Positions 1-64,000 of a stretch of 64,000 nucleotides of DNA are shown here, one piece after another; positions within the stretch are counted from its first letter, which is position 1, and the number at the start of each line of letters is the position of its first letter. The position numbers and the translations under genes are program-made. The stretch comes from Elsinoe ampelina (Eukaryota): NCBI GenBank assembly GCA_010093995.1, contig ML992503.1, positions 611,234 through 675,233 on the forward strand, written 5' to 3'. The notes below the pieces were generated by a model. That model did not search any database. It worked only from the letters and a program-made list of their open reading frames with translations, and had not been told where the DNA came from.

Positions 1-1900
1 AGTAGGCCTTTAAACTTCTTACGTGTAAAGGACAAAAAGTTTATCTACGTCCGTGTACCTAAGAAATCCTTCTACTATACCTTAACTACTAGTAAATCGC
101 TATTAAGTTGTCTGTCTTAGGACAGTATAGCACGCGTATAATTAAGTAGCCCGGGTAGATATTGCTATTAAGTCTATTAATCCTTATATATACTAACTGC
201 GACCTAACTTAGTTTAGTAGTAGTTAAAGTTATAACGAGGTTACTGTCTATATTAGGCATCTACGCTAGCTATGCTTCTATCGTAGGAGTCGCTATAGAG
301 CGATTTAGTACTTTGCTTCTACACGCGAACTAAGTAGTACCTTAATACGCTATAATAGAGCGTTTAGCCTTAATTAGACACTCTTCTTAATCTATTAGTA
401 TTAAACTTAAGAAGCTAATAGGAGAATTAAGCTTACCTCTTAAAAGGTGCTTAGTAGAAGTATTTCGTACTAGTACTATATAATAGCTATTACCTCCGCT
501 ATTAGGCTTATTATTATATACCTAACTTCTCTATAAGTTAGTTCGAAGTTAGGTAGGCTAAACTAAAACGAGAAGGTATATATATACCTTTCCCTTGTAT
601 CTTCTCTATCTAATAGTCTCTCTATAGTATTAGCATAAAGAGATATATTTAACACTACTACTACGATAGTAAGTCTATTTCTCTCGACGTACTTAGTAAA
701 GCTAAGTTTTAGCTAACGAAGAATAAGAACCTATCTTAGGCTAATCTACGCTAGAAAGTTATTCTAAATACTTAGTTAGACATAATTAAGTTCTAAAGGT
801 TCTATATGTTTAAATACTAGCGTTTCCTTAGGTAAGTAGAACTTAACCCCGTTTGCTTACTTAACTAAGAGTATATAAATTATTACTAGGAGGGAGGAAA
901 TAAGAAAGAGTATTAGTTTGTTAAAGTAATAGCGAGTGCTAGCTATTATAGCTAAGCCTACACGTCCGATAAAGGCTACTTAGAAGGCTTTATATATTAA
1001 AGAACTCCTAAAGTATTTACGCTACTATATATAAGTAATTAATTAATAAGTACATCTAGCGCGTACTAAATCGCCGTCCTTATATTAGTACTTTCTTTTC
1101 TCTAGTAGCCTACGTGCCTAATTTAGTAGCTCGCTATCCTCTAGCCCCTTAGCTAGCTATTCGTAGTAGAGTATCTTACTTACTATTTATGTAATGTTAT
1201 TATAACTATAGTAGAGCGCCTCTCGGAGCTATATGTATATTAATAAGTAATTAGCTTTAGCTACGTAACTTACCTTACTAGCTATAACTACGGAAGAGTA
1301 TTTACCTATAGTTCTCTATAGATAAAGTACTAGTAGCTAGTTACGGACTAAGCGCTAGTACTATATAATTTATAGAAGTAGCTATTAATTGTCTAATGTT
1401 AGTAATATTATATTATAATCTACTTCGATAGCTATACTTATATATAGATTGTTATATACTGCCTTAAAAATATTAAGATACTAGTTTAGTACGTTCTATT
1501 GCCTTTACTTTACTATCTTAACTAGTATAGAGGCTAATATTAGGCTATTCTCGTTAGGTTATAGCTCTCTTAAACTTAGATCGAGAGTAGTAATGTCTAA
1601 TTTATACCTTCTCCTTTGTCTTTAATGTTATATTTATAGCCTACGTAGTTAGCTTAGTCTCCCTTAATACTAAAGCCTTACTCTGCTTTATCCTAGTCGA
1701 AATAACCTAAATTATTATCTTCGGAATACTTATTAGTCTTATAGTCCGAGCTATATAGGCACTAACATGCCTAAGACATCTTAGTTTATAATAGTTCTAA
1801 TAAAGAGATATATAGGTATAAGAGAGTTAGTAAGGCAGGCCGGAATAATACATACTATAAGGGGGATAGATAGTTATCTTATATGCGTTATAGTAATTTA
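1..1900 (-). pseudogene. RIP-degraded gene relic(s), product unidentified
   Basis: One minus frame reads protein-like over ~1 kb once TAG/TAA are read as Q/W. Minus-strand GTAAGT donors and CTAAC..TAG acceptors occur at ~1.17-1.44 kb. No motif recognised; boundaries approximate. Confidence 0.3.
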
Positions 1901-2299
1901 GTATTAGTTTAAGTTAGATAATAGCTTAGTTAGGTATTTAGAGTACGCAACTTTCTTCTAATTAGAATTAGTTATATCTGCCTATACCCTAAGGTAATCT
2001 TAACTAGTAAGGGTATTAAATTAGACTTATAGCTAGGTCTAACTTACGGAGTGCTAATTACTAGAAGCTAAACTAAAAAAGAAAGCTACTTAAACTTACT
2101 TAGACTAAATACTTAAACTAAATATAGCATTTGTTATTAGGTTAAGTAATAATTAGAGTAGAAATATATAGAGAGAAATTGTAGATTAAACTTAGACTAA
2201 GCAATTATATACTAATTTAAAAGACTATAGAAACTAGCTATTATATATATAGATAGGTAGTATAATTTATATAGTAGCTCTCTTATTAATTACGTTAGT

Positions 2300-3960
2300 A
2301 GTTCCCCCTTTACTAAGTAGTATATCTTCTAAGTGCTAAAAGTATTAATTGCTTACTATCTCGCTATCTAGGGTGTTTAAATAAGATACGCTAGATAGAG
2401 TAGCTTATCTTCTACTAATTATGTCGTAATAGAGGGCAAGTGTCGATTAGCTATTAGTAACTATACATAGTAATAGTAGAGTAGCACTATTAGTATAGCG
2501 TTATATACTCTTATTTAATCTAAATAAGCCTCTTAACACCTTACTAGTAAGGTCCGTAGAGGCAACGCTAAATGCGTAAAAAGCTTTACTAATATACTTC
2601 TTAAGTATATTATTCTCTCGCTAGAGTTGTCTAATTAAGCTTACATTCTTCTCCGCTATTAATTGTAATTAGCCTACTTCCTACTAAACAAGTATAATAT
2701 CTTCCTCTAGGAGTTACTATCTATTAAGCTATTTAGGCTACTAGGTCCTATGTCGCTTTTACTAGCTACTAATGTAATTATACTCTTCTCTATATATATA
2801 TAGTAGAGAGCTTCCAATTTAAGCCTCTAGCTAGTTAGGGAGACTATTAGAAGACTATACTTTAACACCTAAACAAATAAGAGAAGCCTATATACTTAAT
2901 TCTATAGTCTAGATGTTAGCTACTAGAGAAATAAGGTTAGTGTAATTAATATCTATACTTAGAAGCCTAGCCGAAAGATACTAATAGACTTGATAGATTA
3001 ATAGTAGAAGGATAGATAAGTAATTCTAAAGGGCAATTTAGTTAAAAGGCAAGAAAGAATAAAGCGTAGTAAACGAACTAAAACTCTAAGGTTTAGTAGT
3101 AGGTACGGCTTAGCGTAGATTACTCTACTACTTTTTAGTTCGACTTAGTCTACTACTAGACTATTCTCCTTTATGCTTGCTTCGGCTAGATGCTTTCCTT
3201 AATCTCGTTGCCTTATTAGGATATAAAGAGGTAAACTATGTAATATCTTAGACAAGATAATAGTCTTAAACTAGATAGTATTCTCTATTATAGTAAAATA
3301 TAGCGTTCTATCGTCCTTCTAACCTATAACATCGCTTTACTTGTTATATATATAGTAGTCTGTTATAATTAATATTACCCTTAGCTAATTAAACTTAATA
3401 TCTATATCCTTCTTAGATATAGTAGTTGTAGCTTTATAACGTATAAGTAGAAGATCTCTAATTAAGTAGACAGGACGTATCTCTCTATCCTTATAAACTA
3501 CTAATAGTATGTCGTCTAGTCGATTAAAGAGTAAAGGCGCTTATAATTGTAATTAGCAATTCGAGGATTTATTCGAGGTAAGTATATTAGTACTATTTTA
3601 CGCTCCTCTAGACTTATATAATCTTAAGTGTAACTATACCTGCTAACGTCTAAAATTAGTACTTATCTTATAGATAAGAGCACGGAAGGTAGCTTAACTA
3701 TCGCTACTCTCTAAGAGCTCTATTATACGCCGAAACGTATACCGAATGTTATTACTATCTAGTACTACTAGAAGCACCTTCTTCTCTAACCTTCTCCTAT
3801 TAGAAATTGACCTAAATATTCTTCTAACTATGCCTTTGCCTATTATAATATCCTCTAAGAGACTATATAAGTCTCTATAGCCTTTATCGTTAAGGGCGAG
3901 AGCTTACTTAATAGCTTTAATTAAGCATATTACTAGTTAATAAGAAGTAGATATAGGTAT
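2300..3960 (-). pseudogene. RIP-degraded gene relic, product unidentified
   Basis: Protein-like minus frame after de-RIP (e.g. IKAIKQALALDDKGYRDL.. at ~3.9 kb). No family recognised. Confidence 0.25.
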
Positions 3961-4190
3961 AGCTACGGAGGGGAAGAGAGAAGTAGAAGTAGAAGAGTAG
4001 CAGTATAGGTAGCAATTCGGTGCAAGTGTTACTTACGATAGATAAGCCTTAGATCTTAGTTTACTTACGAGAGAGACATATTAGAATTGTACTTAGTTAT
4101 AATTAGTTAGCCTAAACTAATACTTGTAGAACTATAAAGTTTAACGCGCTAAACTTTATCTCCTCTTAGTTTTATTATATACTTATTATA

Positions 4191-4990
4191 TAGTGATATA
4201 ACTATATTATAAATATAATTTGTAATAACGTCTTAGTTTACGCTCTCTACTTACACTAACCTAAACGTAGGTATTAGCGTCCCTAGTATAACCTTTTCTC
4301 TCCTCTCTATCTAACCTTAATAATAGCTAGCTATCTATTATAGTAGATTTCTACGCCTAGTACACTACAATTATCAATTGTTATATATACTATAGCAACT
4401 CTAATATTTACTCTCGCCTTGCTATTGCTACTACTTCTAATAGCATTCTCTATACTAGCTATATTATGTTTGTAGGATTAACTACTACTAGTACCTAGTA
4501 GTTACGCCGGAGTAAATCTATTATAGTATACCTCTCTATCTTGCCTACTACGCTACTATAGGCTTAAGGGTATATAAGGAGACTTCGATATCTCTTTCCC
4601 TCTCCCTACTACTACTGCCCTCTATAGCTTCCTTTATACTAGCTATGTATTATTAGTAGGATTAGCTACTATCTCTACCTAGTAGCTACGACTAAGCGAA
4701 TCTATCGCGGAGCATCTCTTAATCTTATAGATAGCGCTACTAGGGGTTCTAGCGTATGTAAAGAGAGTAGAGAAGCTAGCGTCTACTAGGAATTACCTAC
4801 CTTATAGTATAAGAATATTAAGGGGAGAATTATAGAGAAATAACTAATATAACAAAGAGAAAGAGATAGAGGTATATCGTAGGCAAAGATACATCTACTA
4901 CCTTCTACTAGATAGTAGCTTACTATAGAAGGCGTTATAGGCGGAGCTATATTAGTAGTATTCTCTTTTATAATTACTTTTATAGCGGAG
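4191..4990 (+). repeat. ~800-bp direct repeat, copy A (copy B at 11,364-12,162); contains an internal ~180-bp tandem duplication
   Basis: Aligns base for base with 11,364-12,162 (offset ~7,172), and differences are mostly C/T and G/A. The internal unit TATACTAGCTAT..GTAGGATTA.CTACTA..TACCTAGTAG occurs twice. Confidence 0.9.
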
Positions 4991-5789
4991 TTTTGTTATT
5001 AGTAGCGCTTTGTTATAACTTTCTTACGTTAGTAATATACTTCTTTCTATATAGATTATATACCTATTACTTTAATCTCTCTCCTCTAACTAGTAAACAA
5101 AATCTCCTTATCTAATATGTATAAGTATACTATATATCTTTCTTTATTTCTTGTTATTTATCTTGTCTCCTGTCTACTATAAAGATATTAAGGTTATTAC
5201 TTTATACAATAATACTCTTTATTAAATAGTCCACTAGCTGTTTAGAGCATATATAACTTTATATATAGTACTAACATATAAGCGTTTAGTATAGTTAATT
5301 ACTTTAATACTAATTTTCTACAATAATTAGTACTTATAATATTCTCTAATAGCTGTGTTTTATTTGCTTACCTAATTTACGCCCTATAATATTTGTTAGT
5401 AGTAAACTAACTTATTTACTTTTAGTTCTAGTATCGACCTAATATTAGTAATTATTATATGTTACTATTAGCACGTACGAAATATAGACTTAGTTAACCT
5501 AGTTTACTTTTAGGTCGAGGCCTAAACTAGATCTTAGTTATAAGTATACTACTTACTTTAGTATACTATCTTAAATACAAATTTTATTATATTTAAGAAG
5601 TTACTACCTACTTTCTATATAGCATTTTAACATTATACTAGGTAGTAGATATTTATAATTACTGCTATTTACTCTATAGCGCTTAACTTACTACGCTTAG
5701 TTCCTAGCTATATAATCTTAACCCCTCTAACCTTATCTACCTTATATAACGCCTTTACTAGTAGACATTCTTATACTTATTAAATATAT

Positions 5790-7083
5790 ATAATAGTACT
5801 ATACTACTAAAGACAAAGAAGCTAAAGGTCGCTACTAAACCTATAGAAAAGATTCTACTTAATAACCTTACGCTAGCTCTTGTTAAGAATATACTTTATA
5901 ATAACAATATTAGTAAGAAATCTATCTAATTCTTCTTTAATTAGGATAACTAGTAATACTCTACTACGTTTACAAGGATAAAGGAAATAATCTTAAAAGT
6001 CTTTATAGAATCTAATATTAAAATTAAGAAATAAGACAGAAGCGAGTTATATAATCCTAAGGTACTTAAAGCACACCTTAAAATTAAAACTAGGCTACTA
6101 AATAGCACGCCTAACAATTTCTAGCTCTTTGTCGACTAACTAGATCGAAAAGATCTAGACTAGTTTAAGGAGAACTTACGGACTATAGTTAATATCGACG
6201 AGATAAAAGCTATATAGCGATTATTCCGAAATACTATATAATTAATAAGGGCAAATCTCCTGTCGGTTAAAAGGGAAAGAATAACGTTACTAGGCGAAGG
6301 AGGTACCTAGAGTCTATATCCTTTAGCTACCTCGTCCGTATAGACACTAACGCTCTCCTAAGTAAGAATACTATCCTTAGAGAGACATATAACTTATATA
6401 AAGACAAGCAATAAAAGATTAGATTTATATATATAGCCTCGTTATAGAATATTTAGCTTTAACTAGGGGCTAGTATCTAATTATGTCTAGATTAATATCG
6501 AATTTGCTACGATCTAGATTATAGAGATTATCGAAGTAGACACTATCCCGTATCTAATATTAAGAAAGAACATTCGCGTCTATAACTTAAGAAAGCCTAG
6601 TACTAGCAAGGATAAGAATTATTACGTTAATTACTACATTAGTAAGCTTAGGTAGATCCTTAACATTAGAGGTAATTACCTCTAACTCTACTAGCTTAAC
6701 GCATATAACTCCGTATAAGTCTTTACTATTAAAGACTCTTTCGATCTAGACGCCGCTATTACTAAGTATATTATAACTCTTATCCCTAGTGCCTATAAGA
6801 TCTTTCTCTATCTTACTCCTTCTATAGTATCTATTAAAGATCTTCCCGACTTTATACGAAGTAAGTTTATCTCTTTCCTGTTTATTTATATATACTAATA
6901 CTTATAGATAACCCTTATTAATATTGTAGTAGCTAGCGACTACTTCCTATAGCTAAGGCTACTATAGAAGAGGACTCGGAAGTGTTTCTTACTCCTAAGA
7001 AGCTTCGCTTTATAGATATTAATACTAATAAGAAGCGTAAAGGAGATTAGTAGAAAGAGAATATTATAATATAGGACGTTTAA
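5790..7083 (+). pseudogene. RIP-degraded spliced gene relic, product unidentified
   Basis: Long protein-like plus frame after de-RIP (KTKKLKVATKP.EKILL..). Canonical 47-nt intron at 6,861-6,907 (GTAAGT..CTAAT..TAG). Confidence 0.4.
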
Positions 7084-7479
7084 TACCTGCGATAGCGACT
7101 AAACTACTAAAGGCAAGAGTAGTAATACTACTATATTTTATTTACTATTATGTTATTTATAAAACTATTTAGTTCTTAACTAATAAAGTTTTATTTAGCT
7201 CGTTCTACCCCTAAGAGGCTATAGCTCCTATAAATCCTACAATTTCTATTATTGTTATTAGAAGCAAACTTGCTTAATAGTTCTATAACTATAGCTAGAC
7301 GGATTTTAACCGACCTAGCGACTTAGTTCGGGGTATAGTCTTACTTTATATAGTTTTAGAAGAATATAGCTCCTTCTCCTCTACTAGAAGAACATAGCCT
7401 ATTTAGACTATAGTATATGCCGCCGAGGCGCTATCTATATTCCTACTACTTTAATAGCTTAAAGGATATTATATAAGCT

Positions 7480-9675
7480 ACTATATACCTAAGGCCGGCT
7501 ATCTATCTAGATAAATATAATCTCTCGGAGCTCTCTAATACCTCTCCTAAGTTCTACTTTGTTACTAGTGACTTTCTATAGCTCGCCTAGCACGCTATAA
7601 CGTATTAGAGTAAAGAGAGTAAGTCCGAGAAGATAATAACTTACTTCTACTAACACGAGATTAATATTAGTATTAAAAAAGTAATATGTTCTTAATATTA
7701 TTAATAATAAAAACGAAGTAATACTACTATAGATATAATAGACTAGAGCGTTTAATAATAAGTAAAACAAGTTAGCGGAATAAGATCTTATCCCCTATTA
7801 TAGTAGAAGTAATAGTATAAGTTTTAGTTCTATACTAAACTTAGAGTTAACTAAATTAAATAAGAATAGTATAGTGCTATAAAGGAGCGTATAGGCGTTA
7901 CTACTAATACAGTTATTAGGCTTTACTCTTGTATACTAGTGAGGTTTATATATAGCATACTCGAAAGTTAATAAAGAATTCCCGCTAACTATTATTAGTT
8001 CTAGCTACTACCTCCTAACAAATAGCAAAGACACTTTAGGTTAGGTTACGCCTCTTAACTAAGTATAAACTTAAGTTAGTTTAGTTAGCCTAAAACTAGA
8101 GATAAACTTATTTTATATTAGAGTAGATAAGTCCTTTAAGGGAATACTATAATGCCTAGCTATCTTATACTTCTTCTCGTTAGGCAATTACTACTTAGTA
8201 TTAGTATAGCTCTACTAACTATATATGTAGGTTTAGTATTAAGCTTAATATTTAATATAAGGTCGATTATACTAAGAGAAAGGAATTAGATACCTACTAC
8301 TTAACGAAGACAGCTTCGACATAGTAGAGCTAGTCTCTATCTATAGGCGGTAAAGACGTACCTATTACAAAGAATAAGAGAGGATAAACTAGACACGATT
8401 TAACTTAATATTACTATATAATATAATAAGAGGTAGCTCTCCGCCTATGTAAAAGTAATGTAAGAATAGTTAAAGCCTATTATAGCTCCCTTTTCGTAAA
8501 TATAATAGTCACTTCTTGTTTCTAGTTTAAAATCTTCATATTAGTCCCTATATAGATAGCTAGACTTCTATTTATTCCTCTTAATATATATCTTAACCTA
8601 ATTATAAAACATCTAGTAGCTACGCTTACTTTTATATCTTATTAGGTTTGAGATATTCCTAACTAGAACTCTAAAGTTTCGATCGAGAATAGATATCTTA
8701 TTTCTTTAGTAGTACTATATATATAAATTACTTCGCATATAGGGGAGTATACCTTAACTACAATTATAAAGACGCTATATAGGAGAGAGTAGCATAAGAT
8801 AATATTTATATTTAATAAGTAAAAGGAACCTAGAGGTAATTATACTAGATATTATTGTAAGCTTACTTTATTTACTCTACTACCTTACTAGTATAGGAAG
8901 AGTAATAATATCAACTAATATTATAGTAGAGGCTATAGACACTCCTTAGACTTTGTACCCCGAGCCGAAGTAGTAAATAAGCATATAGCTAGCGCTACGC
9001 TAGATTAGAAATATAGGGCCTTTATGTTATTATTCTTAAGATTATAGAACGGAAAGCCTATAGTTAGAAGACTAAGAGGTAGTAAGGGATTATTCGTATA
9101 TATAACTCTATAGCGCTAGCGGCAGCTACGGTAGTTAGTTTAACTTAGTTAGTCTAGTTCGGTCGTTACTAATAAGAGAGCTACATCTATAATAACTTAA
9201 GAGAATTCCGAATAGCTAAGCTATCGGGATTAGTAAGAGCACTAAAGTCGTCGTTATCGATTATAGAGAGAAGTCTATAGTAAGCTACGTAGGCATTATT
9301 AGAGTAGCTATATTAAAGTAAACCTACTTCGAGAAGGCTACACTAGTTAGTTTATAACTAAGAATAGTATATAGTTCTATAACAAGTAGAGTACTAGTAC
9401 TTCTACCTTAATAGTGTAACTTCGCTTAATACGAAGTTAGTATATAGATCTAATTATTATAGTAGGCTTCCGATAGTGCCTTAGAGAATATAACATTCGC
9501 TAGCGTAGATATAATAATAGCGTTTATGCTTAAGCTAACTATACTATTCTATCGGCCGAAGAAGTAGATTAACTATAGCTACGATACACTAACGATAATA
9601 TAGAAGGTTATATAAGATAATATAGCGAAGCGGACGAACTAAAAGCATAGTTGTTTAAACTAATAGAGGAGTAAT
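7480..9675 (+). pseudogene. Highly diverged paralog of the SNF2 helicase relic at 14.4-16.9 kb
   Basis: The C-terminus AFMLKLT.LFYRPKKQIN..IIQKVI (~9.52-9.61 kb) matches AFIIKLIALFYRPLEQLN..IIQKVI (~16.73-16.82 kb). The same intron donor GTTAGTTT lies at 9,134 vs 16,346. Scattered collinear matches occur at ~7.2-kb offset. Helicase motifs are not recognisable in this copy. Confidence 0.55.
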
Positions 9676-10150
9676 AGCAAATTATTAGTTTATCCTTATT
9701 AAGATCGGTTAAGGAAATACCTACAATTTTTACCTAAAAAGTACTAGTTTTAGTTTAGTAAACTAATCGACTACCCCTAACAGATTAACTATAGGCATAA
9801 ACGACCTAACGTTATATAGCTAAGGCGTCTTTATATACTACTATTGCTATTTTTTCGTAGAGGCTATTTATAACTAACTTATTATAATACTAGCGACAAG
9901 TTAAGATATAAGATAGTAAGAGCTATAAATCGTTTACTAGCTAAAATTATTGTACCTACGTAGTACTCTCTGTTTTATAATTGCTATAAAAGCCTCTACT
10001 AAGAACAATAGCGTAATAATAGCTAATTAAGTATAGTATTTAACATTGTCCTTAAGTAAGAAACGGCTAACAAACTCTATCGCTTAGATATATTAGAGTA
10101 AACTCTATCTCGACGTGTCTAGTACTATAGCATAGATACAATTTTAGCTT

Positions 10151-10663
10151 TAGTCTACTAACGCTATATAATAGCTTAGTTCTATTAGCTCTACTACGAA
10201 TTATAGTAAATAAGAACTAAACTAAGTAACAAGGTAAAAACGATAGCCTATAGCTAGTGTTAGGTGTCCTTCCCCCTTTGCCTACTATATAGTATAGTAT
10301 AGTAGATAATCCTCTTAGTCTCTTTACTAACCTCGACCCTCGACCTCTAGTATATAGAACGGATAGTAATAGTAATAGTAGGCTTAATAGCAACATACAT
10401 AAGAAAGAGAAGAGTATAGACGAGGTTATAATAGAAGACACGTACGAGAAAGAGTAAGTAATTATAGTAAGCACAACTAGTAGCACGTCTATAGAGCGGA
10501 GTACTAGGAGGTTATCCTTATATAGTAGAGCTATATCCGATCGTACTACGTTCGAGATAGTAACTAGTATACTAGCTAGTAGCGAGGAGTTAGTAATAGA
10601 TATAGTTTATTCTTAGTTTACATTAACTAATCTTATCTAGATCTCTCTAAGTCTATAATATAT
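10151..10663 (+). repeat. ~510-bp direct repeat, copy A (copy B at 17,371-17,883); likely 5' part of the transposase gene
   Basis: Near-identical to 17,371-17,883 (offset 7,220). The paralogous antisense ORFs 10217..10486 and 17449..17769 in the ORF track reflect it. Confidence 0.9.
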
Positions 10664-11047
10664 TCTTCGCCCTAAGCGATTAATAAGATATAGCTTAGCT
10701 AGAGACTCTTAGCTTAGCGCTCTAATGTTTAATAAAAGGCAAGCTACTAACTTAGATAGATAATTTTAATTCGAGTTAGATCGTCGTAGTAGAAGTGCCT
10801 TCTAGTAGGATATACTTGCTATAGACTACTAGCCTCTATATAATGTTCTAATAAATCTACTTCTACCTACGTAAGGGTACTAAAGATACATCTAAGTTAT
10901 ATATATAAAGGCTATAGTAGTCTAACTAATAGTAAAACAGTGTTTACTAGTAGGAAGCTTACTCGGCTTAAATTTAGTAGTATAAATCGTCGCTTTGCTC
11001 TATCTCTAGCATGTTATATATAGCAGTAGTAGAGGGCAGCTAGCAAG

Positions 11048-11236
11048 GGACGGCTAGTAGTTTATTACGTCGAACTAACAATTTCTTAGTTCTCTCTCTT
11101 AAAGTTTAAAGATAACTTAAAATTTTAACCTAACTATAGCCGGTAGAGGACAGCTAGTAGTTTATTACATCGAACTAATAATTTCTTAGTCTCCTCTCTC
11201 GAAGTTTAAGAATGATTTAAAATTTTAACCTAACTA
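11048..11236 (+). repeat. 100-bp tandem repeat, ~1.9 units
   Basis: GGAC(G/A)GCTAGTAGTTTATTAC..AAAATTTTAACCTAACTA starts at 11,048 and again at 11,148. Confidence 0.9.
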
Positions 11237-11363
11237 GATTAAGTACTCCTTAGAACTTAATTACGTAATACTATCTAATTATGTTCTTCTCTAAAGTTAA
11301 GTATTATATGTTTAGAGACTTATAATCTTTATAGCATTATAAACGCGTCGTAAACTCTATTTA

Positions 11364-12162
11364 TAGCGACACAACTATATTGTAGATATAATTTACTATA
11401 ACGCCTTAGTTTACACTCTTTGCTTACACCGACCTAAATATAGATATTAGTGTCCCTAGTATAACCTTTTCCCTCCTCTCTATCTAACCTCGATAATAGC
11501 TAGCTATCTATTATAGTAGATCTCCCGCCTAGTATACTATAATTATCTATTACTATATATATAATAGCGACTCTAACATTTACTCCTATATTGCTGTCGC
11601 TACTACTTCTAATAGTATCTTCTATACTAGCTATGTTATATTTATAGGATTAACTACTACTAGTACCTAGTAGTTACGCTAGAGCAAATCTATTATAGTA
11701 TACCTCTCTATCTTACCTACTACGCTACTATAGGCTTAAGGGTGTATAAGGAGACTCTAATACCTCTTTCTTTCTCCTCGCTACTACTACCCTCTATAGC
11801 TTCTTTTACACTAGCTATGTATTATTAGTAGGACTAGCTACTATCTCTACCTAGTAGCTATAACTAAGCAAATCTATTACGGAGCATCTCTTAATCTTAT
11901 AGATAGCGCTACTAGAGGTTCTAGCGTACGTAAAGAGAGTAAAGAAGCTAGTATCTACTAGGGATTATCTACCTTATAGTATAAGAATGTTAAGGGGAGA
12001 ATTATAGAGGAATAACTAGTATAACAAAGAGAAAGAGACGGAGGAATATTGCAGGCAAAGATACATCTACTACCTCCTACTAGATAGTAGCTTACTATAG
12101 AGAGCGTTATAGGCAGAGCTATACTAGTAGCGTTCTCTCTCGCTATTGCCTTCCTAGTAGAG
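11364..12162 (+). repeat. ~800-bp direct repeat, copy B
   Basis: Matches 4,191-4,990. Confidence 0.9.
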
Positions 12163-13026
12163 CTAGGCGAGGAATAAAGTATATTTATAATTATGTAGAA
12201 TGTACTGTTAACTGCCCGTTCCGTAGAATGTATAGCCTTTACTCTACTCTACTACTTAATTCTGTATATAGTAATTATAAAGTCTAGATAATTAGATAGT
12301 AGTATATTACTTTCTTTATTCCTTTACTAGTATCTATAAGCTATACTATACGCTATATATACTATGCCCTTTATTCCGCTATAGGCTACTAACTACCTTC
12401 TATTTATGTTCTATTACTATTATCCTTTATATACAAATACTAGTTTCGCTATTAAAATATTGTTTAATTATTTTACGTTAACTGCTACTATATTCCCTCT
12501 ATTTATTAGACTATTATCCCTTAAGATCTACCCTAAACACAACAATAGTATCCTTAGTGCGTATAGTATATAAAATAAAAGGTAACTAAGTATACGGACT
12601 ATAGTTACTCTTAGTTTAGTGTCTAAACTAAGTAATCTACTATTACATGTACGCTATATCTAGTATACTACTACGTGCTTAGTTTAGGGCCCGACCTAAG
12701 TTAACTAAATTTAGGTTACTTCTTTCCTTAATTACTTTAGTTTACCTTTTTTTATACTCTCTTATATATAAACAAATAACTTATATAGCTCTTTAGTATT
12801 TCTTTAACCTCTTTAACTTCTCTTTTAAGCGCTCTTTACTTAAATATCTCCTCTTTAGTTAAGTCTTAGTTAGGTATATATTACGAAGTGTATAGACCTA
12901 CTACGTTAATAAATCCTCTCCTTAATTCTTTTAAACTTATAAATACGTAACACCTTTATAGAATCTCTTCTTTAATATCTACTATACCTACTTAACCTAT
13001 TTACTAGATATTATTCTAAGCTTTAT

Positions 13027-13976
13027 NNNNNNNNNNNNNNNNNNNNNNNNNNNNNNNNNNNNNNNNNNNNNNNNNNNNNNNNNNNNNNNNNNNNNNNNNN
13101 NNNNNNNNNNNNNNNNNNNNNNNNNNNNNNNNNNNNNNNNNNNNNNNNNNNNNNNNNNNNNNNNNNNNNNNNNNNNNNNNNNNNNNNNNNNNNNNNNNNN
13201 NNNNNNNNNNNNNNNNNNNNNNNNNNNNNNNNNNNNNNNNNNNNNNNNNNNNNNNNNNNNNNNNNNNNNNNNNNNNNNNNNNNNNNNNNNNNNNNNNNNN
13301 NNNNNNNNNNNNNNNNNNNNNNNNNNNNNNNNNNNNNNNNNNNNNNNNNNNNNNNNNNNNNNNNNNNNNNNNNNNNNNNNNNNNNNNNNNNNNNNNNNNN
13401 NNNNNNNNNNNNNNNNNNNNNNNNNNNNNNNNNNNNNNNNNNNNNNNNNNNNNNNNNNNNNNNNNNNNNNNNNNNNNNNNNNNNNNNNNNNNNNNNNNNN
13501 NNNNNNNNNNNNNNNNNNNNNNNNNNNNNNNNNNNNNNNNNNNNNNNNNNNNNNNNNNNNNNNNNNNNNNNNNNNNNNNNNNNNNNNNNNNNNNNNNNNN
13601 NNNNNNNNNNNNNNNNNNNNNNNNNNNNNNNNNNNNNNNNNNNNNNNNNNNNNNNNNNNNNNNNNNNNNNNNNNNNNNNNNNNNNNNNNNNNNNNNNNNN
13701 NNNNNNNNNNNNNNNNNNNNNNNNNNNNNNNNNNNNNNNNNNNNNNNNNNNNNNNNNNNNNNNNNNNNNNNNNNNNNNNNNNNNNNNNNNNNNNNNNNNN
13801 NNNNNNNNNNNNNNNNNNNNNNNNNNNNNNNNNNNNNNNNNNNNNNNNNNNNNNNNNNNNNNNNNNNNNNNNNNNNNNNNNNNNNNNNNNNNNNNNNNNN
13901 NNNNNNNNNNNNNNNNNNNNNNNNNNNNNNNNNNNNNNNNNNNNNNNNNNNNNNNNNNNNNNNNNNNNNNNNNNNN
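13027..13976. other. Assembly gap (950 N)
   Basis: Run of n characters. Confidence 1.
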
Positions 13977-14399
13977 TTTAACACTTAGTTCGACTTAGGT
14001 GTATACTAATATACTTAGTTAACTCTCTTTAGTATTGTAATAGTTAGAAGCTATCGACTCTAGTCTAGGAGAAAGAGAAAGAGAAACCTCTAGCCCTTCT
14101 ATCTCTAGCTAAGCGCCTACTACTACGTAAACCTACTTCTAAGAAGTAACCTAGCTCTCTACTACCTAACGAGAATAATACTACTATCGACTATTGTCCT
14201 ACTTAAGTAATAGAAGACAAATACTATAAGCAATGCCGAGACAGCAATTAGTATCCCTTTATAATTATACCTAGCAAGGAGCAAGTAAGGTACTATATTC
14301 CGTTAGTCCCTAAGATACTATCTATACCTATTCTAGCGCTTATAACTTGTATATTTAATAAGACTCTTAGTAGCTTAGACTTTGTTAAACTTTATACTA

Positions 14400-16866
14400 T
14401 AAATAACAACAACGACGAGTAAACTAGTAATAATCTAGCTAACTAAAGCTTTATCCCTATAGGTACTAGAATTGATTACTAGTCCGAAGAGTTCTAGAAG
14501 AGAGTCTATAACTTTATAGGCTTTAAGAAAGACATCTACTTACTAAACGCTAGTATATAGTGTTTTAGTTAGAATAAGAAGTATTTAGTTAAGGTAGTAT
14601 AGATATACTTAGCGCTTATTACACTTAAGAAATACCTTAAAGGCTATCTAGTATTTATATTTACATATAAGATAGAATTTAGAAAGACTCTAATAGGACT
14701 CTTCTTTCTCTTACTAATTTAGAACTTAAATAAAAAGGTTATCTAGGATACTAACTATGCTACTATACTTAAGGACAAGTAGAGTAAGTACTAGAAGGTA
14801 AAGACACTAGTCGACGAGCTATAGCTAGATATTGCTTCTATAGATACTATTAGCTATAATCTAATTATTAGCGGATTAAATATAATAAAATAGTACGCGT
14901 AGAAGACACGGAAGTTTATACCTAATATAAAGGTCGTCCTATGCTAGGGAAGAATATTCTAAGCTATATAAGAACACAAGTATAGTAATATATATAATAT
15001 AGACACTTTAATTTGTAAAGAGAATCTGCCTATAGGCTACTACTAATAGAAGTCTTAGCTAATAGATAAGTCTAGTAAGCCTATTAATACTATTATAGTT
15101 TTATAACTAGTTAATATATATAAGCGACACCCCCGGACCTTATAGATAAATAATTAGTTCTTCTTTACTACTTATAATACTATAATCTACTACTTCCTTA
15201 GTAAGAACAATATAAATACTAAGGATTAGAACTTTATTCCTAAGGGACAAGAGAGAAAGCTAAGATCTACGCCTATAAACTAGGCCGCTATTATCTTTAA
15301 TAAGTTCTATTAGGTCACTAGCTAGAAGACGTAGACCTAGTATTGTCTAGGAATACTACCGGGGAGGCCTTTTATACTAGGTATAAGCGGGACACTATTT
15401 GTTAAGTACTTAAACATAGTAGCGTTCTTAATAGTAGCTATATATAAGAACTTTAGATTAGAAAAGCTTAATACGAATAGAAGTAAAATAGGAGAATTTA
15501 ATAAGAACTATATCTATAAATCTAAGTAGGAGCTAACTAAGGCTAAGAATAACAAATATTAAGTAATATCGAAGATAATACTAGACAAGACTTAATAAGC
15601 TATTACTAATAAGCTTAACTTCTAAATAGTATTAGACTATACCTTTGTAATTAATAAATAGTATAAGGCGAACAATAACTCTAGTAAGTTTAACAAAAAG
15701 AGAGGTATATAGTTTATAGAAGAGATTATAGCAATAGTTAGCAAATAGAGCGCTATTCTTACAAATATTCTTATTAAGATAAATGTAAACTACATCTAGA
15801 AACCTTTCGATACTACTTCTAGTCTACTAGCTATTAGAGTTCTACTATATTCTACCTTCGACCTAGAGATTACTATTAAGGATAAGTATCTTTATAGTCT
15901 TATAAATATATAGAAGAAGATTAAACGGGATATAGATAAGAGTATATAAGAGGTAATTAATAGGTAAAAGGATAAATCTAATAAGCCCGAAGTAATATTA
16001 GAGATAATCCTTAATAAGAAGACTAAGGAGTAAATACTAAGCCTAGTTACGCCGCTACTGCTTTTCTCTATATTTCTTACTCTTATAGATATATTCTAGA
16101 ACAATCCTATAGTCGTAGAAGAGTTTAGCGACTTTACTATTAAGTTTGCTTATAAAATTATACGTAACTTCTTAGAGATAGCGCTATAGTAGCATATAGA
16201 CAAGATCTATACTAGTCCTTAGATAAAGGTCCTTCGTAGTGTTATTTCTAAGATTATTAAGCAGAATATCTCCTATTCGAAGGAGCTAAAGAGGTAAGTA
16301 ATTGTCTATACGTTTACACTGTTAGTGCTAGTAGTTACTACGATAGTTAGTTTAGTCTATTTAGTCTATTTAGGTTATTACTAACAAGGGCATAGTATCT
16401 AAAATAGCTTAAGAAGCACCTAGACAGTAAAGTAATTAGGATCGATAAGGATGCTAATATAGTTGTTATCTACTATAGAATAATATCTATACCTACCTAT
16501 ATAGACATTGTTAATATAGCTATATCTAACAATACGTTTATTAAACCTAATAGGCCGGAAGGCTTAAGGATCTTAATTGCCTAGGGTAAAGCTATTAAGA
16601 CTAGTCTTAATCTAAACTGCTTCGACACTATAATCTTACTCGACATAGCGTTAGTATTATAATCTGTCCTTTAGTGTCTAGCTTAGGTCCGTAGAAACAT
16701 TAAGTCTTAGAAAGCTAACTACATAGAGGCGTTTATAATAAAGCTAATAGCTCTATTCTATAGGCCTCTAGAATAGCTTAATAGTAGATAGAGTAGGCTA
16801 TTAATAATATAGAAGGTTATCTACGAGGAAATAGAGAAGTAGAGAGTAAAGATCTAGAAACTTTAA
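14400..16866 (+). pseudogene. RIP-inactivated SNF2/SWI2-family (SF2) helicase/ATPase
   Basis: In one frame: motif I FTYKIEFRKT = FA(H)EMGFGKT (14,660-14,689); motif II IIFNKFY* = IIFDEFHQ (15,290-15,313); motif III ISGTLF = MSGTPF (15,383-15,400); motif IV RQVIVYTF (~16.3 kb). A 50-nt intron at 16,346-16,395 (GTTAGT..CTAAC..TAG) shifts exactly into the frame carrying motif V TSLNL = TGLNL and motif VI *CLA*VRR = QCLA(R)VRR. Start position approximate. Confidence 0.8.
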
Positions 16867-17370
16867 TAAGCTATAGCGAAGAAGAACACAATTATTATAG
16901 ATAATAATTAAGATTACTAGATAATAGTCTAACTATATTACCTAAAAATACAATTCTTTAGTTTAGCGAACTAATTTAGTTCCCTATACATGTTAAACTA
17001 TCTTTTAGGTTACCTAATATAATATAGCATCTAAACGTTTCTTACTTTCTACTATCGCTAAAATTTAGCCGGCTAACTCTAACTACGAATTTAGATCTTA
17101 AGCGATAAACACAGATATACTAAGGCAAATTAGTAAATGCTCGGCCTATAGGAAGATTATATAATCTAGTAGAGGCCTTGTCTAACATCTACTATATTAC
17201 TAGAGGAGAGAGCTACTAATAAGTAATATAGCGTAAGTCTTACTAGAGTAATATAGCAATAGATATCTACGTAGAGACGACGCTAGTAATAATCCCTACT
17301 TGTTTAATAAGGGAGAGCGCTTACTGTCTAATAAAGGCTAACGAGGTAGCATTACTAGTAATACACGATA

Positions 17371-17883
17371 TAGTCTACTAACGCCGAATAACTCGCTAGT
17401 CTACTTTACTCCGCTACGAATAACAGTAACTAAGAATCGAACTAAACACTAGAGTAGAAACGAAAGTCTATAGCTAGTAGAGGGTGTTCTTCCCCCTTTG
17501 TCTACTATATAGTATAGTATAGTAGACAATCCTCTTAGTCTCTTTACTAACCTTAACTCTCGACCTCTAGCACGTAGAATAGATAGTAATAGTAATAGTA
17601 GACTCGATAGTAACATATACGAGGAAGAGGAGAGTATAGACAAGGTTATAATAGGAGACATATACGAGAAAGAGTAAGTAATTATAGCAAGTATAACTAG
17701 TAGCACGTCTATAGGGCGGAGTACTAGGAGGTTGTCCTTATCTAGTAGAGCTATATCTAATTGTACCACGTTTAAGATAGCTACTAGTATACCGGCTAGT
17801 AGCGAAGAGTTAGTTATAGATATAGTTTATCCTTAGTTTACATTAACTAATCTTGTCTAGATCTCTCTAAGTCTATAATATAT
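17371..17883 (+). repeat. ~510-bp direct repeat, copy B
   Basis: Matches 10,151-10,663. Confidence 0.9.
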
Positions 17884-17899
17884 ATACTAACACTAATAA

Positions 17900-20654
17900 T
17901 AAACTAAATTACAATTAGTTAGGCAAGACTTAACTAAAGGAAGCCTTTATTAGCGGCATAGACGTAGGTCTTACCTAGTAGCTTATAAAGGAGAAACTTA
18001 GTAGAGCTATAATTACGTAATTACTTAAAGACCTACGTATATAACCTCTAGTAGAGAGCCTTAGTTAGCAAACTACGAATAAACTAATAGAGAAGATAGA
18101 GAATTTAGATACAAGCGGGGGCATTAATAGCTAGTAGACCTTGAGCTTTATACTAAACACTAATCGTAGGCCTAAAAGACATACGTTCTAGCATCTAGAT
18201 ATTCTTATAGCAATACGCTTCTTGCTTAGCTATTATAGTTTTATAGTAGACATAGACTATAGCCTATATAGAGTCTTTATAGAAGCTATTAAGAGTAAGC
18301 TACTACAACAAGTATATACTAAAATAGCAAGCGGCGACTAGTAGTAGGACATATAAAAGCGACTTAGGATACTAGGGGCTACTATTATTCCATTAATTAT
18401 CGTAAGTAATTAGACCTAGGTAATAAACTATTAAGGAGATCTTATAGTATATACTATCTATCTATTATTAGGCAACCTAAAGGCGGAAGTATATAATAGC
18501 AACTACTAGCTAGAGTAGTTACTAATTAGCTTACTTTCTATTATTAAAGATAGTAGTAATATTATTAAGGAGAAGACCTACTACGCTTATATAAAGAAAA
18601 TCTTTAACACTGTTATTAATTACTACTCGAGAGAGAGTAAAATAATCTTCTATACGAATAGAAAGAGGCAGAGATACTTCTCTATACTTGCTACTATACC
18701 TACAAATTACGCCGAATAGGTTACTATAACCGGTATAAAGTTACTATATTATTATATAAGTTGCCTAATTAGTAAGGACGAAAGAGAGGACCTAGTAGTT
18801 ACTACGCTGTTCTAAACTTACTACTCTACGTAGCGATAATAGTGCTTATAGAGAGAAGTACACAAGAGTTAGTAGCGAAGCAAGAAGATAGATATAAGCT
18901 CTTAGGTTTATATAGTTAGTTACTTTACGTAGGATCTTCCGTATACTAATATTTACTACGCGATAGTACTAGATATTCTATACTAACTTCTTAAAGGCGT
19001 TTTAATACATGTCTTACACTAGACTTAAAAATTGCTCTAGGATTTAATGCCTATATAGAGATTACTACGGTATATAAAGGCTAGAGAGACTATATAGCGA
19101 ATAGGCTACTAGCGCTCGGTAAAGAAGATTATACTTAATATTATTAACAAGCGTTTCGATAGTATACTAGTATTTCCTAGCATCCGACACTTCTTGCACT
19201 ACTTAGCTATTAAGTAATAGACAGGTTAAGAGTAGAAGAGTATTATACGCTAGATGCTTCTAGTATTTATACTACTACTCGAGGAGGTTAAGGTACCTTA
19301 AGCTATTAAGTTTATATATACACTAGTTAACTTTATATTACTAGTGAACTATAAGACCTATAACGACAATATACTCTAGTATATTAACCTTGCGCTCTTT
19401 AGGATAAACAAGTACAAAGAAACCTTCTAGGCCTATTATAGCGACAGGAAAGAAGAAAGCAACTTTAACTTTCCGAAATAGTACTTAATAATACATTTTT
19501 TAAAGGCTATCTATAATTTTAGAGTAGTTACTAGCCTTAATTCTAATTATTTAAAGCATAATTATATATGCTTTATTAAGGACGCCTTTAAACTTATAAA
19601 TAAGAAAGCTAAATAGAAAGACTAGGTTACTACTTATAATACTAAACTAGTAAACATATTAGTAATATTTAATAACCCCTCGAAGTTAGTTAGGCTATTA
19701 GCTACTAAACTAATTAAGATCTAGAGTACGCTAGTTAGCGTAAGCGATATAGTAAATGTTACTTCTTAGTTCGGCTAGCCTAGTGCTAAGAGGAGAGCTA
19801 TATAGCGTATAGTAAGAGAACTAGAGGCGCTTATTAACATGCTACCTAGGCTATTACTATAGCAAGTAATAGCGGTATTTGTCCGCGAGGCTCGTTAAGA
19901 TATAGCTAACATAGGCTCTAACTCGAGAACTAAATACTTTAATTAGTTTAATACTAAACTAGATCCTAATAGACTCGAACTAGATTCTTCCTAGGTAAGT
20001 AACCTTCGCGTTAAGTTCTACTATTCTTTAAAGTATAGGAAACTATCCGACTATAATCCTAATAATTCTAATATAGACGAATAAGACTTTATCTAGTACA
20101 TAACTAAATAGTAGAGAATACGTAGTAATAAGAGGCAAGACTAGCTCTAGGTATAAGAATAGACAACGAACAACGAAGGCACTAATAGAGCATTACCTAA
20201 TAGCCTATAAGGTAAGTTACTAGCTTGTATTATGTTTATAATAACTATAGAGGATAGCTTCTAGTCTAGTAGATTAGGCCGGCATTAACGCCTATACTAC
20301 ATAGGAGCGCTAGTAGATCTATATTAGCCTACTCGGCCGGATAGAGTAGCTAATCGAGAGTATAGTATAACACTAATTAAGCCTTAGACAAATCGACGTG
20401 TACGAGCTAGACAGAACGCTCTTACTAGTAGACGTATCTACTCTACCTTGTAAATCTACTATAGTATCTACGTCGTACTAGTAAATAAAATAAGGCTATA
20501 TAGCTAGATATACATTAATAATATAGCCGACTTTAACATATATAATATACTATAGAATAAGTTATAGAAGTCTAAATAGCTCTACCTAGCTAAGACTTTA
20601 AAACAAGAGAGATTAAGATCTCTAGGCGTAGTTAGTAAGTATAGTAGGCATTAA
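17900..20654 (+). mobile_element. RIP-inactivated Plavaka-family (CMC/CACTA-related) transposase
   Basis: One unbroken frame carries Plavaka-type motifs after de-RIP: SGDWWWDMQ (18,330), GATIIPLII.SDQT (18,375), YL.LGNL, CADGKRQRCF.IL....DYAEQ (18,651), DILHQLLKG (18,972), KRF..IP.FPGIRHF..QWTG.EQK, NFNFPK.H (19,461), KDAF..TNKK, YINN..DFD.YN (20,511). Confidence 0.85.
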
Positions 20655-20799
20655 CGAAGCTAGAGTACTTCTTTCGTAGCTAGAACGATTATCTCTTATA
20701 TTAACAGCCTAACGCTTAGGTATACTTAGGTTAACTACTAGACTATGTTAGGTAGGCGAGTTATAATAACTTCTGTAGGTATTACTCTAACTAGTTAGT

Positions 20800-21262
20800 T
20801 TACACCTATATATTATTAGGTTAGTCCCTAAACTATATAGAGTTTATAGCCTAAGGTGCCTTATATAGTTTTTACGCTAAAGAGTTAGTCTATTCCTTTA
20901 CTAATTATAATAGCTTAGGAAATTATAGTAAGGCGTTATAGAAGTTAGTCTTTAAGATGCTTAAGACATACTCTAAGTATTTAGTAACAGCGGTAAAAGG
21001 CTTAGGTTAGTAAGTTATTTTTAGGTTAGTTTTACTAATAGAGTTAGTAGTCTAAGAGGAAAGTTTATTCTCTATAATAAGTTTACTAATAAGACTCTAA
21101 TATAGATAATAGCGCTTTACTCTATTCGCTATTATATTGTAGGGATCTACTCGATGCTACTAGAGTAGTTACTAAGGACTTATTCCTTTCTATCTAACAG
21201 ATAAGATCTATAATAACACTAGCTTAGAAGACCCGCTAGGGAATATTCTTATTAATCTCTAT
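20800..21262 (-). pseudogene. RIP-degraded gene relic, paralogous at its N-terminus to the relic ending at 22,841
   Basis: De-RIP N-terminus is MEIDENIPQRVFQAGVIMDLI. Bases 21,202-21,262 match 22,781-22,841. Confidence 0.35.
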
Positions 21263-21949
21263 ATATATACTATACGCGGGAAACAAGTCGAGGAAGAAGC
21301 TACCCTTTAGTACGGTAAGTAGCCTCTTCCTTATCCTTTAAAGTCTCCTCTATATCTACGTAGGTCGTAAGTATTTCCTTATAAGATTATTAGTGTATAA
21401 TATATATACGACAAATCCTGTCTATAAGATTATATACTAGATTATTCTATACGTGCTATTACTACAACTACTACTTAGTAGTAGTAATAGTAGGGCGGCG
21501 GGATATAGTAGGAAAAAGTGTTATTATACCTACCTCCGAGAGAGAAATACTCTCTTTCTTCCCTATACTTTCCTCCTTACTCTCCGCTATAGTAAGGTAT
21601 ACTATAACTAAAGCTACTACTACTACTCTCTCTATAACTACTATTGCTTATATATAGCTACAACTATAAGTTATTACCGGAAGCTTAGTACGCGTTAGAG
21701 TAACCTTATCTTTAATATATAGTAATAAAGTGTTATAATCTTAACCCGGACACTGCCTCTATTACCTCTCTAACGACTACTATAACTAGCGCTAAGAGCT
21801 AGTAAGGTAAGAAGCGTACTACCCCTACCTTTGCTAGTGTCTATAGCTATGCTAGCATTAAGCTCGGCAAGGTAGAGGAGAAGGGTAAGAAGCAGAAGGA
21901 GCCTCTTATTATTACTAATTACCTCCTTACTAATAACCTTATAGATAGA

Positions 21950-22841
21950 TAGTTAGGGTAGATCTTAAACTTCCTAGAAAGAGTATTTACTTCTCCGCTA
22001 TAACTGCCTTTAAGCTATCGTTTAGACTACTATATCCTTAGTACTATCTCTAGGGCTGCTTAGATACTATACTAATGTCCGTTAGACCTTACTTTTCTAA
22101 GTAGTCTTTCGTAGCTCTAGAATTATCCTTCTAGTAGATATACTATTTCGTGTTAGTAGACGAGGGATTAGCTTAGCCTAAACTAAATGTCTATTACATT
22201 TCCTATACCTGTCTATGTTAGTGTTAATCTTCTTAGAATAGGCTATAGCCTTGCTACTATAGCCACTATTAATGTAGTATATCTAGCTTCTATCGTTATT
22301 CTCTTCCTACGTTACTAACGACTTTTAAGTACTAGAACAGGTCTATAGGTATTTATACTCGATGTTGTAACTGTGCTTAGCTATAATAATTAAGTCCTTC
22401 TTAGGAAAAGCTTTCTCGTATCTATAAGCCTAAGTTATAAATGCCTCTCTATAAGCTTGTTTTACATTGTTAACGATATAGGCTGCTAGATAGTAGAACT
22501 CGTAGGCTATAGGGCAATAGAGGCGCTTTTCGTTAGTATTAACCTTTATCGCTAGCTATATAGTTATGTAAAAGTGCTTATCTTTAGAGACATCTAACAC
22601 CTTAATAGACAACTAAGTAGAGACAATAAAATAGAGTTAGAATAAGTATATATTAGTTTAGGGTTTTATGTTACAAGCTAGAGAATAAGGCGTATAATGT
22701 CTACTTTCCTATTATAGCAAAAGCACTTCTATACTAAGCTCCGATAATATAGAGTATATACTTCTCCTCTATCTAGCGAATAAGATCTATAATAATACTA
22801 GCTTAGAGGGCCCTCTCTAGAAGATGCTTGTTAATTTCTAT
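21950..22841 (-). pseudogene. RIP-degraded gene relic, product unidentified
   Basis: De-RIP N-terminus is MEIDKHLPERALQAGIIMDLI, with a protein-like frame downstream. Confidence 0.35.
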
Positions 22842-22888
22842 ATCTATTCTAGTTATAGCAAGTAGAGCGTTTGTCTAATCTAAGGCAC

Positions 22889-22959
22889 GTACGGTGCGTT
22901 TAACTAAAATTAGGTAGGTACGGTATGTTTAACTAAATTTAGGTAGGTATAGTGTATTT
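22889..22959 (+). repeat. 29-bp tandem repeat, ~2.5 units
   Basis: GTACGGTGCGTTTAACTAAAATTAGGTAG / GTACGGTATGTTTAACTAAATTTAGGTAG / GTATAGTGTATTT. Confidence 0.85.
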
Positions 22960-23479
22960 GTAGCGACCTAACGTAGTTAAACTTAGTTTAATGTAGAGAA
23001 ACCTAATATTCTAACTCTCTACGCTTAGGACTTTCGTAACGTAATATAGTAAAGAATATTATTAGTAATAGAAGACACTAGCTTACTATATAAACTATCT
23101 AGTAGCTTATTATTATAAAGCTTATAATAAGTCTCTCTTTGTTAAGTAGTAATATTGTTACTAGCAGTTATTAAGATACTATTAATAGTAGTTATAAAGA
23201 TACTACTATAGACGAGGTAGATAACCTACTTAAGCTACCTTCTTAAGAGAGTAACTTTATTCTAAGCAATTACAAGGAGGACAATAACATCGATAACAAC
23301 GAGCCTCTAGTAAAGTATATAAGATTATCTATAAGAGTATAGAATAGAACTATTTATAAATACGATAACCGAGTGTATAAGATGCTATAATTAGAGACTA
23401 TAATTATTACTGTCCTTCCTGATTTTAAATTCTATATAATGTCTTATATTAGAGAATTAAGAGAAGCTTCTATTACTTA

Positions 23480-23638
23480 TGTAATACCTACCTACGTATA
23501 GGCGTAGGTTATAGTAGATAGAGTATTTAGGTACGCGAAATACCTACTACCTAACCCCTACTATACCTACTACTAAGAATACTCTACCTAACCTATACCT
23601 ACTATGCTAAGAAATAATACTCTACTCTACTCGCAGTG
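23480..23638 (+). mobile_element. Candidate right end of a CACTA-like element: subterminal TACCTAC repeats ending in CAGTG
   Basis: Clustered TACCTA(C) motifs are followed by CAGTG at 23,634-23,638, the reverse complement of the CACTG terminus. It is un-RIPped in a CA/TG-depleted context, and copia-like coding sequence follows immediately. Confidence 0.55.
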
Positions 23639-25986
23639 GAATACCTACTACCTACTAACTACCCTAAGTTAGAGTAATCTAGATTAAGGGCTAAGCCTAT
23701 CTTAGTAGCTAGATAAGAGTTACCCTATTATACTAGATTAGTTACTACCTCTATTAGACTAATTAGATAAGGCTATTCTAGATCTAAACCCGGCTTAGAT
23801 CTAGGAATCTTTACTAAATAAATAGTTCTTTAATACTCTAGCCTTACTACTATCTATAGTAGTATAGCTATCTCCTCTACTAATAGGAGAAGATAAAGCT
23901 AAAGGAGATAAGATAGAAGTTTAGACTAAAGGGGTAGTTAAAGCTTAGCCTAAGTAACCTCCTTAAAGAATTGCTATAAGGTTAGCTAACCTTCTTCCTA
24001 AATATATCCTTATAATAAGAAGAATAAGAAAACTAAGAAGGCAAGTATATATTACTACCCTTATATAAACTAATAAGGCTCCTAGATATTACTAAGCCTT
24101 TAATACTTATCTATTAATAATACTAACTTAGCCTAAGCTAGAATTAAGAGACAATCTTCTACTACTACTAGCTAATATTAGAGAACTTAAGGCTTATTCT
24201 TATAAGAAGTAATTTTAAGAGGCTATAAAGGTTAAATTACTTACTTTACACTTAAAATATATATAGACTATTATACTAGTAGCTTAAGCTACTAGTAAGC
24301 CTATCTCTTTAATATAGGTATTTACCTATAAAGTTAATAACAAAGGAGAGATTATAAAGCATAAAGTAAAAGTCTATATAAGGAGTAATCTCTAATTAAT
24401 AGAATCTAAGACTTATATAGTAACTCTAGCAGCTAAGATCTTTAGAATGCTTATAGCATTACTTACTTATAAAGACATAAAGGCTATCTAGATAGATGTT
24501 ATTAATGCTTATATTAATAGTCCTATTAATAAGACTATCTACTACACTATCCCTACTAGATTTAAGCTAGTAGTAGAGGATCTTATAAAGGACTATCCTA
24601 GTATTACTCTATTAGAGGCAATTCTATTGCTTAATAAGGCACTATATAGCCTAAAGTAAGCCCTAGCTCTCTAGTATACTAAATTTACTACTACTCTAAA
24701 GAGTATTAAATTTACTTAAGCCTCTAAAGCTCTATACCTCTAGATAATACTTAAAGTAATAATCTTCTTCTTTGTAAATAATATTACTATTATATATCTT
24801 AAGAAATATAAGGAGAAAGCTAATACTATTATTATAGCTCTCTATACTAAATATAAGATAAAGGTACTTAGAGATCTAAGCTAGTTTCTAGCTATCTAAG
24901 TTATAAGGGATAGACTAATAAAGAGACTCTAGCTTAGCTAAGCCTAGTATATATAATAGATATATAGTAAGTTTATTATAGAACTAATAAGGCTAGTGTT
25001 AATACTACTACTAATTAAGATACTTTAACCTTATAAAGGCTAAGTATTACTATAAGAGATCTACCTATATTAGTAAAAGATAAAATCTATTAACTTTATA
25101 GTAGTTATTATAAGGCCTAATATAGCCTTTGCTACTTCTAGATTGTTAAAGCATCTAACAAATCTATTACTAACTTACTAGAGAATAGCAAATAGAGTAA
25201 TCTAGTATCTCTATAAAACTAAAGATCTAGCTTTTACCTTTAATAGCTTAATACTACCTCTAATCTTCTAAGCCTTATTAGATACTAGCTTTAGTAGTTA
25301 CCCTTTAAGGAAGAGCCTTTAAGGCTATCTATTTAAGATGTTTTAAGGCTTAATTAACTAGAAGACTACTAAGTAGCTAATAGTTATAACCTTAAGTATA
25401 GAAGCTAAATTACTTACTCTTATAGAGACTACTAAGTAAGCTATATAGTAGAGGAGGCTAATAGCCTTTATCTATCCTCTTAAACATGTTAGTATTTAAT
25501 ATAATAATTAGTAAACTATTAGTCTTATTACTACTCTAATTAAGAAGCTAAATACATGTCTTTACTATATTAATATTTATTATTATTAGCTAAAACAAGA
25601 GATTAATTAAGCTAGAGATCTATCTAGCCCTATCTTAGTAATATAGACACTATTAGTAGACACCTTAGCTAATAGATTAACTAAATTATTACTACCTAGA
25701 AGGTATAAGGCCTTCTTATAATAGCTATCCCTCGAGTTAGTAGTCTACTAACTAGCTATTACAGAGTTATAGCTACTTAGTAAAGGGGTATATTAACCGA
25801 GGTATAAGCTAGAGCGCTAAGAAGGACCCTAATTTAGTTTATCCCCTAGTAGAACTAAACACTTATCTACTACTCTACTAATTTATAATTAAATTAGATA
25901 GTTATTGTCTTAATCTGTTGTTACTTAGGAGTTCTATTGATTTATCTATCTCTTAGTTTATTAGGTTAAGTATTTATGTAGTTATA
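23639..25986 (+). mobile_element. RIP-inactivated Ty1/copia LTR retrotransposon, 3' half (linker-RT-RNaseH-PPT-3'LTR)
   Basis: One frame after de-RIP: KPISL.WVFTYK (24,297), HKA.VCVRGDLQ, Q.DVINAYINS, KALYGLKQAP.LWY, FVDD (24,771), RPDIAFA, SDASF, SSTEAELL, DNQQTI, HIDIHHHWL, LADGLTK (25,665). Confidence 0.9.
25791..25986 (+). repeat. Putative 3' LTR of the copia element (~196 bp)
   Basis: Follows the polypurine tract AAAGGGG(T)A at 25,782-25,790. Starts TATT (RIPped TGTT) and ends ..GTTATA (RIPped ..CA) exactly where the RIP signature stops. Confidence 0.65.
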
Positions 25987-26183
25987 ATCCACCTCAGTTT
26001 GGTGGATCAGGCAGTAATCAATCCTTTTTCCTCCCCCACACAAGTCAACAAGGACACACCGTCACGTGAAGTCCCTCCCACCGGAACCTTTCCGCAGGCA
26101 TATCAAAAATTCATCCTCACACCATCTTCACCTCCCCTCACTACAAACCACTTCACATCACCGCACTCCGCCCAACGATAACC

Positions 26184-27224
26184 ATGGCGCCCTCCCCTTC
26201 CAAACCCGACCTCCTCGCCCTCCAAGACCTCACCAACACCTCCCTCCTCCTCCTCACGCAATACCTCACAACCCTCACCACCCCCTCCGCCCCCACATCA
26301 TCCTCAATCCCCGATCCACCCAACCCCCTCCAGGTCCTCCGCGACTCCGCCCTCCTCCTCAAATCACACACCACCAAACTCTCCCTCCTCCTCCTCAACG
26401 CGCCCTTCACCCCGTCCGCAGTGACCAAAGTCCTCCGCGAGATAACAGGCACATGTCTCCCCGCCATGATGAGCGCGGTGGAGCTCGCCGATCCGGACGT
26501 ATGGGGACGTCTACTACGCGGGGAGATCGTGGCGAGAGTCGCGCGGGTGATTTGGGAGATGAAGGTGTGTCTTGAGGAGGTGAAGGGCGTTGCGCTGGAC
26601 AGCGAGGGGGCGGAGAAGCGGGAGGGGAACAAGAGGGATACCTTGTCTAGTACAGGAGTGGTGTGGGAGGCTTGCGATGCGGTGGTGGAGCTGGAGGGGT
26701 TGGATGTGGGTGGGGTTGCGTTGAAGAGGGCGAAGGAGTGGCAGGCTCTGGTCAAGGATGCGATTGAGGAGTTGAGGGAGTGGGGGGAGAATGAAGAGGA
26801 GGACGATGAGGATGAGGGTGATGATGGTGAGGAGGAGGACATATTTGGGGCGGGCAGCTTGCCTAGGGATAGGGTGGAGTTGAGGGAGCTGTTGGCTGAG
26901 GGACTTGGGAAGGTGAGGAAGGTGGAGATTTTGTACACGGCATTGATCAAGAGGAGGGTCAAGACATTCACGAAGGAGAAGGCGAGGATAAAGCCTCATG
27001 TGCTGGTCATGGACGACTTGATGGATCACCTGAAGCAATTACCCGAGCTAGTGGATGAGCTCGCGAGTGGGTTTTACGATCTGGACGAGGAGGCTGTGAA
27101 GGGCCAAATCAAAGCGGTGGTGGACGAAGCAAAAGCGACAATCACTCTGGTCAAGAAAGATTGGCAAGGCAAAGAGGATGAATTCACAACATGGAGTACG
27201 AAGTGGCTGGAGGTGGTCAAATAA
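26184..27224 (+). CDS. GCIP / cyclin-D1-binding protein 1-like helical protein (346 aa)
   Basis: Intronless ORF. LLKSHTTKLSLLL..PFTPSA and TGVVWEACD..VKDAIEELREW plus an acidic linker resemble fungal GCIP-domain proteins. Confidence 0.7.
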   Translation: MAPSPSKPDLLALQDLTNTSLLLLTQYLTTLTTPSAPTSSSIPDPPNPLQVLRDSALLLKSHTTKLSLLLLNAPFTPSAVTKVLREITGTCLPAMMSAVELADPDVWGRLLRGEIVARVARVIWEMKVCLEEVKGVALDSEGAEKREGNKRDTLSSTGVVWEACDAVVELEGLDVGGVALKRAKEWQALVKDAIEELREWGENEEEDDEDEGDDGEEEDIFGAGSLPRDRVELRELLAEGLGKVRKVEILYTALIKRRVKTFTKEKARIKPHVLVMDDLMDHLKQLPELVDELASGFYDLDEEAVKGQIKAVVDEAKATITLVKKDWQGKEDEFTTWSTKWLEVVK

Positions 27225-27328
27225 ATTGCATTGAAGGGTATGATCCAAAATGATATCCCGAGGCGCCCCCTGAACCGGGCTGTACCCTACTGAATATGAA
27301 CAATCGCCGAGAGAAGAATGTTTGTCGC

Positions 27329-27892
27329 TTAAAGAGCGAGGACGGCAGCCATGGCGAGGCCGAGGACGGGACCGCCGACCCGGACGACACCAGCGCCACC
27401 AGTAGCGGCGGAGGAGGCAGCGGCGGCAGCGGAAGAGGTGGCTGAGGAGGCCCTGGCAGAGCCGGAGGACATGGCAGCAGAGGCGGAGGCAGAAGCGGAG
27501 GCGGCAGCAGAGGAGCCAGAAGCGGAGCCAGAGGCAGCTGATGAGTCTCCGGAGGAAGAGCCTGAAGTGCCGGCAGCTACGGCGGCGGCGCAGACCTTGG
27601 TCACAGCAGCGTTGATGTCTTGGAGCCGTTAGTAGTCGTCTGGGGCTAGAAGAAGGTGCAGCTTACCAGCAACATCACCGGTTGTGCAGGTAGACTTGAG
27701 CAGGCAAGAGGTGACCTCCTGCTTGATGATGTCCTTGCCAGTCGTGCACTGGCAGAGGTAGTCGGTAGCGGAACAGGTGGTCTTTCCGATGGCCTCAGCG
27801 AAACAGCTCTGGGCACAAGCTGGGATGTCTGGGGACTGGGCGGCGACAAGGGCGGCCGAAGCGGCGAAGAGGGCGAGGGTCTTGAACTGCAT
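27329..27892 (-). CDS. CFEM-domain, Ser/Ala-rich, GPI-anchored cell-surface protein
   Basis: Signal peptide MQFKTLALFAASAALVAAQ and an 8-Cys CFEM pattern (PACAQSC..C...DYLCQC..C....C..C). A 48-nt intron at 27,619-27,666 joins to a Ser/Ala stalk and a hydrophobic C-terminus GLAMAAVLAL. Confidence 0.9.
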
Positions 27893-28006
27893 GGTTGCTA
27901 ATGTGGAATGCGAATTGCTTTTGGAAAGATGCTGATGAAGAATGCGATTGAAGGGAATGCGGCAGATGAGGATGGAGAAGAAAAGGTATTCATGGGTGGA
28001 TTAAGG

Positions 28007-28020
28007 AAGCTATATAGCTT
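28007..28020. promoter_or_regulatory. Probable TATA box of the CFEM gene, within a perfect 14-bp palindrome
   Basis: AAGCTATATAGCTT lies ~120 bp upstream of the minus-strand ATG. Confidence 0.45.
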
Positions 28021-29265
28021 CTGACCCTCTGAGCCTACTTCGAATAGTCTCCAATGCAAGTGCGGGCCACCGGCTGATGCTGATGCTGATGGTGCCGACG
28101 GTTGAGAAGCTGTTCGCGTGGGTATCCCGGTGCGTTGCGCTATGCAATTCAGCGGCCAACCTGGCCGGCCGCATTTGAAGTCTATTCATATGGTAACCAG
28201 CAGTGGTGGCTTCGTATTGCAGTCATACTCTGCGACGATGGATTTGGCGTCCCAGCTGTGACTTCAGGAGCTACGGTCAGGAGATGAGCCCTTTACCAGA
28301 TGAGGTCGGTTTTTGGACCCGAAGGAATGGAAGAGGATCGACAGGCACAGGGACCGCCCTGGATCTGCACCACGGATGATGGGACAGTCTCTGATTGGTT
28401 GTCGGAAGAGGGTGCAGCGTTCCTGCAGCACGATACTTCACCGTAACTTAGTCCGTGCCATGGGGGCCACACCTGCTCGCTATAGCTATCCCAAATGCGC
28501 CTTGGCTGTGACCCTATTCAAGAAGCAGGCTTGAAAAAGGCCGTACAAAGTTTGGTAGCCACGGAGCTTACAGGCGAGACATATTGACCGTTTGGGCTGC
28601 ATGACCGGAAAGATGGTGTAAATGAACAGCGAACAATGGCCGGTCGTAGCAACGACGAAGCCGTTGGATGACTGGGCAGACTCGAATTGGCATCATTGCC
28701 ATGTCGTTGTATGAACCGCTATCTGTCAAAGTAGTTTGGCCATCGAGGAAGAGCACGGTCGCACTTCCTTTTGCGTCACTGACCGTCAATATCTCCAGCC
28801 GCGCAGTTTCTCGTTTTCCTAAACCAGTGGAATACTCCAGATTGCTCCCCAAGGTTCAATTAGAATGCTCGATGATGTTGCACTAGCGCCTCAAGTTGTG
28901 GCTTGAACATTTAGTTGCATGGTGGCCGTCGGACACACGAATGTCGGATTGATCGAGTTGCTCACCATGGCGACTATTAACCACAGTCATTGTGCAGCAT
29001 GAGCATAAAACAAAAGTTTCATGCATTTTCCTCTGCGGATGGTGGGCAGAAGGCTTCACGGTGTGGGAAAGAAGGCCATACAGAAACTGTGGTCTTCCAA
29101 AAAGAGCTGTGACGTCATTGGTGGCGAAGCTCTGTCCTGCTCCAGAAGCATCTATCTCCTCAGTCGCCACGACCAGGCAGAAGTGTGCTACTTATAAGTG
29201 TTTACTGCTGGCCCGGTTTCAGGCGCAACCATCACATCGCACATTTTCATAATCGACAACACATC

Positions 29266-29577
29266 ATGTCGTCCAGCTCAAACTTCAACTTCAGCTCCTC
29301 CACCTCGTATTCTACCTCTACAACCACCAACGGCCAAACCACCGGTAGCCAATACACTCAGCAGTCGACTGGGAATCCCCAAGGCACAACTGTACATACT
29401 ACATCTCAGAACCTCGGCGAAGACCCGGTGAATGAGACCAGACAGTATGACGCCCAGGGCCGCGAGCTCTTGAGTGGCGGGACCAATCAACCTGTGATCC
29501 AAGATGTGACGGACGCGGATAAGAAGTACGAGGAAGCAATTGAGGACGAGTACGCTAAGCGTGAGGGTGGCGCATAA
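29266..29577 (+). CDS. Small hydrophilic hypothetical protein (103 aa)
   Basis: ATG in good context (ACATCATG). Ser/Thr-rich N-terminus. The C-terminal EDEYAKREGGA motif is familiar from fungal hypothetical proteins. Confidence 0.75.
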   Translation: MSSSSNFNFSSSTSYSTSTTTNGQTTGSQYTQQSTGNPQGTTVHTTSQNLGEDPVNETRQYDAQGRELLSGGTNQPVIQDVTDADKKYEEAIEDEYAKREGGA

Positions 29578-29872
29578 GTGATAGGACAGAGCTGGACTCT
29601 GATAGACGACGAAGCATGAATGAAAACGACGGAAAAGGATCTCAGAGTCCATGAAAGAGCTTCACTTTGGCGAAAAATGATACCATGGTTTTTTGCGGGG
29701 GCAGCATCGAACAATTTTGCAGTAATCGATATACAGCTCCAAAGTACAGTCAAACTACAACGATCTCTCGACTTCCAGCATCGAAACGTGATTACGGTTT
29801 CTAGCCGGGAACCATCTTGGGGCCGTTACAGCTGAATGCAGAGTGACCATTAAACACCACTGGCATGCCATT

Positions 29873-31334
29873 TCAAGTCTTGTCGAATACATATCTATCC
29901 CATCCATCGGGCCGCACTCCTTGTAAATCCATATACTCATCTAGCAAAGCCACGGTCTCTGCCGGATTCGCAATCCATGCTGTCGTGCAGGCCAACCTGG
30001 CCTTGAAATCATTGGCTCCGACCGAAAGAAATTGATCACCCACGTGCAATGTCTTGCTGCCATCGATGCCCCCAAAGTACTTCTGACACGCCAGCACACC
30101 CCAAGACTTGTCTCCTATATCGATGAACACGTCACTGCCACCATTGAATGCACAGAAAGGTAGCCTCTTGCCCACCTCTGATACTTCCTGCTCGAGATTA
30201 GCGCAGTCCACCATCTTCACCAACCATGAAACCCACCAATATCCTCTGGCAAACCAACACCGTCTCCTCCAATTGCTCCCTCGTCAACCTCTTCCCATCA
30301 GCAGGGATGATCCCCACAGCCCTCTCCTTCCTCAAGATCTCCGCCTGCAACCCCATCCCCTCCACACAATCCCTCAATGCCTTCTCCGCCAAATCCAGCA
30401 GCGCCGAGATATTCTCCTCGGTCCAATCCCTCATCTCCTCCAGAATCCAGTCGCGCCGCCGATGATACCTCAACCTTTCCTTGACCGTCCCATCGTACTC
30501 GAACAGGAAGTTACTCTCGCCTCCCATGACGATTAAATTCCCCTTCGTCTCCTCCTTGAGATCCGACTCGGCGATCGCGTCCAGTAACCCGTGCAGCCGA
30601 CCGTAGTACTTCGCTGCGTCGGTGTAGCCTGCCGCCGTCACGATGCCCACCCGCGTGCCTTGCCTCAACAACTCCAAGATGCGAGGAATGGCAGGATTTG
30701 AGGGGTCCAGACTCTGTCCGTCGTCGTACAGCGTCACGTCACCGTCGAAAGTCATGAGGTCTACTCCGCCACCGGTCACGAGGGACATGACCTGCGCCGT
30801 GTTGAGGATCAAGCGGATGTCGTTGAAGGACGGGGCGACGAAGCGGCGCGAGGAGATCCGGCGGCGGTTGTCTTGGTATTCAAAGGCTGCGCGGAGAGGG
30901 AGGGGCGTGAAGAAGGTGCCCACTGAGGGGACGAGGAGTTTGAGTTTGGATGGGGTGAGGCCGTGGGAGCGGTGGTCGGCGATGAGGGACTCGACGTCCG
31001 ACATGATTTGGGCATAGCGGGCGTGGGCTTCGGAGGTGATGTTGTTTGTGGCGGGTGGAGGGGAGAGGGTGAGGGTTGGTTGGGAGAGGAGGACGAAGGG
31101 GACGGCGAGGAGGCCTTTGATCCATTCTATCTGCTCATGTTTGAGAGATTGCTTAAGGAAGAAGTAGAGGATTACTTACAAGCTGGTCACGCCTGTGAGT
31201 CTTGACACGACATTAGCTGTGGCTCCATCCATGAACGGATCTTGCGAACCTTGAGTGCATCTGCCCTTGCATTAGCGGCGTCGTGAACGAGGAGAGGGTG
31301 TCAACATACACTCGACACGATATCTGGTTGTCAT
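29873..31334 (-). CDS. ISN1: IMP-specific 5'-nucleotidase (HAD family), multi-exon
   Basis: Spliced N-terminus MTTRYRVEYALKTHRRDQLIEWIKGLLAVPFVL; motifs TFDGDVTLYDDG, GIVTAAGY, FNGGSDVFIDIGDK, LHVGDQF. Confidence 0.95.
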
Positions 31335-31612
31335 TGTACAATCCGAGTCAGAGGAAAGTCTCAAATACCTGTAGATCACTTCTCAAGGTCCTTAAAAGGA
31401 CAAATAGCAATTCAACGGCGCCATACCATCTGTTATAGCCATCCCATCGGAGCTCTCCGACGGCCGTTGCACAAGGTGAAGTGGAGAGCTCAAGAAAGTC
31501 AATTTCACATGCCGACGCCAAACCATTCCGCGTCCTCCTACTATTCGACTTCACCTTCTTCTTCTCCTCTAACACACCCATACATGCGCTCAACATCTCC
31601 TCACGCTTGACA

Positions 31613-33469
31613 ATGGGCGACTACACCGGCACCCTCCCCCCCTCCCTCCGCCCGTGGGAAACCTCCACCACCACCACCTCAAAATCCTTCAGCAACGTCC
31701 TCTCCCGCATCTACGCCGAACGAGGCCACTTCCGGGACATCACCACCTCCTCCCTGCAAGACGAGCTCACCGCCGCCGCCATCGCCGGGCCACCCTCGCC
31801 CAGCTCCTCCTCGCGATCTCGCTCCCCCTCCCCCTCAAGCGGAAAAGACACCCGCCCCCGCGCCGACCAACTCGCCGCCGCCCGCCGCGAAGTCATCTCC
31901 CACGTCGCGTCTGCGCAAAACGAAGCCCTCCTCGCGCTGGACTTTGTCAGCCTGCTGCTGAGCAAAGATGTCAAGACGGCGGAGAACACGATCAGTCCTG
32001 TGCTGAAGGGGAGTGTGCCGACGGGGTCGTTGGGGATGGATATGTGGGAGGGAATGGAGGAGGATGCGGCGAGGGAGAGGACGGATGCGTTGTTGGCGAG
32101 GGGGAAGAGGTTGGAAGGGTTCAAGGGGGCGGCCGAGGGGTTGAGTAGGGCCGAGGAGAGGTTGAGGGGGACGGTGGAGAGGGAGAGGAGGTATTGGGAT
32201 GGGATATTGGGGGTGAGGGAGAAGGGGTGGAGTGTTTGTCGGATTCCGAGGGAGAGGGGGGTTTTGGGGGTGAGGTATGGGTTCAATGAGAGTTTGGGGG
32301 AGTTCAAGGGGAGGGGACTGGCGGCGTTGAGGATGGGTGGGGAGGGGGAAGTGGTGCTTGATCGTGGGCTCGGGAGGGAGGGGAAGGGATTGAGGGTGAG
32401 AATCAAGAAAGGGGATGAGGTGGTGGGTGAGAGTCTGGTGAAGCAAACGGATGATGACGAGGCGGATGTGAGCAGTCGGATCAAGGTTGCTAGGGACAGT
32501 TTGTTTGAGGAAGAGCTATGGCATGAGATCATGCGGGAAGGTCGAGAGATGGGTGGCTATGGTGTCAAGCTCAAGGGGAATACCATCATCATGCCTCGCG
32601 TACCGACAGATGAGTCGACACTTGACCAAGACGACCAGTCGTTGGAGATCGATCTCGTGACGACTGACGACCACTTCAACCCAGCCAGCCCATCGCCCCT
32701 TGCAAACGGCATTGCTACGTCCCTTCGACTTTTACTCTTGCATACACATCGTCAGCGTCAAACCAAGCGTTCTCAAATTCCGCCTCCCATTTCGACGAAC
32801 AAACAAGACCGGGAGAATGCGCATATCATCCGTCCGCTTCTCGCGCAGTTGCACCAGTACTCGGCGACTCAGTCTCTCGACGGGTATCTGAACAGCCTGA
32901 CCAGGTCTCTCTCCCGCGCTTCCATTACCTCTACTTTCTCGACCTCCAACCCCCTTCCCACCTCCCTGGACAACATCTCCACAATATCTGCCCTGTACTC
33001 AGTCTTGACCGCAGTACCCACGAGCACAATCACCTTCACCATCGCCGCCCTCTCTGCAACCCCGATGGAGCTCAAGCTCGAGATCACAACCGCCTTCGCT
33101 TCCCCTCTGCACGGCACACAGTACAACCTCTCCCTTCCCACGGGCACGGATCAGCGAATCGCAAGCGCAGAAGAGCTTCACGAACTACTCCTCCTCGCGA
33201 TCTCTGGATATCTGACAGAGTCAGCCGCGACTGTGCTTGAGGATTGGGAAGTGGACAGGCGGGGTCGTAGACTTGTCCGCCCGCTTGGACTGGAAGGCGA
33301 GAAGGAAGAGGGAAATGACGTCGAGACTGAGGTGTCAGATGACGATGGGGTGGCATTGCGAGTTCGCTTTGCGGGAAAGGAGTGGAAGTGGGCTGGTGAA
33401 CAGGGAGAAGGTGAGAAGGCGAGCTGGGAGGATGTGCTAAAGGAGGTCAAGCAGAAAGCGAGGCGTTAG
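31613..33469 (+). CDS. MED17: Mediator of RNA polymerase II subunit 17 (Srb4)
   Basis: RI..ERGHFR.IT, A.NEALLALDFVSLLLS, E.RYW, LGVRYGF.E, ARDSLFEEELWHEI.RE. ATG chosen at 31,613. Confidence 0.9.
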   Translation: MGDYTGTLPPSLRPWETSTTTTSKSFSNVLSRIYAERGHFRDITTSSLQDELTAAAIAGPPSPSSSSRSRSPSPSSGKDTRPRADQLAAARREVISHVASAQNEALLALDFVSLLLSKDVKTAENTISPVLKGSVPTGSLGMDMWEGMEEDAARERTDALLARGKRLEGFKGAAEGLSRAEERLRGTVERERRYWDGILGVREKGWSVCRIPRERGVLGVRYGFNESLGEFKGRGLAALRMGGEGEVVLDRGLGREGKGLRVRIKKGDEVVGESLVKQTDDDEADVSSRIKVARDSLFEEELWHEIMREGREMGGYGVKLKGNTIIMPRVPTDESTLDQDDQSLEIDLVTTDDHFNPASPSPLANGIATSLRLLLLHTHRQRQTKRSQIPPPISTNKQDRENAHIIRPLLAQLHQYSATQSLDGYLNSLTRSLSRASITSTFSTSNPLPTSLDNISTISALYSVLTAVPTSTITFTIAALSATPMELKLEITTAFASPLHGTQYNLSLPTGTDQRIASAEELHELLLLAISGYLTESAATVLEDWEVDRRGRRLVRPLGLEGEKEEGNDVETEVSDDDGVALRVRFAGKEWKWAGEQGEGEKASWEDVLKEVKQKARR

Positions 33470-33514
33470 GATGCCGAGCTTGATGCTGATATTGCTGTCC
33501 CGGATCCGGTACGC

Positions 33515-33943
33515 ATGAGGACTGGGGGAGATCATGTCCTGCCGCACAGGGACGGTGGAGTCAGGCAGACGATTGAACATCAGGAGAGGTCTGATCCGGA
33601 CGCCACAACGAGGCAAGAAGTTCACCAGGATGATTGGCCTTCCAGAAACAGCCGAGGACACAGGATCGCCATCAAACAAGAAGAGAATGAAAACGACATG
33701 AACCTGGAACATATCACCCCTTGGATCAAGAAAGAAGAAACTCCGGCATCACTGTCCATCAAGCGCGAAGAATCTGAACGTGCTCGTACCGCACACCCCG
33801 ACGAATGGATCAAAGACACCTCTGAAGAACGAAGACTCCGCCTCTTCAAAACAATTGACGAAGACTTGGAAGAAGCCGCGGCATACTTGCCGCAACTGAG
33901 GTCATCGCCAGAAAAGGAGAGGAGGTTCTTCGAGGAGGGCTAG
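33515..33943 (+). CDS. Hypothetical charged protein, or C-terminal extension of MED17 (same frame, open from 33,470)
   Basis: 142-aa ORF with protein-like composition and IKQE/IKKE/IKRE motifs. It starts only 45 nt after the MED17 stop. Confidence 0.45.
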   Translation: MRTGGDHVLPHRDGGVRQTIEHQERSDPDATTRQEVHQDDWPSRNSRGHRIAIKQEENENDMNLEHITPWIKKEETPASLSIKREESERARTAHPDEWIKDTSEERRLRLFKTIDEDLEEAAAYLPQLRSSPEKERRFFEEG

Positions 33944-34110
33944 GCTGCACCAGTACGAAATCACTATGAAGCATGGCAAAATAGACAGGTAGTAATAATG
34001 ATACATGACATTCCACCCAGAAAGCTAGCTATAATACAAGCAGTCTCCCATCGCCACGGTACTGCACCCCTCGCCTACTCGCCCTGCATCACCTCATCCC
34101 GCCGACATGT

Positions 34111-34474
34111 CTAAAGACCCTAGTACTCATTAGCACCCACCTCCCTAATCGCACAATCAACAACTCACCTCCTCATCGCCAGGCTCCCTATACGCGCCCC
34201 CCTTCAACGCCGCCCCCCTCGTCTTCTCCCCAATAATATTACTCTCGTCGATCGCCGCCCTCTCGTCCGCCTCGAGCTGAGCGTCGCTGTCGGCCGTGGC
34301 AGCGTCGACGCCGCTCTCGACGGGGTCGCTGTCTTTCTGGACGGGGATGGGGGCTTGCTTTTGCCCTGGGCGCGAGGTGTAGTCGTCGTCGCTGGGGATG
34401 CCGGTGGGGGCGTCGGCGGGGAGGTTTTGCTCGTTTTGCTTCTCGAGCTTGGCTTCTTGGTCGAAGGTGGACAT
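34111..34474 (-). CDS. Small acidic protein with a CHZ histone-chaperone-like motif
   Basis: IDESNIIGEKTRG resembles the CHZ motif. A 49-nt intron at 34,120-34,168 gives the C-terminus ..EPGDEEGL*. Confidence 0.7.
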
Positions 34475-35611
34475 TTTTTTGGTGGGGTTGGTGTTGGGTG
34501 GGGATGGGCGGTGTTGGGTGGGTAGATGTGATTGACGAGTGGGATATGGGGGAGGGATGGAAAAGTGCTTGATCCCAACTTACTTATGTACCTTTCTGAG
34601 GGCAGGGTGGTTGCATGTCTTTCACCCCAGGGGTGATGCACCATGATACACATGGTACCGGAATAGGAAGTCTAAGTGGTTTACACGTCACGTCACCGTG
34701 GACGAGACGCGATGAACTGTCATCGTGATGCGGTGAGATTCAGCAAACGGCAAGGTGGAACTGCGGGACCGGTAGGGAGATGGCAGTGTCGTGGAGCTTT
34801 GCATGAGTGAACTGCTCGAAGAGTGGTTGACCAGCAAGCCAATCTCATCCTTTGTCGCGCCGGAGCTGGGACCACGGAGGTCATGATGATGCCGGACGGG
34901 TGAGAAAAGAGAGTTCCATGCAAGTGAGATGCAGGCTGGGCAGATCGATATGGTGTAGATCTCAGATCTGGCTTGGGAAACACAATCCGCTGAAACGGAG
35001 GCTGGGAAGGAAACTGCAGATCTGTGGTGTCCGCAATGAGGCCCGTTGGAAGATCTGATCCGTGCCAATAGGATGCTCAGACAATGGTCCGTCAAGCTGA
35101 AGAGGAGGGCCAGGCTAAGGCAGGTACCTTGTCCGTGATGGCGGTGGATCGGGGGATCTGACAAGCGATCTGAATCTGGTCACACTAGAGAGATGCAGAA
35201 TCGCATAGGACCTAGCCGCTAAATGGGACACATGGCGAATCTATCAGTGCGTTTCCGACGAGCGGCATGTTTAGCTGTGAGTGTGGTGAGAGACATGCCC
35301 CGTGCTCGTTGATGAAATGAAAATCGTGACGTTGGAAATTCTGCTTGACGTCAATTTGATCGACCACGTCAAACCTCGGATGTCAGATCGCACCACGTGA
35401 TCTCGTTGTCGGTACTGTTAGCCTTTTCGCAATGCACAAACCGGTGGTCTACTCTAAAGTGATTCTCATTGGGTATCTCGCTATACTGTGTAATCATGCA
35501 TAAGCCAGACATGCTGTGACTCTCGTCGTCCTCCATACGCCTTGCCAATCCACTCTCATCCTTGCCCCTGAAGTATCTGCTGAACCAGCCTCTGGACTTC
35601 ATGACGACCGA

Positions 35612-36728
35612 TCATGCCTTCTTGCGTGGGCGGCCCCTACCCTTGGGCTTCGGGGCCTCTTCCTCCTCCTCCTGCGCCTCCTCGTCTACATGCTCAACAT
35701 CATCGGCGGGCTCAACCACGGCCTTCTTGCGTGGACGGCCTCTGCCCTTGGGCTTGGGAGTCTCCTCTTCTTCGACGTCGTCGACCTGATCGTCATCCTT
35801 CTCGACAGGCTTGGGAGCTACCTTCTTCCTGCTGGCACGTCCAGACTTCGCAGGTGGAGCCTCCTCGGCGTCCCCGTTGGTCGGACCTGCCTTGCCGCGT
35901 CCCTTCTTCGGCTTCTCTGCTGCGTTGTCGCCGCCGTCGTCGTTGTTGACAGTCTTGGCTGTGTCGCGGGCGGATTTGCGCTTGCCCTTGGGCTTGGCTG
36001 GGGCGGTTTCTGCTTCCTCGTCTGCAGATTCTTCCTTTGCCTTCTTGGTCTTGCGTCCGCGCTTAGCTGGTGGTGCTTCATCCTCGTCGTCAGAGTCGGC
36101 TGCCTTCTTGCCGCGCTTCTTGCTAGCTGGCTTCTTGTCACCACCCTCTTCTTCGTCATCGTCGGGCCACTGTGGAATTTATTAGTGATGATACAGTGAC
36201 GGTGGCGCAGCGATGAAGAATCTACCTTGAAGCCAGCTGGACGGTTCTTGCGTAGTTCCTAGAACTGTCAGCTCACATAGCAATCAAATCGATTACGTGA
36301 ACTCACATGCTTCCAATCCTCGTCTGCAACATGACCATTGGCGAAGGCCTCCAAGATCTTCTGCTGCTGCTCTTCTGGCAGATCCTTGAGACCATCGATG
36401 AGATCCGGATCCTCCTCAAACTGCTCCCTCATGTTGCCGATGACCTTTGGCGTGACACACCCCCTATCACTAGTCAGACACACCACACGAGATGTGTGTG
36501 AACTTTGACTTACCAATGGCGCCATTTCCACGATGGGGGATAATTAGGAATCTCGACAAACGTTCCCTGACGCAACTCGCCCTTCTGGAGTTTGATTTTG
36601 GCGTCCTTGCATGCCTTCATCTGGCAGCCAGCTCGGGCATTCTCGGAAAGTTCTGTATACATCGTTAGAGTGATCAGTGAGTCACAATGAGAGGTAATTG
36701 TACCGAAACGATAGGATCCAGGAGCCAT
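35612..36728 (-). CDS. PARP-type zinc-finger protein with an acidic/basic tail and two AT-hooks, multi-exon
   Basis: Spliced YRFELS..RAGC...C....I.KGELR.G..WKWRHWGCVTP..DG...LPEE.Q.KI. The last exon has GRGRPRKK twice and ends at TGA 35,612-35,614. Confidence 0.85.
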
Positions 36729-37079
36729 GTTGATAGACGGGGTCGCGATGTGAATCCGATCTTGGTGTACGACGACCAATTGTGCGCCGCGCCCTGTGCC
36801 TACAGCCTTTACGATGTCACCAGTTGAATAAGATATTTCTCGTGATTTTGAAGAGAAAGGAGAGAGGTTTGCGAATCGATGTGAAGTGAACTTGTCAAGA
36901 GTGTTGCGGCTCATCAGGCAAACAACGTGGACTTTGACGCAGGCACCTGCGACGCGGCAAACTTCGACGTCACCGCGTCAAAAATTGGCCAACCTCATTC
37001 CTTCCACTGTCGTTCACGCCTTGCATATCGAAAGTGAAGCAAATTCACAAACTCAGTAGCAAGCAACAACAAGCAGCTT

Positions 37080-39977
37080 ATGAGACCATGCCAACATCTC
37101 CGTAGCCGATGGTTCTGCTGGCCGCCGCGGACAGCACCCTGCAAAGATCATAGATATCATCTGTTGAGAGAACCGCGGCGATGCAGTCTTCTGGAACAGC
37201 GCGTCTGGTCGCAGCACTACTATGCAACTTCATCACAGTCTGTCAAATTCAGGAGCGGCGGTTCCCCTCTTGCACCACATAACAGCGGAAACGATATCGA
37301 ACCTTGGCTAGATCGAATCGACGCTGTCTTGCCACCTCATCTCCGCGTCTTCACGACCGGAAAAGCGGAGCATCTGCCCCCATATCAAGCGATCGATGTC
37401 GCAAACTTGTTATCGGAAGCTCGACGACTTCGCCAACACGATTTGTTGCTAGCATTTGCCCAAGCGCACCGATGGCGAGAGCTTGTCTGGCTAGTCACCT
37501 ATCTGATTGACAATCTCTGGCATGGCAACCCTACAAATGCTTGGAAGGTACCTGAATCTCCTCTTAGCGGCCAGGTATCACTCGATGACTTCATATGTAA
37601 TCCTTCGGATCTGGATGTGAGCACATCGACATCCTCACAGAGCCCCCGCACTCTTGACCAAGCATTGTCGATAGATCATCCGCTCACGCTTGGTCCCGCG
37701 AAGCAGCAGTATGCCGGCCATCAACTTCTCGGGGAGATATGGCAAAGTCTGGGAAACATGATCCTAGAAGATAAGCGACAAGGACACAGCATACAACCGG
37801 GTATCCTCGAGATCATTGCCGTGCTACATAGTCGAAATGTCATGCCGGACGCCATCTACTCCTATACACCGAGCCAATCCAGTACTGCTGGTAGCCAACC
37901 ACCAACACTTCACCTGCTCTCCTCGCAAATCATGACCAATCTCTCAGATGCTGTATGGCGAGCTCGTGAAGCTACCGCCGTCGAAGAGGCTCATAAGCAG
38001 GGTCGTCCGGCTGTGTTCATGGGTCCTGAGCTGCCATCGTCCAATTATAGGGTACGTGTAGCCGGAATACGCCATGAGATTTGGCTGGAACTCGTTCTCT
38101 GGTCATGCTTACATGGTGGCTGGGTGAGACCTGGGGGAGCAATTCTGGATGAAGTCATGAAGCAGAAGAGTCCGAGCTGGTCGCCAATGTCCTGGAGAGA
38201 GATGATGGACCCGCTGGTGAAAGTAGGACAAGAGGCCAGTATTGACAGGGACGGAGTTGACTACAGGGTGACTGGAAAGGACGACAGTGACAAGAGGAAA
38301 AATGGACTCACGGTCGAGAATACGATAAGCAGTGAAGTCATCTCCGCGTACGTCGATGGGATGATCAACCATGTCAGTGTGGGAGTTGGCAGTCGAGGCT
38401 TGCACTCTGGTAATGTGGTAGGCCTCCTGGTCCGTATCAAGAACTTCTTGACGAAAAATCGCTTCAGTCTGGAAGCCACCTCCTGGGATGCCATCATACA
38501 GAGAGTACTGGAATCCGAGAGCATCGACGTCGAGGCTGCCGCGAGCTTGACAGAGCGTCTGCTTACACTTTCGTCCACGTACGGCGAGGAGAAGTCGGCT
38601 CGCAACACTCCTACCAGAGATGAGGCCTGGCGACCGCTTGCGCCTTACCTTGTCGACGGCTCTGCTCTTAGCATTGGTGTCACCCACCGCGTGCTCAAAG
38701 CCTACATCGACCGCGGGAATTTTGCTGCAGCCTTTTACACACTCCAGAATCTTCAGATGAGAACGGATGAGAACAAGAGGCTATCTATGGCTGCTTTCTT
38801 CAAACAGATCCGCAAAGCACCACCGAAAACACCTACCAACGCAGTCGAATTTGAGAGCCCCTACTCGCAGGCATTCCCAGCATTCTACACGATGCTGCCA
38901 GTGGATGTACTTGCACCGTTCCTAGACCTCATCACAGAAGTGGGCGCTTTTGAATTTGGCAAGTGGTTGTTGGCATCCCACGATATTGACGGTCCCGTCA
39001 TTGGGCCACATGCTTATCGCGACCGAGACATGTCTCCGGCAATCATTCGATTCCTGGCGGCATCGAAGAATGAAGAACTTCTTGGTCAGATGCTTCAACG
39101 TCTGCAGACAGATCCTCAGGCTGATAAGCTACCCATCTCTGTGTTTATCGCTATCCTGGAAAGTCAATTCCGACTGGGTAATCCTATCGCAGCCCTTGCG
39201 CCAATAGACAATCTTTTCTACAGCGACAAGATCAAAGTCCGAGAAGTGGAGACCCTGATAGCAGTCCTGGCACGTGAGGCACTAAAGGCCGAGGACCGAG
39301 AATCACCTGTTGTGATCAAGCTTTGGAAGCTGCTTGGGCAAGCTGACGGGCCAAATCCATCGATCCGAACGAGCATGGCGATACTGCTTATGATGGCGGA
39401 TGATACCATGAAGGAGCTTTGCCTGGAAAGTGTATCGTTACCGGCAAGAGCAAACTTCAGAATGTCGATAAGGTCATTCAACGCCGTCCTCGATGGATGT
39501 ACTTCAACCAAAGGGAGCACAGCCGGTCGAAATCTCCTCTGTCGCTTTTCTCGTCTGGCAAACGAAATCAGTGCGCACATGAGGCATGCCATAGAGAGCA
39601 CATCTGGAATAGTCCGCCTGACTGGAAGAACTCGTCCAGGATCTGTTGAAGTTTCAGACAGTGACAAGGTGGACTTTGACATCCCATTTGGGAGCACATC
39701 GACATCAATGACTCCACCAGCCGAAGTGCATGTCACGGGACATTTCGTGCCAGATGTGTCATCAGTACGGATCATTCTCACGCAACGACTCCGGGAGCTA
39801 CGAGATGGACAGGAAAGCACTACGGCAATCAATGGCACAATGGCTTTTATTGGTTTCGGAGATGACGTCGTCGAATGGTGTGCAGCTCTATTCCGAGCTC
39901 TGGGAATGCAGCCCAAGGACGTTCAGCAAGAGATTGAGGGGAGCTACAAGGACATCAAAGTGCGGGAGGAGGAGTGA
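37080..39977 (+). CDS. Large hypothetical protein (965 aa), possibly mitochondrial and helical-repeat
   Basis: Uninterrupted 2.9-kb ORF with an Arg-rich, acid-poor N-terminus. No catalytic motif recognised. Confidence 0.75.
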   Translation: MRPCQHLRSRWFCWPPRTAPCKDHRYHLLREPRRCSLLEQRVWSQHYYATSSQSVKFRSGGSPLAPHNSGNDIEPWLDRIDAVLPPHLRVFTTGKAEHLPPYQAIDVANLLSEARRLRQHDLLLAFAQAHRWRELVWLVTYLIDNLWHGNPTNAWKVPESPLSGQVSLDDFICNPSDLDVSTSTSSQSPRTLDQALSIDHPLTLGPAKQQYAGHQLLGEIWQSLGNMILEDKRQGHSIQPGILEIIAVLHSRNVMPDAIYSYTPSQSSTAGSQPPTLHLLSSQIMTNLSDAVWRAREATAVEEAHKQGRPAVFMGPELPSSNYRVRVAGIRHEIWLELVLWSCLHGGWVRPGGAILDEVMKQKSPSWSPMSWREMMDPLVKVGQEASIDRDGVDYRVTGKDDSDKRKNGLTVENTISSEVISAYVDGMINHVSVGVGSRGLHSGNVVGLLVRIKNFLTKNRFSLEATSWDAIIQRVLESESIDVEAAASLTERLLTLSSTYGEEKSARNTPTRDEAWRPLAPYLVDGSALSIGVTHRVLKAYIDRGNFAAAFYTLQNLQMRTDENKRLSMAAFFKQIRKAPPKTPTNAVEFESPYSQAFPAFYTMLPVDVLAPFLDLITEVGAFEFGKWLLASHDIDGPVIGPHAYRDRDMSPAIIRFLAASKNEELLGQMLQRLQTDPQADKLPISVFIAILESQFRLGNPIAALAPIDNLFYSDKIKVREVETLIAVLAREALKAEDRESPVVIKLWKLLGQADGPNPSIRTSMAILLMMADDTMKELCLESVSLPARANFRMSIRSFNAVLDGCTSTKGSTAGRNLLCRFSRLANEISAHMRHAIESTSGIVRLTGRTRPGSVEVSDSDKVDFDIPFGSTSTSMTPPAEVHVTGHFVPDVSSVRIILTQRLRELRDGQESTTAINGTMAFIGFGDDVVEWCAALFRALGMQPKDVQQEIEGSYKDIKVREEE

Positions 39978-40999
39978 CCTGCCTTGCGGCGAGGAAGGGT
40001 CAACATGACTCACAATCGGAGTTGGTAGAGAATCCATCGACGCTGTCAATATCATCTTGCCACAGTCACGCGTTCGTCTGTCGTCTTGGATCTGTCCAAT
40101 TGACCTGTCACATGTCGCTGATATCCATCGACCGATCCGACCAACCCTCTGCACGACAGTTGGAGCCGCACGTTGCTTATTCTAAGTTTTCAGGGACTTC
40201 TCGTCTGAGATATCTGCTCACAAAAGTGGAGGCGATAGTGAAAGCTTAGACAAAGTTGCCTGAACAAACAGAAATTTCAGGTTTCTATCAGTGGTACAGT
40301 ACAGGGTATGATGGAACAATTTTACTTTTATGCAGGGGTTGCCCGATGCTCGCGTGCCTTGGATGTTCAAAATAAATTGGGTCTGGCATGACTCTCACCG
40401 CAACGTTGTCGAGGAAAATAAGCGCAGCCAATGGGCAGCTAAGATATCTGCTTAGCGCTAAAACAAGTGGGTCCATACTTTTTTTCCATCATATCCTCTG
40501 CTTCAGCCCGCCTTTCCCCCTCTCTCTCGTTCCCAAACCATTCCCAAAGACAAAGAAGTCGACCTATCCTACCAAAGCGGACATACAATCAACAATCACA
40601 CTCTCTTCTCGTCAACCAAGATGTCGCAAGTCATCGTTGGGCACTAAACTACCGCTGAGGGATGTTCTTTGGTTGAACATCCCTCAGTCTCGGTCACCTT
40701 CGCTCATCGACATACAAAAGATCATTGACGAGAATATACAACACATACGATTGCAGCTCAACCAGTTGCAGTCTTTTGCCACTCTTCTAGAAGTCCACAC
40801 ACCCAGACAAACGCAATTGCTCACCACTAGGAGCCTCATTTGACCGCTTTTCTCACCCCTCACATCCTTCTACCTTCTCGACGCTACTCGCTATTACGAA
40901 TTTCACAGCAAAGGCCACGCACACAAATCTATAAGCCATAAACCTCCTTCATCGCACATATACCACAACCTTCATTCCTCCCAATTGCAACCGAAAATT

Positions 41000-43148
41000 A
41001 TGCCCGGCAAAACTATTCCCAAGCAACTCGCTGCGTCGAAACGCCAGCAATTCGCAGCCGCCGAATCCCCCAGTAGCTCCTCGCGTGGTAGTCTTACACC
41101 AACCGCAACAACATCAGGGGCTGCGAATCTTGACGAAGACGAAGATGAGGACGAGGACAATGAAAGTACTCCAACCAAGAGCAAGATTGCGATACGTGCC
41201 CCGTCAATGGCATCAAGGTTGCCAAAGACACCAACAACACCCACAAGCCAGTCAAGGAAGCTGTTGGCGGGGCTGGAATTGGACATGCCTCAAGGAGCTG
41301 TAGCCGATCCGACCGAGCATGCCGAAGCAGTTCACATGAAGATGGCCGAACTGCAAGCGGCAGGATGGAGACCTGAAGAAGAGCTTGCCAACGTCGGTGC
41401 TGAGGACGAGGATGACGATGATTATGAGGGCGTCGACTTGATCAGCCATTCCGACGAGGACGATGCCGCCATACGAGCTACTGAAAATCGATTGTTCAGG
41501 GATCCGGACATGTCAATGGCAGACCAGAACAGCCTTGCACGACGTCTCAGTCTCTCCGACGACGGTGATGATGAGGTTGAATGGAATGGCTTTGACGACA
41601 ACATTGGACCATCATTCACAGACTCTTTCCTGGTTGAAGAACCACATCTGCCATCCTTCATGCTCAAGGACGATGACGAGATGGACTTTGCCAAGGAGAA
41701 GAAGCTGACTGGAGAGAGCCAGCGCAAGGTGCGGTTTGAGGACGAAGTTGGCGGCTCTGACGGAAGCAGCGACTCGGACGAGTCAGCCGAGGATTTCCCT
41801 GACATCTTTACCGACTTTTCCTTGAAACCTTACTACACGAGAAATCATGATGATGAGATAGAAGAGGGCAGCGATGCCGGATCTGTTTGGGATTTTGAAG
41901 GCGACGAAATGAACATTGATGATGACGACGATGATGACACAGCATCCCTCGGTTCGACTGGTTCGTCGAGTGGATATGATAGTATGTACAGTGACCTCTT
42001 TGGTCACGCTTTCGCTAACATGATTGCCTGAAGCCGATGAGGGCGAGACCACGGATGAAGAGGAATGTCAGCCCATCAAGCGCCCTACTCCGCCACCTGC
42101 CGAGCGCCCTACATCGAGCAACAGCACAGCAGACCCGAAAGCGGCCAAGAAACATGCTACGAGGTCGAAAACGGCCAAGAAGGCGAGCCCTCCAGCTGTG
42201 CACCACGCACCAAAGTTCGGCACTTTCGAGCTTGACCCTCGCCGTAATGTGCTGATTGTGAGTGGTGCTGGCGTGACTCAAAAGAACAAGCTGTATCCTG
42301 CCAAGATACAGACACCGCACGAGAAGCGTTTCTGGCACAAACTGAGAGAGAGCTACAAGAACAGCACCGCAAGCCCAAGGACATCTGTTCAGATGGGAAT
42401 TGAGGACGACAGTGACTACGAGATGGACCAGTCCATGTTCAGTCCTAGTGGACCTTTCAGTCCCGCTGGCACTCTCATGACGGACGAGGTCATTGGTCCT
42501 GTGGAAGCTTTCACGCCTTTCACGTCTATTGATGCATCTGGCACCATCACCGAAGATAACAGCATGCGATCTTTCTCAGAAGAAGAGGAAGATGGCATGG
42601 ACCTGCTCAGTCCCTACATCAACTTTGATGCACATGATGATGATGAAGAGGATAATTCTGGCGACACGTCAGATGCGGCTGTTCTTGGCGGTCGACAGCG
42701 CTCCAACACCGTGCCTAATTTTGCCTCTTCTGCACCCGGTACACCAGCTACTCCATCTTTCAGCCGACAAGATACTGGGAATTCAGACTTCAGCGGTGTT
42801 GGCCATCTGAGCCGCACCCCGGCATTGGTTTCCTCATTCCGCCTCAACCAGGAGTATGCCAAGGAACTTGCTTCGTACGCATCAGACCCGTCAGCCCGCT
42901 TCTCCCGTTCCGAAATGAACGCCATGCAGGCGGGGCGCAGAAAAGCTGCCAACACACCAATCACTCCGATGCGGAAGAAGCGAGGTGGCAGTCTGAGCAA
43001 GATTGGCAACGTCAGCTGGAGTAAAGGCCTCAACTTGGACAAGGAGATGTTTCTGTCAGATTCGAAGAAGAAGCCTTCCCAGCATACTAGAAGATTGTCC
43101 AACGGGCGCGGTACAGGAAGGATGGGAAAGGGAAGTACATTTAGGTGA
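41000..43148 (+). CDS. Acidic nuclear protein, probable Ifh1/Crf1-like ribosomal-protein-gene coregulator
   Basis: A 52-nt intron at 41,982-42,033 joins two ORFs and gives SSGYDTDEGETTDEE, which resembles the Ifh1/Crf1 FHB motif. Also DDDDYEGVDLISHSDEDD and a basic TPMRKKR. Gene model is firm; function is tentative. Confidence 0.65.
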
Positions 43149-44580
43149 AGAGGTGGAGGAAGTATCTAATGCTGAGGAATGATCTATGGGGTTGGCTGGT
43201 GAAGAAATTTGGTCACGACTTACGAGGATCTACGGCCGTCGTTTGCGATACCTCCTCTTGTTGCTTTCTTTTCAAAAGTCTGGCATTGGGCTGCGTGCGG
43301 CTTGATCTTACACTACTTTCGTTGTTCATGTTTCGATATCGAGGAGATTTTCAGCTTCGATCACAATCGACAGCAGATTAGCCAGTTAGCAGAAGTAGTA
43401 TGGACACTGGTTCGACCACATGTATTTGCGAACGCGTCTTGTCATGGATGTTTGGTACGGCCGACACGTATTTCGTGGAAGCGAGCAAGGCGCCTCATCT
43501 GCAGCCCATCACAACGTCTTTGAAGCCTTCAACGAACAGCTGAGAAACGGACACGGCATGATCTTGATAGTCTTCAAGCCCCTCATCGTTGTGGCATACA
43601 AGGGTGCCCGACTCCCTGGACCAACGTCGTACAGGTAAGGTCTAAGCTGAACAGACTCTGTCGAGGTCCGTCATTGGCCGCGTCAAGCAGAAAGACACAG
43701 ACGAACATGCATGAGCATATTGTCACTACCCGTCGAGCTGCATGTACACGTGGAAACTGGATGCATTGGGACCCAGCATTGCCCGATTCGAGACGACCAT
43801 GTCCCTGAAGGAGACGACATGGCGCTGGCTTTTTGCCCGGAAAAGCCTCCCCTTTTTGACCTTGATGCTGGTTGCTGATTGGCTGTTTTGTCCAAGAACG
43901 CGCTAGAGTTTTTGACGACGTCCCCAGTCGTTTTTGACGCTTTTTGCGGCTTCGACTTTATTGCTCCTTTCCCGTGTCCATGAACTATCCTGACATCGAT
44001 TTGTCCATCATCACTACTGCAGCAGGATGATCAAGCAGTATGCAGCCTCCATGAAGCCTCATCCTCAACGAACCATCTCACGACCTCCCCGCGGACCTAC
44101 AACTGCTCTCTCCTTAAGCGAGTCAGCAAGCCAGCCCAGTTCACCGGCCAGCCACTTTCGTTCGCGTGCTCAGTCGTGAAAGAGGTCCTCACGCAAGCCC
44201 CTTCTCACCTGTCATACCTGCACCTGTACGGAGCCGCCGCGTTCCACCATCGCCCTACGCCGGCTCCACGACTCATGGCACTCAACGTCTCTCTGATCGA
44301 GCCTTGAATCTCGCCCGCTCCGACATGTCCACCGTCTTGGCGGAGCTGATAATGCCAACGACCATGCAGTGGACTGACTGCGAGCATATCCTGGCTTGAC
44401 GCTACTGCCGCCCACTTTTGCTGCTATCAACAGGCTGCGTCGAGTCTGCGCAGCAAGGGTGAAGCATAAAATGTAGGTCCTCCCCTCTACTGTTGGGGTG
44501 ATTCTCAACACCACATCGGGATTCCCAGTTCCTCTACGATTTCATTCTGCTTCTTTCCTCTGATTCTGCTGCTATACGCC

Positions 44581-45929
44581 ATGCGTACTGCGTTTCTCCT
44601 CGCCTCCGCCGCGGCTCTTGTCGCGGCTGTGGACAATGATCCTAGTCTCGACATCGACTGGGATCTCGTCCTCAATCTGGACCCTATTCCAACACCGACC
44701 ATCCCTGTCGTGTACAAGACCGACACAGGAGTACCAGCCAAGACTTCAGAGAAAGTCACGTATGCCGCGACCTCTGCTGTTGCAGCGGTAGCCTCGGCGG
44801 TCGTTGATACTCTCGAGAATGCTCTTAGCGACCCGATCGTCCTCATCCCAGGCCTTGCCAGGAAGAAGCGTGATGAAGCAGCTGCCACCTGCGTGCCTCA
44901 ACCTCGCGGTTCCGGTCCGGTCCCCACCGTCGACACGCCTGAAGACTTCCTCAACGAGACCCGCTTCAGCACCGCCGCGAACTCCGCCGACACGCCCGCC
45001 GGCTACGTCAACACCTTCACCAACCTCCAAGCCTCCAACAATGCCTACGGGTGAGCCCTGTCCCTCCCTCTCCCAACCCCTCCCTAACCCCTCCCAGCTA
45101 CATGGGCTACACCCTCCTCCCCACCTACAACACCACCCTCTGCGGGGCCAAATGCACCTCCATCCCAGGCTGCCAATCCTTCAACCTCTACTTCGAACGC
45201 AACCCGACCGTCGACCCCAACTCCCCCTCCTGCCCCAACCCCGCCTCCACGACCAACATCAAATGCGTCTTCTGGGGCGGGCCCGTCGCCCCCTCCAACG
45301 CCGTCAACACAGGCCAATACAGGAACCAATTCCGCGTCGTCATCGCCGGCTCAAACGGCTACGTCAACCGCACCATCACGACCCCCAAGGGCTACACCCT
45401 GCCCCAATTCTACGGCAACGTCGCCATCAACGCGCCCCCTGCCTGCCCGGGCCGTCCCTCCCGCCTGCTGCAGAGCAACGCCTTCGTCGCCACCACCTTT
45501 GACATTGCGCTGTGCGCGACGGCGTGTTCCGAGCAGAAAGCCTGGGCCAGGACCCAGCCGAACCAGAGGGAGTGCAATTACTTTGACACGTACCTTTTGT
45601 ACAAGAACGCCAAGCCGCTCGCGCAGTATTGTGCCATGTATGACGAGATGTGGACCGGCGCGTATGCGGTCAATAGTGGGTATATGAATGGCAGGGATAA
45701 GTTTACGATCGGGTTTAGTTATGCGAGTTGGAATGCGACGGATGTGAGGCCCGGGTCCGGGAAGTGTCCGGTGGTCAGTAGCAGTAGTACGACGACGACG
45801 ACGACGACGACGACGGTGGGGACGAGTACGACGACGACGACCACGAGTGCGATGACGACGACGACCACGGCAGCACCGGAGGCGCTGAGGCCGGAGGTGG
45901 AGAGGGGCCAGAGTGGGGGGAGTGCTTGA
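44581..45929 (+). CDS. Secreted Cys-rich protein with PAN/apple-like modules and a Thr-rich tail
   Basis: Signal peptide MRTAFLLASAAALVAA and a dibasic RKKR site. 47-nt intron at 45,051-45,097. Motifs C..KC....GCQSFNLYFER.P..IKCVFWG and CATAC..CNYF..YC.MY. Confidence 0.8.
45789..45864 (+). repeat. (ACG)n coding microsatellite encoding poly-Thr
   Basis: Three interrupted ACG runs in the 3' end of the CDS. Confidence 0.85.
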
Positions 45930-46365
45930 AGAGGGTTTGGAAACAGGGAAGGTGGGAGGGGGATGGGGAGACGAGGTTATGATCAAAAGTTTTCACGGTC
46001 ACGATTGGAGGGTTGTTTGGCTAGGCACGGTGTCGCAGGTTGGGTCGTAGGATGATCACGAGTGTCCTGGTTTCATCGGGTAAGAGTGGATGTCTGAACA
46101 ATTATTATGGTTGAGGGTGGTTGTCTGAAATGGATTCTGGACTTTTGTGGACCCTGCTAAGCAATATGATACATCGTCATGGGTGAGAGCGCCTGAGACT
46201 CAAGCTGTCCTACTCGATCACTTGTCCAAGCCCTGCAGATTTCGGGCTTCCACTCAGATATCTGTACATTAGTGAACCGATATTCCTCATGTCTTCAAGC
46301 ACTACGTTGGCGGGTCGCGGGACCAGCCAATTCCCGTCCTGCGTGCCGCTTGCAGAGATAATATT

Positions 46366-48151
46366 TCAGTCACTGTCGCTATCGCTCGGCATGTACGCCA
46401 AGGCAGGGTCTGCAAGAGTCAGCCACCACTTCATGAAATCTGTTTTGAGGAGATGACTTACCGATGGGGATATACCCAATTCCCCCACCGACCTTGTCCT
46501 CTAGCATGCTTCTCACGCTCTCAATCTCATCATCGCTCATTCTTCCCGCCCATCGAGGTAGTACAACGTCCAGATACAACCCCTGGTTCCCCTCTCCCAG
46601 CTTGTTGATGAACCCGCTGAAGCCTTCATATGTAAAGCTTGTCGGACCAGCGAAGGTGATACTCTTGAGGTGCTGGAGCTGGTGAAGCTTGCTCAGCGTG
46701 GTATCTGTCACGTCATATCCGTCCACAACCAGCTCCTCCACCAATGGTAACGAGTTGCAGATCTGTACGAGATGGATGTCGGTGAAGTACTCGCTCAGCT
46801 TGGTCAAATTCAGGGTTGTGACCTGTGTAAGCGCACAGATGCTTTCTGTGATTAGCTGCACGTCATCGCCAAATGTGCCTTCTGCGTCTGCGGCAAGAGA
46901 CAGGGAACGGAGCTGCTTCTGGTTGCGGAGAGCCAGATGGAAAGCTTGAGCCTCGCGAGCTGGATAGAGAGAAGAAGAGTTGTCAGATCCGTCAACCTGA
47001 AGTTGCTGCAGGTGAAGATGTGAGGTCAATGCAGGGGCAAGAAGGGCGGCAGCAGAGACAAATCGGGAGAGACGAAGATCAATGAGATGCGGAAGGCTTT
47101 GGAACCAAGAGACCAAATCAGTGAAGACGTCGTTCTGGGTCGTAGCGAGGTTGTTTGGAGGCTGCAGGTCCGTAAGTGCAAGTGAGCGGAGCTTTGTTAG
47201 TGTGATCAGCTTTCCCAGACCAGGAATTCCGCCACGTCCAACCGCAAGTTGGAGATTGACCAGAGACTTTGCATGATTGCCCAGTGCTTCGCACGAGAGC
47301 GGACCAATCCCACACTCGGACTCATTCTGAAACTCTGTGAGCGTGTTTGGCGGCAATTTTGAGAAGAATCTCGCGATGCTGGAATCTGCCCTGTCGTCGT
47401 TCATCCAGCGGTAGATCTCCACGCGGTGAAGTAAGGGGCATGAAGATATGAGCAGATCCTGCAGCGCAAAGTCCGCCAATGTCTTGCCATCGCTTAGCTG
47501 AATGACTTGAAGGTGTCGCAGTCGGGGTGATAGTTGCTTGAGGCAATTCGGTAAGAGGTCGACCCCAACCGCCACCGGCTCTGTGAGCTCCTCAAGCTTA
47601 ATGGCATGCTTCGTGATACTATCTGCGATCGACAAGACGATGGACTGAACATTGAGTCGAGGTCTGCGTGGTCCTCTTTTGCTGACTGGTGTGTCCATTG
47701 TCATGTGAAGATACTTGAGATCTCCAGAGAAGAAGTAATTGAGGATCTTCCCCCGAAACTTGTCGTCATCCAGAAGATTGTACAGATCTCGTAGATCCAA
47801 AACCCGCAGATATTGGCCATATGGATACAAGGTCTTGTCCATAGTCGAGAGGATGATCGAGCGCCACAGTATTGACCATCGCTGAACTGTGCCTTCCTGC
47901 TCGGCGATGGTCGCAGTAGTCGTCTCGGATCCGCCACCACAGATAGGTGCTTGGTTACATTTCCTGTTTCGATCAGCTTCAGTATTCTAGAGAATGGTCG
48001 ACATCAAGTACCTGTAGAGATTCAAGACGGCCCCGGATTTTGCCAAGGTGCTACTTGATATGGCGCATCGGTATAATGTTGAGAAGTCGGACTGCTCGGC
48101 GAGCTCATCGCAGATGAGATGCAGCAGGTCATTTGGCAGGTCCATTGCCAT
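46366..48151 (-). CDS. F-box-like / leucine-rich-repeat (RNI-like) protein, multi-exon
   Basis: N-terminal MDLPNDLLHLICDEL..DFSTLYRCA and repeated L..L..L.L motifs. The terminal exon DPALAYMPSDSDSD* follows a GTAAGT intron. Confidence 0.8.
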
Positions 48152-48296
48152 TTCATTGAGCGTTATTGATGCTCGCTAGCTCTGCGATCAAATCATATGT
48201 TTGTACCAATCGAATACAATGTTGAAAATGTTCTGTACCAATCACAAAGTCACGGTGGTGCAGACGATGAGGTCACAAATGACTTCCACTTCCGGA

Positions 48297-48311
48297 ACGC
48301 GTCAAACGCGT
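48297..48311. promoter_or_regulatory. Tandem MCB (MluI cell-cycle) boxes
   Basis: ACGCGT at 48,297-48,302 and 48,306-48,311, ~120 bp upstream of NSE1. Confidence 0.65.
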
Positions 48312-48430
48312 CTCCCACGCCCATTTTCCAGCTTCATCTTTTCCCCACCTTCAATACAATCAACAATGGCACCTTGAGCGTCCATCCAGCTTTCATTCAC
48401 CTCCGGATTGACAGCTGCGCATAACCCACA

Positions 48431-49345
48431 ATGGCAGACTACAACAACACCCACCGCGCCCTCCTCCAAGTCTTCATGGCCCGCGGCACCCTCACTTACG
48501 AGACCACCAAACCCATCCTCGCCAGCATCCTCACAGTCTCGGACCCCTCCCGAGAAACCATGCCCAACGATATCACCCAACAAGACTTCACCTCCTACAT
48601 CCACACCCTCAACAACGCCATCTCCCCCTTCGACCTCGAGATCCGCTCCTCAATCCCGCAGTCCCCCACCCTCGACCCCGACACCCCCGCCCCGGACCGC
48701 ACCTACGCCCTCGTCAACATGACCTCGGACCCCATCACACAACTCGCGACTACCCATTCGGCGGACGAAATCGCCTTCCTCAAGCGCGTGCTAGACCACA
48801 TGTTCGAGAGCAACACGCGAAAGAGCGAGGTCTTTGCCATCCTCTCCAGGACGGCGTTGACACTCCACAAGCCGCCGGCGACGCAGGAGGAAGTCCGCAC
48901 CAGCTCGTCGTTCACGCAAAAGGACGCAGAGAAAACGCTGGAGTCGCTGCATGACGAGGGGTGGTTGGAGAGGAGCAACAAGGGGTACTATAGGTTGTCC
49001 GCGCGGGCACTCATGGAGCTGCGGAATTGGTTGGTGGAGACGTACAACGATGACGAGGAAGAAAGAGTGAGGTTCTGTCATGGGTGTAGGGAGATTGTAA
49101 TTGCAGGGCAGAGGTGTGCGAATTGGGATTGCGGTGTGAGGGTGCATGATTTTTGTGCGCGGAATATGTTGCGGGCGGCAGGGGGGCATATCTGTCCTGG
49201 GTGTAAGACAGCGTGGACGGGGGAGGTGCCAGTTGGGGAGAAGGCGGCGAAGCACTATGGTAGGCCGAGCGGTGTTGGTCAGGGGCGGAGGAGTAGTGGA
49301 GCTGTGACGAATCGGGTGGTGGATGACGACGATGATGAGGAGTAA
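48431..49345 (+). CDS. NSE1: Smc5/6 complex non-SMC element 1
   Basis: HRALLQ.FMAR, LVN.TSD...QLAT....EI, EGWL..S..GYY.L..RALMEL..WL, and a C-terminal RING-like CHGC..GQRC...C...HDFC..CPGC...W. Confidence 0.93.
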   Translation: MADYNNTHRALLQVFMARGTLTYETTKPILASILTVSDPSRETMPNDITQQDFTSYIHTLNNAISPFDLEIRSSIPQSPTLDPDTPAPDRTYALVNMTSDPITQLATTHSADEIAFLKRVLDHMFESNTRKSEVFAILSRTALTLHKPPATQEEVRTSSSFTQKDAEKTLESLHDEGWLERSNKGYYRLSARALMELRNWLVETYNDDEEERVRFCHGCREIVIAGQRCANWDCGVRVHDFCARNMLRAAGGHICPGCKTAWTGEVPVGEKAAKHYGRPSGVGQGRRSSGAVTNRVVDDDDDEE

Positions 49346-49637
49346 AGGCGAGCTGGCGAGTAGCACCAGAACGTAGACATATGATACCCGAAGCCGACCA
49401 GCTTCATACCTGTACAGATAGACAGCAATCCGACCGGAATTCTTGACATGTCAAATTTTGAAAGCCGTGCTGTGGAGAACTATCTCGGACCCATCAGCAG
49501 AACCGTATGCTCCACGTTGCCTGTATCATGCATGCCATGAGAGCTCTTCCCCCCATCAACTCTTGTCTCCCATCCATCCTCCCTCCTTCCCATCCCGAAT
49601 CATCCCCATAACAACCACAACCACAATAATCCCTCCG

Positions 49638-50319
49638 TTAACGGTACGACTTCTGGTACCTGGCACGAGCACCTGGACCACCGAACTTCTTTGGCTCGCA
49701 TCGCCTGTTGTCAGCGACGAGGAGTGTGCGGTCGTACTGGACGAGGGCCTGCTTGAGCTGGTTCTTGGAGTGCTCGTCGACGAACTTCTGGTAGTAGGCG
49801 ACCTAGCGTGTGTTAGTTGCAAGCCCGATCTTTCCTCCAGCACCGCGCGGTATCTCGTGCTCCAATGCCTCTGGGTAGCGCAAGAGATCCGCGCAATGCT
49901 GGGTCGGGTAGGACGTACAATCGACTTGGCAATAGCCTGTCTTATCGCGTAGATCTGGCTCGTGTGACCACCTCCGGAGACGCGGACGCGGATGTCAACG
50001 CCCTCTGTAAAAACCCAGTCAGCCGGTGTCCTCAAGAAATCCCATCTGCTGCTTGTCCGATTGTCCTTCTCGTGCAATCGTACCCGTCCCTCCCCCTCCC
50101 CAATCCCCATCCAGGAAAAAGTGTCCAAGACCTACCAAACTTGTCCAACCCCAAAATCAACAAAGGCTCGTACACCTTGAACCTCAAAATCTGCGGCTCA
50201 ACCAAGCTGAGCGGCTTCCCGTTGACCTTGACGAGGCCCTTGCCCGCCTTGCAGTGCGCGACCGCGGTTGCGGTCTTCTTCTTGCCGAAGCATTGGACTG
50301 ATTGCGTGGGTGCCGACAT
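49638..50319 (-). CDS. RPS16: 40S ribosomal protein S16 (uS9), two introns
   Basis: [63 protein letters not shown]. Confidence 0.98.
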
Positions 50320-50588
50320 GTTGATCGAATCGTTCTCGAACGTTTGTGTCGAGTGCCGATGGGATGCTGGTCGGTAGTGTGGGTGAGAGTGGGTGCGACG
50401 AACAGTGCTGGCGTTGCTGGTCGGCGGCGTGGTAGGGTGAGGTTGAAGTTTTGCGTGAGAAGGCCGGAGAAATGGTTTCGCCGGGGGAAAAAGGCGAGTC
50501 ATGAAAATTCTTGGCGGGACGTTTGCCTCAGCGCATCTTGACATCCCCTCGCATTCACGATGCTTATTCTCAATAATATCTCTGGATA

Positions 50589-51644
50589 ATGAAAGTCTTC
50601 GCTCTCGGCTCCAATGGGAGCGGACAGCTTGGTCTAGGACATGATCAAGACTGTAACACGCCTTGCCAGCTGACACTCCCGCCACCACTCGAGAACGATG
50701 AGATTGTGAATATCGTTTCTGGAGGCAACCACACATTGTTCCTGACCAGATCTGGCGCCGTCTATGCCACCGGCGATAACGAGGTGGGTCCCTTGGGAGT
50801 ATTACCCATGTCCGGATATCAGACTCTTGTGCGACTCGACCTTCCCCCGATCAAGCTCTGTGCCGCTGTTTGGTCGGCTTCCATTTTTGTCACTGTCGAT
50901 GACAGGGTTCTGACATGCGGATTGGGTTGTAGAGGGGGATGGAGTCTTGATTCGACGATTCAGAGCGTATATGGAGATTCGTCGGCCATGTATACGCCAT
51001 TCACCGTTCCTGACTTTCCCGCGCCTGGGGTGCAGATTGTCGACATCAGTGCGTCGATGGGACATGTCGTGGTCGTACTATCGAATGGTGCAGTGTATGG
51101 TTGGGGAAACGGCAGACACGGGCAACTTGGTGCACCCCATGAGGAGGTTCCGTCGCCAAGAAGGATCAACGAGGTATCATTCACGGTCACGAAAGTGGTT
51201 TGTGGGAAGAGCTTCACTTGTTTCTTTTCTACTCCGGAGCGAGGTGAAGCTATGATGCTCGGCCACAGTAAGCTTGACCGCTTTGGCTTGAAGACTACTT
51301 TCCCTCCTCAGGTCACCAGATGGCACCAAGTCTCAGCCAGCTGGGGGAGTCTTCTGGTTCTTTCGCGGGACGGTAAGCTGCAGGGCTTCGGCCGGAACGA
51401 CCGTGGACAGCTTGGTCCTGCTGACTTGACTTCGATCTCCCAGATCAGTGCAGGAACTGAACACGCTCTCGCTTTGACCGCTGATGGTAAAGTCCTCGCG
51501 TGGGGATGGGGAGAACACGGCAATGTCGGTGAGCCGGTCGATGATCAGAAGGACGCCAAGGGACGATGCAACACGCTTGACGTGCCTGGTTCCGTCAATT
51601 TGATCCACGCCGGATGCGCAACCAGCTTCATCGTCGCCGACTGA
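50589..51644 (+). CDS. ATS1: RCC1-repeat protein, Ats1/Kti13-like
   Basis: [45 protein letters not shown]-terminal AGCATSF. Confidence 0.8.
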
Positions 51645-51659
51645 GCATTCTCCAGCAGC

Positions 51660-53173
51660 TCAATCGAACAGTCCATGAAGCTGCGACAATCTTTGAGTAG
51701 CCGCCATCCCCTGGCTCTCCTCACTCTCCACCGCCTCCCTTGCCCTCAACGAAGAAGCGTGACTTCCGCCATCTCTCAACGTAGGCTGGAACCCAGAGTT
51801 CTGCCGTCCACTCGCGTCCCACCCTAGCTCGTCCTCGGCATCGTCGCGATCAAAGTCAGGCGCATCCCACGCACGATCATCGTCCCTGTGGTTCGGAACG
51901 AAAAGACTATCCTGGTCCGGGTCCTGACTTGCTCGAGTGATACCGCGTTGGATGGTAGCGAAGCCTTTCTTTGGAACCTGCGAGGCGATCGAGATGGGTC
52001 TGGCGGGAGGTGGCATTTCGATGCTGGTCTGCTTCTTCAGGGGAGATGTGGCGGATGGTGCAACCGAAGTGCGACGAGAGGGGGACGCGGTAGCTACTGG
52101 TCTCGGCGTCGCAGATGTAGACTCGCCGCGGTAGTCACCTGTTGTCATCAGGGTGAATTCGCAATGCACTCCGTGAGCTTCGTATGCGAACTGCAGGGGT
52201 CTCGAAGGGCGGGAAAAACTCGCGACGATGGTGGTGCGGAGTGTCTCGGCATGGGTGACGATGGCTTTGAAGTCCTTGACGCTGATGACGAGGTGCATAT
52301 CCTCTGGGAAAGAGAAGGTGTCAAAGTCCTGGACGTGGATGGAGATGGCTGTTTCCAGTGGCTGTTTCAGTATCTCTGCAGCAAGTCAGGCACACTCCAT
52401 AACCTAGCAATCGTAGTAGTCTTGCCTTTCCCATCCATTATCTTCTCGGTGAAACTCGTGAATACCGCCTTCCCGTCCTTGGCCAGCATATCAAGCTGCT
52501 CCGTCTTCGGTCCAAAATACTCGATATACTCTCGCAGTATCTTCGACGAGATCTTCCATCCATTTGTCGCCGTGGTCTTGTCAAACAAAGCATGCATGAT
52601 CTCCACGGACTCGTAAGTGAGGCGATAGATCTTGGACAGGCCTAAATTGTCAACAGTCTGGCTGCTACAGGCGTATTCGACTGACCATGCTTGCAGATAA
52701 TGGCTACTACCATTCGACACTCGGTGGCGTCGGCATCCTCCTCAATGCTTATGTCGCAGCGTTCGAGTGGCGTGTCTGCATTGCGATTCTCCGCGAGACG
52801 AGAGCGAAAGGCGGAGAGAAGAGTCTGAATGGTCAATCGTGATCTCATCGGTCCGAGAGTCGAGGGATACCTTGTTGTAGAGCTGGCATGTGAAGCGACC
52901 GGGAGTGGCAGAGGCGTGGCTGTCGAAGTCGTAGGATAGAAATGCCCCTGGGTCCAGGGAGAATGCCGCGTAGGCTGTTCGGGAAGAGTTGAGAGCGGTA
53001 AATGTGAACTGCGTATCTGATCAGGCTCTATTCCTGGTAAGGGGGATTGGCATGGTCACCTTCTCGGGTCGTGCTTCGATGCCCACCGTCTCGCCGAACT
53101 TGCCTAAGCAGACGAGAAGGTCATGAATACGGCCGACCGTCTCTGGTGAGATGGCACAATTCAGGACGGCCAT
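51660..53173 (-). CDS. RAD9: 9-1-1 checkpoint clamp subunit Rad9/Ddc1, multi-exon
   Basis: HDLLVCLGKFGETV, TALNSSRTAYAAF, EYFGPKTEQLD, ISVKDFKAIVTHAE, FSRPSRPLQF, C-terminal ATQRLSQLHGLFD. Confidence 0.9.
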
Positions 53174-53335
53174 TGAGGGAGAGTTGTATCATATCATGAT
53201 GTTTACAAGGAGAGGTACAAAAGATTCCGGTGGAGGGAGAGACATGAAGAAGCATATATCTTGGCATTATGTAGTTGACCGCATTCCATCACTGACAGTA
53301 TCTAACACATTTATGTACAGGTCAAAAAACATGAT

Positions 53336-54948
53336 TTACAGCCTCGCCTTCTCGGCCGGGTGCACAAGAGGGTCGTAGACACCCAGTCCCAACGTGTCTG
53401 AAGGGACAGTAGTGGCGTGATTGGCAATGGCACGAGTATCGACCATATCTGGAGTAAGCTGGTCAATGCTGTTTGCACCAATCAAGCGCATGTTCATCTC
53501 GAATTCGTCCTTGAGAAGCTGTCAAAGAGTTAGCGTCTTTCCGTACACGCATTCCGGGGGTATTTCTTACCTGCATCGCACGGTCAACGCCAGGAAGACC
53601 ATAGGCTGACATGGCGTAGAGGAATGGTCGTCCAATGCCTACACCCTTTGCACCTAAGCAGAGCGCCTTGATGATATCCGTGGCTCGACGTACACCGCCG
53701 TCAATGTAGAGCTCGATTCTGTCCTCCAAACCGAGTCGTCTGAGCTCCGGTGTGACTTCGGCAAGGATCTCAATACCACTCCTGGCAGTATCGAGCTGGC
53801 GACCACCGTGGTTCGAAAGCACGCAGCCGTCGACGCCATAGCTGATTGCCTTGATCACGTCCTCGACTCTCTGCACACCCTTCAGTACAATCGGCATCTT
53901 CGTGACGCTCTTGAACCACGGGATGTCCTTCCAGCTCAGACTTGGGTCAATGAAGGAGCTAATGGCTCGTGCAGCGCCTTGGCTACGATCGACATTATCA
54001 CCGCCAGTGTTCTGCACATTGCTTCCGACATCGTCGAACTTGCTCCTCATATCCTTTTCTCGCCGTCCGAGTTGAGGTGCATCGACTGTGATGAAGAGAC
54101 CCTTGCACCCCCGCTCCTCGGCGTGCTCGATGATCTTCTTTGTGATCTCCCTGTTCTTGTTCACGTACAGCTGCAACCACTGTACTTGATCGCCCTCTTT
54201 CGCATCAACTATTTCGTCGAATGAGCAAGATGCCAGAGTTGGGATCATCTGAATGACGTTATGCTTCTTTGCTCCGCGCGTGAGGACGACCTCTCCCTCA
54301 GGGTTGCCTAGCTTGCCGAGCGCAGTGGCTGTGACGTAGAATGGGATGGAGACCTTTGTGCCGAGCATAGAGGTTGACATGTCAATGTTCTCGACATCCT
54401 GTAGGACGCGAGGTCGGAACCAGATCTTGTGGAAAGCCGAGTGGTTCTCACGCATTGTCTACCAGTGGTCAGTGTCAGCTGGGTGAGTAGTTTTGCTCAT
54501 GGCTTACGATCTCGTCATCTGCTCCAGAGCTGTAGTATGCCCACGCTTGCTTCTTCATCACCCTCCGAGCGACAGCCTCAAAGTCCATCAAGTTGTAGCA
54601 TTGCTCGAGGATTGGCATTCTCTTGATTCTCTCTTGTCGCTCTGCCTCATCTGGATCAAACTCCTTCTCTTCCTGCTGAACTGTGCCCATGTCTACTTCA
54701 CCGAGATGCTTCGATTTGTCCAGGAACTTGTCGAGAGTGTCTGGCGGGTGAATTGGCTCGTAGGCCTCTGTAGCATCCTTTCCAGCATACTTGAGGATGA
54801 TCTTGGGACCGCCAGGGTGTTCTGGCAGGAACTCTGTGACATCGTAGGCGCGGCCGTGGACGATGACCCAGCACGACTTGTCGTCACTGTGCTTTGCAAC
54901 TTCGGTGCCGGACAGCTTGTTGCTGGATGTCTGAGGAGTGCGATTCAT
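53336..54948 (-). CDS. CYB2: Flavocytochrome b2 (L-lactate dehydrogenase family), cytochrome b5 plus FMN domain
   Basis: EHPGG heme motif, AWAYYSSGADDE, TVDAPQLGRRE, LKGVQ, SNHGGRQLD, DGGVRRATD. Two introns; ends ..EKARL*. Confidence 0.93.
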
Positions 54949-55375
54949 GGCTGCTGCGTCGGGATCGGAATGCTTGACTGGATCTAAGCGATGTTGCAGG
55001 AGGACTGGACTTGAGCAAAAGGCAACGACTAGGAAACAAAAAGAAAAGCCGGCAGAGTATCCAAAGATCTCCGTGACGTCTAGCCAAGGGCGAAATGGAT
55101 TCGGACAAGAGGATGCCGCTAATTGTCGCCGCCACGAGATTCTGCGGGGCTAGAGATCTGGAGTTCTGCTGGAGACTGGAGTTCTGCTGCATTCAAGCTC
55201 GGGATAAAAGACCCCGTCGGGTCAGTGCCATTTGAAAGCTCGTCATTGGTCGGGAATAAGGCAGCACCTGATCAGAGATCTGGGGCTGGTCTTCTCGGCA
55301 TTCCTTTTCCTCTGCCGTCGACATTACCACGAAAGTCCATCACACTGGCAGTTTTGGACATGTTCCGGCAAAGTC

Positions 55376-56167
55376 ATGGCTACCTCTTTTCAGTATATGT
55401 CTGACTTGCACCTGGAACGCATCAGGTACATTTTCACCATCACGAAACACGCGTCAAGGTTGATTCTCGCGGGTGACATTGGTCGATTCTGTGATTATGA
55501 CCAGTTTCGGGATTTCCTCAGCAAGCAGTGCGAGCCTCACATGTTCGACGAGGTACTGCTAGTTGCGGGAAACCATGAGTTCTACGGATCATCGAGGGAA
55601 GAGGGTCTGCTTGCGGCCGACAAGATGGTCCAAGAGCCTTGCATGCACAACAAGCTTCGCTTTCTCAATCGCACCAAGATTGAATACCCCACTGTCACAA
55701 TCCTCGCATGCACTCTGCACTCGCACGTTGGCGAAGGCTACACCCGCCTGACGAACGATTTCTCACGAATCAGAGACTGGTCCGTTGCGAAGCACAACGA
55801 GGAGCATGGAAAGGATCTTGAATGGCTTCGGAACGTCCTGAGTGAGCTCCGAAAACAGCCCAAGCGAAATGTCATCATAGTCACGCATTACGCGCCGACA
55901 TTCAAACGAGTTTGTCATCCAAAGAAGGAGAATAACGACGTGAGCCAGTGCTTCAGTAGCAATGCCCTTTCTGATCTGCAGGGAGCCGGTCTGCTGAAGC
56001 CAGTCACACATTGGCTGTCGGGCCATACCCATTTTAACGCCCGATTTAGAGAAGGGAGGACACTGGTTATGAGTAATCAGTTCTGTAACGACGACAAGGA
56101 TCTGACGTGGTGGCAAAAGAAGCTACTCCACAGGCCCTTCGATCCATCAGCAATCGTGCGAGCTTGA
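55376..56167 (+). CDS. Calcineurin-like metallophosphoesterase (263 aa)
   Basis: Complete motif set: SDLH, AGDIG, GNHEFY, THYAP, GHTH. Confidence 0.9.
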   Translation: MATSFQYMSDLHLERIRYIFTITKHASRLILAGDIGRFCDYDQFRDFLSKQCEPHMFDEVLLVAGNHEFYGSSREEGLLAADKMVQEPCMHNKLRFLNRTKIEYPTVTILACTLHSHVGEGYTRLTNDFSRIRDWSVAKHNEEHGKDLEWLRNVLSELRKQPKRNVIIVTHYAPTFKRVCHPKKENNDVSQCFSSNALSDLQGAGLLKPVTHWLSGHTHFNARFREGRTLVMSNQFCNDDKDLTWWQKKLLHRPFDPSAIVRA

Positions 56168-56201
56168 AACAGAAACGGCCGTTCGTGTATCCGACACATT
56201 A

Positions 56202-56915
56202 TCAGGGTACACGGACATTGAACATGAGACCATTCTGGACCGCATTGGGAGGAGATGTCCTTGGTAAAGCCTCGATCTCGACGTCCTTCGCGACCTGTCG
56301 CGACGCCTCCACATCCAAGTCCAGCCTTCTGAACGAAGCCTCCAGGTGTGAGTACCTGCGAAGGGCGATACCGACGTACAGTCTGTTGAAATGACGATTC
56401 TGCGCCCTCAGGATCTCTCCGTACCTCCCCTCTAGGAACAGCAGGTCCACGGCGTCGGAATACTTCGCTCGTGTGGCTGCGGCTTGGAGCTTGCCCTTGT
56501 AAACAAAGACTGGATTTAGCAGTTTCGTCGCCTGGGTGCCTGACTTGTCCCCTTGCACGTCGACCCTTTCGATGTCGATAGAGCTCATGGAGGCTGCCTG
56601 AATCAGCCACGGTGACAACGAGAGTAAGGTGTGGCTCTTACTAGGAAACAGCTCGACGAGGACCTCCCTTTTGTACATGAAGACAGCAAGATCCGGCCGT
56701 GCATTTCCCATGGATGAGAAGCCTTCCACGGCGCTCAGTCTTTCCACCAGCCATTCTTTATTGCAATTTACAACACAGTCAATATCCTTGCTAGCTCTTG
56801 GTCCACCCAGGATCGCGACGGCATAGCCGCCGAAGATGCCGTGCTCAACGCCTAGGTCGTCAAGTGCCTTGGTCAGGGCAATAGCTGCGTCGCTGAGAGC
56901 TGGGATACTGGGCAT
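56202..56915 (-). CDS. Pol-beta-fold nucleotidyltransferase-like protein (AbiEii-like signature)
   Basis: GIFGGYAVAILGGPRASKDIDCVV (GG.A..R..DxD), then KLQAAATRAKYSDAVDL (K....R....D..D). Likely in-frame 48-nt intron at 56,594-56,641. Confidence 0.75.
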   Translation of the reverse strand: MPSIPALSDAAIALTKALDDLGVEHGIFGGYAVAILGGPRASKDIDCVVNCNKEWLVERLSAVEGFSSMGNARPDLAVFMYKREVLVELFPSKSHTLLSLSPWLIQAASMSSIDIERVDVQGDKSGTQATKLLNPVFVYKGKLQAAATRAKYSDAVDLLFLEGRYGEILRAQNRHFNRLYVGIALRRYSHLEASFRRLDLDVEASRQVAKDVEIEALPRTSPPNAVQNGLMFNVRVP

Positions 56916-57297
56916 GTCGGGCTTTGCGTGGCATACGTGACGATGAGGTCGGCAGTGTGACGTGAAGGGTTGTCAACAGTAGTGAGGTCCAGGCACACGT
57001 TTCGTTCATTTCGCAAAGGATCAGCCACGGAATGACCAGCCATATATACGGACATGATTGCCTGATTGTGTGCCGCCCGCCTGCAGTGGACTACTGCACT
57101 GGTGCGGCGCAGTAGTGATGCAGCGCTTCACCCGAAATAGATGCTCTATGTTGCCAGGCGCACGGGCCAGCTTCTATCTCGACAGCCGCTCAAAACCCCC
57201 CTCACCCAGCTCTCCCGCCAGACGCTGTTCCACATTTTTCTATCGATCAGCACACTGGTCATCGAGTTTCACATGATCAAAGATGTTATAAGGCACT

Positions 57298-57993
57298 ATG
57301 GTAGCACTCAACTTGCAGCACGTCTACGATGCACAAGCCTATCTGAAATCGGCAGGGATCAAATCCGTCGTCACTGGAGATGTTGGACTGGCGTATCACG
57401 GTGTTGATGTGGCGATTTTTGTACGTGCAACACCAAAGAAAGAAAGAGAGTCCTCATAGCTGAGCATTCCCCTCCAGAATCTTGAGCTCTGCGTCCCTGA
57501 TGTGGATAGGGTGCACGCCGCGAAATTGCTCCAGGCGAGAAAGACTCAGTATCGCACCCTTCCCGACCTGGACGAACCCGACTTCTACCACCCTTACAAA
57601 AAGGGCGCATCCCGCTGCCAGATAAGATCCGTATCACCTGCCTTCGAACTTCACATCGTCTCTGATAAGGCACTCGGGATGAATCTCGACGCAATAGATT
57701 GCGAAGAGAGCAAGGCGGATACTTCACAAATGCACCCGGAGATTCGGGATCTCTGTCACGGCGTCAGCAACAAAGTTCTGTCCTCCATTACCTGGACTCG
57801 TCTAAGCGCGTTTGTCAATGGATGGCTGCAGTTAGCGGTGCTGCACCATGGTGAAGAAACACAATTGATCTTCCTCATGGAGGCGGAACGCTTAATGGAT
57901 GCGAGCCGCATAGATCAGACTTGGTGCATGAAGCATATAGATGATGAAGAGCGCCTGTCAATTGCGACGCAGCTGGTCAGAAAGAATGACTAG
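57298..57993 (+). CDS. Hypothetical protein (212 aa) with a degenerate nucleotidyltransferase-like N-terminus
   Basis: Exon 1 (57,298-57,420), missed by the ORF track, splices through a 57-nt intron (57,421-57,477, GTACGT..CAG) into ORF 57502..57993. This gives L.SAGIKSVVTGDVGLAYHGV....NLELCVP..AAKLL. Confidence 0.65.
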
Positions 57994-58400
57994 CCTGATA
58001 GCCAACGATGAATTACAATTATGGTTAACTCGGTCTTGCGCGGGAAGCTCGATGTTGACAGGTGTCTTGACAGAGGGCGAAGTGCAGCGGTGATCGAGTT
58101 TACCCGAAGGCCGTTCGTGATATTTGAGAAATGGTTCTACTTCTGGCCGTCATCTCACGACCACCATGTCAGAGCGATAGCGATCACAGAGTGTAGCCGA
58201 CTATGCCGGGAACGTGTGGGGAAGGCAGTTGGAGAAGATCACATTTGATGTGGGGTTCGTTTCCTCCCCCTTCTCCTCGTTGACAACCTCAGACAAGATG
58301 TTTTGGGGTTCTTTGCAACGATTGATGATTATCTCTATCGCATGCCCACGCTTCCTTTTCATCCTCCACGGACGAGTAAGTACTGCTGAGTGTCTACAAG

Positions 58401-60128
58401 ATGGCTCTCTATTCTACCCTCCTTCTCCTTCCAATTGGCGTCGCAATATTATGGATCCAGTCCTACTTAGCACGCAGACCTCCAAAGGGCCTCAATGCAG
58501 TTCCCGGACCCCCAGGCATTCCGATTCTTGGACACATCACAAAGCTGTCCGCCCAACCACAGCGAGAATGGCAGAAATGGGCAAGAGAGTACGGCGAGAT
58601 CTTTCAGGTCAAGCTCGGCTGGGAGAATTGGGTCATGGTCAACAGTCCGGAAGCAGTCAAGGAGATACTCGACAAACAGTCAGCTATCACATCCAGCAGG
58701 CCGCCAATGCCTGGCTTGTCAGATGTCATATCTGGCGGGAAACGATTTCTCCTCATGGGCTATACACAGGAATGGCGGAAGCTTAGAGCCATCGTGCACA
58801 AGTTGCTGACGCCGAAGATGTCCGAGACGTTCAAGCCGAGTCAAGAATTTGAAGCGAAGCAGCTCATCTATGACATCTTGACCGACAATGCGGACCAGAC
58901 CAAGGCCTACGTCCATGTCAGACGGTATACGACGTCGGTGGTCATGACCAGCACGTATGGCCGGAGAGTTCCCAAATGGGTATACTGGCCCCGCACATGA
59001 CGGAAAATATGCTTGCTGACACTACGCGACAGGAATGTGAAGAGGTTAGGGAGGTGTATGGTCTCATGGAAGAGTTCTCAGAATCAGGCACACCTGGAGC
59101 AATGCTCGTTGATCTCCTACCTCCTCTCGCTCGATTGCCCCGCTTCATGCAAAGTTGGCGACCCAAAGCCGAGAAGTTCTACCGCCGGCAAGAGGCAATC
59201 TGGATGAAATTTTGGAACGACCTGAATGTCAAGATTCAAACCGGTAAAGCTCCAGATTGCTTCGTCCGTCAATTCGTGGAAGTTGAGCAGAAGAAGGCGA
59301 ACATCGATGAGGTTCAGGCCGCTTTTCTCGCGGGCAGTAAGTCTAGCCACTACCAGGAGGTCTCATTCGCTGATCGATTACTTAGCCATGATTGAGGCTG
59401 GATCAGAGACTACATCTTCCGCCCTCAATTCATGTATCAAATACCTCGCCGCCAACCCGCACATTCAAGACATCGCGAACGAAGAGATAAGCAGAGTAGT
59501 AGGTGACTCTCGATCGCCTCAGTATTCGGACGAAGAACAGCTGCCATACATCCGCGCGACGGTGAAGGAGACCCTCCGCATACGTCCAGTCACAAACATT
59601 GGAAGTCCGCATTACACCACTGCTCCCGTAACTTACAAAGGCTACTACATTCCCGCCAACACCGTTGTCAGCTTGTCACAATATGCCATACATTTTGACC
59701 CGGCAAAGTGGAGTAACCCTCAAGCATTTGACCCTGCAAGATACCTGGCGTATCCTCATAAAAGCGGTGTCTACACTGCTGCTGCCGACGCCAATACTCG
59801 AGACCACTTCGACTTTGGTGCAGGCAGGCGCATCTGTCCAGGCATGCACTTGGCTGAGAACAGTCTCTTCATCACCATTGCAAAACTGATATGGGCGTTC
59901 GAAATTCTTCCGCCACTGGGAGCTAATGGTAAGGCGGAGGTTGTGGATGTCAGCGATGATGCATACGAGCCGGGTGCGAATACTCTTCCCAAGCCGTACA
60001 AGATGAGGTTCGTGCCTCGGAGTAGAGAACGAGAGGCTGTTCTTAGACAGGAATGGTCAACGGCACAAAAGGAGGGTTTCTGGCTTGGTGACAGGAAGGT
60101 TGAGGTTCAGGGAATGGTAGTAGATTGA
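58401..60128 (+). CDS. Cytochrome P450, two introns
   Basis: N-terminal membrane anchor, PGP, AGSETT, ETLR, FGAGRRICPG. Introns at 58,980-59,032 and 59,337-59,385. Confidence 0.95.
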
Positions 60129-60355
60129 GACCGATAATTTTCCCCATTTGGCATCTACGATTGGACCAAATGAGACTCGTTCAAATATGCTATCAAGTCT
60201 TTTTTTCGAGGTACATTTAGTATACTTGCAAGCGTCCAGTCCTTGTACGACCGCGTGAATGTTTGTGTGGCGAGCAAGCTTCGGCATGAAAAACCAACCC
60301 TCACATTGAAGAATCCAATCTTTACATTCCACAACTTCTTGATCATGGCAGCATA

Positions 60356-62309
60356 ATGTATAATCAGAGACGAATACTAGTGGTAGCCGGCTCTGATAGC
60401 TCAGGCGGAGCGTTAGTGATCCGTTTGCCACGTATTCTTCTTCATGACTAACTTACTCACAGCGGCCTGGAAGCAGATCAGAAAGTGATAGCAGCGCATG
60501 GCTGCTATGCCATGACAGCTACCACCGCCTTGACGGCACAAAATACGCTTGGAGTATCCGACATACACCAAATACCGTCAGGCTTTGTGGCCAAGCAGAT
60601 CGATGCTTGTGCTAGCGACGTCGGTGTCGACGTTCTCAAGACTGGTAAGATCTCTCCTCTCTTTCCCCATCCCTTTCACCTATCATATTTCTCTTGTATG
60701 AAATCACATACGTACCCAGACCCCATGAAATTGTCCTCTGAACAAGCCAGGCATGCTGGCTTCAGCAGAAACAATCAAGGTCGTGGCAAATGCTGTTAAG
60801 CAATACTCGATCACAAAATCCATCATAGACCCAGTAAGCTCCCAATCGTCACACAGAGCATACCGATCTGACGGAGACAGGTCATGGTTGCCACGAGTGG
60901 GGCTCGACTACTTCCCGAAGATGCCATCAAGACTCTCATATCGGATTTGTTACCCTCAACCTTTCTCCTCACACCCAACGTGCCAGAAGCGGTGCTCATA
61001 CTGAAGGAGACCGGCAAGGACCCAGGTCAGATATCAACCCTTGACGACCTCAAGCGCTTAGCCTACGATCTATCTTCACTCGGACCACGCAATGTTCTTG
61101 TCAAGGGCGGCCACTGTCCCCTCCCGTCTCCCAAAGACACCTCCACCAAAATCATCTACAACGTCCTGTACACCACCTCCCCACCAGCTCATCACGTCTT
61201 CACCTCCCCCCACCTCACATCCCCCAACACCCACGGCACAGGCTGCTCCCTCGCCTCCGCCATCGCCTCCAACCTCGCCATCTCCCCCACCACCCCTCTG
61301 GAAACCCACATCTCCACCTCCCTCTCCTACATCACTCACTGCATCTCCACCTCGCTCCCCCTCGGCCACGGCTCCGGCCCCATCAACCACCTCGCCCTGA
61401 TCCGACCTCTCCCCTTCATCCCCGGCTCCTTCATCAACCACCTCCTCACCCACCCCACCATCACCCCGCTGTGGCAAGCCTTCACCCACCACCCCTTCCT
61501 CACGCACCTCTGCGCCGCCACCCTCCCCCTGGCCAGCTACAAGCACTACATGACGCAAGACTACCTCTACCTCACCCACTTTGCCCGCGCCACTTCGCTA
61601 GCGGGGTACAAAGCCTCGACGCTCTCGCAAGCGGCAGCCTCCGCCGACATCGTGCTGCACATCGCGCGGGAGACCGAGCTCCACGTCACCGCCTGCGGAG
61701 AGCTGGGCTTGTCCAAGGACGAACTTGATCGAGCGGAGGAAAGCCCGGCCACGGTGGCGTACAGCCGGTTCATCCTCGACACGGGACTGCAGGGGGATTG
61801 GTTCGGGCTGCAGGTCGTCATGGGCCCGTGTCTGGTCGGGTACGGTGCGGCCGCGACGAGGTTGCATGCCGAGCGATCCGGGGCGGAGGGTCGGGAAGAG
61901 GACTTCACTGCCTCTCGGGCCAAGGACGCGACTTCGACCCTGGGCACGGTGGTATCTGACCAGGCGGAGCGGGAGGTCGAAGGGCAAGCGCGAGGCCAAG
62001 GGCGAGCGAAGCAGCACTACGACAAATGGATCGCCAACTACGTCGCCGAGGACTACCGAGCGGCCGTCGAGAAAGGTCGGGCGTTACTGGAAGAGCACGC
62101 CGTCAAGCAGAGCCCGGAGCGGATCGAGGAGTTGGTGAAGCTGTGGGCCATGGCCACCAAGGTACGAGTCCCCACCTCTTCTTCCACACGCCATCTCTCC
62201 GCTGGTCTCGGACCGGAGAAATGGGTGTGGAAGTGATTGGATTGAAAGCTGACAACGCCAGATGGAGATCGACTTCTGGGACAGCGCGCTTGCGGCCGGC
62301 AAGGCGTGA
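60356..62309 (+). CDS. THI20: HMP/HMP-P kinase - TenA (thiaminase II) fusion, multi-exon
   Basis: ILVVAGSDSSGGAGLEADQK, TALTAQNT, DPVMVATSG, TPNVPEA, THGTGCSLAS; TenA part QDYLYLTHFAR, PCLVGY, KWIANY, MEIDFWD. Confidence 0.92.
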
Positions 62310-63181
62310 GGCGCGAGATATGGACGTTGGTGGCGTTCTCGATCTGAGATGCCAGATCGCGGACGGTGCAGGCCTGCGGATAGACGATGTCGGAAACGGG
62401 GGCTAAAGCACGATGAGTACAAGACACGCCTCAAGCGCAGATAGGCGCCGGGCAGGTAGGGACGAAAATAGATATGGAAGCGCCGCACACGAGCAGATGC
62501 AAAAGTTTGAATCTGTACAGGATTACGATTTTCTCGGAGCCTCCACCTTTACTGCTCGGTGATGCCTCCCATGGGTCTACCTACGTGGCAAGTCCCACTT
62601 CCTCGCCATGCTATGCTCTCTCCCATGCGTATTGACCTCGTCTCTGCAGCGGACGACCATGAAATCTGCCTCAAATATTCTCAAAGTGTCCCTCCCGATG
62701 CAACCCGTCTGTCCGACCTTGGTCGGCTCGAAGAAGCTAATCCACCCTTTACGCGCGTGCAGTGACAAAAAAAAGTCCAAAATCGTTCCATAAAGTCGTC
62801 GTGGCAAGAAAAAGCGGAGGGGATATATGTTCGGAAGAAGCTGAAGTTTGTTTTTTGCGAAGCGAAAAAGCAACGGTATCGGTCGCGTGTGTATTAGGTT
62901 GGATGTTCTTGTTGAAGAGTATCCATGGTGATCATGCTGTGGTAGTGCGGAATTGCCTGAGCGTTTTGGGTATTTGTATCCGAATTGCGAAAAGGCTGAG
63001 TGGACATGTACAGTCGCGCGAGAGACAATGGCCACTGGGTTTGAGACATTGCGGAGGTGATTCATCGTGAAATAGAGGTGTGTCAAAAGGAAATTTCGGC
63101 CGTGACGTGTGCAGACGACAGGGTACTGGAGCCCGTCTGCACCTTGCTTTTCTCGATGCACTCGTCTGCCCTGCAGCATAT

Positions 63182-64000
63182 TTATTGCTGGTCGTACGAT
63201 GGAGTTTGTCGCTGTTCCTGCTCTGATGGTCCATCAGTCTTTGATTATGGCAGAAAGTAATGAGTAGTCGTGTGGTGCATCAGGAAAGCGTGATTATGGT
63301 GACGAAGGGTTTCACGCACGTTGAGGTTGCTGAGCGTACATCTGAGGCTGTTGACCGTACGGGCTCTGTGGGTAGCCACCATTGGTGGCATACATTTGAC
63401 CTTGGGCTTGGTATTGCTGACCATCTGGCTGAGGCTGGGTTGGAGTGTACTGTGGAGGAGCCTGACCAGGTGCTTGAGCGTAGCCGATGGGAGGTAGCTG
63501 AGGTGCACCAGGAAGAGCAGCCATCATGTGAGCAGGAGCATAGCCAGGACCTTGAGTAGGAGTGCCATCACCGACTGGACGGCCTTCGGTGCGTGCGCGT
63601 TCTTCGTCTTGCTTGCGCTGGTGCTCCTCTTCCTTCTTCTTGGCCTTCCACTCTTTGCGAATTTCTTTGAATTCTGCAACGCAAGTACGTTAGCTAGGGC
63701 TGCAAGCCACAACTGCTGTTCAAACGCTTGGTGCAGGACTAAGGGATTTAAAAATGCACCGGACTGCGAGCTAAGCCCCGCAAAGCCGGACGCTTCAAAC
63801 CGTCACTAAAGCAAGGCCCGCTACAACCACACGTCATTTTTTTGACATGTTTACAATTAATTGTAAATGTTGCAGCCGCGCATTCTTTTCGTGTCGGTTG
63901 AGCAATTTTGCGGAGAGAAGCGCGTGGAAGGAAAGAGAATGTAGAGACGTACCTTCTGGGGTCCGCTTTGTGCCGTGCGACTGCATAGTCACGTGTGCGT
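63182..64000 (-). CDS. CON7: 3' part of a Con7-type C2H2 zinc-finger transcription factor (5' end outside the window)
   Basis: AHVTMQSHGTKRTPE joins through a 279-nt intron (63,674-63,952) to EFKEIRKEWKAKKKEEE, followed by a Q/P/Y-rich tail. The stop is at 63,312 if unspliced, or at 63,182 if a last GTGCGT intron is removed. Confidence 0.88.

Follow-up and report, generated by a model that had tools for sequence, protein, structure and literature searches.

Organization of the RIP-mutated locus

The window analysed is a stretch of 64,000 nucleotides of Elsinoe ampelina contig ML992503.1, of which positions 1–25,990 form an AT-rich, RIP-mutated block containing a run of Ns at 13,027–13,976. 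Downstream of this gap the plus strand carries the relic of a SNF2-type ATPase gene, which comprises a first exon-like stretch (13,979–16,293) and a C-terminal, Helicase_C-like lobe (16,396–16,848). About 1.1 kb further on and on the same strand lies the core of a Plavaka-type DDE transposase (17,943–19,613), and an unassigned 3′ portion of the repeat plateau follows at 20,651–22,868. The in-frame stops are exclusively TAA or TAG, with no TGA, and number 53 in the 771 codons of the first SNF2 exon, 10 in the 151 codons of the C-terminal part and 74 in the 916 codons of the transposase frame. RIP indices are uniform over the SNF2 region. The initial annotation had both genes broken mainly by RIP-type transitions. 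Differences among contigs of the repeat are nearly all transitions (817 against 33 transversions in contig set X1).

The Plavaka-type transposase

Pfam family PF18759 matches the literal translation at 18,159–19,016 with 78.2 bits (cut-off 26.3; E 8.8e-22), spanning profile positions 32–322 of 325, and P0001 matches the transposase with an E value of 9e-8. RIP-aware alignment to a profile built from 60 basidiomycete Plavaka proteins reached 212 bits, where the reversed profile gave 50, and covered nodes 199–719 at nt 17,943–19,613, with all strong segments in one phase of the plus strand. The reading frame can be traced as far as ~20,650, in accordance with the transposase frame of 17.9–20.65 kb first proposed. 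With the motif definition taken from PMC12730594, the D, D and E columns of the RIP-aware alignment read N, N and K, as produced by the G>A changes of RIP; the C(2)C and H..H blocks lie in the expected places and after RIP appear as Y..C and Y..H. Every departure in the D, D, E, C and H motif columns is a RIP-type transition. Given the in-frame stops and the altered catalytic triad, neither gene is functional any longer. The C-terminal DUF6830 (PF20722) part of the Plavaka protein was not detected, and the C-terminal nodes of the Plavaka profile gave only noise-level segments in the 20,651–22,868 part. This transposase is the sole Plavaka signal within 1–25,990, the other 23 scores ranging from 39.7 to 58.4. 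The sequence data thus support the element as a RIP-killed member of the Plavaka lineage.

The SNF2-type ATPase gene

Stop-codon periodicity at 13,979–16,293 fits a plus-strand gene in the phase of nt 13,979, and the open stretch runs into the N gap at its 5′ side. The literal translation of the SNF2 region has no match in Pfam, by phmmer against 1.8 billion proteins or in PDB sequences, and six-frame read-through of 13,977–23,641, with X at stops, finds neither SNF2 nor any helicase family at E ≤ 1. Of the Pfam check suggested with the initial annotation, the Plavaka half therefore held on the literal translation and the SNF2 half (PF00176 and PF00271) did not, a miss that is expected if RIP erased the signal. 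Plain translation likewise fails against a SNF2 profile built from 53 prokaryotic SNF2 cores, scoring 44.3 where the reversed profile scores 40.5. RIP was modelled as a mutation channel (C>T, G>A) and the DNA was aligned to the same profile. Under this model the plus strand of 13,977–17,400 reaches a chain score of 67.4 bits, compared with 24.6–40.5 in 31 in-window and decoy controls. None of 100 codon shuffles attained this score (mean 34.6, sd 4.2, maximum 45.6), which lies about 8 sd above them and is stable under three other RIP-parameter settings. The profiles are specific, the Plavaka profile scoring 48.2 on the SNF2 region and the SNF2 profile 33.4 on the transposase region. As no standard search succeeds with the literal translation, the SNF2 call rests on this RIP-aware method, written by us, and on its controls.

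The profile alignment places motif I at 14,657–14,692, motif Ia at 14,861–15,019, motif II at 15,275–15,337 (with a DExH-like N-K-F-Y at 15,299–15,310), motif III at 15,377–15,400, a weak motif IV at 16,058–16,105 (12.5 bits) and motif V running into VI at 16,558–16,695 (up to 25.1 bits). Motifs I to V are colinear with the SNF2 profile. The observed motif I peptide, IFTYKIEFRKTL, agrees with the consensus at 10 of 12 positions once C>T and G>A changes are reversed. Spacing from motif II to III is 27 codons for 27 profile nodes, while the I–Ia and Ia–II spacings exceed the profile by ~40 and ~75 codons, respectively. Second-lobe motifs of SNF2 proteins read FSxF (IV), ..GxGLNL..D.VI..D (V) and QAxxRxxRxGQ (VI), and this wording was compared with the consensus of the profile. 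Motif V provides the top local match of the region (23.8–25.1 bits, nodes 407–452), with the observed V/VI peptide EGLRILIAXGKAIKTSLNLNCFDTIILLD..., and a weaker continuation of the profile is found at 16,786–16,848. The Q..R.R part of motif VI aligns, but the in-frame GQ was not recovered and the motif is not convincing. The ordered series I to VI claimed at first can thus be followed through motif V, with IV weak and VI doubtful.

The exon-like stretch is followed by an intron-like stretch at 16,294–16,395, with GTAAGT at 16,294, TACTAAC at ~16,379 and AG at 16,394–16,395, the splice sites being predicted from the sequence. The proposal of an intron-containing helicase gene is therefore consistent with what is read here. 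Between motifs IV and V the reading phase changes to that of nt 13,978, in which the motifs downstream of the intron-like stretch lie, so that the AG at 16,426–16,427 may be the true acceptor; alternatively, a 1-nt frameshift may be present in this copy. The identification of the upstream gene, on the same strand as the transposase, as SNF2-like and interrupted by an intron-like stretch is supported by the RIP-aware alignments and by direct reading of the sequence.

Multiplicity and a second partial copy

Two contig sets, X1 and X2, taken from public runs of this organism, display one flat depth plateau that includes the SNF2 part, the transposase and ~2.2 kb downstream. Summed depth on the plateau is ~60–75-fold that of neighbouring unique DNA, a ratio not to be read as copy number. 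In X1 it amounts to ~10.4–12.6k across both genes against ~180 on the adjoining unique DNA, with a bump to 13.7–16k over 17,253–18,188. Alternative letters are carried by 11–13 distinct contigs at five sites of the SNF2 part and by 15–20 distinct contigs at three sites of the transposase part. The contigs are only ~150–260 nt long, and therefore none physically joins both genes in another copy. The flat depth over both genes shows that the helicase region is as repeated as the transposase, which argues for co-travel with the element and against leakage of RIP into a single-copy host gene.

A second partial, diverged copy of 16,191–17,883 lies upstream at 8,980–10,663 on the plus strand (blastn identity 64.5% over 1,704 nt; 87.6%, 83.5% and 96.9% in purine/pyrimidine blocks). 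It preserves the order of SNF2 3′ part and inter-gene block, its homology ends at 10,663 (equivalent to 17,883), just short of the transposase frame, and it displays no detectable SNF2 profile signal (31.0; reversed profile 41.2). The 96.9% block corresponds to the 513-bp inter-gene block at 17,371–17,883, repeated on the plus strand at 10,151–10,663 with near-exclusively transition differences and only 0–2 transversions per 150 nt over 17,500–17,799. This block may include the transposase promoter together with a first exon and some intron sequence. SNF2 was found beside Plavaka in 0 of 80 metagenome loci (28 with at least 3 kb of upstream flank) and in 0 of 120 long Plavaka proteins among the matches listed. 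The view of the helicase as a regular component of a multicopy element thus agrees with the equal repeat depth of the two genes and finds no counterpart at the other Plavaka loci and proteins examined.

The 3′ part and the ends of the element

Depth across the 3′ part is 7.7–11k in X1 and 11.2–15k in X2, falling from 22,869 to 4.7k and 5.9k. A direct repeat of ~105 bp occupies 21,183–21,287 and 22,762–22,866, its second copy stopping where contig depth falls. No protein family was detected in the 3′ part by Pfam in any frame; the two paralogous minus-strand relics announced for it reduce to this single direct repeat, and the additional cargo genes are not supported. The CACTG..CAGTG ends proposed for the element fared no better. 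Position 13,977 was rejected as the left terminus, being the edge of the N run, and the left end lies in or beyond the gap. The CAGTG pentamer at 23,634–23,638 (plus strand), not validated as the right terminus, is one of two occurrences in 25,990 nt, sits ~770 nt past the depth drop at ~22,869 and has its first position read as T by three (X1) and five (X2) contigs. Neither a target-site duplication nor a left partner for it was found, the left side being masked by the N run, and a purine/pyrimidine search revealed no inverted repeat between the two flanks. Depth brackets the right end to ~22.87–23.8 kb. Plavaka termini described in PMC12730594 are TGT..ACA (PlavakaA) and CATCA..TGATG (PlavakaB), with target-site duplications of 2–3 bp.

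Interpretation of the locus

The region from at least 13,977 to ~22,870 is probably one RIP-inactivated copy of a multicopy cut-and-paste transposon of the Plavaka lineage that carries an intron-bearing SNF2-family ATPase gene, the two genes presumably forming one mobile unit. The principal competing reading, which we regard as unlikely but worth serious weight, is that two repeats adjoin: a SNF2-bearing repeat that is no transposon, a duplicated "endogenous gene cluster" resembling X3X3R8, with a Plavaka element inserted beside or within it and a similar depth acquired through later co-amplification or by coincidence. X3X3R8 is itself affected by RIP. It contains genes for Rad5/SNF2-like helicases, a Rad6-like gene and ORFs without assigned function, and its second unit, arranged in tandem, is diverged and incomplete (PMC3017866); the window, too, has a diverged partial unit upstream. 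The 80 metagenome loci without SNF2 and the element ends not found, on the left side behind Ns, point the same way. Against two adjoining repeats, the depth shows no step down over the gene junction and both genes share strand and orientation. A RIP-aware scan of both strands of 1–25,990 for the E2 (Rad6/UBC) active-site motif, a weak test, returned nothing above 10.3 bits, and the stretch of 219 codons separating motifs III and IV contains, by eye, no RING-like Cys or Tyr pairs, which does not fit a Rad5-type protein. A larger mobile or segmentally duplicated unit of at least 23 kb, reaching leftward across the N gap with both genes as cargo or residents and with a mover other than the Plavaka transposase, appears improbable. 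Such a unit is suggested by the plateau, which extends off the left edge at 13,977, by the related sequence 7 kb upstream and by the 26-kb precedent of X3X3R8 (PMC3017866); it is opposed by the absence of any other transposase or recombinase signal in all six frames of 1–13,026 and of a second Plavaka relic in the block.

We consider it very improbable that the SNF2 likeness arose by chance pattern-matching in low-complexity, RIP-mutated DNA. The failure of standard searches and the narrow plain-translation margin over the reversed profile would be expected of such a match, but the RIP-model score exceeds all shuffles and controls, six motif blocks follow profile order, the restored motif I fits its consensus, and the same method recovers the known transposase. 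RIP can leak into unique DNA flanking repeats, and a single-copy host SNF2 gene might have been hit from the neighbouring transposon. This is the least credible reading of all, since it is contradicted by the transposase-like depth and the many variant contigs of the SNF2 region, and the uniform RIP indices also speak against it.

In the favoured reading of a single SNF2-carrying Plavaka element, the transposase would have cut and pasted the element and the SNF2 protein would have acted as an accessory DNA translocase. It most likely would have kept the chromatin of the element or its target sites open, countering heterochromatin silencing, in a role that may parallel those of TET/JBP dioxygenases in basidiomycete Plavaka elements and of the accessory genes that red-algal ones carry. 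A less likely role would be aiding recombinational repair of the excision gap, which might also have raised copy number. The family would have reached tens of copies before RIP turned C:G to T:A throughout and killed both genes.

Comparison with known systems

Plavaka elements (CMCT/EnSpm-related; PF18759), among them PlavakaB of Agaricales, which carries TET/JBP, and the giant Plavaka of red algae, which carries the accessory genes PAG1-3, share with the present element a DDE transposase with C(2)C and H..H blocks, a large size and one or more additional genes whose products probably act on chromatin or DNA (PMC12730594; bioRxiv 10.1101/2025.02.11.637652). In those descriptions the passenger is a TET/JBP dioxygenase, a methyltransferase or a ParB-like protein, whereas here it is a SNF2-type ATPase; the families in PMC12730594 were reconstructed from Agaricomycotina, whereas the present host is a RIP-active ascomycete. 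X3X3R8 of Parastagonospora (Stagonospora) nodorum (Hane & Oliver 2010, PMC3017866) is likewise a RIP-degraded, multicopy ascomycete repeat with SNF2-like helicase genes. That account treats it as an endogenous gene cluster, names Rad5-like helicases and a Rad6-like E2 among its contents and reports no transposase. In contrast, a Plavaka transposase adjoins here and neither an E2 relic nor a RING-like insert was seen. Helitron, AcademH and KolobokH are also DNA transposons with a superfamily 1 or 2 helicase gene, but the helicases described in PMC10799480 are Pif1-like or DEAD/Helicase_C proteins paired with other transposase families, none combining SNF2 with a Plavaka/EnSpm-type DDE transposase. 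CACTA/EnSpm elements have a transposase clade related to the present one; for ends of their type the CAGTG pentamer is the sole support, and neither paired terminal inverted repeats nor a 3-bp target-site duplication could be shown.

Implications

SNF2 is a passenger so far unreported for Plavaka transposons. Accessory genes of DNA transposons are rare, and to our knowledge the established ones (TET/JBP, VANC, SET, methylase and ParB-oxygenase) all act on the host silencing machinery. An ascomycete Plavaka lineage in RIP-competent hosts could conceivably, at a little below even likelihood, have maintained a SNF2-family translocase as a standing accessory gene; "helicase repeats" such as X3X3R8 may then be transposons of the same kind, and the remodeller a counter-silencing factor or repair helper. 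Methodologically, the case illustrates that RIP can make a familiar domain fully invisible to Pfam and phmmer and that a simple RIP-aware likelihood model recovers it. If the reading is correct, a SNF2 remodeller carried by a transposon would be a concrete candidate to seek, in unmutated form, in related fungi. It would extend the list of accessory genes by an ATP-driven chromatin motor, a third class next to TET/JBP dioxygenases and the methylase and ParB-oxygenase genes of the red-algal elements.

The transposase

The element is a dead, multicopy transposon of the Plavaka lineage, with an SNF2-type gene lying immediately upstream of the transposase on the same strand. When 13,977-23,641 is translated in six frames, with X at each stop, and scanned against Pfam, the Plavaka transposase family PF18759 is the sole family matched (18,159-19,016, + strand; E 8.8e-22, 78.2 bits with a cut-off of 26.3), and a word-indexed protein search returns one relative, P0001, which carries PF18759 and PF20722 (E 9e-8). 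A Plavaka profile of 1,005 nodes, built from 60 Agaricomycetes proteins of ~1,000 aa gathered with P0001 as query, reaches 212 bits by RIP-aware alignment over 16,900-21,600, against 50 bits with the profile reversed. The Plavaka-type transposase proposed in the initial annotation is thus confirmed by both the Pfam search and the RIP-aware profile. The strong segments span nodes 199-719 (nt 17,943-19,613) and share a single reading phase. The catalytic D, D and E columns now read N, N and K, and the C..C and H..H blocks have become Y..C and Y..H, all of these differences being RIP-type transitions. No other Plavaka signal is present in the AT-rich block, where the 23 further scores, for other regions, strands and decoys, range from 39.7 to 58.4. 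The C-terminal third of the profile, equivalent to DUF6830, is not recovered by the RIP-aware alignment. A splice reconstruction joining 17,674 to ~17,919 was dropped, as it gave no consistent frame. Iyer et al. 2014 reportedly gave Plavaka its name.

The upstream SNF2-type gene

Upstream of the transposase, stop-codon density follows a transposase-like three-frame pattern, shifted by one phase. The pattern spans two stretches, the first reaching from the gap edge up to ~16.1 kb and the second covering 16.98-17.88 kb, and suggests coding on the + strand. The in-frame stops of this gene and of the transposase are all TAA or TAG, with zero TGA. Standard searches are silent on its identity. Pfam finds no helicase family at E<=1 in the six read-through frames of 13,977-23,641. 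Searches with the upstream translation gave no match among PDB sequences (E<=10), with 13,979-16,303 in the word-indexed protein search (E<=10), or with 13,979-17,578 by phmmer against 1.84 billion representatives, the C-terminal lobe of this last query being out of frame. Against E. coli RapA, which is too distant to serve as a reference, the best BLASTP value is E 4.5.

The gene was aligned with RIP taken into account. Prokaryotic SNF2 genes were gathered by a back-translated motif I pattern, which returned 120 stretches, and the 53 ORFs that continue for 430 or more residues past the motif gave a profile of 513 nodes whose consensus displays the canonical SNF2 blocks. A RIP channel, with C>T and G>A set at 0.82 in CpA/TpG context and 0.25 elsewhere, provided the posterior distribution of the pre-RIP amino acid for each window codon, and these soft residues were aligned to the profile; local alignments that were colinear could be chained, whichever of the three phases they lay in, at a fixed cost. 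At a link cost of 10, the + strand of 13,977-17,400 scores 67.4 bits against 24.6-40.5 for 31 controls, which comprise the reverse strand of the target, each strand of seven further 3.4-kb stretches of RIP-mutated DNA, all with the real and reversed profile, and the target scored with the reversed profile. At a link cost of 7 the target reaches 103.6 against 57.4-79.5, and the separation is kept under three other parameter settings (59.8 against 28.5, 74.5 against 36.5 and 76.3 against 39.9). When the codons of the target are shuffled, 100 replicates average 34.6 (sd 4.2, maximum 45.6). Without the RIP model the signal is lost (44.3 against 40.5), which explains the failure of the standard tools.

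The chained segments follow the order of the profile and all lie on the + strand. Motif I (14,657-14,692) reads IFTYKIEFRKTL against the consensus lLADEMGLGKTv and is followed by motif Ia (14,861-15,019), identified by the RIP-aware profile alignment. Motif II (15,275-15,337) reads ..IIFNKFY.. against ..ilDEaq.., and motif III (15,377-15,400), LGISGTLF against laLTGTPi, is positioned 27 codons past motif II, the same spacing as in the profile. Motif IV (16,058-16,105; LLFSIFLTLIDIF) is separated from motif V by an intron-like stretch, GTAAGT...TACTAAC...AG (16,294-16,395), and motif V, read in the phase of nt 13,978, runs into VI over 16,558-16,695. The initial annotation had placed motifs I to VI in order; motifs I to V are recovered in that order, IV weakly, and motif VI is only partly convincing. 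Its core observation is real and is statistically demonstrable only when RIP is taken into account. Assignment of an SNF2 subfamily by eye, from an LAH.MGLGKT-like motif I and a DE[F/L/S]H motif II, was given up as unreliable.

Repetition of the SNF2 region and the transposase

Contigs of two public sequencing runs of one sample (X1 and X2) were aligned to 13,977-28,000 at a likeness of at least 80%, leaving out contig joints (e.g. 23,041 to 24,005) carried by one contig each with sides below 30 nt. Unique GC-rich DNA displays a summed depth of ~180 (X1) and 186-200 (X2), against 10.4-12.2k and 12.6-15.7k over the SNF2 region and 11.4-12.6k and 13.5-15.5k over the transposase. A bump of 13.7-16k (X1) covers 17,253-18,188; depth is 7.7-11k (X1) over 20,529-22,868 and drops to 4.7k (X1) and 5.9k (X2) over 22,869-23,336. 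Differences between the X1 contigs and the window comprise 817 transitions and 33 transversions, and among the variable sites listed, those of the SNF2 part have 11-13 distinct contigs with the other letter and those of the transposase part 15-20.

An SNF2-type gene beside a transposon could be a single-copy host gene into which RIP had leaked. This is ruled out by the depth plateau, which is flat across both genes and speaks for equal repetition of the SNF2 region and the transposase, summed contig depth being distinct from copy number. Of the readings considered, the best supported is that the SNF2-type gene and the transposase make up a single mobile unit; it is fairly probable, not proven, the contigs being too short to establish physical linkage of the two. 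A second copy within the window (8,980-10,663) is a diverged, partial match to 16,191-17,883 that keeps order and spacing and ends just short of the transposase frame; its final 513 bp are near-identical to the main copy save for transitions. The SNF2 profile gives no signal on this copy (8,000-10,700 scanned).

Between its two copies (17,371-17,883 and 10,151-10,663), the 513-bp block that precedes the transposase frame differs by almost no transversions, whereas the homologous sequence flanking it is far more diverged, with ~25% transversions. Contig depth is slightly raised over the block. The low number of transversions in the block might reflect recent gene conversion or separate amplification of a sub-element.

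Ends of the element and its surroundings

Window positions 1-25,990 are RIP-mutated and AT-rich (GC ~0.25-0.34, TpA/ApT 1.7-2.3, (CpA+TpG)/(ApC+GpT) 0.17-0.38). A run of 950 N (13,027-13,976) interrupts this block where the SNF2 reading frame would extend upstream, and hides the 5' end of the gene and the left end of the element. Position 13,977, taken initially as the element's start, is thus merely the edge of the gap. The proposed right terminus, CAGTG at 23,634, is not supported either: it is one of two CAGTG in the block, has no visible partner and lies past the depth drop. One published account gives Plavaka termini as TGT..ACA or CATCA..TGATG (PMC12730594). The two paralogous minus-strand relics described downstream of the transposase reduce to a single 105-bp direct repeat; Pfam detects no domain over 20.6-23.6 kb, and a permissive comparison of 20.6-23.7 kb with itself in purine/pyrimidine code yields, apart from this repeat, noise only.

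Other repeats share the block. A Ty1/Copia-type reverse-transcriptase relic (23,805-25,990; RVT_2 E 5.8e-11 at 24,291-24,974, + strand) borders the GC-rich DNA. With a summed contig depth of 51-77k (X1), several-fold that of the Plavaka family and ~300-400x unique DNA, it is apparently a far more abundant repeat. Another RIP-mutated family is present as two direct copies, 4,178-4,990 and 11,351-12,162, which are 87% identical, or 99% when reduced to purines and pyrimidines; the family contains internal tandem units of ~185 bp (4,333-4,582 with 4,516-4,766; 11,569-11,754 with 11,753-11,938), and no protein family is detected in it. A 100-bp tandem duplication occupies 11,036-11,236. All six frames of 1-13,026 gave nothing against Pfam.

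From 26 kb GC is ~0.5-0.6 and (CpA+TpG)/(ApC+GpT) 1.2-1.7. The isochore boundary (25,990-26,070) is very sharp, the RIP index passing from 0.22 to 1.24 over ~100 nt; a GCIP-domain gene begins at ~26,070 and contigs are at unique depth from 26,024, which together indicate little or no RIP leakage into this adjacent gene. The GC-rich DNA (26,070-62,233) carries ordinary fungal genes, encoding GCIP-like, ISN1, Med17, Nse1 and RCC1-repeat proteins, an FMN-dependent dehydrogenase, a metallophosphoesterase, a P450 and a THI20-like kinase/TENA protein, and five long ORFs without Pfam match (37,038-39,974; 40,844-42,028; 42,024-43,145; 44,943-45,926; 46,382-47,986). For Med17 the nearest clusters come from ascomycetes, no more than a lead.

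Comparison with known elements

The SNF2 and Plavaka pairing is not general. Neither PF00176 nor PF00271 occurs in the 120 long Plavaka proteins among the matches listed, and none of 80 metagenomic Plavaka loci (549 kb; 28 with at least 3 kb of upstream flank) matches the SNF2 profile, a scan run without a eukaryotic positive control. A full-text search of the literature, with Iyer et al. 2014 and Repbase outside it, returned no pairing of Plavaka or EnSpm with SNF2. The closest precedent in the accounts consulted is X3X3R8, a 26-kb, RIP-affected repeat of Parastagonospora nodorum described as containing Rad5/SNF2-like helicase genes along with a Rad6-like gene and ORFs of unknown function; its authors read it as an endogenous gene cluster (PMC3017866). 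Window positions 1-25,990 display no E2 relic in a weak scan with an E2/UBC motif, and the SNF2 relic has, by eye, no RING-like insert.

The SNF2 protein may have promoted chromatin access or countered silencing, or may have helped in gap repair. Passengers are already known in Plavaka elements, with TET/JBP genes reported in Agaricales (PMC12730594) and PAG1-3 in red algae (bioRxiv 10.1101/2025.02.11.637652), as are helicases in DNA transposons, for which Helitron, AcademH and KolobokH are described (PMC10799480).
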